From Terriglobia bacterium (GTDB lineage Bacteria > Acidobacteriota > Terriglobia > UBA7540): a stretch of 64,000 nucleotides of DNA. The translations under genes and the position numbers were made by a program. Of the stretch, positions 1-64,000 are shown one piece after another; within the stretch, counting starts at the first letter, position 1; each line of letters opens with the position of its first letter. The notes beneath the pieces are model-generated. The model saw only the letters and a list, made by a program, of their open reading frames with translations, did not search any database and was not told where the DNA came from. Where the stretch lies: contig DASZAI010000048.1 of NCBI GenBank assembly GCA_035945295.1, positions 1-64,000 of the forward strand. Direction: 5' to 3'.

Positions 1-186
1 GGAAGATCGTGACGGCGGGCACGCTGTCAAGGGTCGAGATGAACGCCCTGCGGGCGCCCTTGACAGCGTGCCCCGCCGCCCGCGGTGTTGTGCGCTCATT
101 TTCGTATTGACAGATGCCAGCGTCGTCATAGAGGGAATGACTGTGCCCAGCGACGGGGACTTGGAGTTGGACTGAATAGCAGCGCG

Positions 187-879
187 TCAGGTTTCGCGTG
201 TCTTGACCACGGAGCGGCTCGATTCCAGGCGCTTCTGGAGCACGATCGCTACTGCGACCACGAGCACCACTGCGGCTGCAATCGTCAGCAACCATCCGGA
301 ATGTTGCCCGAGATGCCGCAGGCCGTGTACGAAGCGGCGGCCGTAGTGGAAGGCAATGACGGCGATGGCTCCGTAACGCGCGGCTCGGCCCAAAGTCACG
401 ACCACGATGAATGTCCGCAGGGGATAGTCCAGCACGCCGGCGGCGGCAAAAAACGCGCTCGTCGGGAAGGGCAAAGGTACAGCGGTAGAAACGGCCAGGG
501 CGCCCGCACCCCACCGCTCGAAATACTCCAGTAGCCTCGAGACCCGGCGCGGTCCAAACTTGCTGCTGAGGTAGTCCAAACCGGCCTTACGGGCCATACG
601 AAACGTCAAGTAGGCGCCGAGCACCGAGCCTGCCGTGGCGACGGCGGCGTAGTAGTACCACGGTTCGCGCTGCCGTGCCGCGAGGATGGCGGTGAGAATG
701 TCCGGGCCAGCGAAAGTTGGGATGGGGGTGCTGTCAACCACTGCCAGAACGAACAATCCCATGCCTCCCAGATGCCGCAGGAACGCGCTCATTCCTCGTC
801 CGCGGCGTCGTGCTGCCGGCCGAACTAAGTCCGTAAGCAGCTCAAGGAATCGCATTCGTGCCCGACGTAACGATAGCAC
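187..879 (-). CDS. DedA/YqaA (SNARE-associated) family inner-membrane protein
   Basis: 230-aa ORF with multiple hydrophobic helices and a DedA-like layout (conserved G-rich loop regions); family assigned by recall of sequence pattern only. Confidence 0.55.
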   Translation of the reverse strand: MLSLRRARMRFLELLTDLVRPAARRRGRGMSAFLRHLGGMGLFVLAVVDSTPIPTFAGPDILTAILAARQREPWYYYAAVATAGSVLGAYLTFRMARKAGLDYLSSKFGPRRVSRLLEYFERWGAGALAVSTAVPLPFPTSAFFAAAGVLDYPLRTFIVVVTLGRAARYGAIAVIAFHYGRRFVHGLRHLGQHSGWLLTIAAAVVLVVAVAIVLQKRLESSRSVVKTRET

Positions 880-1091
880 GTTTTAGAGCGGCCCCCGGAG
901 GCGCGTCTGGCAAAGGAAACGAAGTGACAGATAAGGTCCGGAGACTGGCCGTTTAGCGTCTTGGATATTCGGCCGGTTGTCAGGTAGTGTCTTGTAATCA
1001 GAGAGTTACACTTCACGTAACAGCCATCGACCGGTTTGGGACTTTGCAGCGAACGCTGGACAGAGTTTAATCCTCGGAAGAGGTGATGCTT

Positions 1092-1265
1092 ATGAAACAC
1101 GAGGAAACCCATTCCGAGAGGAAGAGGGCTGGTGCGAAGAAGCCTTACGAAACTCCCAAGCTGCTGGAATACGGAGACTTGTCGAAGCTGACACAGGGTG
1201 TTCTGACCGTCGGCGCTGATGTCAGCACGGCCGCTCCGCATTCCAAGAACTCACAGTGCCTGTAG
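1092..1265 (+). CDS. Lasso-peptide (RiPP) precursor; leader ...PYETPKLLEYGDLSKLTQ / core GVLTVGADVSTAAPHSKNSQCL
   Basis: 57-aa ORF (alternative ATGs at 1083/1086). AGAGGTG Shine-Dalgarno 6-7 nt upstream of ATG 1092. Leader matches the lasso consensus YxxPxLx3Gx5TxG exactly (Y-E-T-P-K-L-LEY-G-DLSKL-T-Q-G), with Thr at -2, Gly1 and Asp8 of core (isopeptide ring partner). Confidence 0.55.
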   Translation: MKHEETHSERKRAGAKKPYETPKLLEYGDLSKLTQGVLTVGADVSTAAPHSKNSQCL

Positions 1266-1480
1266 TTTGGGGCAACGTCATAGAGGGGTCTCGCCGTCAT
1301 TGATCCGCAAAGTCAGGTAGACGCTGGTGCGTCTCCGCTCGTCTCGTCAAGGCAGGTCGCGGTCGTGAGCGAGTCAACGTGCTCAGATTCGTTCGTCCAA
1401 TGCGACCGGCCTCCTTGGCTTTCGCGGCCGCAAGCGTGTTAATCTTACCCTAGCAAGTTGCTGAAAAGCGTTTCGGACCC

Positions 1481-1567
1481 TGTCATTCCGAGCGCAGTGA
1501 GGAGTCTCGCTCTGAAAGGAAAGCACTTGCGAGATTCCCCATCGCCTGCGGCTCCTCGAAATGACAG
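1481..1567. repeat. Imperfect inverted-repeat element of the GTCATTCCGAGCGCAG-YGAGGARTCTCGC family (copy 1)
   Basis: tgtcattccgagcgcagtgaggagtctcgc ... gcgagattcccc...ctcgaaatgacag forms a long hairpin; related copies at 44323-44350 and 50303-50367. Confidence 0.5.
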
Positions 1568-1603
1568 CCTGGGCGGTTTTGCGGCAACCTGCCTACAACG
1601 CTT

Positions 1604-2884
1604 GTGGCGACACCTCGGTGTTTGATCATCATCGCGCTCGGTCTGGCTTTTCGTCTTCAAGCGCAGTCGCCGCGCCCTGCGAAGCCGCAGCTTGATCTTC
1701 CGGCGCTCCTGCACACGGCTGAGGACGCGCTCAACCACAAGGATTTCCCCGCCGCCGTCAGCGCGCTCAAGTCCGTCGTCGAACAGCAACCTGATTTCGA
1801 GCCAGCGTGGTTCGACCTGGGCTACGCCTACTCGGGTTTGCATCAGAACGGGGAGGCGGCGAAAGCCTATCAGAAGGCGATTGCGCTCAAGCCTGATGCG
1901 TTCGCGCCGCGACTGAACCTGGGTGTACTGCTGGTCGAAACCAACCAGTCGGCTGCGGCAGTCGAGCAGCTTGCGAAAGCGGTCAAGCTCAAGCCCGACC
2001 ACGCCCGCGCGCACCTTTATTACGGCCGGGCGCTCGCGCTCACGGGTAAGCCTGCCGAGGCGGAAAAGGAGTTCGCGCGAACGCTCGAGCTCGATCCCAA
2101 ATTGGCCATTGCCGAGTTTGATCTCGCACAACTCGAACTTAACCAGAAGCGGTTTGCGGACGCGCGCGCGGCGTTCCAAAAGGCCGCCGGGCTCGACCCG
2201 TCGCTCGCGCAAGCGGAACTGGGGATGGCGCTCGCTTGCGAGGGCTTGAAACAGGAGGGCGAAGCGATCCCGCACTTCGAGAAGTATCTGGCGGCCAAAC
2301 CCGGCGACCTCGAGACGCGGTTTCATCTCGCCAAGCTCTATCTTCAGGCCAACCAGAATCAGAAGGCGCTCGCCAGCCTCGAAACCGTTTATCGCGCCAA
2401 GCCCGATTTGCCTGGACTCGAGGCTGCGCTCGGCGACGTGAACGCGCTGCTCAAGAAGCTTCCGGAGTCCGAGAAATACTACCGGCAGGCGCTCGCGGCG
2501 TCTCCGAGCGAGGCCGACCTGCATCGAGCCCTTGGGCACACGCTGCTCGACGAGGAGAAATATCCGGAGGCCGAAGCCGAGTTTCGCCAGGCGCTGACGC
2601 TTGACCCGCACAACACGGAAGCGGCGAAGGGCCTCGCCTCGACCATCTACCTCGAGAAGCGGTACGCGGAAGCCGTGCCCTTGCTCGAAGCGCTGTTGAA
2701 GTCGCCCCAGCCTCCGGCGGCGTTGTATTTCGTCCTGGCCACCTGCTACGACCACCTGCAGGACAAGCAACAGGCGCTGGCGGACTACGAACAGTTCCTT
2801 CAGCTTTCCCACGGCCAGAACCCCGACCAGGAGTGGCAGGCCACACAGCGCGCCAAACTGCTGCGTCGTGAGCTCCGAAAATAG
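1604..2884 (+). CDS. Secreted TPR-repeat protein
   Basis: N-terminal signal peptide (LIIIALGLAFRLQAQSP), then >8 tandem 34-aa TPR units (repeated A-x-x-Y-x-x-A-L-x-L-x-P patterns); GTG start. Confidence 0.75.
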   Translation: MATPRCLIIIALGLAFRLQAQSPRPAKPQLDLPALLHTAEDALNHKDFPAAVSALKSVVEQQPDFEPAWFDLGYAYSGLHQNGEAAKAYQKAIALKPDAFAPRLNLGVLLVETNQSAAAVEQLAKAVKLKPDHARAHLYYGRALALTGKPAEAEKEFARTLELDPKLAIAEFDLAQLELNQKRFADARAAFQKAAGLDPSLAQAELGMALACEGLKQEGEAIPHFEKYLAAKPGDLETRFHLAKLYLQANQNQKALASLETVYRAKPDLPGLEAALGDVNALLKKLPESEKYYRQALAASPSEADLHRALGHTLLDEEKYPEAEAEFRQALTLDPHNTEAAKGLASTIYLEKRYAEAVPLLEALLKSPQPPAALYFVLATCYDHLQDKQQALADYEQFLQLSHGQNPDQEWQATQRAKLLRRELRK

Positions 2885-2904
2885 CTATAATTTGATTGAA
2901 CGCC

Positions 2905-4068
2905 ATGCTTTCATCCTCCCGCCTTCCTGTTGCTGTGGCGGCGTGCCTCGTAGCTGTCGCGAGCCAGTGCGCTCCGGTGCGGCTTCTCGCCCGGCACCCC
3001 GACTCCGAAGCGGATTTGCGGGCGCGCATCGAGCGCGAGCAGAATCCGGTCAAGAAGGCGAAGTACGAGATTCGCCTGAGTCGCGTGATCCTTACGCAGG
3101 CGATCGCCGCCTACGATAAGGACGACCCCGACCGCTGCAATGCTCTGGCGGGTGACTATCTCGCGCGCATCAAGGATGCCTGGCAGCTCCTGCGCGGCAC
3201 GGGCCGCAATCCACTCAAGAAGCCCGATGGATTCCGCGACCTCGACATCGCGCTGCGCGAGGACGCGCGCCTGCTTGACGACCTTCAACACCGGATTCCT
3301 TATACCGAGCGCGAGCCCGTCACCAAGGTGGCGCAGGAAGTCGACCGCATTCACAGCGAAGTGATCCAAGCGCTGTTTCCACCTGAGCACGCGGAACACA
3401 AGGGCCGGCGAGCAGGGTTTGCGAGCCTGGCTGTGGTCGCGTCCCTTGATCCTTGGGCTCTCATGCCAGCGGCGTTACCCCAGGTGCGCAAGAACGTCCT
3501 CACCGAGGATGAGGAGGATAAGATACGTGAGGAACAGGACCCCGGCAAGCGCATCGAGCTCTACATCGTCTTCGCGCAGGACCGTCTGAATCGCTTTGTG
3601 AATTTTCGCAGCCAGCCTGCGGATCCCGCGAAGTACGACGTTGGTGACTACCTCGATCAGTTGCTCGGCCAGTACATCGCCATCAACGATGAGATGAAGG
3701 ACTGGATCGACTATCAGTACGGCCGCGCCGGCGACATGCGCAAAGGATTGCACACTCTGCTCGAGCAGGGGCCGCAGCAGCTCACTGAACTGCGCCAGGT
3801 GCAGCAGACGCCCGACGCCTTCGCGCGCGACTATTCGACCTCGCTTCACGACGCCATCGACGACCTCACGGATGCGCTCGACGGCGCCACCAAGGCCCTC
3901 GCCGATCAGGAGAAAAAATTCGGCGAGCTGAAGAAAGAGCAGAAGGAACAGGCGAGGGAATCCAAAGAGCGCCAGAAGGAAGAGAAGAAACGCACTAAGG
4001 AAGAAAAGAAGCTCCAAAAGAAAGAGCGAAAAGAACACAAGATTCCCGAAGATGAGGACGAGCAGTGA
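2905..4068 (+). CDS. Hypothetical secreted protein with Lys/Glu-rich C-terminal tail
   Basis: signal-peptide-like N-terminus (LPVAVAACLVAVASQCAP); C-terminus KEQKEQARESKERQKEEKKRTKEEKKLQKKERKEH; no recognisable catalytic motif. Confidence 0.5.
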   Translation: MLSSSRLPVAVAACLVAVASQCAPVRLLARHPDSEADLRARIEREQNPVKKAKYEIRLSRVILTQAIAAYDKDDPDRCNALAGDYLARIKDAWQLLRGTGRNPLKKPDGFRDLDIALREDARLLDDLQHRIPYTEREPVTKVAQEVDRIHSEVIQALFPPEHAEHKGRRAGFASLAVVASLDPWALMPAALPQVRKNVLTEDEEDKIREEQDPGKRIELYIVFAQDRLNRFVNFRSQPADPAKYDVGDYLDQLLGQYIAINDEMKDWIDYQYGRAGDMRKGLHTLLEQGPQQLTELRQVQQTPDAFARDYSTSLHDAIDDLTDALDGATKALADQEKKFGELKKEQKEQARESKERQKEEKKRTKEEKKLQKKERKEHKIPEDEDEQ

Positions 4069-4083
4069 CGAAAGCCGTGCGTC

Positions 4084-4896
4084 GTGTGGCTCGATCTTAC
4101 TGACCTATCCTATTCCATGATCGAACAGCTCGCCTTACCCTTATCCCTGCCGCTTGACGGCGGACCCGCGGCGGACGCTGCCAAGCCCGAAGAATCCACC
4201 GCCGATCCGGCATTGGCGTTTGTCCGCGCTTTCCGGCGACTGGGAATCAAGCGGCCGCTGCCGGAGTTTCGCGTCGAGTACCGGCCGTACTCGAGCCTGC
4301 GCAGCACGGTACGCCTGCGCGACAACCTGGTGCACGTCTCCATTTCCGATTTGCTCGCGCCCTCGCCGCTCATCGTGCTCGAAGCGCTGGCGGAGATTCT
4401 GCTGGGCAAAGTGTTCCACCGGCGGGCGTCGCGCGAGGCGCGTGAGTGCTACCTCGCTCACGTCTTCAAGGAAAGCACGCGGAAGCGCATCGAGGAGACC
4501 CGTCGCCGCCGGGGCCGCAAAGTGCAGCGTCCGGCACGTGGACGCTGTTTCGATCTGGGCGAAATTTTCGACGAACTGAACCGCCGCTACTTCGCGGGTG
4601 CCTTGCCGCCCACGCGCCTCGGTTGGAGTCCCCGGCGCTCGCGCACCATCCTCGGCCACTACGACTCGGCGCATGCGAGCATCACCATCAGCCGGCTGCT
4701 CGACTCGCCCCAGGTCCCGCGCTACGTCGTCGAATACCTGCTGTTCCACGAAATGCTGCACATCCAGTATCCGGTGGAGCGGAGCGGCGCCCGGCGAGTG
4801 GTGCATTCGCGGCAGTTCCGCGAGGCGGAGCGCCGGTTTCCCCAATATGCGCCGGCCCGGCGTCGGCTCAAGCTGATATCCGGCCGTGTGGAGTAA
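4084..4896 (+). CDS. SprT-like zinc metallopeptidase domain protein
   Basis: C-terminal half matches the SprT-like pattern: LNRRYFAGALP..LGWSPRRSRTILGHYD...ITISRLLD...YVVEYLLFHEMLH (HExxH); start codon uncertain (ATG 4084 or 4117). Confidence 0.5.
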   Translation: MWLDLTDLSYSMIEQLALPLSLPLDGGPAADAAKPEESTADPALAFVRAFRRLGIKRPLPEFRVEYRPYSSLRSTVRLRDNLVHVSISDLLAPSPLIVLEALAEILLGKVFHRRASREARECYLAHVFKESTRKRIEETRRRRGRKVQRPARGRCFDLGEIFDELNRRYFAGALPPTRLGWSPRRSRTILGHYDSAHASITISRLLDSPQVPRYVVEYLLFHEMLHIQYPVERSGARRVVHSRQFREAERRFPQYAPARRRLKLISGRVE

Positions 4897-4955
4897 CCTG
4901 CATCTTCGTCGAAAATCGACATCATCTGCAGCGGAATTGAAAGGGGCAAAGAGCC

Positions 4956-5918
4956 ATGGCAAAGAATTTCAAAAACCTCACGGAGCAGGAAATCCTGGCC
5001 TTGGCAATCGGGCTGGAGGAGGAGGACGGCCGCATCTATGCCGACTTTGCTGAGGGAGTGCGCGAGACTTATCCCGGGACGGCCAAGGTGCTGGACGAGA
5101 TGCGGGCCGAGGAGAACGGCCACCGCAACAGCCTCATCGAGACTTACCGGCAGCGCTTCGGCGAGCACATTCCTCTGATCCGCCGCAACGACGTCAAAGG
5201 CTTCATCACCCGCCGCCCCGTCTGGCTGGTTCGACCGCTGGGGATCGACGCCGTCCGCAAGCAGGTAGAGATCATGGAGGCGGAGACGGCCCGGTTCTAC
5301 GAACACGCACTCGAACAAGTGTCCGATGCCTCCATCCGCAAGCTGCTGGGCGACCTCGTAGAAGTGGAGCGTCAGCACTACGCGTTGGCAGAAACCCTCG
5401 AGGCGGAGCACTTGACGCCCGAGGCGCGCAAAGGCGAGGAGACCGCCAGCCGCCGCCTGTTCGTGCTCCAGGTCGTCCAGCCGGGTCTGGCTGGGCTGAT
5501 GGACGGCTCCGTCTCGACCCTCGCGCCGGTGTTCGCCGCCGCCTTCGCTACCCGCAGCAGCTCGACCGCTTTTCTCGTCGGCCTGGCGGCGTCCGTTGGG
5601 GCGGGGATCTCGATGGGCTTCGCCGAAGCGCTCTCCGATGACGGTACGCTGACCGGCCGAGGCCATCCCTGGGCGAGAGGTTTGGTCGAGGGCATCATGA
5701 CCACGGCGGGAGGAATCGGCCACACCCTGCCTTTTCTGATCTCGAACTTCAAGGTGGCGACGACCGTGGCGGTAGCCGTGGTCGCGACTGAACTCGCTGC
5801 CATTAGCTACATCCGTCACCGTTACATGGACACGCCATTCCTCGCTGCGGCCTTCCAGGTGGTGGTGGGCGGCACGCTGGTATTCCTCACCGGCATCCTC
5901 ATCGGCAGTTCGGGATGA
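4956..5918 (+). CDS. Ferritin-like (rubrerythrin/erythrin) domain fused to VIT1/CCC1-family iron/manganese transporter
   Basis: N-terminal ~150 aa carries paired E..H ferritin-like motifs (EENGHRNSL, EVERQHYAL); C-terminal ~170 aa is a hydrophobic VIT1/CCC1-like membrane domain; ATG with upstream AAAGGGG. Confidence 0.75.
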   Translation: MAKNFKNLTEQEILALAIGLEEEDGRIYADFAEGVRETYPGTAKVLDEMRAEENGHRNSLIETYRQRFGEHIPLIRRNDVKGFITRRPVWLVRPLGIDAVRKQVEIMEAETARFYEHALEQVSDASIRKLLGDLVEVERQHYALAETLEAEHLTPEARKGEETASRRLFVLQVVQPGLAGLMDGSVSTLAPVFAAAFATRSSSTAFLVGLAASVGAGISMGFAEALSDDGTLTGRGHPWARGLVEGIMTTAGGIGHTLPFLISNFKVATTVAVAVVATELAAISYIRHRYMDTPFLAAAFQVVVGGTLVFLTGILIGSSG

Positions 5919-7741
5919 GCCTCAGCAGGATCGTCGAGCAGCCGCGTCACCACGCGGATCTTCACCCGCCCTGCCTTGCCACGTCCGTACAGCACGCGGC
6001 CGGGCTTCGCGCCAGTGTGCTGCCCCTGATCGATGACCACCACTCCGTTCACGACGACGTAAGGAATCCCCACCGGATATTGCATCGGATCCTCGAACGT
6101 CGCGCGGTCACGCACTGTCTTAGGGTCGAAGAGGGTGATGTCCGCCGCCATGCCAGGCCGCAGCAGTCCGCGATCCGTGAGCCCGGTGATCTGGGCGGCC
6201 AGAGCCGTCATCTTGCGGACGGCGTCGGGAAGCGTGAGCACGTGCTTCTCGCGTACATAGACGCCGAGGACGCGCGGGAAGGTGCCGTAGAAGCGCGGGT
6301 GAGGCCGGCCCGCGAACGCCATGCTTGGATTCACCGCCACGCCGTCCGAGCCGACGCCCACCCAGGGCTGCTTCATCGCCAGCTCGACGTCTGCCTCGCT
6401 CATGGAAAAGTAGATGGCGTCCGCCGAGCCACCTTCCGAAATCAGCAGATCGCACAGCGCATCGACGGGATCCTTACCCATGGCCCGCGCGATTTCATCC
6501 ATCCGCTTGCCTTCGTACTTCTTGTTCTCCGGCTCCTTGAGCGCCGCCACCAGGACGCCTTGCCAGCCGCCCACGCTCTTCACTTCGTCGTCTTCCCAGC
6601 CGGGCAATCCGGTCGCAATGTCTTTGCGGATCTGGGAGCGATTCTGCGGGTCCCGGAGCAGCGCGACGCGGTGCTCGCGCGTGCCTTCGAGGTACTTGGG
6701 TGGCAGGCACTGCTCGAGCCCCGTCATCGACGCGATGTAGGGATACTGGTCCGCGGTGATGTCCGCGCCGCGGTCGCGCGCTGCCTGGATCAGCTTCACC
6801 TGTTCGCCCATGCGGCCCCAATTCTCTTTGCCGTCCATCTTGAAGTGCAGGATGTGGGCGGGCAGCCCGGCTTTCTCAGAGATGGTGATGGCCTCCTGGA
6901 TCGCCTTGGGGCCGTCCGCGCCTTCGCCGCGGATGTGGCTGGTGTAGATGCCACCGTAGCGCGCCGCGACCTGGGCGAGCGCGGCGAGGTCGTCGGTGGT
7001 CTCAAACATGTTGGGGGTATAGATGAGCCCCGAGGAGAGGCCGATGGCGCCGTCGCGCATCGCCTGATCGACGAGCTGCTTCATCTTATCCATCTCGTCG
7101 GGGGTGGGCCGGCGGTTGACGTTGCCGATGACGTCGTCCCAAACCTGCCCGCTGCCCACGTACGAAGCGATGTTGACCGAGATCCCCTGGCGCTCGACGC
7201 GCGCGAAGTACTCGCCGAGCGTCGTCCAGTCGCGATGGATGCCGAGCGGCTCGAGGTCTTTGTCGAAGGTCGAGACGGCCGGACCGAGCACCGGTCCCGC
7301 CGAGTCTGACTCGCCCAGGATTTCCGTGGTCACGCCTTGGCGGATCTTGCTTTCGCCTTTGCCGTCCACCAGCAGCGTGAAGTCCGAGTGGCTGTGCAGG
7401 TCGATGAAGCCCGGCGCAACGACGAGTCCCGAGGCGTTAATCGTCCGCTTGGCGGTCGCGTGCTCGAGCCGTCCGACATCGGCAATGCGGCTGTCCTTCA
7501 CCGCGACCGAACCCTCGAACCACGGGCTACCGCTGCCGTCGATGATGTGGCCGTGGACGATCAGCAAATCGAAGTCGGGGTCAGACGAAGCAGCCTGGTG
7601 GGCGAAGTGGCGAGCGCCCGGCGCGCCCCACAGGATGAGGACTGCCGCGAGTGCCACCGTCCCCGCCTTGCGAAGCTGCACCTTCCCCGTTTTTGACTTG
7701 TGTGACACGGTATCCTCCGTCCGCCGATCGAGAAATGACAA
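5822..7741 (-). CDS. N-acyl-D-amino-acid deacylase (D-aminoacylase) family amidohydrolase, secreted
   Basis: N-terminal signal peptide; amidohydrolase metal-binding signature IVHGHIIDGSG...APGFIDLHSHSD; D-aminoacylase-like length and layout. The 3' end overlaps the convergent VIT gene by 97 nt. Confidence 0.75.
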   Translation of the reverse strand: MSFLDRRTEDTVSHKSKTGKVQLRKAGTVALAAVLILWGAPGARHFAHQAASSDPDFDLLIVHGHIIDGSGSPWFEGSVAVKDSRIADVGRLEHATAKRTINASGLVVAPGFIDLHSHSDFTLLVDGKGESKIRQGVTTEILGESDSAGPVLGPAVSTFDKDLEPLGIHRDWTTLGEYFARVERQGISVNIASYVGSGQVWDDVIGNVNRRPTPDEMDKMKQLVDQAMRDGAIGLSSGLIYTPNMFETTDDLAALAQVAARYGGIYTSHIRGEGADGPKAIQEAITISEKAGLPAHILHFKMDGKENWGRMGEQVKLIQAARDRGADITADQYPYIASMTGLEQCLPPKYLEGTREHRVALLRDPQNRSQIRKDIATGLPGWEDDEVKSVGGWQGVLVAALKEPENKKYEGKRMDEIARAMGKDPVDALCDLLISEGGSADAIYFSMSEADVELAMKQPWVGVGSDGVAVNPSMAFAGRPHPRFYGTFPRVLGVYVREKHVLTLPDAVRKMTALAAQITGLTDRGLLRPGMAADITLFDPKTVRDRATFEDPMQYPVGIPYVVVNGVVVIDQGQHTGAKPGRVLYGRGKAGRVKIRVVTRLLDDPAEAHPELPMRMPVRNTSVPPTTTWKAAARNGVSM

Positions 7742-7771
7742 TCGACAACTGACAACCGAACGACTGACGAC

Positions 7772-7966
7772 CTACTTGTCTCGAATCTGGATCAGCAAGA
7801 GCACGATGGCAAATCCCAATAAGGCCATGGCGCCTCGCCAGTAAAACGCCGGATCAAGAAACGCCGGCCTGACAACCCCCGAGGCGCTTTGGATCAGCCG
7901 AACGACCAAGCCGATGCCGATTCCGATCGCTGCAAGAACAGCTAATATGCTGGGGAGTTTTTTCAT
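7772..7966 (-). CDS. Small two-helix membrane protein (hypothetical)
   Basis: 64-aa ORF with two hydrophobic segments; no homology recognised. Confidence 0.3.
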   Translation of the reverse strand: MKKLPSILAVLAAIGIGIGLVVRLIQSASGVVRPAFLDPAFYWRGAMALLGFAIVLLLIQIRDK

Positions 7967-8132
7967 AACTGCTCCCTCCTATGCTCGGTGACGAGGCCTG
8001 CGCATTATAGTACCGCGAGGCCTTACGGAGTAGCGCCTCAAGAGAATTGTGGGTGGTACTCGGCTGAGCGGCGCTTCGAGCGCCCGAAACTCTGCTACAA
8101 TGGATTCAGGAAGAGAAGATCGGAGGCAACCA

Positions 8133-8684
8133 ATGTCCCGCCGGACTCGCCTGGTTCTAGCCAGTGGATTGGTGCTCGCTGTGCTCGTGGTCGTAGCGTC
8201 GTCGAGCGGCAATCTTCTCGCCAAGCGGACCCCTCCGCTGATCGACCCGAACAATCCCACCCAGCGGCTGTTCAAGTTCCTTGATAATTCCAAAGCGGGG
8301 AAGCTCGCGGACTTCTACGTCATCGCGGACAGTTATGCCGATCCCGCCCACCCGGGACAACAACTCCAGCGTGTCCTGAAGGTGGAGTACGACAAGAGCC
8401 TTTTTTTCGGCAAGTTTCGCGTCTACGTCAGCGCCGTCGCCGCCTTGACCCCCGGTCAGCTCAAAACCTATACACCGGAGCAGATCTTCAACTTCGGCTC
8501 GGTCGTCGAGAAGTTCGAGAAGATCAATCCCGGCCCGTTTGGTCAGGAAGGGGATTTGTACCTCCGCGCGCACGGCGACCTTCCTCTGGCGGCGGCGCCT
8601 GTCACCGACGACGTCCGCCAGGAATACGACAGGCTGGTCGCGCGGTACATTCTTCCCGGTCTCGAGCAGCCGAAACCCCATTAG
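8133..8684 (+). CDS. Hypothetical secreted protein
   Basis: start chosen at MSRRTRLVLASGLVLAVLVVVASS (signal peptide) with GGAGG upstream; no recognisable domain. Confidence 0.45.
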   Translation: MSRRTRLVLASGLVLAVLVVVASSSGNLLAKRTPPLIDPNNPTQRLFKFLDNSKAGKLADFYVIADSYADPAHPGQQLQRVLKVEYDKSLFFGKFRVYVSAVAALTPGQLKTYTPEQIFNFGSVVEKFEKINPGPFGQEGDLYLRAHGDLPLAAAPVTDDVRQEYDRLVARYILPGLEQPKPH

Positions 8685-8706
8685 CGCGGGTGGCGCATCA
8701 TCTTTT

Positions 8707-9090
8707 ATGGCTTACTGTCCCCAGTGCCTGACCGAATATCGTGAGGGGTCGACGCAGTGCATGGATTGCGGTGTGCCGCTTCAGCCCGGCGCACCACCGC
8801 GTCTGGCAGGCGAGTCAGGCGAGCCCGCGCCACCGCTGGTCAGGCTGAGGACTTTCAGCGGACCTACGGCGCAACTCGACGCTGATCTGGCCAAGAACAT
8901 CCTCGCGACGCAGGGCATCCCGTGCGTGCTGCCCGGTGAGCAGATGGCCGAAACGCTGCCCGGCGTCGACATGGTGCAGATGCTGGTGCGCGAGCAGGAC
9001 GCGCAAGAGGCGACGGATATCCTGAAGAGCTACCTGGATCAGCCTGCGCCGCTCAGCGATGACACCGAGCCGCCCGTCGAGGAAAGCTAG
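8707..9090 (+). CDS. DUF2007-like (putative signal-transducing) protein with N-terminal zinc ribbon
   Basis: CPQC...CMDC zinc-ribbon followed by a domain resembling DUF2007 (LRTFSGPTAQLDADLAKNILATQGIPCVL....MLVREQDAQEATDIL). Confidence 0.45.
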   Translation: MAYCPQCLTEYREGSTQCMDCGVPLQPGAPPRLAGESGEPAPPLVRLRTFSGPTAQLDADLAKNILATQGIPCVLPGEQMAETLPGVDMVQMLVREQDAQEATDILKSYLDQPAPLSDDTEPPVEES

Positions 9091-9092
9091 TG

Positions 9093-9581
9093 CTACTGTT
9101 TCACGCTTGTGGGCTTACGGAGAGCGCTCTGGGGGCTGCCGGGTTTCCTGAGACTGCGCTCCAGCCGCGCGATCGCCTCGTGGACTTTCTTGGCTTCGTC
9201 GGCCTGCTTCTCGGAGGGCAGCAGGTCAAGGTATCTCTGGTAAGCGTCGAGCGCCTTCAGCTTCAGTCCGATCTTTTCGTACGCCTTGCCTAGCCCCAAG
9301 TATCCCTGCGCATAGTAAGGGTCGGTTTGTGTAGCCTCTTCATAGCGGCTCAGCGCGGCGCGATACTGTTTCTTCCTGAAGTAATAATTGCCAATCTCGA
9401 CGGACTTGGGCGCGCCCGGCGGAGTGTAAACGGGCTCGTCCTCGTTGCTCGTGTCGCTCGCGGGGGGGCGCGAGCCGGGCTGATCCTGCGCGCGAACTGC
9501 CGTGGCGGCCAGAGCAAGGGCCAGGCCAAACGTCAGGGTTGGCGCGAGTAGAAAGCGCAAGAAAAGCCGCATGAATGGCAT
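9093..9581 (-). CDS. Secreted TPR-repeat protein
   Basis: signal peptide MPFMRLFLRFLLAPTLTFGLALALAATAVRAQ, then TPR units (GNYYFRKKQYRAALSRYEEATQTDPYYAQGYLGLGKAYEKIGLKLKALDAYQRYLDLLP). Confidence 0.55.
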   Translation of the reverse strand: MPFMRLFLRFLLAPTLTFGLALALAATAVRAQDQPGSRPPASDTSNEDEPVYTPPGAPKSVEIGNYYFRKKQYRAALSRYEEATQTDPYYAQGYLGLGKAYEKIGLKLKALDAYQRYLDLLPSEKQADEAKKVHEAIARLERSLRKPGSPQSALRKPTSVKQ

Positions 9582-9767
9582 TGTGCTCCGCCCGCTGCGC
9601 CCTGTCAATTGTCCGCTGCCCCGCGGGTGTCCCGCCGACTTTGCGATCTGGGCAACAGCGTAGCGGCTGAAGGTCGTCGCTCCCTTCCAGGGCAGGTTTC
9701 GAGTGTCGGTACAACGGAATCTTTGACAAGTTCCGGGCCAAGTGGATAATCGGAAAGGGAGGGAAGT

Positions 9768-11591
9768 TTGAACGAGGCCTGCCGCCAGAAAGCCGAGGCG
9801 CTGCCCAGCCAGCCCGGCGTCTACATCTTCAAAGACCAGGACGGCCGGCCCATCTACGTCGGCAAGGCGAAGTCGCTCAAGAGCCGCGTGCGTTCGTACT
9901 TTCAGGAGCACCGGCCGTTAGACGAGAAGCGCGATTTGATGCTCGAGGCGGCCGAGGACTTCGAAGCCATCCTCGTCGACAATGAGAAAGAGTCGCTCGC
10001 CCTCGAGAACAACCTCATCAAACAGTTCAAGCCGCGATACAACATCCTGCTACGTGATGACAAGAGTTACCCCTACATCAAGCTGACGCTCGCCGAGCGG
10101 TATCCGCGAGTCTATGTGACGCGGCGCTTGAAGAAGGACGGCTCGCACTACTACGGCCCCTACTTTCCCGCCAACCTCGCCTACCGTATCGTGGACCTGA
10201 TCCATCGCTGCTTCCTCGTGCCGTCGTGCAACGTGGATCTCACCCGCTCTCATCCACGGCCTTGCCTCCAGTATTACATCAAGCGCTGTCAGGGCCCATG
10301 CGTTGAGGGCTTGACCACGCCTGAGCGCTATGCTGAGGCCGTCCGCCTGGTGCGACTGCTGCTCGCCGGGCGCGACAGCGACCTGGCTCAAGTCCTGCGC
10401 CAGTCGATGCAGAAGGCATCCGAAGGCCAGCAGTATGAGGATGCGGCGCGCTACCGCGACATGCTCGCGACCATCGAGCAGCTCCGCGAGCGCCAAAAGA
10501 TGGCGGCGCGCGACGGCGAAGACGTGGACATCTTCGGGTTCCACCAGGAGGAGAAACTTCTGGCGGTGAACCTCTTTCACCTGCGCGGCGGCCGCATCGT
10601 CGACCGGCGCGAGTTCTTCTGGGAGGACCTCGGAGACTTCAACCCGCGCGAATTCTTCTCCTCGTTGCTCAAGCAGCTCTATCTCGACCAGCATTATCTG
10701 CCGGGAGAGATCCACGTGCCTGCTGATTTCGACGATCGCGCCGTGCTCGAAGAGATGCTGTCTGAGAAGCGCGGCCGGCCGCTTCACATCCTCACGCCCC
10801 AGGCCGGACCCAAGCGCGCTATGGCGGAACTCGTGGCGCGCAACGCTCGTCATTCTTTCGAGCGGCGCTTCCGCATAATGAAACCGCGTGCCCGCGAGGT
10901 GATCGAGAACCTGACTGAGGCGCTCGACCTCCCCAAGCCGCCGAACCGCATCGAGTGTTTCGACGTGTCGCACATCCAGGGCTCGGACATAGTCGCTTCG
11001 ATGGTGGTCTGGGAAGACGAGCACATGAAGAAGTCCGACTACCGCAAGTTCATCATCAAGACGGTGCCCCAGAACGACGACTTCGCCAGCATGCGCGAAG
11101 TGGTCGGACGGCGCTACCGGCGGCTCCAGGAGGAGAAGAAGCCGTTCCCCGACTTGATCCTGGTGGACGGCGGTCTCGGCCAGCTTCACGCGGCTGCCCA
11201 GGCGCTCGAAGCGCTCGAAATCATCAACCAGCCGCTCGCCGCTATCGCTAAGAAGGAGGAAATCCTTTACGTGCTGGGGCGCGAGTCGGAGCCGGTGGTA
11301 CTCGACCACCATTCGCCGGTGCTGCACCTCGTCCAGCAGATTCGCGATGAGGCGCATCGCTTCGCGGTCACTTTCCACCGCGCACGGCGCTCAGGACGCG
11401 AGCTCTCGAGTGAACTGCTGAAGATACCCGGGGTGGGGGAGCGAACGGTCAGGAAGGTTCTAACTCATTTTGGCAGCCTCAGCGCGCTGAAATCAGTATC
11501 CTCTGAGGAGCTGAGCCAAGTCGTCAAGCCCTATCAGGCGAAACTGATCCACGAGTATCTGCGAAGCCATTTGACGCCCGCATCCTATTAA
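9768..11591 (+). CDS. uvrC: Excinuclease ABC subunit C
   Basis: GIY-YIG motif (GVYIFKD..GRPIYVGKAKSLKSRVRSYF), UvrBC-interaction region, C-terminal RNase H-like and HhH (LKIPGVGERTVRKVLTHFGSL) domains; 607 aa; TTG start. Confidence 0.9.
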   Translation: MNEACRQKAEALPSQPGVYIFKDQDGRPIYVGKAKSLKSRVRSYFQEHRPLDEKRDLMLEAAEDFEAILVDNEKESLALENNLIKQFKPRYNILLRDDKSYPYIKLTLAERYPRVYVTRRLKKDGSHYYGPYFPANLAYRIVDLIHRCFLVPSCNVDLTRSHPRPCLQYYIKRCQGPCVEGLTTPERYAEAVRLVRLLLAGRDSDLAQVLRQSMQKASEGQQYEDAARYRDMLATIEQLRERQKMAARDGEDVDIFGFHQEEKLLAVNLFHLRGGRIVDRREFFWEDLGDFNPREFFSSLLKQLYLDQHYLPGEIHVPADFDDRAVLEEMLSEKRGRPLHILTPQAGPKRAMAELVARNARHSFERRFRIMKPRAREVIENLTEALDLPKPPNRIECFDVSHIQGSDIVASMVVWEDEHMKKSDYRKFIIKTVPQNDDFASMREVVGRRYRRLQEEKKPFPDLILVDGGLGQLHAAAQALEALEIINQPLAAIAKKEEILYVLGRESEPVVLDHHSPVLHLVQQIRDEAHRFAVTFHRARRSGRELSSELLKIPGVGERTVRKVLTHFGSLSALKSVSSEELSQVVKPYQAKLIHEYLRSHLTPASY

Positions 11592-11682
11592 TAAACAGTC
11601 TGGACGGTCGGTATACAAATTATTCCTTGCCTTGTACTTGACATGGTGTTATCTATTGTCTTGTCTGGGTAAGGAGGCTTTT

Positions 11683-11949
11683 ATGAACACGAGCAACGGT
11701 TCCAGATCAGTGACCATTTTCCTAGCCGGCTTGAGCGTCGGGGCGGTAACGGCACTCCTCCTCGCGCCCAAATCGGGGAAAGAGACCCGTGAGTTGATTG
11801 GCCGGAAAGCTGAGGAAGGGTCAGAATACGTGGCGGCTAAGGGTCGCGAGCTTCGGCGTCAAGCCGAGGACTTTGTCGATCGTGGCCGCAAGACCGCCGA
11901 ACGGGTGGCGGAGCGCGGTAAGGCTTTTGCCGATCGCGTCGCGGGTTAA
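11683..11949 (+). CDS. YtxH-domain general-stress-like protein (paralog 1)
   Basis: AAGGAGG 8 nt upstream of the ATG; single N-terminal TM followed by LLAPKSGKETRELIGRKAEEG..., typical of YtxH/DUF948-like proteins. Confidence 0.55.
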   Translation: MNTSNGSRSVTIFLAGLSVGAVTALLLAPKSGKETRELIGRKAEEGSEYVAAKGRELRRQAEDFVDRGRKTAERVAERGKAFADRVAG

Positions 11950-12108
11950 CCGGGATACGCCCGAACCACTGGCGCTGGGAGCGAAGGCGGTGTCGCCGGT
12001 CAAGCTCCCGGACGCGAGTCGCGCGAAGGCTGCGCTAGGGCTTCTCCCTCACCGCTGAACATCAAGTTGAATACACGCACGAGCACGGACTGTTACGAGG
12101 AGGATCCC

Positions 12109-12405
12109 ATGGGTGATAATAACGGCGGATCGAACTTCGCCTTTTTTGTAGCGGGACTCGGCCTTGGCGCCATGTTCGCGCTGCTCTTTGCTCCCAAGTC
12201 CGGCGAGGAAACAAGGGAATACCTGGCACAGAAGGCGGGCGAGGGCCGGGACTACGTCGCGGGCAAAGGCCGTGAACTGCGGCGGCAGGCCGAGGATTTC
12301 GTCGAACGTGGCAAGGACATCGTGGCGCAGCAGAAAGAGCAGTTAGCGGCGGCATTTGATGCCGGCAAGCAGGCATATCAGGAGGAGAAGGTAAAACCCC
12401 GGTAG
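12109..12405 (+). CDS. YtxH-domain protein (paralog 2)
   Basis: roughly 45 % identical to the upstream paralog (FAFFVAGLGLGAMFALLFAPKSGEETREYLAQKAGEGRDYVAGKGRELRRQAEDFVERG). Confidence 0.55.
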   Translation: MGDNNGGSNFAFFVAGLGLGAMFALLFAPKSGEETREYLAQKAGEGRDYVAGKGRELRRQAEDFVERGKDIVAQQKEQLAAAFDAGKQAYQEEKVKPR

Positions 12406-12458
12406 GCTGTGAGCGGGTCGCGCGCCACAAGGCGGGGCGCCCCGCATGAGAATCCATC

Positions 12459-12977
12459 ATGTCTGATACTTGGCTGGTCGTCTTTGTGCTGTTGGCTGCC
12501 ATCGCCATCCTGCTCCAGGCGCTGGTGATGGTCGGCATCTACTTCGCGCTGCAAAACCTTCACCGCGACATCCTGGGTATCCAGGTGGATACCAAGCAGA
12601 AGCTCGAGTCGCTGAGCCAGATGAGCCAGCGCGTCATCGAGTTCGTTGCTGACTCGCGCGAGCCGGTCCGCACTCTGACCACGAACCTGGCGGAGATCAG
12701 CCGCACTCTACGCGAACGCACGGCGCAGTGGGATGGAGTGGCGGAAGATCTCGCCGACCGCACTCGCCTCCAGATCATCCGCCTGGATCAGATGGTGACC
12801 GCTCTGGTCGAGAGGGCGGAGAGCACGGCGGGGGTGGTCGAGAAGAGCATCCTTACGCCCGTCCAAGAGGTCACGGCGGTGCTCGCCGGCATCCGCAAGG
12901 GTCTGGACTTCCTGTTTACGCGCCGCCGGGCCACCAGCGTGAGTGACGTGGCGCAAGACGAGCAAATGTTCATCTAA
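12459..12977 (+). CDS. Hypothetical membrane-anchored protein
   Basis: N-terminal TM helix (LVVFVLLAAIAILLQALVMVGIYFAL), then a predicted helical/coiled region; no homology recognised. Confidence 0.4.
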   Translation: MSDTWLVVFVLLAAIAILLQALVMVGIYFALQNLHRDILGIQVDTKQKLESLSQMSQRVIEFVADSREPVRTLTTNLAEISRTLRERTAQWDGVAEDLADRTRLQIIRLDQMVTALVERAESTAGVVEKSILTPVQEVTAVLAGIRKGLDFLFTRRRATSVSDVAQDEQMFI

Positions 12978-13024
12978 CCCTAGAGTGGCTATAGCGGCGG
13001 TGTCGCCACCGCCGCTTTTGAGAC

Positions 13025-13807
13025 TTGCCCACACCTCCCCAGCGACCAAAGCATTCGACTGCCATTGCGATCTTCGCGCGGCACCCTGTCCCCGGCAGAA
13101 CCAAGACACGACTTATCCCGCTGCTGGGCCGCGCCGGCGCAGCGGATCTGCAAGGGGCGCTCATCCAGGACACATCACGCAAGGTTGCAGCTCTCACTGC
13201 GCATTCGGTGCGGCTGGCCGCTTATCTGTTCCTTCCCGTTCAGCATCGGTGGGGCCGTCAAACGAAGTCGCGGACCTCCAAAGTCTACGCCAGCCCCTGC
13301 CCTCCGGGGTGTACGATCCTCCCGCAACAGGGACGCGGGCTTGGGGTGCGCCTCGACGACGCTTTCCGCACGCTGCTCGGTCGGCACGCTTCTGCGGTGG
13401 TGATCGGTGCGGACTCGCCGCTACTCGCGCCTCGGACTTTGCACGTGGCGCTACGCGAACTGCGCGTGTGTGACGCCGTGCTGGGTCCGTGTCCGGATGG
13501 GGGATACTATCTGGTGGGCTTGAGCGGCCGGGCGCGCGCCGCGCTCGGCCGGCGCGGCGTGTTCGCTGGCGTGCGCTGGGGCACCGCTCTCGCCTTTCGC
13601 GATACGCTGCGGAACCTCCTGGCGCGCGGCTTCTCCTGCTCGATTCTCGAGCCAGTCGCCGACCTCGACCGTCCTCGCGACTTCCATCGCCTGGCCAGGC
13701 AGCTAGCCCGCGATCCCGCGGCGCGGCGCCTCGCGCCGGCGACGTGGGGATTCGTCAAGACGGTTGGAATTGTGAGCTGGACCGCGAAGGCGCTGCCTTT
13801 GAGATGA
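13025..13807 (+). CDS. TIGR04282/DUF2064-family nucleotidyltransferase-like (glycosyltransferase-like) protein
   Basis: AIAIFARHPVPGRTKTRLIPLLG ... DGGYYLVGL pattern typical of the DUF2064 family; TTG start. Confidence 0.5.
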   Translation: MPTPPQRPKHSTAIAIFARHPVPGRTKTRLIPLLGRAGAADLQGALIQDTSRKVAALTAHSVRLAAYLFLPVQHRWGRQTKSRTSKVYASPCPPGCTILPQQGRGLGVRLDDAFRTLLGRHASAVVIGADSPLLAPRTLHVALRELRVCDAVLGPCPDGGYYLVGLSGRARAALGRRGVFAGVRWGTALAFRDTLRNLLARGFSCSILEPVADLDRPRDFHRLARQLARDPAARRLAPATWGFVKTVGIVSWTAKALPLR

Positions 13808-13808
13808 A

Positions 13809-14273
13809 TCACACCCGAATCGCCTCGACCGTTACGCGGTCGCTGGCATCCCAGCCCGCATAGTAAAGCTCGACGGCCAACTGCGGAAACTCCTTGGTCA
13901 GCGCGCTCTGGATGCGCCGCAGGTCCTGCTCCTGACGCGCGCGCGGCTCGGGTGAATCGTGCAGGTGAAGGGGAAGGCCTTTGTACCAGGCACAGTCCTG
14001 ATGCTGAATCAGGATGAGCCGCTCGAGGTCGTGCCGCTCCACGAAGAAGCGGAACCACCGCCAGCTCGACCAGGAAAACTTGGGCAGATACTCCACCAGC
14101 GTCAGGCTCTGCGGTCCTCCGGGAACGACCAGCAAATCGTAATTGCCACCGAGGTTCAACCCTTGGCTCAGGAATTCGTGGAAGGCCGCCTGAAACCGAT
14201 GGTCGCCGCAGTGGACCGCGAGCACATCGGTGTCGGTGGGATTCAGCTTGGCGCCGGGCTGATAGGTATTCAT
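13809..14273 (-). CDS. Beta-carbonic-anhydrase-like protein (divergent)
   Basis: contains C-x-D-x-R (HCGDHR) and H-x-x-C (HQDCAW), the two zinc-ligand motifs of beta-class carbonic anhydrases, spaced as in the family; rest of the sequence is divergent. Confidence 0.35.
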   Translation of the reverse strand: MNTYQPGAKLNPTDTDVLAVHCGDHRFQAAFHEFLSQGLNLGGNYDLLVVPGGPQSLTLVEYLPKFSWSSWRWFRFFVERHDLERLILIQHQDCAWYKGLPLHLHDSPEPRARQEQDLRRIQSALTKEFPQLAVELYYAGWDASDRVTVEAIRV

Positions 14274-14302
14274 GCCAAGGGCAGGCGCGCGGAATCACGC
14301 GC

Positions 14303-15898
14303 TTACGACTTCTCGGGCTTGGCCTTCTCCGTCGGCGTCGCGGCTTCCACCACTCTGGCCGCTTCCGTGAGCTTGCCGCCGTTCACGCCCAGTTGCGAGA
14401 GGACGGTGGGGAGGTCGAGGCCTAGCGCCTGAAGTTGCTGGAGCAGTCCGAAGACGAGCGCCGGTCCGGTTTGCGCCACGCGTCCGATGCCGCCCGTGCC
14501 GTCGCCGCCTCCGCCGCCGTTCCCCTGCTCGATGACTACCACCTTGTCGATATTCCCCAGCGGCGCCGCCACTGCTCCAAAGATCCCCGCCGAGGCCTGC
14601 AAGACGCTGGGCAGGCGTTCCAAAATCGTCTGCAGCTTGGCCGCTTCGTTGAACTGCTTCCACGCCTCGGCCTTCTTCAGGATGGCCTGCGCCTCGGCCA
14701 CGCCCTGGGCCTCGATGGCGCGCGCCTGGGCCAGTCCCATAGCCTCGATCTTGGAGGCTTCGGCTCGGCCCTCGGCTTCGACCGCCGCGGCACGTCCCAA
14801 GCCTTCCTGCTTCAGCTTCTCCTGCTGCGCCTCGGCCAGGGCGATCTGCGCGGACTTGGTACCCTCGGCTTCGAGGATGGCCGCCTGCTTCGCGGCCTCG
14901 GCGCGCAGGATCGCCGCCTGCCGCTCGGCCTCGGCGGGCTTGATCACCGTGGCTTCGAGATCCTTCTGCTTGCGCTGCACTTCCTGCTCCTGGACGGAGA
15001 TCTGCTCCTGCGTCCGCATCCTTTCGACGCGCACTTCCTCCACCACCACCTGCTGCCGCGCCTTGGCTTCGGAGAGCGGACCAGCCTGGGCGGCGGTGGC
15101 CTTCTGCGTCTCGACCTCGGCCAGGAACTGCGCCTGCTTGATCTGGAAGTCGCGTTGCGCCCCGGCGATGTTGGCGTCGGCGTCGAACTTGGCCCTCTCG
15201 CCTTGCTGCATGGCCTCGGCGGACTTGATCTTCGAGTCGCGCGTCGCTTCCGCCTCGCCGATGGTGCCGTCGCGCTTCACCTCCGCGGTACGCTTCTTGC
15301 CTAGCGCGTCGAGATAACCTTCTTCATCGCTGATTTCCTGCACCGTCAGCACGTCGACGCCGATGCCCATGCGCTCGAGGTCCTGCGCCGCTTCCGACGT
15401 GAGCTTCTGGGCGAAACTCTGCCGGTCACTGTTCACCTCTTCGACAGTCAGGGTGCCGAGAATCGCCCGCAGGTGTCCTTCCAGCGTCTGAAAGATCACC
15501 CTCTGAATCTGGTCGGGCGGCATACCCAGGAAGCGCTCCGCGGCGGCGCGCAGCGATATGTCGTCGCTCTTGATCTTGACGTTGGCGACCGCCTTGACCG
15601 AGATGGGGACGCCCTTCAGCGTATAGGCGCGCTTGATCTCGAGCGGAATGGTGAAGACGTTGAGCGAGAGGTAGTCCACTTGCTCGAGCAGGGGGAATCG
15701 GAAGGTGGCGCCGCCATTGACGACGCGGTAGCCGACCTGCTTGCCGTCCGCCGTCTTGCGTTTGCGCCCGCTCAGCACCGCCACGGCGTTGGGCGGCACC
15801 TTCAGGTAGTTCCGGCTGAACAGCGCCATGGCGATGATCAGCGACAGCACTACCAGGACGACGATGATGGGAATAAAGAACTGTGTCACCATGCTCAT
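14303..15898 (-). CDS. Flotillin/SPFH (band 7) domain protein
   Basis: N-terminal TM, SPFH domain, then a long Ala/Glu/Gln-rich coiled-coil (EA repeats) as in FloA/YqiK-type flotillins. Confidence 0.85.
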   Translation of the reverse strand: MSMVTQFFIPIIVVLVVLSLIIAMALFSRNYLKVPPNAVAVLSGRKRKTADGKQVGYRVVNGGATFRFPLLEQVDYLSLNVFTIPLEIKRAYTLKGVPISVKAVANVKIKSDDISLRAAAERFLGMPPDQIQRVIFQTLEGHLRAILGTLTVEEVNSDRQSFAQKLTSEAAQDLERMGIGVDVLTVQEISDEEGYLDALGKKRTAEVKRDGTIGEAEATRDSKIKSAEAMQQGERAKFDADANIAGAQRDFQIKQAQFLAEVETQKATAAQAGPLSEAKARQQVVVEEVRVERMRTQEQISVQEQEVQRKQKDLEATVIKPAEAERQAAILRAEAAKQAAILEAEGTKSAQIALAEAQQEKLKQEGLGRAAAVEAEGRAEASKIEAMGLAQARAIEAQGVAEAQAILKKAEAWKQFNEAAKLQTILERLPSVLQASAGIFGAVAAPLGNIDKVVVIEQGNGGGGGDGTGGIGRVAQTGPALVFGLLQQLQALGLDLPTVLSQLGVNGGKLTEAARVVEAATPTEKAKPEKS

Positions 15899-15927
15899 GG
15901 CTTTCTCCCTCGCTCAATCCGCATCTG

Positions 15928-16488
15928 CTACAAGCGCCGCACCACCACCGTGTCGCCCAGCACGGCCTCGATCTTCACCGAGGTGTTCAGCGGAATCTCG
16001 CCGCCGTCCTGTGCCTGCGCGATTTTCTCGACGACGCTTTCGCCGAGCGCACAACGGATCTGCCCCACCCCGCCTTTGGGGACCGCCACGCTCACCTGCG
16101 CCGTGCGTCCGATTAGCTCGCTCACCCTAATGTCGCTCGAGGCCTGCTGGCTGTAAAGAAAACTCGCGAACAGGTAGATAAGACCGCCGAAAATCAACCC
16201 GCCCACGAGGCCCACTGCGGTTGCGACTTCGATCCGATAGCCCAGATGGATGCCGATGGCGCCAAATCCGCCAAAGGCGGTCACAAACACGCTCAGTACG
16301 CGGGTGCTGAAGAAGCTGACACCGTGGATGTCGCCGTGAACGTCGCCGTGCAGGTCGGCGTCGTGACCGCCCAGGTCGCCGTGTCCAAAGAGTTCACCGA
16401 AGACGAAGCTGGCGAGCAGAAACAGGAATCCGATGGAAGCGATGGCGAGGAAGATCGCGAAGGCCGAGAATCCAGCCAGAAAGAACAT
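15928..16488 (-). CDS. NfeD-family membrane protein (flotillin partner)
   Basis: hydrophobic N-terminal half plus a C-terminal OB-fold-like region; lies immediately upstream of the flotillin gene, in operon-like arrangement. Confidence 0.7.
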   Translation of the reverse strand: MFFLAGFSAFAIFLAIASIGFLFLLASFVFGELFGHGDLGGHDADLHGDVHGDIHGVSFFSTRVLSVFVTAFGGFGAIGIHLGYRIEVATAVGLVGGLIFGGLIYLFASFLYSQQASSDIRVSELIGRTAQVSVAVPKGGVGQIRCALGESVVEKIAQAQDGGEIPLNTSVKIEAVLGDTVVVRRL

Positions 16489-16776
16489 GCCACAAGCCTC
16501 CCCGCCGCCGAGGGCGCGCTTCCGGCACGCGAGACCCAGTGCGTTCGAGAATCCGCCTTTCGGGGGGCTTTACTGTAGAACGCGGGTGGGGCGAAGTCAA
16601 GGCGAGTTGCCGGGCAGACTAGCCTCAGCACGGGCTGAATCCGCTTGACAAGCCAGGCAGCCCGCCGCATCATAACGGCCTTCTGTCAGACGGAAGCGGG
16701 CGCCTAGCCGCTGGCCAGAAAAGAATTTCGCGGAACGCAGGGAAGGTCGGGAGTGTGTTTGTAAGCAACTGATTCC

Positions 16777-18132
16777 ATGAAACATCTTTCCAAGGTCGTC
16801 TGGTCGGAGGGCATGTACCTGGGGCCGCATCATTTCCAGGCCCAGGGGCGCTACTTCGAGGACACCGTCCAGTTCGGCATCTCGTCGTTGTGGTTTGAGC
16901 CTTACGGCTTGATCGGCTGTCAGCTCGACGCCGAGGCGCTGCGCAACGGGACCGTCTCGCTCGTCCACGCGCGCGGAGTGTTCCCCGACGGCTTGCCTTT
17001 TCATATGCCGGAGAGCGATCCGTTGCCCGCCGCACGTAACATCGCTGAGCTGTTCCCGCCCACCCACGAGAGTCTAGGCGTGATGCTGGCGATCAGTCCA
17101 CGGGTCGCGGGCGCCGTGAACTGCGTCCTCTCGGAAGCCGAGTCGCACGACAGCGTCCGCTTCATCGCCGAAAACCAGTTGCTGCACGACGACAACACCG
17201 GGGGCGACGAGAAGCCGGTGCGGCTGGGTCGCAAGAACATCCGTCTGCTGCTCGATACCGAGGAGCCCGGCGCGCTCTTGACCCTGCCTTTGGCGCGCGT
17301 CACCCGCGACACCTCCGGCCACTTCATCTATGACGAGCGATTCATCCCGCCCTGCCTTGATATCGCGGCGAGCGATCGCCTCATGATGCTCACGCGGCGG
17401 CTGATCGAGATTCTGGAGGAGAAAAGCGCGACGCTCTCGCGCGCCAATCGCACGCGAAGCGGATTCTCGGGCGGCTTCTCGCCGCAGGAGGTCGCGACCT
17501 TCTGGTATCTGCACTCGATCAACTCGAGCCTCGCGACGCTGCGTCACCTCTATTTCTCGAAGCGCGGTCATCCTGAAGAGTTGTTTGTTGAGTTGCTGCG
17601 CCTGGGAGGCGCGCTGTGCACCTTCAAAGTCGATTCGCATCCCAAGGAGCTGCCGCTCTACGATCACCGGAACCTGGAGAAATGTTTTGAGGCTCTCGAT
17701 GAGCACATTCGCGCCCACCTGGAAGTGATCTTCCCGCAGAACTGTGTGGCCATCCCGCTGCAGGCGGTGGGCAAGTACCTCTACGCGGGTGAGATCACCG
17801 ACCAGCGGTGCCTCGACCGCGCGCGCTGGATTCTGGGCATCCAGTCGCCGGTGGGCGAAGCGGACCTGATCGCGCGGACGGCGCAGCTCGTCAAAGTCTG
17901 CTCGAGCCAGTTCGTTCCCGAACTGGTCAAGCGCGCGCTGCCCGGCCTGACGCTGACGCACCAGCCGGTGCCGCCCTCCGCCGTTTCGCCCCGCGTCGAC
18001 CACCAATATTTCGTCATCAATCGCGCCGGCCCTTGCTGGGACCACATCGTCAAGACGAGGCGCGTGGGTATCTACGTGCCGGGCGAGTTGCCCAACCCGG
18101 AACTGGAGTTGCTGGTTCTCCTCGAAGGCTGA
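16777..18132 (+). CDS. tssK: Type VI secretion baseplate protein TssK (ImpJ/VasE)
   Basis: N-terminus VVWSEGMYLGPHHFQ is the hallmark TssK motif; 451 aa. Confidence 0.9.
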   Translation: MKHLSKVVWSEGMYLGPHHFQAQGRYFEDTVQFGISSLWFEPYGLIGCQLDAEALRNGTVSLVHARGVFPDGLPFHMPESDPLPAARNIAELFPPTHESLGVMLAISPRVAGAVNCVLSEAESHDSVRFIAENQLLHDDNTGGDEKPVRLGRKNIRLLLDTEEPGALLTLPLARVTRDTSGHFIYDERFIPPCLDIAASDRLMMLTRRLIEILEEKSATLSRANRTRSGFSGGFSPQEVATFWYLHSINSSLATLRHLYFSKRGHPEELFVELLRLGGALCTFKVDSHPKELPLYDHRNLEKCFEALDEHIRAHLEVIFPQNCVAIPLQAVGKYLYAGEITDQRCLDRARWILGIQSPVGEADLIARTAQLVKVCSSQFVPELVKRALPGLTLTHQPVPPSAVSPRVDHQYFVINRAGPCWDHIVKTRRVGIYVPGELPNPELELLVLLEG

Positions 18133-18188
18133 TGGTCGCGACGCGCATCACCGCCCCGTCGGTACGGGTCGAGGATTAAGGACAACCT

Positions 18189-18914
18189 ATGGGAACACCA
18201 CCTTCAAGAAGCGTTCAGGCCGAGCCCGCCCCGCGCCGCTCCGACAACCTGGCGCTGGTCTTCCAGGAGCTGTTTACCGTGATCGTGCGGCTGCGCTCGA
18301 ATCGCCAGGCGGTGGCCGATGCCGAAGCGTTTCGCAACGCCATGCGCGGCGCGCTGAAGCGCGCCGAGCAGGACGCGCTGACGCGAGGATACAACTCTGA
18401 CGACGTCCGTCTGGCAGCTTTCGCGCTCGTCGCCTTTCTCGATGAATCCGTGCTCAACTCGCGCAAGCCAGTCTTCGAGGACTGGTCGCGCAAGCCGATG
18501 CAGGAGGAATTGTTCGGCGGGCACATGGCGGGTGAAGTCTTCTTTCAGACGCTCGAGCGGTTGCTCGGGCGGCGCGACTCGCGCGAGCTCGCCGACCTCC
18601 TGGAAGTCTTTGAGCTCTGCCTGCTGCTCGGCTTCAAGGGTCGGTACAGCATTTCCGGGCCCGAGGCGCTGCGCGGCATTCGCGACGCGGTGGCGGAGAA
18701 AATCGGGCGGATCCGTGGACCGCTGGGGCGATTGTCGCCCGGCTGGGCGCCCGACCCGGTGGCGCCCCGCTACACGGACCCCTGGATTCGCAGGCTGCTG
18801 TTTGCCGGAGTCGCGTGTCTGGTGTTGGCCGTGGTGCTCTTTGTCGGCTTCAAGTTTTCGCTCAGCTCGGGAATTTCCGAGCTGCGCGAGATATCCACGC
18901 ACGCGGGCCGCTAG
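18189..18914 (+). CDS. tssL: Type VI secretion membrane protein TssL (DotU/ImpK family)
   Basis: DotU-like cytoplasmic domain (LALVFQELFTVIVRLR...FALVAFLDE...) followed by a single C-terminal TM helix. Confidence 0.85.
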   Translation: MGTPPSRSVQAEPAPRRSDNLALVFQELFTVIVRLRSNRQAVADAEAFRNAMRGALKRAEQDALTRGYNSDDVRLAAFALVAFLDESVLNSRKPVFEDWSRKPMQEELFGGHMAGEVFFQTLERLLGRRDSRELADLLEVFELCLLLGFKGRYSISGPEALRGIRDAVAEKIGRIRGPLGRLSPGWAPDPVAPRYTDPWIRRLLFAGVACLVLAVVLFVGFKFSLSSGISELREISTHAGR

Positions 18915-19032
18915 TGTCGCGTAACTGAGATAAGTAGCGCTGGACCGCCTGCGAAAGGGCGCGCCTTCGGGCGCGCTGAAAGGCGCTGCGAGTGGAGTAC
19001 GGCTTTAGTCGCCGAGGTGTTGGGGGGTTCGA

Positions 19033-22000
19033 GTGAGAGATTGGGAAAATTGGGCGGCGGGTGCGGCGCTGATCATTTGCCTGCTGATCGCGTGGTTCGC
19101 GCCGATCTTGCTGCACCTGACTGGAACCAACCTGTGGATCCTGCGCGGCGGGCTGGCGCTGGTAGCGGTCGCAGCGGTGGGTGCGCTGTGGTGGTGGCTG
19201 CACTCCAAGCGCACCGTGAAGTTGCCCGGGGCCATGCCCGCAGTATCAGCTCCGGCGCTCCCGCGAATGCAAGCGCCCGCGATGCCGGGAATGCAGCCGC
19301 CTGCGGCTGCGGGAGCGGCCATCGCTGTCGGTGGAGCGGCATTCGGAGGCGCGGGAAGCCCACAGGACATCGACGTTCTCATCCGCGAGGCCGAGCGCCG
19401 CCTGAAGACTTCGGAGAAAGTCCACGGCGCGACGTTCCGCAAGCTCCCCGCCGTTTTCCTGGTGGGTGAAGCGGCTTCGGGCAAGACCTCAGTCGTCCTC
19501 AACTCCGGCCTCGATCCCGAGTTGCTCGCGGGGCAAGTGTCTCAGGACGGAGCGACGGTCCCGACGCGCGCCATCAACGCGTGGTTTGCGCGCCAGGCCG
19601 TCTTCGTTGAGGCGGGCAGCGCACTGCTCGCCCAGCCCGCGGTGTGGACGCGCCTCGTGAAGCGGCTCAAGCCTGGCAGCTCGATTCTGAGCAAGGGAGG
19701 ACAGGCGCCGCGGGCGGTGGTGGTCTGCGTCGACTGCGAGACGCTGGCGAAGCCGGGAGGCAGCGAGGCGGTCATGAACACGGCTCGCATTCTCCAGCCG
19801 AGACTGCGCGAATTCGCCGAGCGCCTGGGGATCAACCTGCCGGTCTACGTGCTGTTCTCGAAGCTCGACCGCGTCGCGTTTTTCACCCAGTACGTCGACA
19901 ACCTGAGCCATCAGGAGGTGACGGACGTCCTCGGGGTCACGCTGCCCATTCGACCCCAGGACAACGTGGGCATCTATGCCGAGCAGGAGACCAAGCGCCT
20001 CGCGGCTGCGTTCGACGAACTCTTCTACTCGCTGAGTGACCGGCGCTTGATGTATCTGCCGCGTGAACACGGCGCCGAAAAGCTGCCGGCGATTTACGAA
20101 TTCCCGCGCGAATTCCGCAAACTGCGCAACTCGATCGTGCAGTTCCTGGTGGACCTCTGCCGCCCCAGCCAGTTGCGTACGGGTCCGTTTCTGCGTGGAT
20201 TCTATTTCACCGGGCAGCGCACCGTGGTGGTGGACCGCGTAGTCCAGGCGCAGCCGCAAGCAGGGTTAGGCGGCGTTGCCGGGGCCACGCGCTCCTTCAA
20301 CGTCGGTGAGGTGCAAGGCGGCGCGGCCGCGCTTTCCGGGGATGCCAATGCGACGTTCGTCTTCGACGCGCGGCGCGCCGCGGCCGAAAGCGCGCCAGAG
20401 GCCCTCCGCCCTATCGCTCAGGCCCGCCAGGTCCAGCAGCCGGTCTACCTCAGCCACCTCTTTAATGATGTGGTCCTCTCGGATCGCGCCGCGATGGGCA
20501 CGAGCGGCTCGAGCACCAAAGCAAGCTTCTGGCGGCGGCTGTTGCTCGCGACCGCGATCGTAGTGTTTCTCGTGGCCAGCATCGGATTCCTCGTGTCCTA
20601 CTTCGGCAACCGTGGGCTCGAGGTCCAGGTGGCCAAGGCGGCGCAGGGCTTGGCGCCCTATCCCGAGCTGAGCGGCGCGCAAGTCCCTACCTTTGACGCG
20701 CTTCAGCGCCTGGACGGATTGCGGCAGACGCTGGTCGCACTCCGCGAGCCGCCTCCCTTGCATCTGCGCTGGGGACTCTACGTGGGCGACGACCTCTACA
20801 CGGCGGCGTCCCAGATCTACTTTGCCTGCTTCCGCAAGCTGCTCTTCGCCCAGACTCAGAGCGTCTTGCTCGACTCGCTGCGCCGGTTGCCGGCCACTCC
20901 CGGCCCGCAGGACGATTACAAGTCCGCTTACGACGCGCTGAAAGCGTATCTCATCACCACCTCGAACCACGATAAGAGCACGCGCGAATTCCTCTCGCCC
21001 GAGCTGCTCGCCGTCTGGTCGACGGGACGCGATGCGGGCGAGGACCGCCGCGACCTGGCGCGCCGGCAGTTTGACTTCTACAGTGAGGCGCTCGTCGACG
21101 CGAACCCCTACTCCTCCGCGAACGATGCGCGCACCGTCGCGCAGGCCCGCGCTTATCTCTCGCATTTCGCCGGTACGGAGCGCGTCTATCAGTCGATGCT
21201 GGCCGCGGCCTCCGCCCGCAACAAGCCCATCAACTTCAATCATGACTTCCCCGGCTCGTCGGACGTGGTCATCAACCACGTGGACGTGCCCGGCGCCTTC
21301 ACCAAGGGTGGCTGGACGTTCATGCAGGACGCCATCAAGCATCCCGAGCGATTCTTCAGCGGCGAGGAGTGGGTGCTGGGACCCCAGGTGTCCGCGAACT
21401 TGCCCGATCCCGCGACGCTTTCGCAGACGCTGCGCGCGCGCTATCAGGACGATTTCGTCAAGCAGTGGCGCGCCTACTTGAACGGCACGGCCGTCGTTCA
21501 CTACCAGGGACTCCCCGACGCCGCTCGCAAGCTCACCAAGCTCTCTGGCAATCCTTCGGCGCTGCTGCAAGCTCTCTGCGTCGCCGCCACGAACACCGCC
21601 GTCGACTCTCCCGACGTCGCGCAGATCTTCCAGCCGGCGCAGTTTGTAACACCTCCACCCTGCCAGGAACAGCTCATCAGTCAGGGCAACAAGCCTTACA
21701 TGGACGGCTTGGTAGCGCTTGAAAGCTGCCTCGAGCAGGTGGGGACAGCGCCGCCTGCCGGCAAGGACCAGGCCAAGGCGCAATGCGGTCAGGTGGCGGG
21801 CAACGCCAAGGTCGCGACTCGCCAAGTGGCGCAGGGATTCAAGATCGACCAGCAGCAGCGCATCGACGCGGTCGTGCAGCGGATCATGCTTGATCCCATC
21901 ACCACGGTTGAGGGTTCGCTGATGCCTTCAGGACCGGCGGGCGCGGGTTCAGTGTGCGCGTCGCTGAATAGCCTCGCGCAAAAGGCGCCTTTCCGCTTGA

Positions 22001-22644
22001 ACGCGTCGGACCAGGCGAGCCTTCAGGATATCGAGAATATCTTCCACCCGGGCACCGGGATGCTGTCTTCGTTCTACTCGCAGAACCTCACGAACTTCCT
22101 GACGCTGCAAGGCTCCGAGTACGTGCCCAATCCGACGAGTCCGGTGAAGCTGAATCCCGCCTTCGTCAGCTTCTTCAACCGCGCGATGGCGCTCCAGCAC
22201 GCTCTCTATCCTGGTAATCCGCCGCAGCTCGAGTTCCACTACTCGCTCCGGCCGCGCCCGACGCCGGGAGGCCCGGCGTTCACGCTGACCATGGACGGCC
22301 AGACGCTGAAGTACACGGGTGCGACGGTACAGCCGGCGCAGTTTGTGTGGCCGGGCTCGACGCAGGGCGCGAACCTCAGCGTGGTCATCGGCGGCGCGGA
22401 GGTCACCTTCGCCTCCTACCAGGGTCCGATGAGCGTGTTCCAGTTCTTCGCCAATTCGAAGTGGGCGAAGTCAGGACAGACTTACAGCGTGGAGTGGTCG
22501 GTGCTCGGCTCGTCAGGCCAGCTCGCCCAGCTCAACGGCAAGCCCCTCATCATCACCTTCGACCTCGACACCAAGGGAGCCGACCCGATTTTCCGCCCGG
22601 GCTATTTCTCGAGCCTCGGCTGCGTGTCTAAGGTATCGCAGTGA
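19033..22644 (+). CDS. tssM: Type VI secretion membrane protein TssM (IcmF/ImpL)
   Basis: 1203 aa; N-terminal TM helices; Walker A FLVGEAASGKTSVV; IcmF-related domain; GTG start. Confidence 0.9.
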   Translation: MRDWENWAAGAALIICLLIAWFAPILLHLTGTNLWILRGGLALVAVAAVGALWWWLHSKRTVKLPGAMPAVSAPALPRMQAPAMPGMQPPAAAGAAIAVGGAAFGGAGSPQDIDVLIREAERRLKTSEKVHGATFRKLPAVFLVGEAASGKTSVVLNSGLDPELLAGQVSQDGATVPTRAINAWFARQAVFVEAGSALLAQPAVWTRLVKRLKPGSSILSKGGQAPRAVVVCVDCETLAKPGGSEAVMNTARILQPRLREFAERLGINLPVYVLFSKLDRVAFFTQYVDNLSHQEVTDVLGVTLPIRPQDNVGIYAEQETKRLAAAFDELFYSLSDRRLMYLPREHGAEKLPAIYEFPREFRKLRNSIVQFLVDLCRPSQLRTGPFLRGFYFTGQRTVVVDRVVQAQPQAGLGGVAGATRSFNVGEVQGGAAALSGDANATFVFDARRAAAESAPEALRPIAQARQVQQPVYLSHLFNDVVLSDRAAMGTSGSSTKASFWRRLLLATAIVVFLVASIGFLVSYFGNRGLEVQVAKAAQGLAPYPELSGAQVPTFDALQRLDGLRQTLVALREPPPLHLRWGLYVGDDLYTAASQIYFACFRKLLFAQTQSVLLDSLRRLPATPGPQDDYKSAYDALKAYLITTSNHDKSTREFLSPELLAVWSTGRDAGEDRRDLARRQFDFYSEALVDANPYSSANDARTVAQARAYLSHFAGTERVYQSMLAAASARNKPINFNHDFPGSSDVVINHVDVPGAFTKGGWTFMQDAIKHPERFFSGEEWVLGPQVSANLPDPATLSQTLRARYQDDFVKQWRAYLNGTAVVHYQGLPDAARKLTKLSGNPSALLQALCVAATNTAVDSPDVAQIFQPAQFVTPPPCQEQLISQGNKPYMDGLVALESCLEQVGTAPPAGKDQAKAQCGQVAGNAKVATRQVAQGFKIDQQQRIDAVVQRIMLDPITTVEGSLMPSGPAGAGSVCASLNSLAQKAPFRLNASDQASLQDIENIFHPGTGMLSSFYSQNLTNFLTLQGSEYVPNPTSPVKLNPAFVSFFNRAMALQHALYPGNPPQLEFHYSLRPRPTPGGPAFTLTMDGQTLKYTGATVQPAQFVWPGSTQGANLSVVIGGAEVTFASYQGPMSVFQFFANSKWAKSGQTYSVEWSVLGSSGQLAQLNGKPLIITFDLDTKGADPIFRPGYFSSLGCVSKVSQ

Positions 22645-22646
22645 GG

Positions 22647-22671
22647 TAGGGGAGCCCTTTGGGCTCCCCCG
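22647..22671. terminator. GC-rich hairpin (GGGGAGCCC-TTT-GGGCTCCCC) between convergent tssM and the downstream gene; member of a small repeat family
   Basis: perfect 9-bp stem 4 nt after the tssM stop codon; near-identical hairpin at 36105-36126. Confidence 0.45.
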
Positions 22672-22727
22672 GCTGATCCACGAGCCTCGGCTGGGTAGGG
22701 TAGCCTGCCTGGCCTCGGTCAGCGTTG

Positions 22728-23819
22728 CTACATCAAGTCCCACACGTCGAGGGCGTTCAGATTATCGTCGACGGCGGCGAAGACGATTCCCTTTGGTGTG
22801 AGCGCGACCGCCAATCCAAAGGCGGCGCCCGCCGCCCCCGGGTCAACCTGGAATTGCGCGACGAACTGGCCCGCCGGAGTGAATTCCACGAGCTCGTTCA
22901 ACTGGTTGGAGTCCGTATTCACCGCATCGCCTTGCACCGAGATAAGATCGCCGTTCGGAGCGAGGGCCAGCCCCAGCGGTCCGTGCAGGTGGACGTTATC
23001 CTGGTAAACGATCGATCCCGTTCCAGCGTCGCTCATGCGGGTGCCGGCGTTGGGGATGGCATAGATCGCGTTATCGCCCGTCGACGCGACATAGAGGATG
23101 TTGCGCACCGGGTCGAAGGCGACTCCGGTCGGCCCGATCACCAGCGCCGCCGGGTCGGTGCGAAACGTGTAACCGGAGGCGATCTGGGTCATGTTCCGCA
23201 CGATGACGCCCGCTGCGGAGTTCGGAAGAATCTTCAGGTCCAGCCGCGTCACCGTCCCGCTCAGAACGTTTGAGACGAAGACCTGCGCGATCCCACCCTG
23301 GTCGTGGACGGTGAGGTCCCACGGTCCGTCGAGCAATTGACTGCTCACGAGAGTGCTGACCACGTTGCCGTTGTGATCGATGATCAGCAGCGAGCCTGGC
23401 GGCACGACTGTCCCGCTCGACGTGGGCACGCTTCCAACCAGGACGAACCCTCTTCGGAGCACACCCAGCGCGGTCGTGAGCCCGAGCTCGGATCCTGCCT
23501 GGAAAAAGAGCGACGGCGCTCCGTCCGGAGAGATTGAGACGATGGTCGATCCGGTGCCTTGCTCGTTCGCACCATCATTGAAGTTCGAAACGAGAATGTC
23601 GCCGGCGCTGAGCGGTCCGCCTACCGGGAAACCGGGAGGAACGAAAGCCACCCCGTACGGGTTGCCGTCGCCGTTCGCGGGAACGGTTGAGGGTTGGAAT
23701 GTCGGCGAAGCCGGAAGGTTGGAGATAATCGACTGGTGAACGTTGATGGCGAGCGCGCCAATGACCAGCGAAACGGTCAACAAGGCGCCGAACATGACGT
23801 AGAGAATTCTCCGTCGCAT
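22728..23819 (-). CDS. Secreted NHL-repeat/beta-propeller protein
   Basis: signal peptide/TM anchor; repeated G-x-A-(F/V)-D-P...G-N-(I/L)-(Y/F)-V motifs typical of NHL propeller blades. Confidence 0.5.
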   Translation of the reverse strand: MRRRILYVMFGALLTVSLVIGALAINVHQSIISNLPASPTFQPSTVPANGDGNPYGVAFVPPGFPVGGPLSAGDILVSNFNDGANEQGTGSTIVSISPDGAPSLFFQAGSELGLTTALGVLRRGFVLVGSVPTSSGTVVPPGSLLIIDHNGNVVSTLVSSQLLDGPWDLTVHDQGGIAQVFVSNVLSGTVTRLDLKILPNSAAGVIVRNMTQIASGYTFRTDPAALVIGPTGVAFDPVRNILYVASTGDNAIYAIPNAGTRMSDAGTGSIVYQDNVHLHGPLGLALAPNGDLISVQGDAVNTDSNQLNELVEFTPAGQFVAQFQVDPGAAGAAFGLAVALTPKGIVFAAVDDNLNALDVWDLM

Positions 23820-24015
23820 GGAACCTCCTTGTAAGAGTGGGTGTCACCCGACGATGAGTCTGTCTCGCCCGACGCTGAGCAAGATGAACCGCACATACGC
23901 GTGAAGCGCCTTTCCCTGGCTTGATTGTTGTAGTCCCCCGTTCTGATGCGGCGGGTCAAAGTCGCGTTGCCGCGGATTTAGGATGGGGTGGGTAAGGGCG
24001 CGCGGTTTATCGATG

Positions 24016-24492
24016 TCAGGCCCGGGTCTTTTCCAGCCAGCCCGCGATTCCCGCGAAAGCGAAGTAGAAGAACAGGGCGGTCAGCGCCTCGGCCCGCGGA
24101 CTGCCCGGAGCCGGACCCCAGGTACCAACCACCTGAACAAGTGCCAGGACAATCCCGAAGGCGGCCATCCCGTAGTGGCCGAGGCCGGCCCACAGCACGA
24201 TCATCTCGAGCGTCAGCGCCGGAGCGGCGTGTTTCCAAAGACCGAGGCCGACCTTGTGGACGTTGCCGTACAAAGGGAGGTCGGCGCGATGCACGATGAA
24301 GTCTAGCACCCAGTGGGAGAACACCGCCGCCGCCACGAGCAGCGCACCGCCCGCACTGCCGCGTCCGCGTGCCAGACGATAGACGAGGAATCCCAGCGCC
24401 GACCACCCGAGCGCCGCCACCAGACTGTGCGTGTAGGGCATGTACACCCTGTTGGTTTGACATACCCCGACGTCTCCAGTAGTCTCGATCAT
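24016..24492 (-). CDS. Hypothetical polytopic membrane protein
   Basis: 158 aa, at least 4 hydrophobic helices, His-rich loops (HWVLDFIVHRAD); family not recognised. Confidence 0.4.
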   Translation of the reverse strand: MIETTGDVGVCQTNRVYMPYTHSLVAALGWSALGFLVYRLARGRGSAGGALLVAAAVFSHWVLDFIVHRADLPLYGNVHKVGLGLWKHAAPALTLEMIVLWAGLGHYGMAAFGIVLALVQVVGTWGPAPGSPRAEALTALFFYFAFAGIAGWLEKTRA

Positions 24493-24549
24493 GGCGGCTC
24501 GGGGTAGCGCCCCGGTCAGGTACGGTCAGGCGCCCGACTCGCCACCACC

Positions 24550-25815
24550 ATGCGCAGGGTCTACCTCGATCACAACGCGACTACACCCCTAGCCTCGGAG
24601 GTCTTCGAGGCGATGTGTCCCTACTTCCTCGAGGACTACGGCAATGCCTCGTCCATCCATGCTTACGGCCAGCGCGCTCGGGCGGCGGTGGAAGAGGCGC
24701 GCGTCGAGGTCGCCCGGCTGATCAACGCCGACCCGGCGGAGATCGTGTTCACGAGCGGCGGCACGGAGGGCGACAACACCGCCGTCCTCGGCGTGGCCGA
24801 GGCGGCCGAGACGCCGAGCGGGACGAAGCACGTTGTGACGACGGCCATCGAGCATCCCGCCGTGCTCTATGCGGCGCGGGCGCTCGAGGAGCGTGGCGTG
24901 CGGGTCACCTACGCGCGTGTCGACGCGGGCGGCGCGGTCGATCGTGGGGAGATAGCGCGCGCGATCCAACCTGACACGGTGCTGATCTCCGTGATGTACG
25001 CCAACAACGAGATTGCCACGCTCCAGCCAATCGCCGAGATTGGACGCTTGGCGCGCGAGCGCGGCATCCCGTTTCATTCGGACACCGTGCAGGCGGCGGG
25101 GAAGGTTGCCATCGACGTGCGCGAGCTCGGCGTCGACTTGCTCACGCTCTCCGCTCACAAGATTTGCGGGCCCAAGGGCGTGGGCGCGATGTTCATCCGC
25201 AAGGGGACGCGTCTTCGCCCGCTGCTCCACGGCGGACACCACGAGCGCGATCGTCGCCCGGGGACGGAGAACGTGCCCGGCGTCGTGGGGCTGGGTGTGG
25301 CGGCGCGGCTGGCTCGCGAGCGTCTGGCGGAGGACGCGGCTCGCGTCGGCGCGCTGCGCGATCGCCTGGAAGCAGGACTGCTTGACGCGGTGCCGCTCGT
25401 CCGCGTCAACGGCGACCGTACGCGGCGGCTGCCCACGACCACCAATCTGCGCTTCGAGCACGTCGACGGGGAAGCGCTGGTCATCGCGCTCGACCTCGCC
25501 GGTCTCGCGTGCTCAACGGGTGCGGCCTGTTCGTCCGGGTCGCTCGAGCCCTCGCACGTGCTGGCTGCGATGGGGCTTCGCCGTGAGGAGGCGCGCTCGA
25601 GCGTTCGCTTCAGCCTGGGACGCTCGACGAGAGGCGAGGATATCGCGTTCGCGCTCGAGGTGGTGCCGCGAGTCGTCGAGCGTCTGCGGTCGATTTCGCC
25701 GCGTTACGGGAAGGAAGAGGGAGTCACCGCAGAGAACGCTGAGAACACGGAGAAGAATACACCGATCGAAGGAACTCCGGAGTTGACTCCGCGTCCTCTG
25801 CGTGCTCTGCGGTGA
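24550..25815 (+). CDS. iscS: Cysteine desulfurase (class V aminotransferase, IscS/NifS type)
   Basis: MRRVYLDHNATTP start, PLP-lysine region SAHKICGPKGVGA, active-site Cys loop ACSSGS. Confidence 0.9.
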   Translation: MRRVYLDHNATTPLASEVFEAMCPYFLEDYGNASSIHAYGQRARAAVEEARVEVARLINADPAEIVFTSGGTEGDNTAVLGVAEAAETPSGTKHVVTTAIEHPAVLYAARALEERGVRVTYARVDAGGAVDRGEIARAIQPDTVLISVMYANNEIATLQPIAEIGRLARERGIPFHSDTVQAAGKVAIDVRELGVDLLTLSAHKICGPKGVGAMFIRKGTRLRPLLHGGHHERDRRPGTENVPGVVGLGVAARLARERLAEDAARVGALRDRLEAGLLDAVPLVRVNGDRTRRLPTTTNLRFEHVDGEALVIALDLAGLACSTGAACSSGSLEPSHVLAAMGLRREEARSSVRFSLGRSTRGEDIAFALEVVPRVVERLRSISPRYGKEEGVTAENAENTEKNTPIEGTPELTPRPLRALR

Positions 25816-25824
25816 GATTGCGTT

Positions 25825-27036
25825 ATGACGATTGCGGTAGCGATGAGTGGCGGTGTTGACAGTTCCACCGCTGCCGCCATTCTCGCGGAGAACAATTCGG
25901 GCCCTTCTTCGACGACTCACGATGCGGCCGGTGACGCACCGGTCGTCGGGCTGACGATGCAGCTCTGGAACCAGCGCCGGCTGCCGCATCTCCAGGGACT
26001 CGACTCGGATGCGGCTGGCCACGCCCGCGGGCGCTGCTGCTCGCTCGATGACGTGTACGATGCACGCCGCGTCGCGAACTTTCTCGGCATCCCCTATTAC
26101 GTCGTCAACTTCGAGGAGCGCTTCGAGCAGGACGTGGTGCGGCCGTTCGTCGACGCGTATCTCGCGGGCGCAACGCCCATCCCCTGCAGCCGGTGCAACA
26201 CTGAGGTGAAGTTTGCGCGCTTCGTCGAAACCGCACTCGAGATCGGCGCCGAGCGCATCGCCACCGGCCACTACGCGCGCGTCCGCTTTGATCCCGGGAC
26301 CGGGCGGTATCGGCTCTTGGCCGCCCGCGACCCCTCGAAGGACCAGTCGTACTTCCTCTTCGGGCTCACCCAGGACCAACTCGCGCGCTCGATGTTTCCG
26401 CTGGGTGAGCTCACCAAGGATGAGGTACGGTCCATCGCGCGCGCGCGGAAGCTGCCCGTCGCCGAGAAGCCCGAGAGCCAGGAGATTTGCTTTGTGCCGT
26501 CCGGCAGCTATCGCGATTTCATCCGCGAGTATCTCCGGGAGCAGGGCAGGGAAGTCGACGACGCGCCGGGCGAGGTGGTGACGGCGGACGGGCGCGTGCT
26601 CGCGGAGCACCGCGGCATCTTTAACTATACGGTCGGGCAGCGCAAGGGATTAGGCGTGGCCACGGGTGAGCCGCTCTACGTCATCGCGCTCGACCCCGCG
26701 CACAACTGCGTGGTGGTGGGCGCGAACGACGAGCTCCTCGGCCGGCGGTGCCTGGTCCGCGAAGTCAACTGGATTCGCCCGGTGCAGGATGGGGAGGAGT
26801 TTTGCGCGTCGGTGAAGATTCGCAACAAGCACGTGGCGGCGTCGGCGCGCGTCAAGGCTTTAGCGGCGAAGTCCGAAGTCGCAGATCTCAGAAGGTCCGC
26901 GCCCGCCATCGCCGGATGGACGGCCGAGGTCGAGTTCATCGAGCCGCAGCGCGCCATTACTCCCGGTCAGGCCGCGGTGTTCTACGACAGCGACGAAGTG
27001 GTCGGCGGCGGCTGGATTACGACCGGTGCACCTTAA
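25825..27036 (+). CDS. mnmA: tRNA-specific 2-thiouridylase MnmA
   Basis: PP-loop SGGVDSS, catalytic-Cys regions, C-terminal beta-barrel; placed just downstream of the cysteine desulfurase as in many genomes. Confidence 0.9.
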   Translation: MTIAVAMSGGVDSSTAAAILAENNSGPSSTTHDAAGDAPVVGLTMQLWNQRRLPHLQGLDSDAAGHARGRCCSLDDVYDARRVANFLGIPYYVVNFEERFEQDVVRPFVDAYLAGATPIPCSRCNTEVKFARFVETALEIGAERIATGHYARVRFDPGTGRYRLLAARDPSKDQSYFLFGLTQDQLARSMFPLGELTKDEVRSIARARKLPVAEKPESQEICFVPSGSYRDFIREYLREQGREVDDAPGEVVTADGRVLAEHRGIFNYTVGQRKGLGVATGEPLYVIALDPAHNCVVVGANDELLGRRCLVREVNWIRPVQDGEEFCASVKIRNKHVAASARVKALAAKSEVADLRRSAPAIAGWTAEVEFIEPQRAITPGQAAVFYDSDEVVGGGWITTGAP

Positions 27037-27071
27037 TGGTAGCCACGGTCACTGGCGACACTGAGAGGCGG

Positions 27072-27269
27072 CTATTTGAACGGGTACAGGTTGAGCCACA
27101 CCCGGAGCTCCTCGATCAGCTCATCGCCTTGCGCGTAGAACACCCTCTGCCGCTTCTGGCCGGGAGCCTCCACTACCACCCAGCAGTAACCAAAAGCCGC
27201 GGAGCGGGGCCCGTCAATGAAGACCTTCCAATCTTCCGATTCCTGGCAGGGTCCAATGCACTCCCGCAT
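27072..27269 (-). CDS. Small hypothetical protein
   Basis: 65-aa ORF with reasonable codon usage (MRECIGPCQESEDWKVFIDGP...); no homology recognised. Confidence 0.2.
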   Translation of the reverse strand: MRECIGPCQESEDWKVFIDGPRSAAFGYCWVVVEAPGQKRQRVFYAQGDELIEELRVWLNLYPFK

Positions 27270-27540
27270 GACCGCCTCGAGCTTAATGCGCAGGTCGGCG
27301 TGTGGAATGTCGATGATCTGGATCGTGAGCGCCAGCGGAGCAACCCCCAGGGAGACCCCCGAAGGTTGTTAACGTGACCCGGTCACAAAGTCTGTGACCT
27401 GCATCACACGCCTGTGCGACGCGGCGTGGATTCGCGGCAACCGTTCTTTGGCGGCATTAGGCTGGTAGTTACGGCCCCGACATTGACTTGCCTCGGGCGC
27501 GCAGGATAGGATTACGGCTTCCTTTGGAGCTTCCAAACTC

Positions 27541-29784
27541 ATGATAGGCACAACGATCTCTCACTATCGCATCACCGACCGGCTGGGCGGCGGCGGGATG
27601 GGCGTCGTTTTCAAGGCTGAGGACACCAAGCTCGGACGCCACGTCGCCCTCAAGTTCCTCCCTGACGACCTGGTCCGCGACCGGCAGGCTCTCGAACGGT
27701 TTCAGCGCGAAGCCCGCGCCGCCTCGGCGCTCAACCACCCGAGCATCTGCACGATTTACGAGGTTGACGAGGCCGACGGCCAGCCCTTCATCGCCATGGA
27801 ACTCTTGGAGGGCGACACGCTCAAGCACCGGATTGAGGGAAAGCCGCTCCGGACCGGCGAGCTGCTCGAGCTCGCGATCCAGATTGCGGACGCGCTCGAC
27901 GCCGCGCACTCCAAAGGCATCGTCCACCGTGACATCAAGCCGGCGAATATCTTTGTGACGCGGCGCGGTCAAGCCAAAGTGCTGGATTTTGGACTGGCCA
28001 AGCTCTCGCCGCTGGGGCGTCGCGTGGCGGAAGGTGCGGGCGTCACAGGCGAAACAACGGGCGCGACAGTGGGCCTGACCGCGGCGGACGTTCTCACGAG
28101 TCCGGGCATGGCTCTAGGTACCGTGGCTTACATGTCGCCGGAGCAGGCACGCGGCGAGGAAGTGGACGCTCGCAGTGACTTGTTTTCCTTCGGAGTGGTG
28201 CTCTACGAGATGGCGACGGGACGCACCGCTTTCTCAGGAAGCACCGCGGCGGTCATCTTTGAAGCCATCATGAACCGCGTGCCGACCCAACCCTTGCGGC
28301 TGGTTCCCGACCTGCCGGCGGAACTGGATCGCATCATCAATAAGGCTTTGGAGAAGGACCGCCGGCTGCGATACCAGGGCGCCTCGGAGTTGTTGTCGGA
28401 CTTGCGGCGATTGAAACGCGATACCGACTCGGGGAAGGGAGCCGCTGCGGACGTCCGGCGGCTCGATCAGCCGGGGACTGCGCCGCGCGTCGAGAAATCC
28501 GTCGCCGTACTCTATTTTGAGAATCTGAGCGGGGCGAAGGAGGACGAATACTTCCGCGACGGCATCACGGAAGACGTCATCACGGAGCTGTCAAAGATCA
28601 AGGATCTGCGGTTGTTCTCGCGCTCCGCCGTGCTGCCCTATCGCGAGAAGCCGGTGACCGGAGCGCAAGTCGGGCGCGAGCTCAATGCCACTTACGTGCT
28701 CGAAGGCAGCTTGCGCCGGGCGGGCAACCGGCTGCGCCTGAATGCGCAGTTAGTGGAAACGAGCTCGGGGCACACGATCTGGGCAGAACGCTATGACCGC
28801 CAGATGGAGGACGTGTTCGCCATCCAGGATGAAATCGCCCGCAGCATCACGCAGGCGTTGCGCATTACCCTGTCGCCGCAGGAAGAGAAAGCCATTGCCC
28901 GCAAGCCCACCGAAAACGCCCAGGCTTATGATGCCTGTCTCCGAGGGCGGAACTATACCCGGCGTGAGACGCGCCTTGACCTCGAATACGCGCTCCAGAT
29001 GTTCGAGCACGCCATCCAGCTCGATCCCAATTTCGCGCTGGCCTACGCGGGTCTTGCCAACACCTGCGGGCTGATTTACGAGTGGCACGAGCATAAAGCC
29101 TCGTGGCTCGAACGAGGCACGGCGGCGTGCGACCGCGCCCTGGCGCTCGACCCCCAACTCGCCGAAGGACTGGTGGCGCGGGCCCGGCTCTTTTACGCGC
29201 AGAAAAGGTACGATGAGGCCAGCGAGTACGCGCGCCTGGCCATCGAGCGCAAACCGAATTGCGACGGCGCTTATATGATCCTGGGACGCGCCTATTTCGC
29301 GTCGGACCGTTTGAATGAGGCTGTCAGCTTGATTGAACGCGCCCTGGAAACCAGCGGCGACGACTACAATATGTATATCCCTTTCGTTCTAACGCTGGAA
29401 CGCCTGGGACGAGCTGAGGATGCGCGCTCCCTGCGGCACCGCCACATTCAATCCCTCGAGAAGCAGCTTGAATTGGTTCCCGATGACCTTCGCGCGCGCA
29501 TCTTGCTCGCGTCCACCTATGCCTATCTCGGAAGACAGAGCGACGCCATCCGGGAGCTCGACAAAGCCGTTACCCTACGCCCCAACGATCCGAACACGTT
29601 GTACAACGCCGCTTGCACCTACGGGCTTCTGGGACTGAAGTCCGAAGCCCTGGCCTACCTGAAGAGGGCCCAGCAGTGCGGCTACGCGAACATGGATTGG
29701 GCGTCGCGCGACTCCGACCTCACCTGCCTGCACGACGATCCCGAATTCCAAAAGCTGATCGGGGAGGGCCAGCCCAAAGGCTAG
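27541..29784 (+). CDS. Serine/threonine protein kinase with TolB-N-like and TPR domains
   Basis: Hanks kinase motifs ([30 protein letters not shown]). Middle domain resembles the one common to soil-bacterial STKs and adenylate cyclases. C-terminal TPR array. Confidence 0.9.
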
Positions 29785-30025
29785 CCTTCCCCGACGTGAT
29801 CTGATTCCCACCGCGACCCGTTCTTGCTTCGGCCCCGCACTAAGGCGTGCTTGTCACAACTTTAACAACGCGTCATTCGCGGTCGGCAGCAGTGTCACCC
29901 TCGACGACATGCAGAATCCTGCTCTCGGCCTCCAGCAGCTCGCGGTCGCCATGAAGGTGCTGAACTAGAAATTCGAGGTCATGCCCTACGGTCTTGCGGC
30001 GGTGAAGAGGCGCGTCAGGGCAGGT

Positions 30026-30892
30026 TCACCTGAGGCGAAAACTTGTTTCGACCATGACCCGGACCGGCACGGGCTTGCCGTTCTTCGTCGCCGGCTTGAA
30101 TTTCCATGTTTTGAGAGTTGCTGCGGCCTGGTCGTCCAGCCCAAGGCCCACCGGTTTAACTAAGTTGACCTCTGCGACATCACCCTGAGGATCGACGGTT
30201 ATCCAAAAGACTGCCACTGCTTGGTACCTGGCGTCCCGCGCAGCCTCGGTATAGCGAGGTTCGGGTGTATGGATTGGAATGGGAGGATTTACGTCTCCGG
30301 CCTGCCCCTTGATGCGATAAATTCTCTCCCCATTCAACAACTCGTCCTGCTGGGACGCAGTTCCAGGCCGATCCGCATGAGTCAGGAAACGTTTCCAGTA
30401 GGGTGGAACGTAATCAGCCAGGTCCTCGTTAGGAGCGAGAAAAAGCTTCCGCATCAGGATCTGGAGAGCATATGAACCGACTGCATTTGGATTGATCGCC
30501 GCTTCGATCTTGACTCTTGAACCGCGCCGGCGCTCGAAGCGTTTCGCCTCCTGATTGTAAACGAGATAGTTTCGCGTCCCATCGATCTCCAACTTGGCAC
30601 CTCGAAGCTTCACGTGCTCGACATCGATGTAGGCATAGAGCGTCCAGGCACCCCGAGAACCGCCTTTGAGCAGATTGCCGTCGAGGTCGTAATACAAGTG
30701 TCCGCCGTCGTAGAAGTTCCGGAGGATTAGAGGCTTACCCGCGTATTCTTGCTCCGCATTACCCTGCAGATCGTCTCGATCAGCCGCGTGGGCTTGGAGG
30801 AACGCCACCAGAGCGACAGCTACGACCAAGAGGACTCGTCCGCGCTGACGGGAGCGACGCGAAAACACGGAGCTCGGTCGACGCGGCATCAT
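30026..30892 (-). CDS. TonB C-terminal-domain protein (secreted)
   Basis: signal peptide; C-terminal ~90 aa match the TonB-C fold pattern (VAVFWITVDPQGDVAEVNLVKPVGLGLDDQAAATLKTWKFKPATKNGKPVPVRVMVETSFRL). Confidence 0.5.
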   Translation of the reverse strand: MMPRRPSSVFSRRSRQRGRVLLVVAVALVAFLQAHAADRDDLQGNAEQEYAGKPLILRNFYDGGHLYYDLDGNLLKGGSRGAWTLYAYIDVEHVKLRGAKLEIDGTRNYLVYNQEAKRFERRRGSRVKIEAAINPNAVGSYALQILMRKLFLAPNEDLADYVPPYWKRFLTHADRPGTASQQDELLNGERIYRIKGQAGDVNPPIPIHTPEPRYTEAARDARYQAVAVFWITVDPQGDVAEVNLVKPVGLGLDDQAAATLKTWKFKPATKNGKPVPVRVMVETSFRLR

Positions 30893-32187
30893 GAGCCGGT
30901 TCTCGGAGCAAAGGTCACGGTGACATCGACTGTCTTGGTCGGGTTGTTGGGCAACTCCTTAAGGCTGATGTTCCAACCCTGCGGCAGCTTTGGGAGGTGT
31001 CGACCGCTCGCCCCCAGGAAGGTCTTCAGATAACTCCGGTCATAGGGATCGCCTGCCGGCAGAGTCCAACGGCGGCTGAGAGCTTCCGTGTGAGATGCGT
31101 CCAGGCCGGCAATTTCGAGCTTGCCCATGCGATACAGATCCCCCTCGGTCACGTGAACGTCATAGCTGACGGTGCGGGTTGCATCCTGAAACGACGGATT
31201 AGGCCGGAGGGAGGCGAGGATGTAGCCTCGCGTGCCGTAGCGGTCGCGAACTTTTTCGAGGTCCTGCTGGAGCTGCACGCCATCCACGGGCTTGCCGGCT
31301 ACCAGGTGGAGGGCTTGCGACAAGTCGGCGGAAGAGAAAACCGTATTTCCCGACCAACGGACTTCTCCCGCGAGATACTGCAAGCCCTCGCGGACCGGAA
31401 TGCTCACGTCCACCGAGTTGTCGCGCGCATCCACCAGCTTGGCGTTTGGCCGCAGGAAGGCGACGCGCAAGTATCCGCGCTGCCAGTAGACGGGCCCGAC
31501 CATGTGATTTGCGAACTCATTCACGAAACTTTGGTTGTAGTCTTGTCCGAGCAGCGGCTGAACTGCCGCCTGAAGAAGGGAAACGTCGACTTGGCTAGCT
31601 TCCTGGAAATCAATGCGGCGGATCGGGATGACGATGCCTTCGACGTTGAACTGCATTCCTTGGACTTGTCCGCCCAGTGTCGCTTCCATCTGATGGCGTA
31701 CGTTTCCCGCGATACCGCGTTCTTTCAGTACAGCTGCGAGCACGCTATCGATCTGGTCGGGCAAAGTGCCCGCGGCAGGCACCGTGCCGTGAAACAATGG
31801 AACTCGGGCGCGCAGCTCGGCTTGCAGTTGATCGTCGGAAAACCAGACGAAGTTGCTGAAGTGGCAGGGGAAGAAGCGCGCGGTGTCTGTCACCTGGAAC
31901 GAGACGGCCAGCCCGTCGGATGCGGGCCGATAGCGGTAAGTGATTTCGGAGAAGACACCGCTGGCGGCGAGTCTATTGGCTGCCTCTTCGAACGCCTCCG
32001 GAGACACCTCGGTCCCAGGCTTCAGTCCGCTGGCTCGGATAATCTCGGCTTCCGCGTAAAGCTTCGAGCCAGCGACCTGCATGGACGTGAGCTTGACGGG
32101 CGATTCGCCTGAAGCCGACACGAGACACAACACCGAGTGAACAAGGAGAACCAGGCAGAGGGCAGGTCGTGGAAGTCGAAGCCGCAT
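30889..32187 (-). CDS. POTRA-domain (surface-antigen variable-number-repeat) protein
   Basis: signal peptide MRLRLPRPALCLVLLV...; several ~75-aa POTRA-like repeats; no C-terminal beta-barrel; its stop overlaps the TonB-C gene start. Confidence 0.5.
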   Translation of the reverse strand: MRLRLPRPALCLVLLVHSVLCLVSASGESPVKLTSMQVAGSKLYAEAEIIRASGLKPGTEVSPEAFEEAANRLAASGVFSEITYRYRPASDGLAVSFQVTDTARFFPCHFSNFVWFSDDQLQAELRARVPLFHGTVPAAGTLPDQIDSVLAAVLKERGIAGNVRHQMEATLGGQVQGMQFNVEGIVIPIRRIDFQEASQVDVSLLQAAVQPLLGQDYNQSFVNEFANHMVGPVYWQRGYLRVAFLRPNAKLVDARDNSVDVSIPVREGLQYLAGEVRWSGNTVFSSADLSQALHLVAGKPVDGVQLQQDLEKVRDRYGTRGYILASLRPNPSFQDATRTVSYDVHVTEGDLYRMGKLEIAGLDASHTEALSRRWTLPAGDPYDRSYLKTFLGASGRHLPKLPQGWNISLKELPNNPTKTVDVTVTFAPRTGS

Positions 32188-32496
32188 GGCTTTGTGATCG
32201 CGCATCGGTGGCCTACTGATCCTGGATAGGGCCGCGGGTCGCCACGTCTCTGACGTTGCGCCCTTCTTCATCCGCGATATTGTTCCCGCAGCCGCGTGTT
32301 GTCAATTCAAATTGGGCATGATGCAACCGTACCTTGTGCTGATCACCGGCTCGACCGAAACTCCTCGCCGACCCGATTAGCTGGCAACCTTCCTGCCTGC
32401 TACCCTCATCGTAGAAACAGCGTCGGAAATGGGTCTCGACCGCTGACCAGCCGTCAGCGAAATGCGCAAAACTGATCGAAGGAGGGATTCTGCTTT

Positions 32497-33402
32497 ATGA
32501 GAGTTCGCGCAACCCTATTCTTGTCGATGGCCTGTTCTTTGATGCTGGCCGCCTCCGTGAGTCTTCGCGCTCAAACTTCCGGCGAGGGTATTACGGCCCA
32601 CGTCGATTACCAAGGGAGCGCCACGGACCTCGGACAATTCACCGTCCTCACTCCCAGTGTGGGCTACAATTTTGACGAACACTGGGGAATCGACGCCGGC
32701 ATTCCGATTTACTTTGTTCATCCCGCTCCGGACACGATGACGAATTGGCGGACGTGGAACAACAACGGCGGCGATATCTTCGTCGACGGCCGGCTCTCCT
32801 TTCCCAACGAGATGGTGAACTACTCCTCCATCTTGACCGTGTCTGCGCCTACGGGCAGCTTCCCGCGAGGCTTCAGCACGGGCCGCGTCACCGCGGATTG
32901 GTACAACCACTTCGATCGCCGTTTCGGGCGGGTGACCCCGTTCGCGGACGCCAGTCTGGGTAACACGCTTGCCGACCGGCACAATCTGGAGCGTCCCTTC
33001 CGCACACTCGGATGGGTGAGCCAGTTCGAAGGCGGCGGCACCTACCGCGTGCACCATTCCTTCCAGGTGGGCGCGTCGATGTACGACGTTCTCCCCGGCG
33101 GCACGCAGAAGATCTACAGCCAGCTCTTCATGCGCGAGCCGAGCTTCGCGTTTCTGGGGTTCGTACCGGGCCGCGCCCAGGCGAATCACGGGCGCGTGTT
33201 CGAGACGGCGTTTGACACCACAGGTCCGGCCAGGATTGCCCGCGACAACGGCTATTCCGGCTGGCTCCAGTTCAATCCCAGCCGCTACGTCAATCTGGAA
33301 GGCGGCTATACCCGCAGCGTTCGCTACGCGTTCGACACCGTCTACTTCCGGGTGGGCGTCAACGCCAAATCTGTGGCCAGCCAGATCCGAAGCCACTTCT
33401 AA
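32497..33402 (+). CDS. Outer-membrane beta-barrel protein
   Basis: signal peptide; alternating amphipathic beta-strands rich in G/Y; C-terminal ...IRSHF ending in Phe, typical of OMP barrels; GAAGGAGGG ribosome-binding site. Confidence 0.5.
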   Translation: MRVRATLFLSMACSLMLAASVSLRAQTSGEGITAHVDYQGSATDLGQFTVLTPSVGYNFDEHWGIDAGIPIYFVHPAPDTMTNWRTWNNNGGDIFVDGRLSFPNEMVNYSSILTVSAPTGSFPRGFSTGRVTADWYNHFDRRFGRVTPFADASLGNTLADRHNLERPFRTLGWVSQFEGGGTYRVHHSFQVGASMYDVLPGGTQKIYSQLFMREPSFAFLGFVPGRAQANHGRVFETAFDTTGPARIARDNGYSGWLQFNPSRYVNLEGGYTRSVRYAFDTVYFRVGVNAKSVASQIRSHF

Positions 33403-33475
33403 GCAGGTACGCGAAGGCCACGGTGAGTCCGAACGCCGGATTCACCGTGGCCCTTTTTGTCAGCGATGGAAGTCG

Positions 33476-36034
33476 CTATTCCGCCCGCAGCGCGTTCATC
33501 GGCGAGATGGACGCGGCGCGCTGAGCGGGAATGATGGCGGCGACGAAGGCGCTGACCGCGAGCGCGCCCGCGGCCAGGGCGAGCGCGAAGGGATCCCAGC
33601 TCGCGACGCCGTAAAGCTGCGCGGCGATCAGGCGCCCGGCGCCCACGGCGAGCGGCAATCCGAGAATCAGGCCGATGACCACGCGTTTGAACGCCCCGCG
33701 CAACACCATCTCGACCACCTTGGCGCGGTCGGCGCCCAGCGCCATGCGGATGCCGATTTCGTTCGTCCGCTGCGCCACCGTGTAGGCCGTGACGCCGTAG
33801 AGTCCGACGGCGGCGAGCAGCAGCGCCACGATCCCAAACAGACCCGCGAGACTCGCGACGGCGCGCTCCTGATCGAACGACGCCTCGAGTTGCTGTTGCA
33901 TCGTCCGGACGCCGATGATGGTGAGATTCGGATCGATCTCGGCCGGTGTCCGCCGGAGCAGCGGCTCCAGCGTCCCGGCCGGGATATTAGTCACCAGCAT
34001 GATCCCGCCGATGAAGTGGCTGCGCAATTCGAGCTTCTGCATCAGCTCCTGCTTGTAGTCGATGTACTGCGTGAGCGGTACGTAGAACATGGGGCGCGCC
34101 GGGCTGCTCAGGTTGAAGCCGGCGAACTTGGCGTCGTGCACGATGCCGATGATGCGGAAGGTCGAGGCGTTCTCCGGCATGTCGAGGCCGAAATGCTGGT
34201 CGATCGGATCCTCGCCGGGTTTGAAGAAGCGCTTGACGAACGCCTGATTGACGATCGCCACGGGCTCCGTATTCTCGTTGTCGGCGCGGGAGAAGAAGCG
34301 GCCGCGCACCATCTGCATGCCGAGGTTCTGCATGTAGTCGGCGCTGACGCGGTCCCATGAGGCTCCGGCTTGCTCGTCCATCTTGGGCGCCGGGTGGCCG
34401 GCCACCATGATCAGCTCGCCCCAGTTGTCGGTGAGCGGATTGTAGAGCGCCAGTGCGCTGCCCTGAACGCCCGGCAGGCGATCGAGCCGATCCTCGACCT
34501 CGCGGTAAAGCGACTGGAGGCGCGGCCAGGTATAAGTGAGGGGCGGATTCATCACTGAGACCTCCACGCGCCCCTGAATCTTGAATCCGAAGTCCTGATG
34601 CTCGAGCTTGTTCAGGCTGCGCGCCAGCATCGTGGCGCCGGCCACCAGCACGACGGAGAGCGTGGCCTGGACGACGAGCAGCGCCTTGCGCGCCAACGAC
34701 GAGTGGTCGCTGGTCGAGCGGCCCGTCCCGCGCAACGCCTCAATCGGGTCGGTGCGCGTCGCGAACCAGGCGGGCGCCGCGCCGAAGATGACGCCGGTCA
34801 TGAGCGCCAGTACGAACGCGAATCCCAGCACCATGAGCGACGGCATCGGGCTGATGGGAAGGAACGTCGTGCCGTGGAAGGCCAGGCTCAAGAGCAGGCG
34901 TGACGCGGCCAGCGCCACCACGAGTCCCGCGATGCCGCCTCCGATGGCGAGCAGGACGCTTTCGGTCAGCGCCTGCGCGACAATCTGCCGCCGTGCCGCG
35001 CCGAGGGCCAGGCGTACGGCCGTCTGGCCGCGACGCGAGACGCCGCGCGCCAGCATCAGGTTGGCGACGTTGGCGCAGGCAATCAGCAATACCACGCCGC
35101 AAACCGCGAGCAGGATCTGAAGGCTGCGCCCGTACTCTTCCTTCATCTCGGCGACGCCTCCGCCGGCGGGCACGACGGCGAGCGTCTGCTTGGGAAGCAT
35201 GCGGATGACGTCCGGCATCCAGTTCGCCGGATATCCCGAGTCGTACTGTATCCACTGCCGCAGGACGCCGGTGAGGCGCGGCGCCATGCCTTGGATCGAA
35301 GCGCCCGGCCGCAGCCGGCCGATCATGCGCAGCCAGGCGGAGACGGATTGGTGCAGCAGAGCGGTCGCGCCGTCGACCATCGGTTCCTGCTGCAACGGGA
35401 TCCAGATGTCGGGGGGATCGCCGCGCAGCGTCTCGCCGAAAAATCCCGGCGGCGCCACCCCGATGACGGTGAACGGGTGATCCTGGATGAGGAAGGTCGA
35501 GCCGACGACCTTGGGGTCCGAGCCGTAGTCGAGCTGCCAGGCGCGATGGCTGATGACCGCCACGGGCGGCGCGCCCGGCTTGTCGTCGTCGGGAGTAAAC
35601 ACCCGTCCACCGTAAGCGCCCACGCCCAGCAGCGAGAAGTAACTCCCGGTAACGTATTCGGAGTGCAAGGGCCGTGCCGCCGACTCGCCTTGGCGCCGTA
35701 CGCTGGCGAGCCAGTTGCCGGCCTGGAAAGCCGCCACCTCCTCAAATTCCGGCGCCTGCGACTTCAGCCGTTCGTACAAAGCGTACGAGAAGAATCCCCA
35801 GCGGTCCTGCGGCCCGCCCTCTACACAGCAATCGTCGCCGTCGCCGACCCGGTAGAGCTGTCCGGGATCCTTCACCGGCAGGGAGCGAAGCATCACGGCA
35901 TGAATCAAGGTGAAGATCGCGGTGGTCCCGCCGATTCCCAAAGCCAGCGTGAGTACGGCCGCTGCGGTGAACACCGGCGCTCGCCGGAACTGTCGCGCCG
36001 CGTAGCGCAGATTGCTGAACAGATCTTGCATCAC
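33476..36034 (-). CDS. ADOP-family ABC transporter permease (duplicated FtsX/MacB-like)
   Basis: 852 aa; N-terminus MMQDLFSNLRYAARQFRRAPVFTAAAVLTLALGIGG typical of Acidobacterial duplicated orphan permeases; two FtsX-like 4-TM modules separated by large periplasmic domains. Confidence 0.85.
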   Translation of the reverse strand: MMQDLFSNLRYAARQFRRAPVFTAAAVLTLALGIGGTTAIFTLIHAVMLRSLPVKDPGQLYRVGDGDDCCVEGGPQDRWGFFSYALYERLKSQAPEFEEVAAFQAGNWLASVRRQGESAARPLHSEYVTGSYFSLLGVGAYGGRVFTPDDDKPGAPPVAVISHRAWQLDYGSDPKVVGSTFLIQDHPFTVIGVAPPGFFGETLRGDPPDIWIPLQQEPMVDGATALLHQSVSAWLRMIGRLRPGASIQGMAPRLTGVLRQWIQYDSGYPANWMPDVIRMLPKQTLAVVPAGGGVAEMKEEYGRSLQILLAVCGVVLLIACANVANLMLARGVSRRGQTAVRLALGAARRQIVAQALTESVLLAIGGGIAGLVVALAASRLLLSLAFHGTTFLPISPMPSLMVLGFAFVLALMTGVIFGAAPAWFATRTDPIEALRGTGRSTSDHSSLARKALLVVQATLSVVLVAGATMLARSLNKLEHQDFGFKIQGRVEVSVMNPPLTYTWPRLQSLYREVEDRLDRLPGVQGSALALYNPLTDNWGELIMVAGHPAPKMDEQAGASWDRVSADYMQNLGMQMVRGRFFSRADNENTEPVAIVNQAFVKRFFKPGEDPIDQHFGLDMPENASTFRIIGIVHDAKFAGFNLSSPARPMFYVPLTQYIDYKQELMQKLELRSHFIGGIMLVTNIPAGTLEPLLRRTPAEIDPNLTIIGVRTMQQQLEASFDQERAVASLAGLFGIVALLLAAVGLYGVTAYTVAQRTNEIGIRMALGADRAKVVEMVLRGAFKRVVIGLILGLPLAVGAGRLIAAQLYGVASWDPFALALAAGALAVSAFVAAIIPAQRAASISPMNALRAE

Positions 36035-36104
36035 AGGCCTCCTGATTCTCCTAACGAAACTGAGCTGCCAAGGGTTCCCGAAAAAACGGAACCTCGACCC
36101 CTGT

Positions 36105-36126
36105 AGGGGAGCCCTCTGGGCTCCCG
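36105..36126. repeat. Hairpin GGGGAGCCC-TCT-GGGCTCCC (second copy of the 22647 hairpin family)
   Basis: near-identical sequence to the hairpin after tssM. Confidence 0.45.
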
Positions 36127-36226
36127 TCGCACGGGCGTCCGAATGCTGTCTCTATTGACGTGGCAGGTGGACGGCGGTTAGCAGAGCCACGGGAGAGTGT
36201 AGCCCGCCGTGGCGGGCGATCTATCT

Positions 36227-36320
36227 GTAGCCCAGGGCGCGAGCCCTGGGGACAAGGCCGCAGCCCGCCTTCGGCACCCCTCCCCCCTCGTGGGGGAGGG
36301 GCAGGGGTGAGGGACGGTGA
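36227..36320. repeat. ~95-nt structured REP/MITE-like element, copy 1 (CCAGGGCgcgaGCCCTGG ... GCCTTCGGC ... CCCCTCCCCCCtcgtGGGGGAGGGG)
   Basis: two consecutive perfect hairpins; ~85 % identical second copy at 42578-42680 in the same orientation. Confidence 0.6.
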
Positions 36321-36850
36321 ATGACTCGAAACAGAAAAGTCGCCGGTCACCGACGTCGAAGACGAGCGGTGCAATGGAATCTCTAGTAACCTGTCAAACG
36401 AGCGAAGATACTCGACGTGCAGTCAACAGAGGATTGTCTTATCGAAACATTCCACAGCCTTGGTTCCAGACTCGTCGCTGCGAGTCTCGGACGACGGCGG
36501 CTGACTGCTCCTCCGCGTTCGCGTTCTACGCAGCATCCCTTCATTCCAGGAAAGAACTTTCCTTTCCTTTTGCGCATGAATTAAACGATCATCCGCGCCG
36601 CCAACGGGAACTCCAATGCGCTCAATCTGAAGAAATCTTCACCGGACGCATCTCTCATTGGCACTCGTTATGCACTAAAGCTCGCGACGTGACGCGCCGT
36701 TGCGGGATTATGTGGCGCCCGTAACTTTACGCGTCTCGCGCTAGTGATGCCGAACGTGTGGGCTCCGAGCCCGGAAACTTGATTGGGGGACACGTCGGCA
36801 AGTCCGGCCAAAGAGTACAACTCAACACAAAATTCACAAAGGGAGGGGCT

Positions 36851-38671
36851 ATGACTTTCAGCAGGAGAAAAGCGGTTTCGCTGATTTGTTGTACGGTTTT
36901 CGCCGTAACTGCGTTTTGCACACTGGCGCTGGCGCAAGCTCCAGCTTCCATTTTCCAGCTCGACGGGAATCCGGCCAACGATAGTCTGACCTGCACGTAC
37001 GGACCCTGCGACTACTGGAACCTGATAAACCTGACCGGTTCGTCGGGTACAAACAGGGGCAGCTCTTCAGTTAACACCTTTATTCTGGGCACCACGAACA
37101 CCCTCAACTTCCAAGGGGGCGGTTCCAAAGACCCACAGCCCATTGCCAATTGGGGGTATACGAGTACCAGCACACCCAACAAGGACACTCTCGACGCGGC
37201 CTACGCCGCCGCCTACAGTATCAGCGACTTTGACGTAATTTTTGGCGCCGACCGCCTCTCTCCCAATGGCAACGCCAATATCGGTATCTGGTTCTTCCAG
37301 AATTCGGTAACGCTCAACGGCAGTGGTGGATTCAACGGAAGCCACGCGAACGGCGATGTGTTTGTGATCTCCGCGTTCACCGTGGGGGGCGGCACCTCCA
37401 CCATTAGCGTATACATATGGGACCAGCCGGGCTTGCCACACACGATTACGTCCAACGATGGACAAGTCGGCTGCACCAAGGCAAGCAACAACAACCCCCA
37501 GGTGAAAGACTGCGCTGCCGCCAATCTTTTGCTTATCGCCGACCCAACAACCGTCTGCGGCACGTCTGATTACTGTGCTATCACCAACAGCGGTACCGTT
37601 TCCCCAACGTGGGCCACGGCCGCTAACTCGTACCCCTTTACGACCCTCCAATCTCCGTTGTTCTTTGAAGGGGGCGTTGATATCACCGCGGCCTTTGCGG
37701 TCGTGGGCGGGACGCCGCCATGCTTCGCGAGCTTTCTGGAGGAGACGCGCTCGTCTCAGTCGCCTACTGCGGTCCTCAAGGACTTCCTGTTGGGCGGCTT
37801 CCCCGTGTGCAAAATCACAGCGACTAAGACTTACACCTGCAACAGCTTCAACGCCGATGGCTCGTTCAACTACTCCTACACCGGCTCCGTCACCAATGCT
37901 GGCATTGGGACGGTGTACGGCGTCACGGTTACGGACACACCAGTCGGAGGGACGGCCACCACTTACAACTGTGGTGATCTTGCCAAGGGGGCATCTGTAG
38001 TGTTCCCAACCAATTGTTCGAGTACCGGAAGCAATACCTTCACCACGACCGCGCACCCAGCTACGAACGTGGCAAACGCATCAGCCTGTCCCTCTCCGCT
38101 GAGCGCGGGTACGTGCGCCTCGCCCGCTATCACTGCCACAACCGGCTCGGTTACGAGCAGTGACCTGAGTGCTACGAGTTGCAGTCCCCATCCGGGCATA
38201 GCCGTGGGAAAGAGTTGCGTCACGGCGTTCGACACGAGCGGCAACGAGATCGTTGTCCGGGTTGATTACACGGGCACAGTCACAAACACCGGGTCAGTCA
38301 ACCTGACTAACGTCAACGTGACCGACGATAAGGGCGGCGGACCATTTGCAATTAGTGGTACCGTGAGCCCGGGTGAGTCGGTGTGCTACACCAACGGCCA
38401 GATCGTGAGTGCTGGGCCGCCTGCTACAGGTTGCCCAACGCTAACTGCACTCGATGCGACAAGCAGCACGCCAGCAGGAGCGGCGAGCTACTTCCCGTCT
38501 AACGCCGACGCGTTCGGCCTAGTGGCCGGTCGGATACAGTTCACCGACACCGTTAGCGCGACAGGAGTCGCACCCAGCACCACCTGCACCACTCCTCCAT
38601 GCACCGTCGGTCCGGTGACGCATTCGGCATCATGCGTTATCTGTCCGTTCGGCGATTGCGCGGCGCAGTAA
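36851..38671 (+). CDS. Large Cys-rich secreted protein with DUF11-like (conserved repeat) Ig-fold domains
   Basis: GGGAGGGG ribosome-binding site; signal peptide MTFSRRKAVSLICCTVFAVTAFCTLALAQA; roughly 30 Cys; repeated V-T-(V/N)-T-D-(T/D) blocks (VTVTDTPVGGTATTYNCGDLAKGASVVF; VNVTDDKGGGPFAISGTVSPGESVCY); Thr/Ser/Gly-rich. Confidence 0.6.
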   Translation: MTFSRRKAVSLICCTVFAVTAFCTLALAQAPASIFQLDGNPANDSLTCTYGPCDYWNLINLTGSSGTNRGSSSVNTFILGTTNTLNFQGGGSKDPQPIANWGYTSTSTPNKDTLDAAYAAAYSISDFDVIFGADRLSPNGNANIGIWFFQNSVTLNGSGGFNGSHANGDVFVISAFTVGGGTSTISVYIWDQPGLPHTITSNDGQVGCTKASNNNPQVKDCAAANLLLIADPTTVCGTSDYCAITNSGTVSPTWATAANSYPFTTLQSPLFFEGGVDITAAFAVVGGTPPCFASFLEETRSSQSPTAVLKDFLLGGFPVCKITATKTYTCNSFNADGSFNYSYTGSVTNAGIGTVYGVTVTDTPVGGTATTYNCGDLAKGASVVFPTNCSSTGSNTFTTTAHPATNVANASACPSPLSAGTCASPAITATTGSVTSSDLSATSCSPHPGIAVGKSCVTAFDTSGNEIVVRVDYTGTVTNTGSVNLTNVNVTDDKGGGPFAISGTVSPGESVCYTNGQIVSAGPPATGCPTLTALDATSSTPAGAASYFPSNADAFGLVAGRIQFTDTVSATGVAPSTTCTTPPCTVGPVTHSASCVICPFGDCAAQ

Positions 38672-38772
38672 CTATCACGTACTTGGGATGACGGGGGCTC
38701 ACCAGCCCTCGCCTCCCGGGGAACATCCCGGTTCGGCTGGCCGTGGCTTGGTCAGCCATCCGGAAAACTAGC

Positions 38773-38806
38773 ACCCCTCCCGCAAACCGGGAGGGGTGTT
38801 TTTTTC
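38773..38806. terminator. Bidirectional rho-independent terminator (CACCCCTCCCG-caaa-CCGGGAGGGGTG followed by TTTTTTT)
   Basis: 11-bp GC stem followed by a 7-T run between convergent genes. Confidence 0.7.
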
Positions 38807-38899
38807 GTGCGAAGGCGGAAATGCCCTCTGACTGCGACTGGGCTTATTCAGTGGATTTGCGACTCAGGGCGCTAGTACTAGATAGCTGGCAAACACAGC

Positions 38900-39946
38900 T
38901 CAATGAGCCGTTCGCTTATGCTTGGCGGCAGCAAGCTCGTCCTCGATAGTCTTCTCAAACGAATTCTGCGGCTGGTTGCCGCTGACCATATTCCCATTGA
39001 TGAAGAATCCCGGAGTACCACTGATTCCGGCCCTCATCCCCGCTTGCCGGTCTTCCTCGACTTGCGTCTTGTACCTGCTGCTGGATAGGCAGGAATCAAA
39101 TTGCTTGTCGTCGAGCTTTAGATCACGAGCCAGGCCGACCAAACCATCACGATCGAGCTTATTTTGATTTTGGAACAGAAGGTCGTGGTATTCCCAAAAT
39201 TTCCCCTGCTCGAGGGCGCAACGAGAGGCTTCTGCGGCCAGCTCGGCCTGCGGATGGATGTCTCGCAGCGGAAGGTCCCGATAAGCCAGGCTCACACGAC
39301 CGTCGTATTTGGTGAGCAATCTCTTCAAGGTGGCCTCGACTGATTGGCAGTATGGACACTGGAAATCGGAGAACTCTACGATAACCACCGGAGCCTTGGC
39401 ATCTCCGCGGACTCGGGAGGGATCATAAGCGACATCTACTTTCGGCTTTTGCAGGAGGATGGACACTCCGGCTTGCTCCCGGAGGCTTTTGTAGTAATCC
39501 TCGCGGGCTTGCTCGACTTTTGCCTTTTTCAGCAACCGCTGGAGCTGCGGCTTGATTTCGTCGAAAGGTTTTCCTAGCTGCACCTTTTGCACGATGTAAA
39601 GAGCCTGTAGCTCGGCTTCCGTGGGCTCAGGGATCTTGGCATCCACCTCCTGTTCGAGGACTTTCTCGGTAGGAATGCCTTTCTTCTTGGCCACTGCTTC
39701 CAACAGCTTTTGGTTCACGAGCTTGTCGAGGGCCTTGCTTCTTACGTCGTATTCTTGCAGGCGAAGTTGAAACACTTGCCCTTGAACTAACGGCAGCAAA
39801 TCATCTTCGTAGATGGGCTGGCCCGCAACCACGGCAAGCGGTTCCTTCTGTTTGGCTTGGACGGCAGTTTGGGCCGCGGACGCAGTCGACCCGAGGAGGA
39901 GGAAAGCAAAAAGCAGTACAACAAAGCTGTTGGATTTGGTTCGCAT
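38900..39946 (-). CDS. DsbA-family thiol:disulfide oxidoreductase with N-terminal SurA-N-like chaperone region
   Basis: signal peptide; thioredoxin-fold CPYC active site (FSDFQCPYCQSVEATL) and DsbA-like helical insert. Confidence 0.75.
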   Translation of the reverse strand: MRTKSNSFVVLLFAFLLLGSTASAAQTAVQAKQKEPLAVVAGQPIYEDDLLPLVQGQVFQLRLQEYDVRSKALDKLVNQKLLEAVAKKKGIPTEKVLEQEVDAKIPEPTEAELQALYIVQKVQLGKPFDEIKPQLQRLLKKAKVEQAREDYYKSLREQAGVSILLQKPKVDVAYDPSRVRGDAKAPVVIVEFSDFQCPYCQSVEATLKRLLTKYDGRVSLAYRDLPLRDIHPQAELAAEASRCALEQGKFWEYHDLLFQNQNKLDRDGLVGLARDLKLDDKQFDSCLSSSRYKTQVEEDRQAGMRAGISGTPGFFINGNMVSGNQPQNSFEKTIEDELAAAKHKRTAH

Positions 39947-40116
39947 TGCCTGAGCCCCCATTTCTCGCCATGCTTTGAATCGAATGCCGGAACGGCGGGG
40001 TTTCAGCACCGCCCTTCCAGGCCCCGTGGACAAAATTCCGCCTCAGGATGGCAGATCGTCAGGGACAAGTCCAGCAACTAATCCGGGTAGTGCTGGTGTC
40101 ATTCGCCCCAGAGCGA

Positions 40117-42297
40117 TTACTGCGACGTGACCGTGATGGTCTGTGCCGCGCTCTTTCCGGTCGCATCGTAGGCCTTCGCCTGGACTTTGTATGACATGCC
40201 GCTCTTGGCCGGGACCTTCCAAGGGTAGCTGTAGGGGGCCGTGGTGGCCGTGCCGAGCAGACTGCTGTTCACGTAGAACTGCACCTGGGTAATGGTAGTG
40301 CTGTCGGTTGCTGTGGCGCTGATTGTTACCTTCTGATTTCGGAGGACGGTGCCGCCATTGGTGGGGTTGGTAATCGCAACGGTAAGGGTCTGGTTGCTGA
40401 CCGTAACCGTCACTATGGCGGAGGTCCCGATGTTGCCGGCAGGATCGTAGGCCTTGGTTTGAAGGGTGTGACTGCCGTTGGCGGCGGTTGCCGTGTTCCA
40501 GGTGAAGCTGTAAGGCGCCGACGTGTCAGTCGCCACTAAAGCTCCATCCAGCCAGAGCTCAACTCTGCTGACGCTGACGTCGTCCGAAGCCGAGGCGGCT
40601 ATCGTCACGCTGCCCGACACGGTGGCTCCCGTAGCCGGGCTGGTAATGGTAACTGTCGGCGGCGTTGTGTCGGCGGAAGCCGGAGCGAGATTTGAAAGAT
40701 CAGTCGTGTGTATCTTCTGGTCCGGGGTCTGGAAGGCAACCTCTGGCTCTTCGGCACGATAGACTAGTGATCTGTCTAGGCCGCTGGCGTTGTTATAGTT
40801 ATTGTAATCGAATCCCGCCAGCACTGGGGCGCTCCAAGCACCGCTCTCGTATTTACTGGCGTAAACTCCGTTCCAAGTATATGTTTTCGCATTGATGGGC
40901 TGGTAGGCGAGCCAGATCGTCCCGTCAGATTGCACGGACATACCGAACGGGGTTATTCGCTCTATGTAGTTGGGGAAGGGAATGAAGCTCTTGCTGGCGT
41001 CCGGCTGGATCACGGCCACGCTCACCAGCGACTGTTTCAGGAATATGTTATCGGACATACTTCCATATAGCGGGTCCACGAATACAAATTGGTACGGATA
41101 ACTTTGGTACGCCAGGAGAATGGCGTTGCGGGTAGGATCAGGAGAAGCCGTGAGGTATGGGAATTCGCCTTCTGGACCATTGTTCCCATCCGTAGTGTCG
41201 GTGATGTAGCCCGGGGTGATTGAATCAAGCAGGACATCGTTCGTGACTTCGCTGAAACGAAGCGCGCTGATCTGACTGAAGCTGTCCCGCTTCAAGAAAA
41301 CCCAGACGCTGCCGTCAACGGGATGTTGGGCCATTGTCATGCGGCACTGCACGATGTTTCCGCCGCCGTTATTGTTGGGAACCGTTATCGGGAAATGAAT
41401 TGCCCAAACCCCTGTTGGACTGCGGTAGGCGAACCCAACAGTGAGATCCGTTTGGCTACCGCTTGCGTCGTTAAAGATTCCCTCACTCCATCCCACCAGC
41501 AGACCGCCACTCTGCAGGCGAATCATTGATCTGCCCTGGGAAATACTGTCACCCAACGCTTCGGTTGAGAGGAGCGTGGCAGAACTGGGTGGGGTTCCAT
41601 TTAACTGATAATGGCTGACTAGAAGATTGTCATACTTAGTAAGATCTTCGGATAGCGCCCAGAAATCAGTTGCGCTGGTAAGGGCATAATCCAGCTCAAC
41701 CTGGCTGTGACCTGGATAAGAATGCAGCAGGAAATGTGAAGTTTGGCCGGTGCTTGAATTGTTGACATAGATCCAGCTCTCAAGCTGAGAGAGATTATTT
41801 AGCTTCTGGTACAACCAGGCCGATGTCGTTTCATACGTGGCCATCCTCGTCCCGAGCGGGCCGTAATAGGAGCTATCAACAATCTGCTCCGCGGCAGTCG
41901 GCGGACATGCGGGCGTGCTGACGTAGACGGTGTTACTGGGCAGCGATTGGTTGCCAGCGTTGTCCATGGCCAGGACGTAGTAGCTCATCGTGGCAGAAGA
42001 CTTTACTTGCATCGTATCGTCGAACCAAGTGCGAGCGGCCCCAATGTTGGTGACCGTGTTCATGCCATTGTCATTGCGCCAGATGCTGTACGCCTTGAGC
42101 CCCGTGCCGCTATTATCAATGGCAGCGTCCCACGACAGATTGACTTGCCCGCACGCGGCAGCCGTGGCCGTCAGGCCGAAGGGCGCGGTAGGGGGGACAG
42201 TCTGAGCAACGCTTATGCTGGCGAGGGAGAGTATGACGACGAGGGATCCCAGCAAACACTCCCGCGAGCAGGTGGCTGCAAAAGGACGCACTTCCAT
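40117..42297 (-). CDS. Secreted FN3 / beta-propeller-like / bacterial Ig-like (BIG) multidomain protein
   Basis: signal peptide; N-terminal fibronectin-III-like domain (APFGLTATAAACGQVNLSWDA...YSIWRND); C-terminal 3x ~90-aa Ig-like repeats (TPPTVTITSPATGATVSGSVTIAASASDDVSVSRVELWLDG...YSFTWNT). Confidence 0.65.
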   Translation of the reverse strand: MEVRPFAATCSRECLLGSLVVILSLASISVAQTVPPTAPFGLTATAAACGQVNLSWDAAIDNSGTGLKAYSIWRNDNGMNTVTNIGAARTWFDDTMQVKSSATMSYYVLAMDNAGNQSLPSNTVYVSTPACPPTAAEQIVDSSYYGPLGTRMATYETTSAWLYQKLNNLSQLESWIYVNNSSTGQTSHFLLHSYPGHSQVELDYALTSATDFWALSEDLTKYDNLLVSHYQLNGTPPSSATLLSTEALGDSISQGRSMIRLQSGGLLVGWSEGIFNDASGSQTDLTVGFAYRSPTGVWAIHFPITVPNNNGGGNIVQCRMTMAQHPVDGSVWVFLKRDSFSQISALRFSEVTNDVLLDSITPGYITDTTDGNNGPEGEFPYLTASPDPTRNAILLAYQSYPYQFVFVDPLYGSMSDNIFLKQSLVSVAVIQPDASKSFIPFPNYIERITPFGMSVQSDGTIWLAYQPINAKTYTWNGVYASKYESGAWSAPVLAGFDYNNYNNASGLDRSLVYRAEEPEVAFQTPDQKIHTTDLSNLAPASADTTPPTVTITSPATGATVSGSVTIAASASDDVSVSRVELWLDGALVATDTSAPYSFTWNTATAANGSHTLQTKAYDPAGNIGTSAIVTVTVSNQTLTVAITNPTNGGTVLRNQKVTISATATDSTTITQVQFYVNSSLLGTATTAPYSYPWKVPAKSGMSYKVQAKAYDATGKSAAQTITVTSQ

Positions 42298-42577
42298 TTT
42301 TCTCTTCTCCTGTGCACTCTCCCCCCTTCGCTTCGGCGCGTCATCAAAAGATAGGCCCGCGGCCCTAAGCGCGATATCGGCGGCACTCTGTGTTTCTTGT
42401 CAGACTTCGAGCGGTGGGCGTGTCAGAACAGTCCTACAAGGGGCTACGAGTTTCGCCATGCGGCGATACTTCGGCCACCCAAGGGAAAGTTGGCTGCGAA
42501 AAAGCGGTGGCCGTCGAGAGGTCTCGATGATGAATCGAAGGATTCGTAGCGCCGGCAGCCCGTAGGCGCGGGATATC

Positions 42578-42680
42578 CTAGTCCAGGGCGTTAGCCCTGG
42601 GGAAAAAGGCCTTGACCCCGCCTTCGGCTCCCCTCCCCCCTGGCGGGGGAGGGGAGGGGCAGGGGTGAGGAGCGGCGAAA
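42578..42680. repeat. ~95-nt structured REP/MITE-like element, copy 2
   Basis: tagtCCAGGGCgttaGCCCTGGgg...GCCTTCGGC..CCCCTCCCCCCtggcGGGGGAGGGG; matches the 36227-36320 copy. Confidence 0.6.
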
Positions 42681-42737
42681 CTCCGACCCACGCCGGTTCG
42701 CCCCTGCTGAGGCGCACCACGCGCAGTTTCGCATCCA

Positions 42738-43850
42738 GTGCCCGAGCGTAATGCCGACGTTCACGCCGAGGTGGGCGGCTTTATTGACCAGGTCCTCGTC
42801 CAGGAGGGTCAGACCGTTCGGTCGGGAGACGAGCTGGCAACCATCTCCGGCCGCGATCTGGAGGCCCAAAGGAAGGAAGTCGCGGCCCAGATTCAGGCCC
42901 AAGAGGCAAAGCTCCTCCTGCTGGTTAACGGTCCGCGTCCTCAGGAAATCACCGTGGCGCAGGATGCCGTTGCCACTGCGACATCGAGGGCGCAATTTGC
43001 GCGCCAGAACTTCGACGACCAGCAGCAGCTCCGCGCCCAGAGGCTATCGAGCGCGGAAGCCGCCCTGAACAAGGCGGAGACTGAGCACACCTTCGCTCAA
43101 AAGAACCTCCGACGCTATGAACAGCTCTGGCAGGCAGGTCTGACGGCGCAAAAAGGAGTTGACGACGCGCAGGAGAGCGTTGCGGTCACGGCGAACGAGG
43201 AGAAGGTGGCCGCCGCGGCGCTCGAGATGGTGCGCTCGGATTCTCTTGCCCAGGCGCAAGGCGACTTGGCGGTCTCAGAGAAAGAGCTGGCGGAAGCCCA
43301 AGCCAGGCTTCGCACGTTGCTGGCTGGAAGCCGCGCCGAGGAAATTGCCGCCGCGCGCGCGGAACTGGCTCGCTTGCAGGCCGAGCGCGATTTCCTGGAT
43401 CATCAAATCGGCCTGACGAAGGTGGTGAGCCCCGTGGCCGGCGTCGTGGCCACCCACCGGACGCAGGAGTTGCTGGGCAAATTCGTCCAGAGGGGCGACC
43501 TGATCCTCAAGGTTGACGAGACCAAAACCATCACGGCCGAAATGTCGATTCCGGAACAGGAAGTCGAGACCCTCCGGGTTGGCCAGCCTGTGGCGCTTAG
43601 AACCGCGGCGTATCCCGGAATGGTCTTTAACGGCAAGGTTACTTCCATCGCCCCGCAAGTGTCGCCGCCCGATGCACAACAGTTGGAACGGCAATTCCTG
43701 GTAGATACAGACCTCGACAATTCCCGCGACCTGCTGAAGCCCGGCATGTCTGGAGCGGCCAAAATCTATTGCGGCAAACGCTCGCCTTTTGAACTCGGCC
43801 GGACGCGCGCCGCCAGGTTCTTCCGAGTCGAGTTCTGGTCCTGGTGGTAA
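42738..43850 (+). CDS. HlyD-family periplasmic adaptor (membrane-fusion protein), N-terminally truncated; probable remnant
   Basis: biotinyl/lipoyl-like hairpin (HAEVGGFIDQVLVQEGQTVRSGDELATI), long coiled-coil, beta-barrel and C-terminal domains. No TM anchor or signal peptide; GTG start. In-frame stop 30 nt upstream, directly after the REP element; no cognate transporter nearby. Confidence 0.55.
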   Translation: MPERNADVHAEVGGFIDQVLVQEGQTVRSGDELATISGRDLEAQRKEVAAQIQAQEAKLLLLVNGPRPQEITVAQDAVATATSRAQFARQNFDDQQQLRAQRLSSAEAALNKAETEHTFAQKNLRRYEQLWQAGLTAQKGVDDAQESVAVTANEEKVAAAALEMVRSDSLAQAQGDLAVSEKELAEAQARLRTLLAGSRAEEIAAARAELARLQAERDFLDHQIGLTKVVSPVAGVVATHRTQELLGKFVQRGDLILKVDETKTITAEMSIPEQEVETLRVGQPVALRTAAYPGMVFNGKVTSIAPQVSPPDAQQLERQFLVDTDLDNSRDLLKPGMSGAAKIYCGKRSPFELGRTRAARFFRVEFWSWW

Positions 43851-43997
43851 AGATTGACGCGCGCCCCCCAGGCGAGAGCGCCCATAAAAGGCGGGGCCAG
43901 CCCTTAAGCTTGCCCTACCCACAATGAACGCTTGACCGCTGCCTTCTCTTACTGGCAACTGGACGTGAATGTCTCGATGTGGTGCCCGTTCCGGCCG

Positions 43998-44380
43998 TCA
44001 GCCCCGACATACAGCTCTGGAGTTGCTGAAAGAGGCCGTGACCGTGCCACCCGGGTTGACCGTGATATGCATCAGAGAATACACTTCGAAGTTCGGCGCT
44101 GATCCCGTGCTGATTTCGCTGAAGCTGGACGTAAGGGTTTGCTCGACTCCCACACGTCCACTCAATGTGAAACTGTCCTCCTCGTTTCCGGTGTACGCGT
44201 TGCCCTGGTCACCGGTAGCCGTTACGTGAATGTTGTCATGCCCGCTCAAGTGGAATCCACCAGCGCCATCGAGCGTCACGCTCGAGGTGAAGTGAACAAC
44301 CCCGTTGAAACTGACGTTCTCCCCATTCCGAGCGCAGCGAGGGATCTCGCATTGAGGATGTCAACGTGGCCGGGGGCGAG
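43998..44380 (-). pseudogene. C-terminal fragment of a beta-rich secreted protein, no start codon, traversed by a GTCATTCCGAGCGCAG-family repeat
   Basis: open frame ...HPQCEIPRCARNGENVSFNGVVHFTSSVTLDGAGGFHLSGHDNIH... to the stop at 43998 with no ATG/GTG until M at 44279; repeat copy 2 (44323-44350) lies inside it. Confidence 0.3.
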
Positions 44381-44454
44381 CCAGCGGCAGTACCGAGGCA
44401 CAGCAGGACAGAGTATAACTCTACGGAGCATTCAAGGCTCCGGGTCGCAACGGT

Positions 44455-47040
44455 CTAGTTCTGGAACGCCGCCAAATCCGTCAGCCGGGTCGGTTGCAAG
44501 CGCTCAAACTCTTTCTGAGGGACGTTCACGTACTCCCACTTCGTTCCGGTTAGCCCGGTTCCGTTCTCACACCACAGGGCCGCGGCCAGATCTTTCCTCG
44601 CCACTTCGCCAGTTTCAAGACCCTTGGTCTCGAGGAGCCAATGGGTACCCTGTTTGTCCATCGCCACGAAATCCGGGTAGTACGAACGCAGGTTCATCGC
44701 GCCGTCGGTATATTCAATCGAGAACCCAAACGGCTGGGGCAGCTTGGCATAGGCAGTTACGTCGGACGCGTTCTCCAGGAATTTGGCGAACTCACGCTCC
44801 AAAGCGTTATCACAAGGCACTAAATTGAAAACGGTCTTGACGCCTTCCCAAACGGGGCGTGACCACGGGAAGGGCGCGCAGGAGGAAAGCATCCGGCTTG
44901 GCTCCAACAATTGCGGCTCCTGCTCCGCGATGGTGAGTTTCTTTAGCATCTTGGAAAACACATCGACGCAAACGTAGTGTGCGAGCGGCGTGCTCATCGC
45001 CCTTACAGCCGCGGTGTCTGACAAATCGACGATTCTTCCGAATGCCTTCTGCTCGAAGAACTCGCGCACCTTGGGGGCGAGCGCAGCAAACTGCGACGGC
45101 AGCTTTACCGCTTCGGCAATCCGTCGCGAATAGTAACCGATCACTTCCTGAGCCGTCTGCGGCTCCGGGATCGTATAGTCGCGCTCGATTTCCTTCTTGA
45201 GGGTGATGATGTCGTATCCTTCGTACCGGAACGTCTTTGCGTTCGGGTCATCTGCGGTGAAAGGCAGCGGCGCAACCTGGAATGCCAGCACATTGAGGCC
45301 AGCGATCTCTTCCGCCAGCGTCTTCTTGCGCACCAGGGTGGGCGACAGCACGGGCAGCCCTATGTCATAGCCTTTTCGGCTCTCCAGCGGCAGGATCGTT
45401 TCGATGTGCAGCTTATCCTTGCCCAGCTCGAACGTGTCCAGTCGCAGATTCTCCAGCTTCTCGAGGTCATCCACGAAATCCAGAAACTTCTTGTTGCCGA
45501 TGATGTCCACGCGTTCAGTAAAGTTCACCGGCAGGTCGCGGAACATCAGCCGCAGGCCTCGCCCGATGGCCTGTTCGGGCAGGATATTGGCCTTCGCGGT
45601 GTAGGGCCGAAGGCCTACCACAACCGTGACATTCTGAACGTCCCAGCCCTCGCGCAACATCATGACGCTGACGATGGCATTGATCGGGCTCTCCAGCAGG
45701 TCCACTTCGCGAACGGCCTTGCGCGCTTCGTCCAGTTGCTTCTTGCTCACCTCGCCCGACTTGTCAGTATGGATTACTTGAGTCTTCTCTCCGGCGAATT
45801 CAGCCGGGTACTTTTCCCGCAGCCATCCGGCAACGTCGTCGGCCTCGTCTGTATCGTTCATCATCACGAAAAGCACGGCCTTCCGCTTCAGCGGCGAGAG
45901 CTGCTCGCGATACTCCCGCCAGCGCTCGACAGCCGCAGTGAGATAACCCTTGTACCGAACGCTCGCGTAATCGGATTTAGCCTCAACGATGTTGGCGATG
46001 CCCTTCATCGGGCGCTTCACGATGTTGTCAAGGATTGCCTGTTTGAGCGGGTAATCCGAGATGGTCCAGGGGAAAATCGCGCCTTTCTGAAAGCGCGGCG
46101 TGGCGGAGAAGTCGAGCTGCGCGGCGAGCGGCGTCTTGCCGTGCAAATCGCGAATCACCTTGTTCCATTCGTTGGCTTCGTCGTGGGTGTGATGCGCTTC
46201 GTCATTCACTACCAACAGACGCCCGGCTCGAAGCGCGATGCGGTCGCCAAAGTCGGTGAGTTCGAGTTTCTGGGTTGGCGGCTTCGGACCCATGACACCA
46301 GTCATCGGCTCCGGCTCTTCTTGGGCGCTACGGTCGGGCCGTTCATAAAACTGCTGGATGTTGGTCAAGAAGAGCGTTCCTTCGGCGGGCGCCTTTTCTC
46401 CTTCGCCGCGCATCACGCAGTCGAAATCCCAGAAGATTTCGAGTTCCCGTGGAATAACGGGATCGGCTCGGAAGGTCCGGCCTCCGGCGAAATCCGTTTT
46501 CAGGCGCTCCAGGACAATGACGTTGGGCGCGAGAATCAGGAACGTCTTCGCGTAGTCCTTGGCGATCTCTTCCGGCTCCCGCATGGCGTTGAAGAACTGC
46601 CAGGCCACGGCCAGAGACATCACCTTCGTCTTGCCGCTGCCCGTCGCCATTTTGATCGAGTAGCGGGCAAAATCATCGAACGGAGGCAGGCGCACGTCGC
46701 GCAGGTCCTGGGCGTAGCCTTCGAGCATCGCCTTTCGGGTTCGTACCTTCTCAAATTCCCAGACGAAGATCAGGGTCTCGATGGCCTCTTGCTGTGAGGG
46801 GTGATACTTGAACGGAGCACCCGTGGGCAGCTTGTGGTCGGTGTAGAACCAATGGTTAAGCAGGAGCCGTGTGGTTGCCGTGATCCCCTTGTATCCGCCG
46901 GCAACCCAGGCTTTCACCGCCGCGCGCAGGGCGGGCACGCATGGGCCGGTGCGGAGACCGCTGGTGATATCCAGTAGGTCGGCTTGTGCGCTATCGACGC
47001 GTGATTTCTTGCCTCGTGGCATGGCTAGCCTGCCGATCAC
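44455..47040 (-). CDS. res: Type III restriction enzyme Res subunit (DEAD/DEAH helicase-nuclease)
   Basis: 861 aa; helicase motif I MATGSGKTKV, motif II VVNDEAHH, motif VI-like region; lies 3' of a beta-class N6-adenine methyltransferase gene. Confidence 0.8.
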   Translation of the reverse strand: MIGRLAMPRGKKSRVDSAQADLLDITSGLRTGPCVPALRAAVKAWVAGGYKGITATTRLLLNHWFYTDHKLPTGAPFKYHPSQQEAIETLIFVWEFEKVRTRKAMLEGYAQDLRDVRLPPFDDFARYSIKMATGSGKTKVMSLAVAWQFFNAMREPEEIAKDYAKTFLILAPNVIVLERLKTDFAGGRTFRADPVIPRELEIFWDFDCVMRGEGEKAPAEGTLFLTNIQQFYERPDRSAQEEPEPMTGVMGPKPPTQKLELTDFGDRIALRAGRLLVVNDEAHHTHDEANEWNKVIRDLHGKTPLAAQLDFSATPRFQKGAIFPWTISDYPLKQAILDNIVKRPMKGIANIVEAKSDYASVRYKGYLTAAVERWREYREQLSPLKRKAVLFVMMNDTDEADDVAGWLREKYPAEFAGEKTQVIHTDKSGEVSKKQLDEARKAVREVDLLESPINAIVSVMMLREGWDVQNVTVVVGLRPYTAKANILPEQAIGRGLRLMFRDLPVNFTERVDIIGNKKFLDFVDDLEKLENLRLDTFELGKDKLHIETILPLESRKGYDIGLPVLSPTLVRKKTLAEEIAGLNVLAFQVAPLPFTADDPNAKTFRYEGYDIITLKKEIERDYTIPEPQTAQEVIGYYSRRIAEAVKLPSQFAALAPKVREFFEQKAFGRIVDLSDTAAVRAMSTPLAHYVCVDVFSKMLKKLTIAEQEPQLLEPSRMLSSCAPFPWSRPVWEGVKTVFNLVPCDNALEREFAKFLENASDVTAYAKLPQPFGFSIEYTDGAMNLRSYYPDFVAMDKQGTHWLLETKGLETGEVARKDLAAALWCENGTGLTGTKWEYVNVPQKEFERLQPTRLTDLAAFQN

Positions 47041-47043
47041 CCC

Positions 47044-47610
47044 TCACGGCGCCTCGGGGGAGCGAAACCCGATCCTGCGCCGGGGCTTTTCCGGCGGCTT
47101 CATGAGTTCTCGAATCGCATCGAAAACTACTCTGAACTGCGCGTCATACTTCTTCTCCATCTCAGCCAGGCGCCGGGCCAGATCACGGTGCGACGCCAGC
47201 ATTTCCCGCAGCTTGACAAAAGCGCGCATGATGGCGATGTTGACTTGGACAGCGCGGTGGCTGCGGAGCACGCTGGAGAGCATGGCCACGCCTTGCTCGG
47301 TGAAGGCGAGGGGATTATAGCGTCGCCCGCCACGCCCTCCCTTTGAGGTCACAATTTGTGACCTCAAACTTGAGGTGCCAAAATGGAACCTCAAAGCTTC
47401 AAACTCCTTCGCCGTGAGCTGGAACATGAAGTCCCCTGGAAAGCGGGAAAGGTTTCGGCGCACCGCGCGATTGAGGGCTTTTGTTTCCACCTCATACAGC
47501 TCGGCCAAGTCCGCATCGAGCATGACCTTCTGCCCGCGAATCAGCAGAATTCGCCGCTCGATCCGCTCCGGCGGAATAGCGAGATTTGAGGTCGCATTTT
47601 GCGACTTCAA
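47044..47610 (-). CDS. ORF6N-domain (KilA-N-like DNA-binding) protein inserted between mod and res
   Basis: strong match to the ORF6N pattern ([52 protein letters not shown]...[48 protein letters not shown]); only a TTG start is available; contains an internal 27-nt tandem duplication. Confidence 0.65.
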
Positions 47611-47611
47611 G

Positions 47612-49468
47612 TTAGTTGATCTCCACTTCCAGCGTCTTCGTCGTATCGTTCCCCAAAATGTCGACCACCTTCACCACTACCTTGTACGCGCCCGGTTGCG
47701 GGTACTCGTGCTTGGCGGAGAGTGCGATCTTCGGGTCCTTTCGGGTGCGATAGGATTGCCATTGATTGTGAAAGGTGTCGTTCTTAAAGTCCCAATCCAC
47801 CGCCCAGTAATCGATCATCTGGCTCCAATGCTTGATCGCCTTGCGTGCGTCCTCGGGCACGTCATCAAGCGGGATCACAAAATCGGTGAGCTCGAGCGTC
47901 AGCTCGCGCTTCGACACTTTGTGGCCCACCGACAATGCGCCCAGCTCGAAAAACTTGACGTCACCTTGCTCCACCGCCTTCTTCTCCAGCACTTCGCGCG
48001 GAATCTTCTTAAACGCCACGTCGACGCGGGACTCAGTCGCCACCTGGCGCGCCGTTTCGTTCAACTCAAAGGCGAATTCCCAGCCCAGAATGTCGGCGGC
48101 TGCGGTAGCGGCAGCGCCGCCGGCAGCCTTCCAGACTTCGCGGGCAATCGATTTCACATCGGCCAGCGTGACCGGCGCATCCACGGCGCCCACGTGCACC
48201 ATGCGCCCGGATTTCACGCCGTGCAGCCACGTGTGGCCGGTAACCGGCGTGGCGTGGTAAAGGTCGAGAATGAATTTGCGGTAGGCGGCCTCGCGCCCGC
48301 GTTGTTCTGTAGCGCCGCCCTTTAGGGCGGCAGGTGCCGGGCTGAAGCCCGGCGCTACGTCGAATTCCGCCGCCTGCCAAGCCTGGCGCTCGTATTTCCC
48401 CAGGTTTTGCACCACAAACGGCTTGACGCCCGGAATCCCCAGTAGACGCTTGCGCGTGGTGTGAATGGCAAACCGGCCCAGGTCGCAAGCAATCCAGCGG
48501 CGATTGAGTTTTTACGCCACGGCCGCCGTCGTGCCGCTGCCCACAAAGCAGTCGAGGACTATATCGGACTCATTGGTCGGCTCACGGGTAGAAGTCTTGA
48601 TGATCCTGGTAAGGAGCTCCTCAGACTTCTGAGTATCAAAGTAAACCTTCTCAAAATCTGTCGGACTCGTAATCTTCTTAACGTCGGGCCACCAGTCGTT
48701 TACAGGCGTCCCCTCAGATCTGAGTTCAGCATCTGGTCCTTTGACGGCGGTTCGACCTCTTTCCACAGTTCCGGGCGAGTAGGGCCTGTATTGCGGATTG
48801 AACACCCAGCTTGAACCCTTGGTGTACCAAAAGATAGTGTCATGCTTCCTCGGGAATTCGCGTTGCGGAATCCCTCCGCCGCTGTAACACCAGGCGATCT
48901 CATTTCTGAATCCAGGAGAATCCTGCCCGACCAATGCACCGGACCCGAAGACCTCATCGACGACGGCTTTCGCGTAATGACCTACATGCCAGTCTAAATG
49001 AACGTAAATGCTCCCATCCTCAGCTAGCAATTCCCGGAGCAACAGAAGCGTCTCGTAAAACCAAAGCAGATAGGAGTCAAGACCGTGCCCCCAAGTATCG
49101 CGATACGCTTTCTGCTCCAAAATCGAAGGCTCCTTGAGGAAGGCTACTTGCTCTGCGCCCCCCTGAGCCTTGGGGATAATGGCAGTGAACGAAAAATCCG
49201 CGCCAGTGTCAAACGGCGGGTCGATATAAATCAGGTTCACCTTGCCGGCAAATTCGGGCAGCAGAGAAGGCAGGACATACTTCTTGTCGCCCCAGATCAG
49301 CCGGTTGCGCCACTCCGTCTCGCGTCCCGCCGCAAACAGTTCGAGCGTCCGTAGCCGGTCCTGGGCGCTCTCGTTCACCGTCTCGATGGTCTGAAACGGC
49401 AGGGCGACCCGGACCGGGCTTTGCCGCTTCCCGTCAACATACTTGCCATCCCAGATAAGCTCGGTCAT
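47612..49468 (-). pseudogene. mod: Type III R-M Mod (beta-class N6-adenine DNA methyltransferase) interrupted by an in-frame TAA at 48512-48514
   Basis: N-terminal piece 48512..49468 (DPPF motif IV, FVGSGTT motif I). Same frame continues after the TAA as KLNRRWIACDLGRF... through 47612, where the ORF track restarts at a GTG (47612..48415). Likely GAA->TAA. Confidence 0.75.
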
Positions 49469-50083
49469 GTTATCGATCGAAGCCGGGGCTTCGAGATCAG
49501 ACGTGAGATCTTACTGCTTTTGTTTCGCGGGCGCTATGGCCGGTTTTCTGGCAGGGGTTTGGCGCAGACCTGATGATGCCGGCTGTCGCTACCCTGAGCG
49601 CAGCAAGTAGCGGAGACCTGCTTCCCAAGTCCCAGGCGCGAGGAGGCGGATGAGCGAGGAAGGACCGCGGACCTGAAAGGCGCAGGTCCGCGCTACAGGC
49701 CGCAAGCCCACGGCACCAAAATCGTGCCATGGCTACCTTTGTAGCCCTGCCTACGTCCTGGGAGCGCGGCCAGCGCGGTCCTCTTGGGCCGCATTTCTTG
49801 CTCTCCCTCGATGGGCGGCCGGGACGCCCGCGTTCCCAGGACATCGGCCAGTCTCGTAGGGGCGAGCTTCTGATTGAAGGGGGAAAGTCCGTGACAAAAA
49901 GTGTCAACCGCGGTCGCGTGGCGGCTGGAGTGCGTCCAACTTATTCATTTACAGGAACTTGGTGACACCGCGTGGGTGACATTTTTTGTCAACCGGGACA
50001 ATCTGACGACTCCATAAGCCCGGTCCTGCGTTTTCATGGACTTACAAGAGACCTCGACAGCCCGCGCCGCGCAGTTTTGATCC

Positions 50084-50133
50084 CAATGAGACAAATGAGA
50101 CGCATGAGATGAGACCAATGAGACGGATGAGAA
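50084..50133. repeat. Tandem array of five to six 9-nt units (NNATGAGAC; GTCTCAT on the - strand)
   Basis: caATGAGACaaATGAGACgcATGAGATgagaccaATGAGACggATGAGAa in the mod-clpV intergenic region. Confidence 0.5.
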
Positions 50134-50302
50134 TAGATTCGGACTAGTCTCCTTGGACTAGGTTCTCTGTTGCACCACCCCTCCAAAGAGCACTGACGAG
50201 TTACGAGCGCCGATTCGCAAAGACCCCTCACCCGGCCCGCTCCGTCTGGTGAAAGCACGGCAGCGGTCCACCCTCTCCCCAGGGCGAGGGCAGGGAGCAC
50301 AG

Positions 50303-50367
50303 TGCGAGATTCCTCCCTGCGCTCGGAATGACACCGAGGCTCAGGATGACACCCGGACTCGGAATGA
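50303..50367. repeat. GTCATTCCGAGCGCAG-family repeat (copy 3, reverse orientation, plus partial second arm)
   Basis: gcgagattcctccctgcgctcggaatgac ... gacacccggactcggaatgat, ~50 nt 3' of the clpV stop. Confidence 0.5.
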
Positions 50368-50412
50368 TATGCTGCCCGGCGATAGGGCGGGCGAGACGCC
50401 CGCGCTCCTAGC

Positions 50413-53250
50413 CTACGCGTATACAAACTGGCCGTTGTCGCCGACGCTGACCTGGATGGTGCTGAGCTTCTCGCCCTCCGCCATGCGGCCGAGGATCTGA
50501 CGCGAAATTTCCGGCAGCAGCGTGTTGGTCAGAATGTTGTCGACGTTGCGCGCTCCGCTTTCCACCTCCGTGCAGCGGTGCGCCACCTCGTCAACCAGGG
50601 CGTCGTCAAACATCAGGTCGATCTTGTGGTTCTCGTGGATGCGGCGCTTGATCTTGCCCAGCTTCAGCCGGATGATCTGCTTCATGGCCTCATCGCGGAT
50701 GGGATAGAACGGGATGATGACCATGCGGCCGAGAAACGCCGGCTTGAAGATTTTGTTGAGCTCGGGCTTCATCGCCTTCACGAGGCCGTCGGGCGTGGGC
50801 GCGGTCTCAGGATCAGCCGTGAGCTTCATCATGGTGTCGGTGCAGGCGTTGGTGGTGAGGATGATGATGGTGTTCTTGAAGTCGATCTCGCGGCCTTCGC
50901 CGTCTTCCATGTGGCCTTTGTCGAAAACCTGGTAGAAGAGTTCGAGCACGTCAGGATGGGCCTTCTCCACTTCGTCGAGCAGCACGACGGCGTAAGGCCG
51001 GCGGCGCACCGCTTCGGTGAGTACGCCACCTTCGCCGTAGCCGACGTATCCGGGCGGGGAACCCTTGAGCGTCGAGACCGTGTGGGCTTCCTGGAATTCC
51101 GACATGTTGATGGCGATCAGATTGTGCTCGCCGCCGTAAAGCAGGTCGGAGAGCGCGAGCGCTGTTTCCGTCTTGCCTACACCGCTAGGCCCAATGAGCA
51201 TGAAGACGCCGATGGGCTTGTTGGGATCGTCGAGGCGGGCGCGCGAGGTCGAGATTCGCTGGCTGATGATTTCGAGGGCGTGCAGTTGCCCGATGACGCG
51301 CTGTCCGAGCAGGGTGGGCAGCTTCAGCACCGTGTCGATTTCATCCTTCATCATCTTGCCGGCCGGGATGCCCGTCCAGGCCGAGATGACTTCACCGACG
51401 ATTTGTCCGTCCACGCAAACGCGCATCAGCGGGGTCTCGCCCTGCAACGTTTCGAGCTCGCGTTCCAACTTGGCCAGTTCGGCGCGCAGCTCTTGGGGAG
51501 TTGCTGCCGGCTGAGGCGCGGTCGCGGTCGCGGCACCTGCCGCGGCGGTGGGATTCTCGCTGGCTACGGTGCTAGCCGCTGCGCCTGTCGTGCCAGCGGC
51601 CGCGACGTCGGAGGTCACGGTGACGCGTCCGCCGTCGCCCGCGTGGCTGGCGGGCGCACCCGCCGTCGCCGCGTGTCCGTCGCCACCCGAGGCCGTCGCG
51701 CTTCCCACGGCCGCTCCGGAAATACTCGCTTCGAGCTGATTGCGCAGCTCGCGCAGGCGTTCTACCAGCCCGCGCTCCTTTTCCCAGCGTTCGGTGAGAC
51801 GCGTGAGACGCTCGCGCGTCTCCACTTTCTGCTTGGCGATTTCCGCCAGCCGCTCGCGGTGGTCCGCGCCTACGGCGGCCTCGCGATTGAGGATGCGCTC
51901 CTGGACTTCGAGGTCGTCGAGCTGACGAGTGGCGTCCTCGATGGCGGGCGGTGTCGCGCTCTGGCCGAGCGCCAGTCGAGCGCACGATGTATCGAGTACG
52001 CTGACCGCCTTATCCGGCAATTGTCGCCCGGCGAGGAAGCGGTGCGAGAGGCGGACACCGGCGTCGACGGCCTCGTCGAGGATGCGCACCTTGTGATGCT
52101 TCTCGAGCGACCCGACGATACCGCGCATCATCACCATGCACTGCGTCTCGGTCGGTTCCTCGACCTTCACCACCTGGAAGCGGCGCGCCAGGGCGGGGTC
52201 CTTCTCAAAGTATTTCTTGTACTCTGACCACGTGGTAGCAGCGATGGTCCTCAGTTCGCCGCGCGCCAACGCCGGCTTCAGCAGGTTCGCCGCATCGTTC
52301 TGACCCGCCTGGCCACCGGCGCCGATCATGGTGTGGGCCTCGTCGATGAACAGGATGATCGGTATGGGCGACGACTTGACCTCCTCGATCAGACCCTTCA
52401 GGCGGTTCTCGAACTCGCCTTTGATACCTGCGCCGGCCTGCAGCAGCGCGAGGTCAAGCGTGCGGACCGTGACGTTGCGAAGCGGCGGCGGAACATCGCC
52501 GTGGGAGACGCGCAGCGCGAAGCCTTCGACAACTGCCGTCTTGCCGACGCCCGCCTCACCGGTGAGGATGGGATTGTTCTGACGACGCCGCATCAGGATG
52601 TCGATCACCTGGCGGATCTCGAAGTCGCGTCCCAGCACCGGATCGATCTTGCCTTGCTTGGCGTTCTCCGTGAGATTGACGGTGAACTGGTCGAGGTTGG
52701 GCGTCTTGCCGCCGGGCCGTGGCGCGCCGGGCGCGGCGGCGGGGCCCGCGGCCTGGGTCGCGGCCGCCAGAGCCTCTTCACTCGACTCCCCGATGATGGT
52801 CAGGAAGTCCTTGCGCAGGGCCTCGGCTTGAATCTTCTGAAACTCGCGGCTGATCTCGCGCGTGAGGCGAGCCAGGTCGTCGTCCGTGACCAGCGCCAGG
52901 ATGGTGAAGCCGCTGCGGACCTGGCCGGCGCCGTAATCAATCGAGCCGATCGTCCAGGCTTGAGTCAGCATCCTGACCAGCGTAGGACTCAGCGCCGGAG
53001 TACGGGCATTCCCGGTCTTGAGTTTGTCGAGGCTGCGCGCGAGTTCGCCGGACAGCCGCGACCGGTCGACGCCGAACTGCTTGGCGATATAGAAAAAATC
53101 GCCGTCCGGCGAGTCGAGCAGCTTCATCAGGAAGTGCTCGACTTCGATATCGTAGTGGGTGCGCGACAAGCAAAGCCCGGCCGCGCCCTCGAGCGCGCCG
53201 CGCGTCGAGTCATTCAACTTGCCGATCAGTGACTTCAGATTTGGACCCAT
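50413..53250 (-). CDS. clpV: Type VI secretion AAA+ ATPase ClpV (TssH) with low-complexity insertion in the middle domain
   Basis: ClpV-type N-domain, two AAA+ modules (Walker [14 protein letters not shown] and [11 protein letters not shown]), ClpB-like M-domain; ATG 53250 with AAGGGAAGG ribosome-binding site. Confidence 0.9.
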
Positions 53251-53263
53251 GGTTTCCTTCCCT

Positions 53264-54298
53264 TCATAGCTTGAGGATTGTGTCGCCGGCGTCGTGACCG
53301 AGGGGCCCCGACCTCGCCCAGGTGACCCATCCGAGCCGCGGAGCGGTTTCGCCCTCACCGCCCATCTCGCATCGGGGCACCTGGTCCTGCTTGAGAATAA
53401 GCTGGACTTCAAATTCGAATTCGTCGTTGGAGAAAAAGCGAGTCAGCGCGCGGAGGGGTTCGTAGGCGGTGCCCTCGGGCAGGAAATCGAGGTATTGGGC
53501 GAGCGTCAGAGGCCCCACTTTGATTCGAACCCGCGACTTGTGGTCCCAGATTTCATCCCCGACGACGGCGCCAAGACCCAACTGTTCGGAGTAGCTGTCG
53601 CCGTTCTGAAACTCGCATTGGGTATCGGGGTCGAGGCGGTACCAGGCCCCGGCGAACTGCTCGACTTCGACGCGCACGTCAAAGTAGTCGCTCAGCATCT
53701 GCTCGAGCGCGGCCGCCGAGCGGGGCTGCGGCCCGAGCAAGCCGGTGTAATACATCAGCGACTCGTCGAGCGCCGACTGGCGGTCTTGGAGTCCTTCGGT
53801 TCCGAGCCCGACGAGGTCCATCAGGTGGTGGGAGAAGCGGTCGAATTCGCCGCGCTCGTAGGCAATCGGGAAGCGGTACTTCTCCCAAGCCTGATAAAAG
53901 AGCGAGATGATGCGGTGATTGAAGAGGTCGAAGAACGCCGAGAGAGTTTCGTCTTTGGCGCGCGCCCGCTCGAGGATCAGCTCGGTGTAGCAGTAGGGCA
54001 GCACGCCGAGGGGCCCCGTCAGACCCATGAAGTTCACCGCCATTTGGGGCGGGCCGCCGTTAGGCCAGTCGAGCGTATGGATCTGGCTCGCCGGAAAGCT
54101 GAGCGTGTTATGCACGTGGAACCGCACCGCCTCCTCCGCCGGGCTGGCGAATCGCCCTATCGGCTGGCGCGTGCCTCCCAGGCGCTGAAGCAGACGGACG
54201 GCCTGGAAGAACTCGAAGGAGCAGGGGCTCTCGCGCAGCCGCTCTTCGATGGCGGTTGAGTCTACAGAAGGATTTTCCGTCCCGCTCGCGGTGGCCAT
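53264..54298 (-). CDS. tssG: Type VI secretion baseplate protein TssG (ImpH/VasB)
   Basis: FEFFQAVRLLQRL N-terminal motif; 344 aa; overlaps tssF stop. Confidence 0.85.
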   Translation of the reverse strand: MATASGTENPSVDSTAIEERLRESPCSFEFFQAVRLLQRLGGTRQPIGRFASPAEEAVRFHVHNTLSFPASQIHTLDWPNGGPPQMAVNFMGLTGPLGVLPYCYTELILERARAKDETLSAFFDLFNHRIISLFYQAWEKYRFPIAYERGEFDRFSHHLMDLVGLGTEGLQDRQSALDESLMYYTGLLGPQPRSAAALEQMLSDYFDVRVEVEQFAGAWYRLDPDTQCEFQNGDSYSEQLGLGAVVGDEIWDHKSRVRIKVGPLTLAQYLDFLPEGTAYEPLRALTRFFSNDEFEFEVQLILKQDQVPRCEMGGEGETAPRLGWVTWARSGPLGHDAGDTILKL

Positions 54299-56100
54299 TC
54301 GCGCAGTGCCTCCTTTCTCTGCCGGGTTGTCGCCACGAGTTGGCTGAAGCTGTTCATGGAAGCGTACTGGGCCAGAAAGTGCTCGAGCACGCTGCCGAAA
54401 AGATAGGCGCCTCCGCCCACGAACTGGTTCTCATCGAGTTCCAACTCCACCCGAGTCCCGCGTGCGAATGTAATTCCGTGTTCGGAAACCACGCGCGCAA
54501 AATGCGGACGGCTCTTGACGCCCACAATGCCCTCAATCACCTTTTGCGAAAAGGCCGTGCCGGTGAACTCGTAGAGCTTGAGGATCTGCTGGAGCGCCTC
54601 TTTGCCGTCTTCGACCAGGGAAAGGTAATTCAGCGACAGGTGGGAAATCAAGCGCCAGAATGCGCCCTTGCCCACCGGAGGACGCAGGGTGGGGGTGGGT
54701 TTTTTGAGTGCTACGATGCGCTTGATTCCGGTCATCCCTTCCATCTCGAAGTCGCCGTCCTGGCTGCCGAATGGCAAGCGCGCCGGCAAGTCGCGGTTGG
54801 TGCAGGTGGTGCGAATGGTCAGGGTATCCGCGTCGGGGCGGACCGGACGCAGAGACAAATCTACGAGAGAAAGAAAGACGTCCGTGGCCTCGTCGTCGAC
54901 GCGGCCGGAGGCGCGGCGCGTTGCCAGCCAAAAACAACGTTGCTTGTCGCGCTGGCCGCCGTGCCGGAAGGAGTAGAACGGCTCGTAGCGGATGATCTGC
55001 TGGGTTTGGGCATCGACGCTCGCCACTTCGTCGATGGAGAAGACCTCGGTCGCATTAGGACGCCGGACGTCGGGAATAACCGGGTACTCGTATTTCTGCT
55101 GATTCAGCAGAATGGGCTCGGCAGTCTGGGGGAAGAGATTGATCACCGGAGTCGAGGCGAGTTGGAAGGTGTTGGGCTTGACGCCCAACTCCAGACGCTG
55201 CCGGCGCTCTTCCCCCTCCACGTGCGAGATCAGGAAGATCATCTCAACGCGATCCTTGAAGCCCGCCTTCCACACCTCTTCCAGACCCGTGAGATCGAAG
55301 AAGAAGAACTTCTCGGGGAAGGTGAAGTACTCCTCGAGCAGCCGATAGCCGAGAAAAGAGCGGCGAGTGTACGGCAGTACGCCTTCATTTTCAGCGAAGC
55401 CCACCGCCCGGAGGCGTGGCGCGGAAAGAGTCACCGGCTTCGAGCGAGTGTTCGTAGGATCGCGCACAACGATGCGGTTCAGGCCGGCCCCCAGTGCCTC
55501 GTAAAGGGTGTGCACCAGCGCGCTCTCGCCAACCAGGTGAAGGCGCAAGCAATCCATCTGGAGTTCCGGAAACTTGGCGTCGCCTGCCGTGCGCAACTCG
55601 AGCCGCAGGGCGCCTTCCGAGTCCGGCGCCTTGAGGGCCGGCTGGAGACGGTCGGGCGTCCTCCACTCGGCGGCGGTGACGGAGACCGGCCACAACGTGA
55701 TGTCGTAGGTAGTGCGGAAAACACACGGTACGCCGCCTACGGGCCGGGAGTATAGGACGGTATCGCGCGGAATGGGGAGACCGGTCGAAAGCTTGCCTTG
55801 CTGCGGATCGAGTTCGAACTGGACCACCGACATCGACGGGATGGGACGCACGAGGTGGGGATAAACGACGCTGAGCAGCGCCTCGGTAATCTCCGGGAAC
55901 TCGTCGTCGATCTTCATGTGGACGCGGGCGGCGAGGAAAGCAAAGGCCTCGAGCAACCGCTCGACGTGTGGGTCCTCGCACTTGGCGGGCTCGAGGACCA
56001 GCCGCGCCGCGACCTTGGGGTAGCGCTCAGCGAAATCGACCGCCAGGTGGCGGAGATAGGTCAGCTCTCGCTCGTAGTAGAGCAACAGCTCATCCCGCAT
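54262..56100 (-). CDS. tssF: Type VI secretion baseplate protein TssF (ImpG/VasA)
   Basis: N-terminus MRDELLLYYERELTYLRHLAVDFAERYPKVAARL; 612 aa. Confidence 0.9.
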   Translation of the reverse strand: MRDELLLYYERELTYLRHLAVDFAERYPKVAARLVLEPAKCEDPHVERLLEAFAFLAARVHMKIDDEFPEITEALLSVVYPHLVRPIPSMSVVQFELDPQQGKLSTGLPIPRDTVLYSRPVGGVPCVFRTTYDITLWPVSVTAAEWRTPDRLQPALKAPDSEGALRLELRTAGDAKFPELQMDCLRLHLVGESALVHTLYEALGAGLNRIVVRDPTNTRSKPVTLSAPRLRAVGFAENEGVLPYTRRSFLGYRLLEEYFTFPEKFFFFDLTGLEEVWKAGFKDRVEMIFLISHVEGEERRQRLELGVKPNTFQLASTPVINLFPQTAEPILLNQQKYEYPVIPDVRRPNATEVFSIDEVASVDAQTQQIIRYEPFYSFRHGGQRDKQRCFWLATRRASGRVDDEATDVFLSLVDLSLRPVRPDADTLTIRTTCTNRDLPARLPFGSQDGDFEMEGMTGIKRIVALKKPTPTLRPPVGKGAFWRLISHLSLNYLSLVEDGKEALQQILKLYEFTGTAFSQKVIEGIVGVKSRPHFARVVSEHGITFARGTRVELELDENQFVGGGAYLFGSVLEHFLAQYASMNSFSQLVATTRQRKEALREWPPRAGRKILL

Positions 56101-56590
56101 CCGCTTCTCCTTTTATCTGGCAGGCGCCGCTCTTGAGCTCGATCAGCGTGTCAAAGGAGACGTGCTCAGGGGAGGGATCCATCATCAGGATCCCCTCAAT
56201 GCGCAGACGGAGATTGAACTTGCTGGTCTGGGAACTTTCCTGCGGCTCGACGCGCACGTTGGTCAGACGTGGCTCGTACTCCTTGACGATGGACTGGATG
56301 GCCCGGAGAAGCTTGGTCTGGTCTTTCGAGGAGCTGGCGCTGTAGGAACTCAAGTCCGGGAGTCCGTAGAGATAAAGGGATTCGTTGAGCTCGACCAGGG
56401 ATTCATCGGGTTCGACGGCGACGCGGCGGGTGTTCAGCAGCCATTCCAGGTCGCGGCGCACGCCCTCTTTCAAGCGGCGCACGGACTGGGCGCGGGTAAG
56501 GGGTGCCTCAGCAGAGCTCCGGGGCTCCTGATCGATCAGTCTGTCGACGACCGACAGTGTGACGATAACATCGGATCGGGTTCGCTCCAT
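56090..56590 (-). CDS. tssE: Type VI secretion baseplate protein TssE (gp25-like)
   Basis: 166 aa gp25/lysozyme-like fold pattern (SVVDRLIDQEP...LEWLLNTRR...EYEPRL). Confidence 0.85.
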   Translation of the reverse strand: MERTRSDVIVTLSVVDRLIDQEPRSSAEAPLTRAQSVRRLKEGVRRDLEWLLNTRRVAVEPDESLVELNESLYLYGLPDLSSYSASSSKDQTKLLRAIQSIVKEYEPRLTNVRVEPQESSQTSKFNLRLRIEGILMMDPSPEHVSFDTLIELKSGACQIKGEADAG

Positions 56591-56596
56591 CCTTCA

Positions 56597-58429
56597 TCAT
56601 CCGGAAGTCAACGCCTGCACGGGACTGAGGCGGCAGATGCGTTCAAACATCTGCTGCTTCACCTTCGCATCTCCCTGCACACGCTTGCTCAGCTTCATGA
56701 TCGTGGCGAGGGCCTGAGCGACCAGTTCGTGGTCCTCCCAGTCCTCCAGCTTGTAAGTATCCACCGCGGTCGCAAGATCGTCGAGCATGGGTTGGGCGAT
56801 GGCTTCTTTGCCTGCCGAGGCGCACAGTTCAACGAGTTGCAGCTTGCGTAGGAAGCGCCCGCGTCCCGACGGTTGGCGGGCGATTTCGTGCTGCATGATC
56901 TCCAGGGCTTTATCGGGCTGGCCGGCACGCAGCGCCTCCTTGGCCAGGACGAAGCTGTCCACGAATTTCCTCTGCCAGCCGGGGGCGGCGCGGTCGTCAG
57001 GCGCGACTGGAGGCGTTGCCGCAGCCTGGGGTGGCGTGGTACCGTCCGCCGCCGGAGCGGCGGGCTCGGCGAGCAGTTGCCGCAGCCAAGCCTGGGTCTG
57101 CGAGTTTGCCGCCGGCGTATCGTCCATCAAAGTCGCCCCAGCCAAGTCGGGCAAGTCGCGCAACAGGGTCTTGAGCTCGGAGCGAATGGCCCTGGCGATG
57201 GGCTCGTAGTCGGCGCCCAATCCCACACAAGCCTCGAGCACGAAGCGTTGCAAGTCAAGCCAGGCGCGACTCGAGGGCAGCGCCATGGCATTCTCGGCGA
57301 CCTCGAGCAATTGTTTCCAATTCTGGTCAAGCGCCAGCCGTTTGATGTGCTGCCGGAGCTCGGTGGGCGGAGCTTCAAGCTTCGTGGGATCCGAGGCTCC
57401 GACCGCCGCCCGCAACTCGCCCCAGCGCAGTCCCCGCAGCATCAGGTAGGGAGCGGGGCTGAGGGGTTCACGCTGGCGCAGAAACGCGGCGGCGCGAGCC
57501 ACACTGGCAACGGCCTCGCGGCGATCCTCGGGCTCTGAGCTGTTGGCGACCGAGAAAAGGATGCTCGCCGTAGGCGCAGCGCCCGCGCCGCCCGGCGCCA
57601 CGCCACCCTCAGCGGTCGCAGCGGCTGCCTCCCCGGCGGGCGCCACCTCGACCGGGTCCGGCTCGGTCTCCCGCTTCTTCTCGAGTAAGGCGTGGACCAG
57701 GTGGCGGACTTCCTCGAGCGCCGTCCTGAGGGTTCTGAAGGAAGGAGCACTGCTGCTACCGAACTTTTCGTCGCAAAGTTTCTCAAGCGTGCCGGCCCCC
57801 GCCAGGCACGCGTCGAGGTCTTTCTCGGCCTGCAGGTAAAAGGCCTTGGGAGTTTCCGTAAAGGCCTTATCGAAGGCCTCGGGAGCCAGTTTGTTCTCCT
57901 TGAGCTGGGCCTCCCGGGACTTCTTCTGCTCGGCGCTCTTCGCCTGATCCTCGTACCCGACCTTGCGTGATTCCTGGTACTGGAGGAAATTGTGCCCCTC
58001 TTTGTTGAGGGGAGTAGTTTTGACCGCCAGATCGAGCCGCGCGCCCATCCACTCAAGGGGCGCCGCCCTCAGTTCAAGATCCCCATCCTCAACCGGAGGA
58101 TGCAACGTGTCCCAGAACTTTTCCACGAGCCCCTGGCACAGAGCCAGGCCGTCCTTCAGACCCGCGAACCCTTGCTTCTTGAGCAGCGCTTCGGCCAACC
58201 ACGCCGCCAACTGTAAATCCTTAGTTTGACCGGCGAGAGCCTCCTGCGCCAGCTTGATGACCAGGGGAAAGTCCGCCTTCTTGACCTCATGTTCCCAGAC
58301 GCCGGCGGGCGCGCTGTCTTCCTCGCGGCGAGCCTCTTTGATCTTTTCGTAGATGGGAGAGTAGCGGAGACTCTCGCCGCTGGGATTGGATCCGGGAATG
58401 GGCTGTAGCAGGGCTTCGTTCAGAGGCAT
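56597..58429 (-). CDS. tssA: Type VI secretion protein TssA (ImpA N-terminal domain)
   Basis: start at MPLNEALLQPIPG (the longer ORF upstream overlaps tagJ). ImpA_N signature GESLRYSPIYEKIKEARREED..GVWEHEVKKADF..TKDLQLAAWLAEALLKKQGFAGLKDGLALCQGLVEKFWDTLHP. Confidence 0.75.
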   Translation of the reverse strand: MPLNEALLQPIPGSNPSGESLRYSPIYEKIKEARREEDSAPAGVWEHEVKKADFPLVIKLAQEALAGQTKDLQLAAWLAEALLKKQGFAGLKDGLALCQGLVEKFWDTLHPPVEDGDLELRAAPLEWMGARLDLAVKTTPLNKEGHNFLQYQESRKVGYEDQAKSAEQKKSREAQLKENKLAPEAFDKAFTETPKAFYLQAEKDLDACLAGAGTLEKLCDEKFGSSSAPSFRTLRTALEEVRHLVHALLEKKRETEPDPVEVAPAGEAAAATAEGGVAPGGAGAAPTASILFSVANSSEPEDRREAVASVARAAAFLRQREPLSPAPYLMLRGLRWGELRAAVGASDPTKLEAPPTELRQHIKRLALDQNWKQLLEVAENAMALPSSRAWLDLQRFVLEACVGLGADYEPIARAIRSELKTLLRDLPDLAGATLMDDTPAANSQTQAWLRQLLAEPAAPAADGTTPPQAAATPPVAPDDRAAPGWQRKFVDSFVLAKEALRAGQPDKALEIMQHEIARQPSGRGRFLRKLQLVELCASAGKEAIAQPMLDDLATAVDTYKLEDWEDHELVAQALATIMKLSKRVQGDAKVKQQMFERICRLSPVQALTSG

Positions 58430-58434
58430 AGTGG

Positions 58435-59169
58435 CTAGTTGACGGCTCCAGCAGCGGAGGCCGGGGCGTCGAATTGAAGGTGGCGCAGCTCGAGGAACGG
58501 GAACTCCTCCTCGTCCGCCACCAGCATCTTCTGGCCGGCCGGCACCGCGCGGCCCTCGTCGTCTTCTTCCCATACGGTTGCGCGACCCAGGCGGACCTGG
58601 TCATCGGGGTGCTGCGAGCAGAAGGGCGAAAGGACAGGCAGCAGAATCTCGCCCAATTCCCGGCCCTCGAATGACGGCCCAGTTCGAACCAGAGCGGGGA
58701 TCCAAATCAAGTCGCGCAGCCGCTTGGGAGGTTCCATCTCGATAGAGGCGATGTGCCGGAAGGGAATCCAAAGGTAGCTGCCGGCGGCAAAGATTTCGAG
58801 CCTCGGCCCGATTCGGGGATCGGCGTCGGAGAGGGAATGGAAGGGACGGCCGTTCAAAGTACCCGAGATGGGGCCCGATTCGGAGGCGCCCGCGTCCTTC
58901 GGATATTCTTTCTTGCGGAAGGTCTCCTGCCGTTCCCGTTCGGCATGGAGGGCAGAACGGTAGAGCAGGCACCCGAGTTGAGCGTTGTTGCCGGACTCCG
59001 CGATGACATCAAGCTGCTTTTCTGCGCGCTCGAAGTCCCCCGCAAAGCACAGCAATTCAAACAGGAAGGTGCGGCGCTGGCTGTCGGTGGGATGATCCCG
59101 CACCTCCGCGCTCAGCGCACGCACCGCATCCTGAAGCTTACCGGCTTGATAGAGGTCTCGCGCCGTCAT
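58435..59169 (-). CDS. tagJ: Type VI secretion accessory protein TagJ (ImpE family)
   Basis: N-terminal TPR-like helices (FLFELLCFAGDFERAEKQL) and C-terminal ImpE core (GRPF..LSDADPRIGPRLE..GSYLWIPF..IEMEPPKRLRDLIWIPA). Confidence 0.7.
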   Translation of the reverse strand: MTARDLYQAGKLQDAVRALSAEVRDHPTDSQRRTFLFELLCFAGDFERAEKQLDVIAESGNNAQLGCLLYRSALHAERERQETFRKKEYPKDAGASESGPISGTLNGRPFHSLSDADPRIGPRLEIFAAGSYLWIPFRHIASIEMEPPKRLRDLIWIPALVRTGPSFEGRELGEILLPVLSPFCSQHPDDQVRLGRATVWEEDDEGRAVPAGQKMLVADEEEFPFLELRHLQFDAPASAAGAVN

Positions 59170-59178
59170 GGCCGTCCG

Positions 59179-59667
59179 TTACGCCGACGTATTTTGTCCG
59201 ATGTCCCAGCCACCATGTACGGTGCCTGTGCCGCTGCCCGTATCGGCCTGGGGCGTGTAGTCGACGGTGCCCGTCTCGAAACAGAACGACACCGATTCCA
59301 TGGGAGTGTCCCCTGCGCCACCCGACCCCGACCACTGCAGAGATGTAATGTAGACGTTGGTGAATTTGTATATCAAATACTGGATCGGACTAGTGCCCGC
59401 TGACTTCTGCAGGGTTACCTGGGCGCTAGCGATGACCGTACCGTCGCAACACTTTTGGAACAGCAAAGGGCTGGAACTGTCGGTCGACTTCATGATGGAA
59501 AAATCACTGACCGAAACCTTGCCTGTGCTGGGACCCGTGCCTGTGCCCACGGATGTCGAGTTGGAAGCTCCCCAACTGAAGGACATGATGTCAATCTCGT
59601 TCGTATGGTCTTTCTTCTGAGACTCACCATTGATGCCGTCGAGCTTGAGAAACGCGTCGTACGCCAT
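59179..59667 (-). CDS. hcp: Type VI secretion tube protein Hcp (TssD)
   Basis: MAYDAFLKLDGINGESQKKDHTNEIDIMSFSWG N-terminus is the canonical Hcp signature; 162 aa. Confidence 0.9.
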   Translation of the reverse strand: MAYDAFLKLDGINGESQKKDHTNEIDIMSFSWGASNSTSVGTGTGPSTGKVSVSDFSIMKSTDSSSPLLFQKCCDGTVIASAQVTLQKSAGTSPIQYLIYKFTNVYITSLQWSGSGGAGDTPMESVSFCFETGTVDYTPQADTGSGTGTVHGGWDIGQNTSA

Positions 59668-59761
59668 GAGAAGATTCCCTCCTTTAGGGATTCTGGGTCA
59701 TTGCCGAAGGCGGGAATCGCCGCTCCGTCCCAGCCCTCGGCGTCAGTCTGAACCATCAAAC

Positions 59762-64000: not shown

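What the first reader, a model, noticed from the sequence alone, without database searches (positions are those of the whole stretch)
1083..1265. Orphan lasso-peptide precursor with a textbook leader motif and no biosynthetic genes in sight
The 57-aa ORF matches every position of the lasso leader consensus YxxPxLx3Gx5TxG (YETPKLLEYGDLSKLTQ|G), with Thr at -2. The predicted core GVLTVGADVSTAAPHSKNSQCL has Gly1 and Asp8, which would give an 8-residue macrolactam ring, plus bulky His/Lys plug candidates in the tail. No B (transglutaminase-like protease/RRE), C (Asn-synthetase-like cyclase) or D (ABC exporter) gene lies within 10 kb. The neighbours are a DedA membrane protein and a TPR protein. 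This could be a distantly encoded precursor, a remnant, or a precursor processed by a cluster elsewhere.
Basis: partly seen in the sequence, partly recalled or inferred. Interest (0 to 1): 0.6.

Follow-up and report, generated by a model that had tools for sequence, protein, structure and literature searches.

The report
Stand-alone second-copy lasso peptide precursor gene
This small gene is a real lasso-peptide precursor: it is a conserved extra copy kept away from its processing enzymes, which almost certainly sit, with their own precursor copy, on another contig of the same Terriglobia genome.

Summary
The ORF is real. It is 57 aa from ATG 1092 to the stop at 1265; the quoted start, 1083, is an in-frame upstream GTG. 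It scores 26.3 bits against NCBIfam lasso_leader_L3 (cutoff 19), and GenBank already names it a lasso leader-containing protein of a Terriglobia MAG. None of the 48 ORFs I scanned with Pfam across the 64 kb is a lasso B1, B2 or C gene. The window shows only 1.1 kb upstream of the ORF.

Relatives settle its identity. Homologs 72-75% identical lie directly after PqqD, lasso B2 and lasso cyclase genes. An 82% identical ortholog in another organism has the same DedA/TPR "orphan" context. The gene is under purifying selection (dN/dS 0.18-0.33 against the ortholog, 0.06-0.11 against in-cluster copies). Its leader motif, Thr(-2), Gly1 and Asp8 are invariant across the family.

The cluster-bearing contig comes from the same sequencing run as the window. 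Its cyclase and precursor have GenBank protein accessions only about 2,170 away from this peptide's.

Best reading: this is an old, dispersed paralogous precursor processed in trans by a cluster elsewhere in the genome, giving a three-residue variant of the cluster's own lasso peptide. It is a new member of a known kind and of modest interest.

The parts
1092..1265 (+). Lasso-peptide precursor gene (57 aa plus stop). It is the 'orphan' paralog of the in-cluster precursor.
   Evidence: ORF. NF033521 lasso_leader_L3 scores 26.3 bits against cutoff 19. It is identical to GenBank HEV2493939.1, 'lasso RiPP family leader peptide-containing protein'. dN/dS is 0.18-0.33 against ortholog L008 and 0.06-0.11 against cluster copies.
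1092..1196 (+). Leader peptide, residues 1-35. It has a variable N-terminus, then KKPYETPKLLEYGDLSKLTQ with the YxxPxL recognition motif and Thr at -2.
   Evidence: Y19, P22, L24, G28, T34 and Q35 are invariant in the six-sequence alignment. The two further JGI copies keep them too. The roles of the motif and of Thr(-2) follow published work (PMC10368454).
1197..1262 (+). Predicted core peptide GVLTVGADVSTAAPHSKNSQCL (22 aa). The predicted isopeptide ring is Gly1-Asp8 with a 14-residue tail and a single Cys at position 21.
   Evidence: G1, L3-D8, S10, T11, P14, H15, K17, N18, C21 and L22 are invariant in the alignment. Ring formation itself is inferred, not shown.
1080..1085 (+). Shine-Dalgarno-like GAGGTG, 6 nt before ATG 1092.
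   Evidence: Read from the sequence. It is conserved in L008 and L002 (GAGGTG), and the cluster copies have GGGAGG.
1043..1071 (+). Candidate sigma-70-like promoter: -35 TTTGCA (1043-1048), 17-nt spacer, -10 TTTAAT (1066-1071). This is inferred only.
   Evidence: It aligns with TTGACA/TCTAAT in L002 and TTGAAT/TAAAAT in the in-cluster copies. A block conserved with L008 covers 1026-1052. The consensus scan itself reported no promoter.
187..879 (-). Divergent upstream neighbour, a VTT/DedA-family membrane protein. It is context, not part of the system.
   Evidence: Pfam VTT_dom, E = 6.7e-10. It is 84% identical to the L008 neighbour.
1604..2884 (+). Downstream neighbour, a TPR-repeat protein with a hydrophobic, signal-peptide-like N-terminus. 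It is context, not part of the system.
   Evidence: Pfam TPR families. It is 87% identical to the L008 neighbour.
1454..1596 (.). 143-bp insertion between the precursor gene and the TPR gene. It is absent from the orthologous locus and looks like a small repeat element.
   Evidence: The window/L008 alignment breaks at 1453/1597. Partial copies lie at window 50304-50333 and L008 1036-1074. There is no Rfam match.

Best explanation
The gene encodes a functional lasso-peptide precursor. It is an old paralog of the precursor that sits inside a B1(PqqD)-B2-C lasso cluster elsewhere in the same Terriglobia genome.

The proposed mechanism has five steps, all inferred from family knowledge:
1. The peptide is transcribed from its own promoter and translated.
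2. Its conserved YxxPxL leader motif is bound by the cluster's PqqD-like RiPP recognition protein.
3. The B2 transglutaminase-like protease cuts after Gln35, guided by Thr(-2).
4. The Asn-synthetase-like cyclase activates the Asp8 side chain and joins it to the Gly1 amine around the tail. This gives an 8-residue-ring lasso.
5. The methyltransferase, kinase-like and glycosyltransferase genes of the cluster may then tailor it, and an ABC system may export it.

The product would differ from the cluster's own peptide at three core positions (A12S, A13G, S16G), so the genome would make two congeners.

Shown here: family membership of the leader, purifying selection, synteny of the orphan context in a second organism, the in-cluster location of paralogs, and the presence of the cluster in the same sequencing run.

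Inferred: same genome, processing in trans, ring position, and expression.
For: - **Leader HMM.** The hit is above the curated cutoff.
- **In-cluster homologs.** They lie 43 bp after the cyclase gene in L001, L012-15, L020-22 and L025. In L001 the B2 protein scores 88 bits against a cutoff of 33. The cyclase scores 531 bits on NF033535 against a cutoff of 525.
- **Conserved orphan context.** L008-L011 show the same DedA/precursor/TPR/390-aa arrangement in another organism. The peptide is 82% identical and the flanking proteins 84-87% identical.
- **Selection.** dN/dS is 0.33 over the full gene and 0.18 from the KK motif onward against the ortholog. It is 0.06-0.11 against cluster copies, with dS of 1.4-2.0, so the duplication is old and the copy has been maintained.
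- **Clades.** Orphan copies share KK[PS]YE[TR]P and cluster copies share KKAYEAP.
- **Same genome, accessions.** The peptide is HEV2493939.1. The in-cluster precursor is HEV2491771.1 and the cyclase HEV2491770.1. All are 'MAG TPA Terriglobia bacterium'.
- **Same genome, sequencing run.** A 3,856-bp stretch of the window is 100% identical to a Logan contig of run SRR12347823, the run that yielded cluster contig L001.
- **Same genome, composition.** The tetranucleotide correlation between window and L001 is 0.985, against 0.989-0.991 for thirds of the window compared with the whole.
- **Same genome, divergence.** dS between window and L008 is 0.32, and dS between L001 and L020 is also 0.32.
- **Co-occurrence elsewhere.** Orphan and cluster copies recur together in the SRR280004xx runs and in JGI metagenome Ga0070732.
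Against: - Same-genome status is not proven. Accession proximity (2,168 apart) could straddle two MAGs submitted together. The window's assembly was in neither the GTDB representative set nor most of the gene-position index.
- There are no expression data. The consensus scans found no promoter and no terminator, and the downstream hairpins fold no better than shuffled sequence.
- The part of the 98-kb contig outside the window was not seen, including everything upstream of the window start.
- No chemistry was done: the ring, the threading and any trans-processing are untested.
- My searches of the paper library found no explicit precedent for a remote lasso precursor.
Confidence: 0.68

Rival explanations
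1. It is a decaying remnant: a duplicated precursor gene that is no longer expressed or processed and is merely not yet degraded.
For: No biosynthetic gene lies in the 64 kb. No consensus promoter or terminator was found. A small repeat element has inserted just downstream.
Against: - The ORF, the RBS and all recognition and ring residues are intact in four different genomic contexts.
- dN/dS is well below 1: 0.18-0.33 against the ortholog and 0.06-0.11 against paralogs, with saturated dS.
- The same context is kept in a second organism whose flanking proteins are 13-16% diverged.
Confidence: 0.1
2. It is a genuine orphan: the organism has no cognate cluster. The peptide is either processed by a different, unrelated lasso system or acts unmodified, and the L001 cluster belongs to a co-occurring relative.
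For: Same-genome status rests on indirect evidence. Some metagenomes yielded only one of the two kinds of copy: L024 from Ga0070733 is orphan only, and L025 from Ga0209167 is cluster only.
Against: - The family is very rare: 6 clusters at 90% identity among 5.8 billion proteins. Even so, cluster and orphan copies co-occur in three independent data sets.
- Divergence of orphan and cluster loci between the two sample sets is congruent: dS is 0.32 for both, and protein identity is 79-91%.
- Strict conservation of the leader recognition motif makes sense only if a cognate B1/B2 is present.
Confidence: 0.15
3. The biosynthetic genes lie just upstream, beyond the window's left edge, so the gene is not really orphan.
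For: Only 1,091 bp upstream of the ORF are visible. The source contig is 98 kb, against the 64-kb window.
Against: - The immediate upstream gene is a divergently transcribed DedA-family gene.
- The orthologous locus L008 shows NYN, two unknown genes and DedA over 4 kb upstream, with no match to the cluster proteins.
- In every clustered copy the precursor starts 43 bp after the cyclase gene.
- The cyclase with the nearby accession lies on a different contig of 153,941 bp.
Confidence: 0.05
4. It is a chance ORF that happens to match a short motif.
For: The HMM match covers only 18 residues.
Against: - The motif is expected about 0.003-0.013 times per window.
- Seven further full-length copies with synonymous-dominated divergence were found.
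- Several of those homologs are adjacent to lasso enzymes.
Confidence: 0.01

Closest known systems
Canonical split-B lasso peptide gene clusters (A, B1/PqqD-like RRE, B2 transglutaminase-like protease, C Asn-synthetase-like cyclase), including kinase-containing ones such as the paeninodin and BsfA types (PMC10368454)
   Same: The leader carries YxxPxL and Thr(-2). The core has Gly1 and an acidic residue at position 8. Homologs in relatives sit beside B1, B2 and C genes that pass or approach NCBIfam lasso models. A weak HprK-related kinase lies in the cluster.
   Different: In the window the precursor stands alone between a DedA-family gene and a TPR gene, with no enzyme gene in 63 kb downstream. 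In the related clusters the order is B1-B2-C-A, followed by a PrmA/PRMT_C-type methyltransferase and a PMT_2 glycosyltransferase. I know of no characterised lasso pathway with that combination (from memory, not tested).
Multi-precursor lasso clusters, such as caulosegnins I-III and sphingonodin/sphingopyxin pairs (from my own knowledge; Hegemann et al. 2013, listed in PMC7549694 tables)
   Same: One enzyme set would serve several precursor paralogs that share a leader and differ at a few core positions, giving congeners.
   Different: In those systems the precursor genes are tandem inside the cluster. Here the extra copy is on another contig, has its own upstream region, and is conserved in that remote position across species.
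Dispersed precursor genes of other RiPP classes, such as the prochlorosin ProcA genes scattered around Prochlorococcus genomes and processed by a single ProcM (from my own knowledge)
   Same: Leader-conserved precursor genes are encoded far from the modifying enzyme and are presumably processed in trans.
   Different: The RiPP class and enzymology differ. Only 2 copies are inferred per genome here, possibly 3, rather than dozens. The core is nearly invariant here rather than hypervariable.

Membership tests
Lasso peptide precursor (NCBIfam NF033521 lasso_leader_L3) | Profile score above the curated cutoff | tested here: met
   26.3 bits against cutoff 19, E = 4.9e-6. The in-cluster homolog scores 28.0 bits.
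Lasso peptide precursor | Leader recognition motif YxxPxL and Thr at the penultimate leader position | tested here: met
   Y19, P22, L24 and T34 are present and invariant in the six-sequence alignment. The two further copies keep them. Their roles are described in PMC10368454.
Lasso peptide precursor | Core starts with Gly (or Cys, Ser or Ala) and has Asp or Glu at position 7-9 for the macrolactam | tested here: met
   G36 is core position 1 and D43 is core position 8. Both are invariant in the homologs.
Lasso peptide precursor | Encoded next to B (or B1 plus B2) and C genes | tested here: not met
   There is no PqqD, Transglut_core3 or Asn_synthase in the window (tblastn; Pfam). The feature is met for paralogs and orthologs in L001, L012-15, L020-22 and L025.
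Lasso peptide precursor | A cognate B1/B2/C set is present in the same genome | tested here: inconclusive
   GenBank accessions are 2,168 apart. The sequencing run is the same, SRR12347823. Composition is congruent (r = 0.985) and so is divergence. The assembly itself could not be read.
Lasso peptide (mature product) | Leader removed, isopeptide ring formed (-18 Da), tail threaded through the ring | not testable with these tools
   This needs heterologous expression with MS/MS and NMR, or protease and heat stability tests.
Trans-encoded (dispersed) RiPP precursor | A remote copy is kept under purifying selection with an intact leader | tested here: met
   dN/dS is 0.18-0.33 against the syntenic ortholog and 0.06-0.11 against cluster copies. 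The orphan synteny is conserved in L008-L011.
Trans-encoded (dispersed) RiPP precursor | The remote copy is actually expressed and processed | not testable with these tools
   Only a weak promoter-like alignment was found, and the scan was negative.

The most novel reading that the evidence does not exclude
This Terriglobia lineage keeps a dispersed set of lasso precursor genes. At least four distinct genomic contexts were seen: in-cluster, DedA/TPR, next to a 659-aa unknown protein, and L023. Each has its own upstream region, and all would be served in trans by one B1/B2/C set. That would be a 'one enzyme set, scattered substrates' layout not yet described for lasso peptides. Adjacency-based genome mining would systematically miss it.
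Probability: 0.35. Interest if true: 0.5.

Novelty: new member of a known kind. Interest (0 to 1): 0.3.

Why it matters
Lasso peptides are usually mined by looking for a small ORF next to B and C genes. This is a well-supported case in which a second precursor is conserved far from its enzymes, in the same remote position in two organisms. Such mining would therefore under-count products. The "orphan" leader-containing ORFs that PGAP annotates can be real substrates rather than noise.

It also points to an uncharacterised acidobacterial lasso family. That family has an invariant 22-residue core and an unusual set of candidate tailoring genes: a PRMT-like methyltransferase, an HprK-like kinase and a PMT_2 glycosyltransferase. 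The biology itself is an expected extension of known RiPP logic, not a new mechanism.

Tried and rejected
- **Exact-product look-ups.** The peptide, the TPR protein and the DedA protein were not on record, so I could not fetch the contig upstream of the window. The rubrerythrin look-up returned only a 2.2-kb ENA contig.
- **GTDB representative genomes.** The scan did not contain the window's genome and gave only leader-only matches to other lasso families (L016-L019).
- **Signal scans.** The promoter/terminator consensus scan found nothing. Folds downstream of the stop codon were no better than shuffles (z = -1.1 to +0.3). Rfam found nothing in 860-1650.
- **Pfam on the peptide.** No family matched.
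- **Literature.** Searches for remote or orphan lasso precursors and for the core sequence found no direct precedent and no prior description.
- **Rejected: chance ORF**.
- **Rejected: fragment of a larger protein.** All homologs are 51-57 aa with their own start and stop.
- **Rejected: functional link to the DedA/TPR neighbours.** Other orphan copies (L002, L023) have different neighbours.

Full report
**1. The observation**

The region 1083-1265 holds an ORF on the + strand. From the GTG at 1083 it reads 60 aa. All homologs start MKH/MKR, and GenBank also calls the protein 57 aa, so 1092-1265 is the gene.

The leader motif is fully present: Y19-x2-P22-x-L24-x3-G28-x5-T34-x-G36. The predicted core GVLTVGADVSTAAPHSKNSQCL has Gly1 and Asp8. 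This exact motif occurs once in the six-frame translation of the window. About 0.003 occurrences are expected from composition, and 300 shuffles gave 4 hits in total.

An independent profile test also passes. NCBIfam NF033521 (lasso_leader_L3) scores 26.3 bits against a curated cutoff of 19. Pfam has no model for it. The identical protein is already in GenBank as HEV2493939.1, 'lasso RiPP family leader peptide-containing protein', from a Terriglobia MAG contig of 98,336 bp.

**2. The surroundings**

- The upstream neighbour (187-879, minus strand) is a VTT/DedA-family protein.
- The downstream neighbour (1604-2884) is a TPR protein.
- After these come an unknown 390-aa protein, a SprT-like protein, a rubrerythrin-VIT1 fusion, an amidohydrolase and UvrC.

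I scanned 48 plausible genes across the 64 kb with Pfam. I also ran the proteins of a related lasso cluster against the window with tblastn. Neither search found a PqqD, Transglut_core3 or Asn_synthase gene; only the precursor itself matched. The window does contain an FtsX/MacB permease (33.5-36.0 kb) and a HlyD protein (42.7 kb). They are far away and are not of the type found in the related clusters.

The window shows only 1,091 bp upstream of the gene, so 'nothing within 10 kb' can be verified here on the downstream side only.

**3. Relatives**

A search of 5.8 billion proteins found only five other 90%-identity clusters, at 70-82% identity. The JGI scan added two more copies. In the six-sequence alignment the second half of the leader and almost the whole core are invariant: KK-Y-E-P-L-EYG-LSKLTQ | G-LTVGAD-ST-PH-KN-CL.

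The copies fall into distinct contexts.

(a) In-cluster copies are L001, L012-15 (L026 is the same contig as L012), L020-22 and L025.
- Where enough flank is available (L001, L020-22, L025), the gene order is ABC ATPase, a 556/558-aa protein with no family match, PqqD, Transglut_core3, Asn_synthase, then the precursor 43 bp later.
- Downstream follow a PrmA/PRMT_C methyltransferase, a 311/312-aa protein with weak HprK-kinase similarity, and a PMT_2 glycosyltransferase.
- In L001 the B2 protein scores 88 bits on the lasso B2 model (cutoff 33). The cyclase scores 531 bits on the lasso isopeptide cyclase model NF033535 (cutoff 525). The PqqD protein matches lasso PqqD models below their cutoffs.
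- The family is therefore a genuine lasso precursor family.

(b) L008-L011 have the same orphan context as the window: DedA (minus strand), precursor, 426-aa TPR protein, 387-aa protein. The peptide is 82% identical and the flanking proteins 84-87% identical. The 4 kb upstream in L008 has no lasso genes.

(c) Two further orphan contexts exist. In L002-7 the precursor lies beside a 659-aa protein with no family match. L023 is another. In L002, homology to the window is limited to the gene plus about 30 bp upstream.

**4. Is the orphan copy maintained?**

Nei-Gojobori counts give the following.

| Comparison | dS | dN/dS |
|---|---|---|
| Window vs syntenic ortholog L008, full gene | 0.32 | 0.33 |
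| Window vs L008, from the KK motif onward | 0.31 | 0.18 |
| Window vs in-cluster copies | 1.4-2.0 | 0.06-0.11 |

Orphan copies share KK[PS]YE[TR]P and cluster copies share KKAYEAP, so the sequences group by context rather than by sample. The duplication is therefore old. The remote copy has been kept under purifying selection with every recognition and ring residue intact. This argues against a remnant.

**5. Where are the enzymes?**

Four indirect lines place the L001 cluster in the same genome as the window.

- **Accessions.** The in-cluster precursor and its cyclase are GenBank HEV2491771.1 and HEV2491770.1, on a 153,941-bp contig. These are only about 2,170 accessions from the window peptide, HEV2493939.1. 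All are labelled 'MAG TPA Terriglobia bacterium'.
- **Sequencing run.** A 3,856-bp stretch of the window (56179-60034) is 100% identical to a Logan contig of run SRR12347823, the run that yielded L001.
- **Composition.** The tetranucleotide correlation between window and L001 is 0.985. Thirds of the window score 0.989-0.991 against the whole window, and unrelated loci score 0.68-0.93.
- **Divergence.** Divergence of the orphan locus between the two sample sets equals that of the cluster locus: dS is 0.32 in both, and protein identities are 84-87% and 79-91%.

The pairing of orphan and cluster copies also recurs in the SRR280004xx runs and in JGI metagenome Ga0070732.

None of this proves a single genome. 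I put that at about 0.8.

**6. Mechanism (inferred from established lasso biochemistry; motif roles as in PMC10368454)**

1. The precursor is made from its own transcription unit.
2. The PqqD-like B1 protein binds the YxxPxL leader.
3. B2 cuts after Gln35, with Thr(-2) as the recognition residue.
4. The cyclase joins the Asp8 side chain to the Gly1 amine around the 14-residue tail.

The cluster's methyltransferase, kinase-like and glycosyltransferase genes may tailor the peptide. Candidate target residues (S10, T11, H15, K17, C21) are invariant in orphan and cluster copies alike.

The window peptide differs from its presumed in-genome partner at core positions 12, 13 and 16, so two congeners would result.

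A candidate promoter (-35 TTTGCA at 1043-1048, -10 TTTAAT at 1066-1071) aligns with better hexamers in the other copies. The consensus scan found no promoter or terminator, the downstream hairpins are not significant, and Rfam finds nothing. Expression remains untested.

**7. Comparison with what is known, and verdict**

The gene meets the sequence-level criteria of a lasso precursor. It fails only the adjacency criterion, which its paralogs meet.

The closest analogues are:
- split-B lasso clusters;
- multi-precursor lasso clusters, where the copies are tandem;
- dispersed precursor sets of other RiPP classes such as prochlorosins (the last two from my own knowledge).

Searches of the paper library found no description of this core sequence and no explicit report of remote lasso precursors. 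That library is incomplete.

The gene's identity is already in the public annotation. What is added here is that the 'orphan' is a conserved, selected, trans-encoded second copy with a probable cognate cluster elsewhere in the genome. I rate it a new member of a known kind and of modest interest (0.3).

Noticed in passing
window 1454-1596: This is a 143-bp insertion relative to the orthologous locus L008. Its ends are inverted-repeat-like (GTCATTCCGAGCG...CGAAATGACAG). Partial copies lie at window 50304-50333 (minus strand) and L008 1036-1074. It looks like a small MITE/REP-type repeat and has no Rfam match.
   Followed up: partly
window 16777-22644 and 50413-63899: Type VI secretion genes lie in two separated blocks. 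The first holds TssK, DotU/TssL and TssM. The second, on the minus strand, holds ClpV, TssG, TssF, gp25/TssE, TssA, ImpE, Hcp, TssC and TssB.
   Followed up: no
window 62127-63899 (-): A 590-aa ORF matches both VipA/TssB (residues 96-193) and the VipB/TssC N-terminal domain (residues 283-578). It appears to be a TssB-TssC sheath fusion paralog, next to the separate TssB and TssC genes.
   Followed up: no
window 44455-49468 (-): This is a type III restriction-modification-like block. It has an 861-aa ResIII helicase with an endonuclease domain, an ORF6N-domain protein, a small protein with a weak PKD match, and an N6/N4 DNA methylase.
   Followed up: no
L001 8998-12553; also L020 12236-15798 and L025 6258-9824: In relatives the lasso cluster continues past the precursor. 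It has a PrmA/PRMT_C-type methyltransferase (387 aa), a 311/312-aa protein with weak HprK-related kinase similarity, and a PMT_2 glycosyltransferase. The core has no Arg, so the methyltransferase target is unclear. I did not recognise this tailoring set from characterised lasso pathways.
   Followed up: partly
L002 483-686 (with L003-L007): A third orphan copy of the precursor shares homology with the window only over the gene plus about 30 bp upstream. It sits in DNA of lower GC (57%) and different tetranucleotide composition (r = 0.875). Three of the six contigs (L002-L004) place the gene at exactly the same distance, 512 bp, from a contig end.
   Followed up: no
window 1026-1052: A 27-nt block upstream of the precursor (CATCGACCGGTTTGGGACTTTGCAGCG) is perfectly conserved with L008. 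The surrounding intergenic DNA is only about 79% identical. It overlaps the candidate -35 element and could be a regulator binding site.
   Followed up: no
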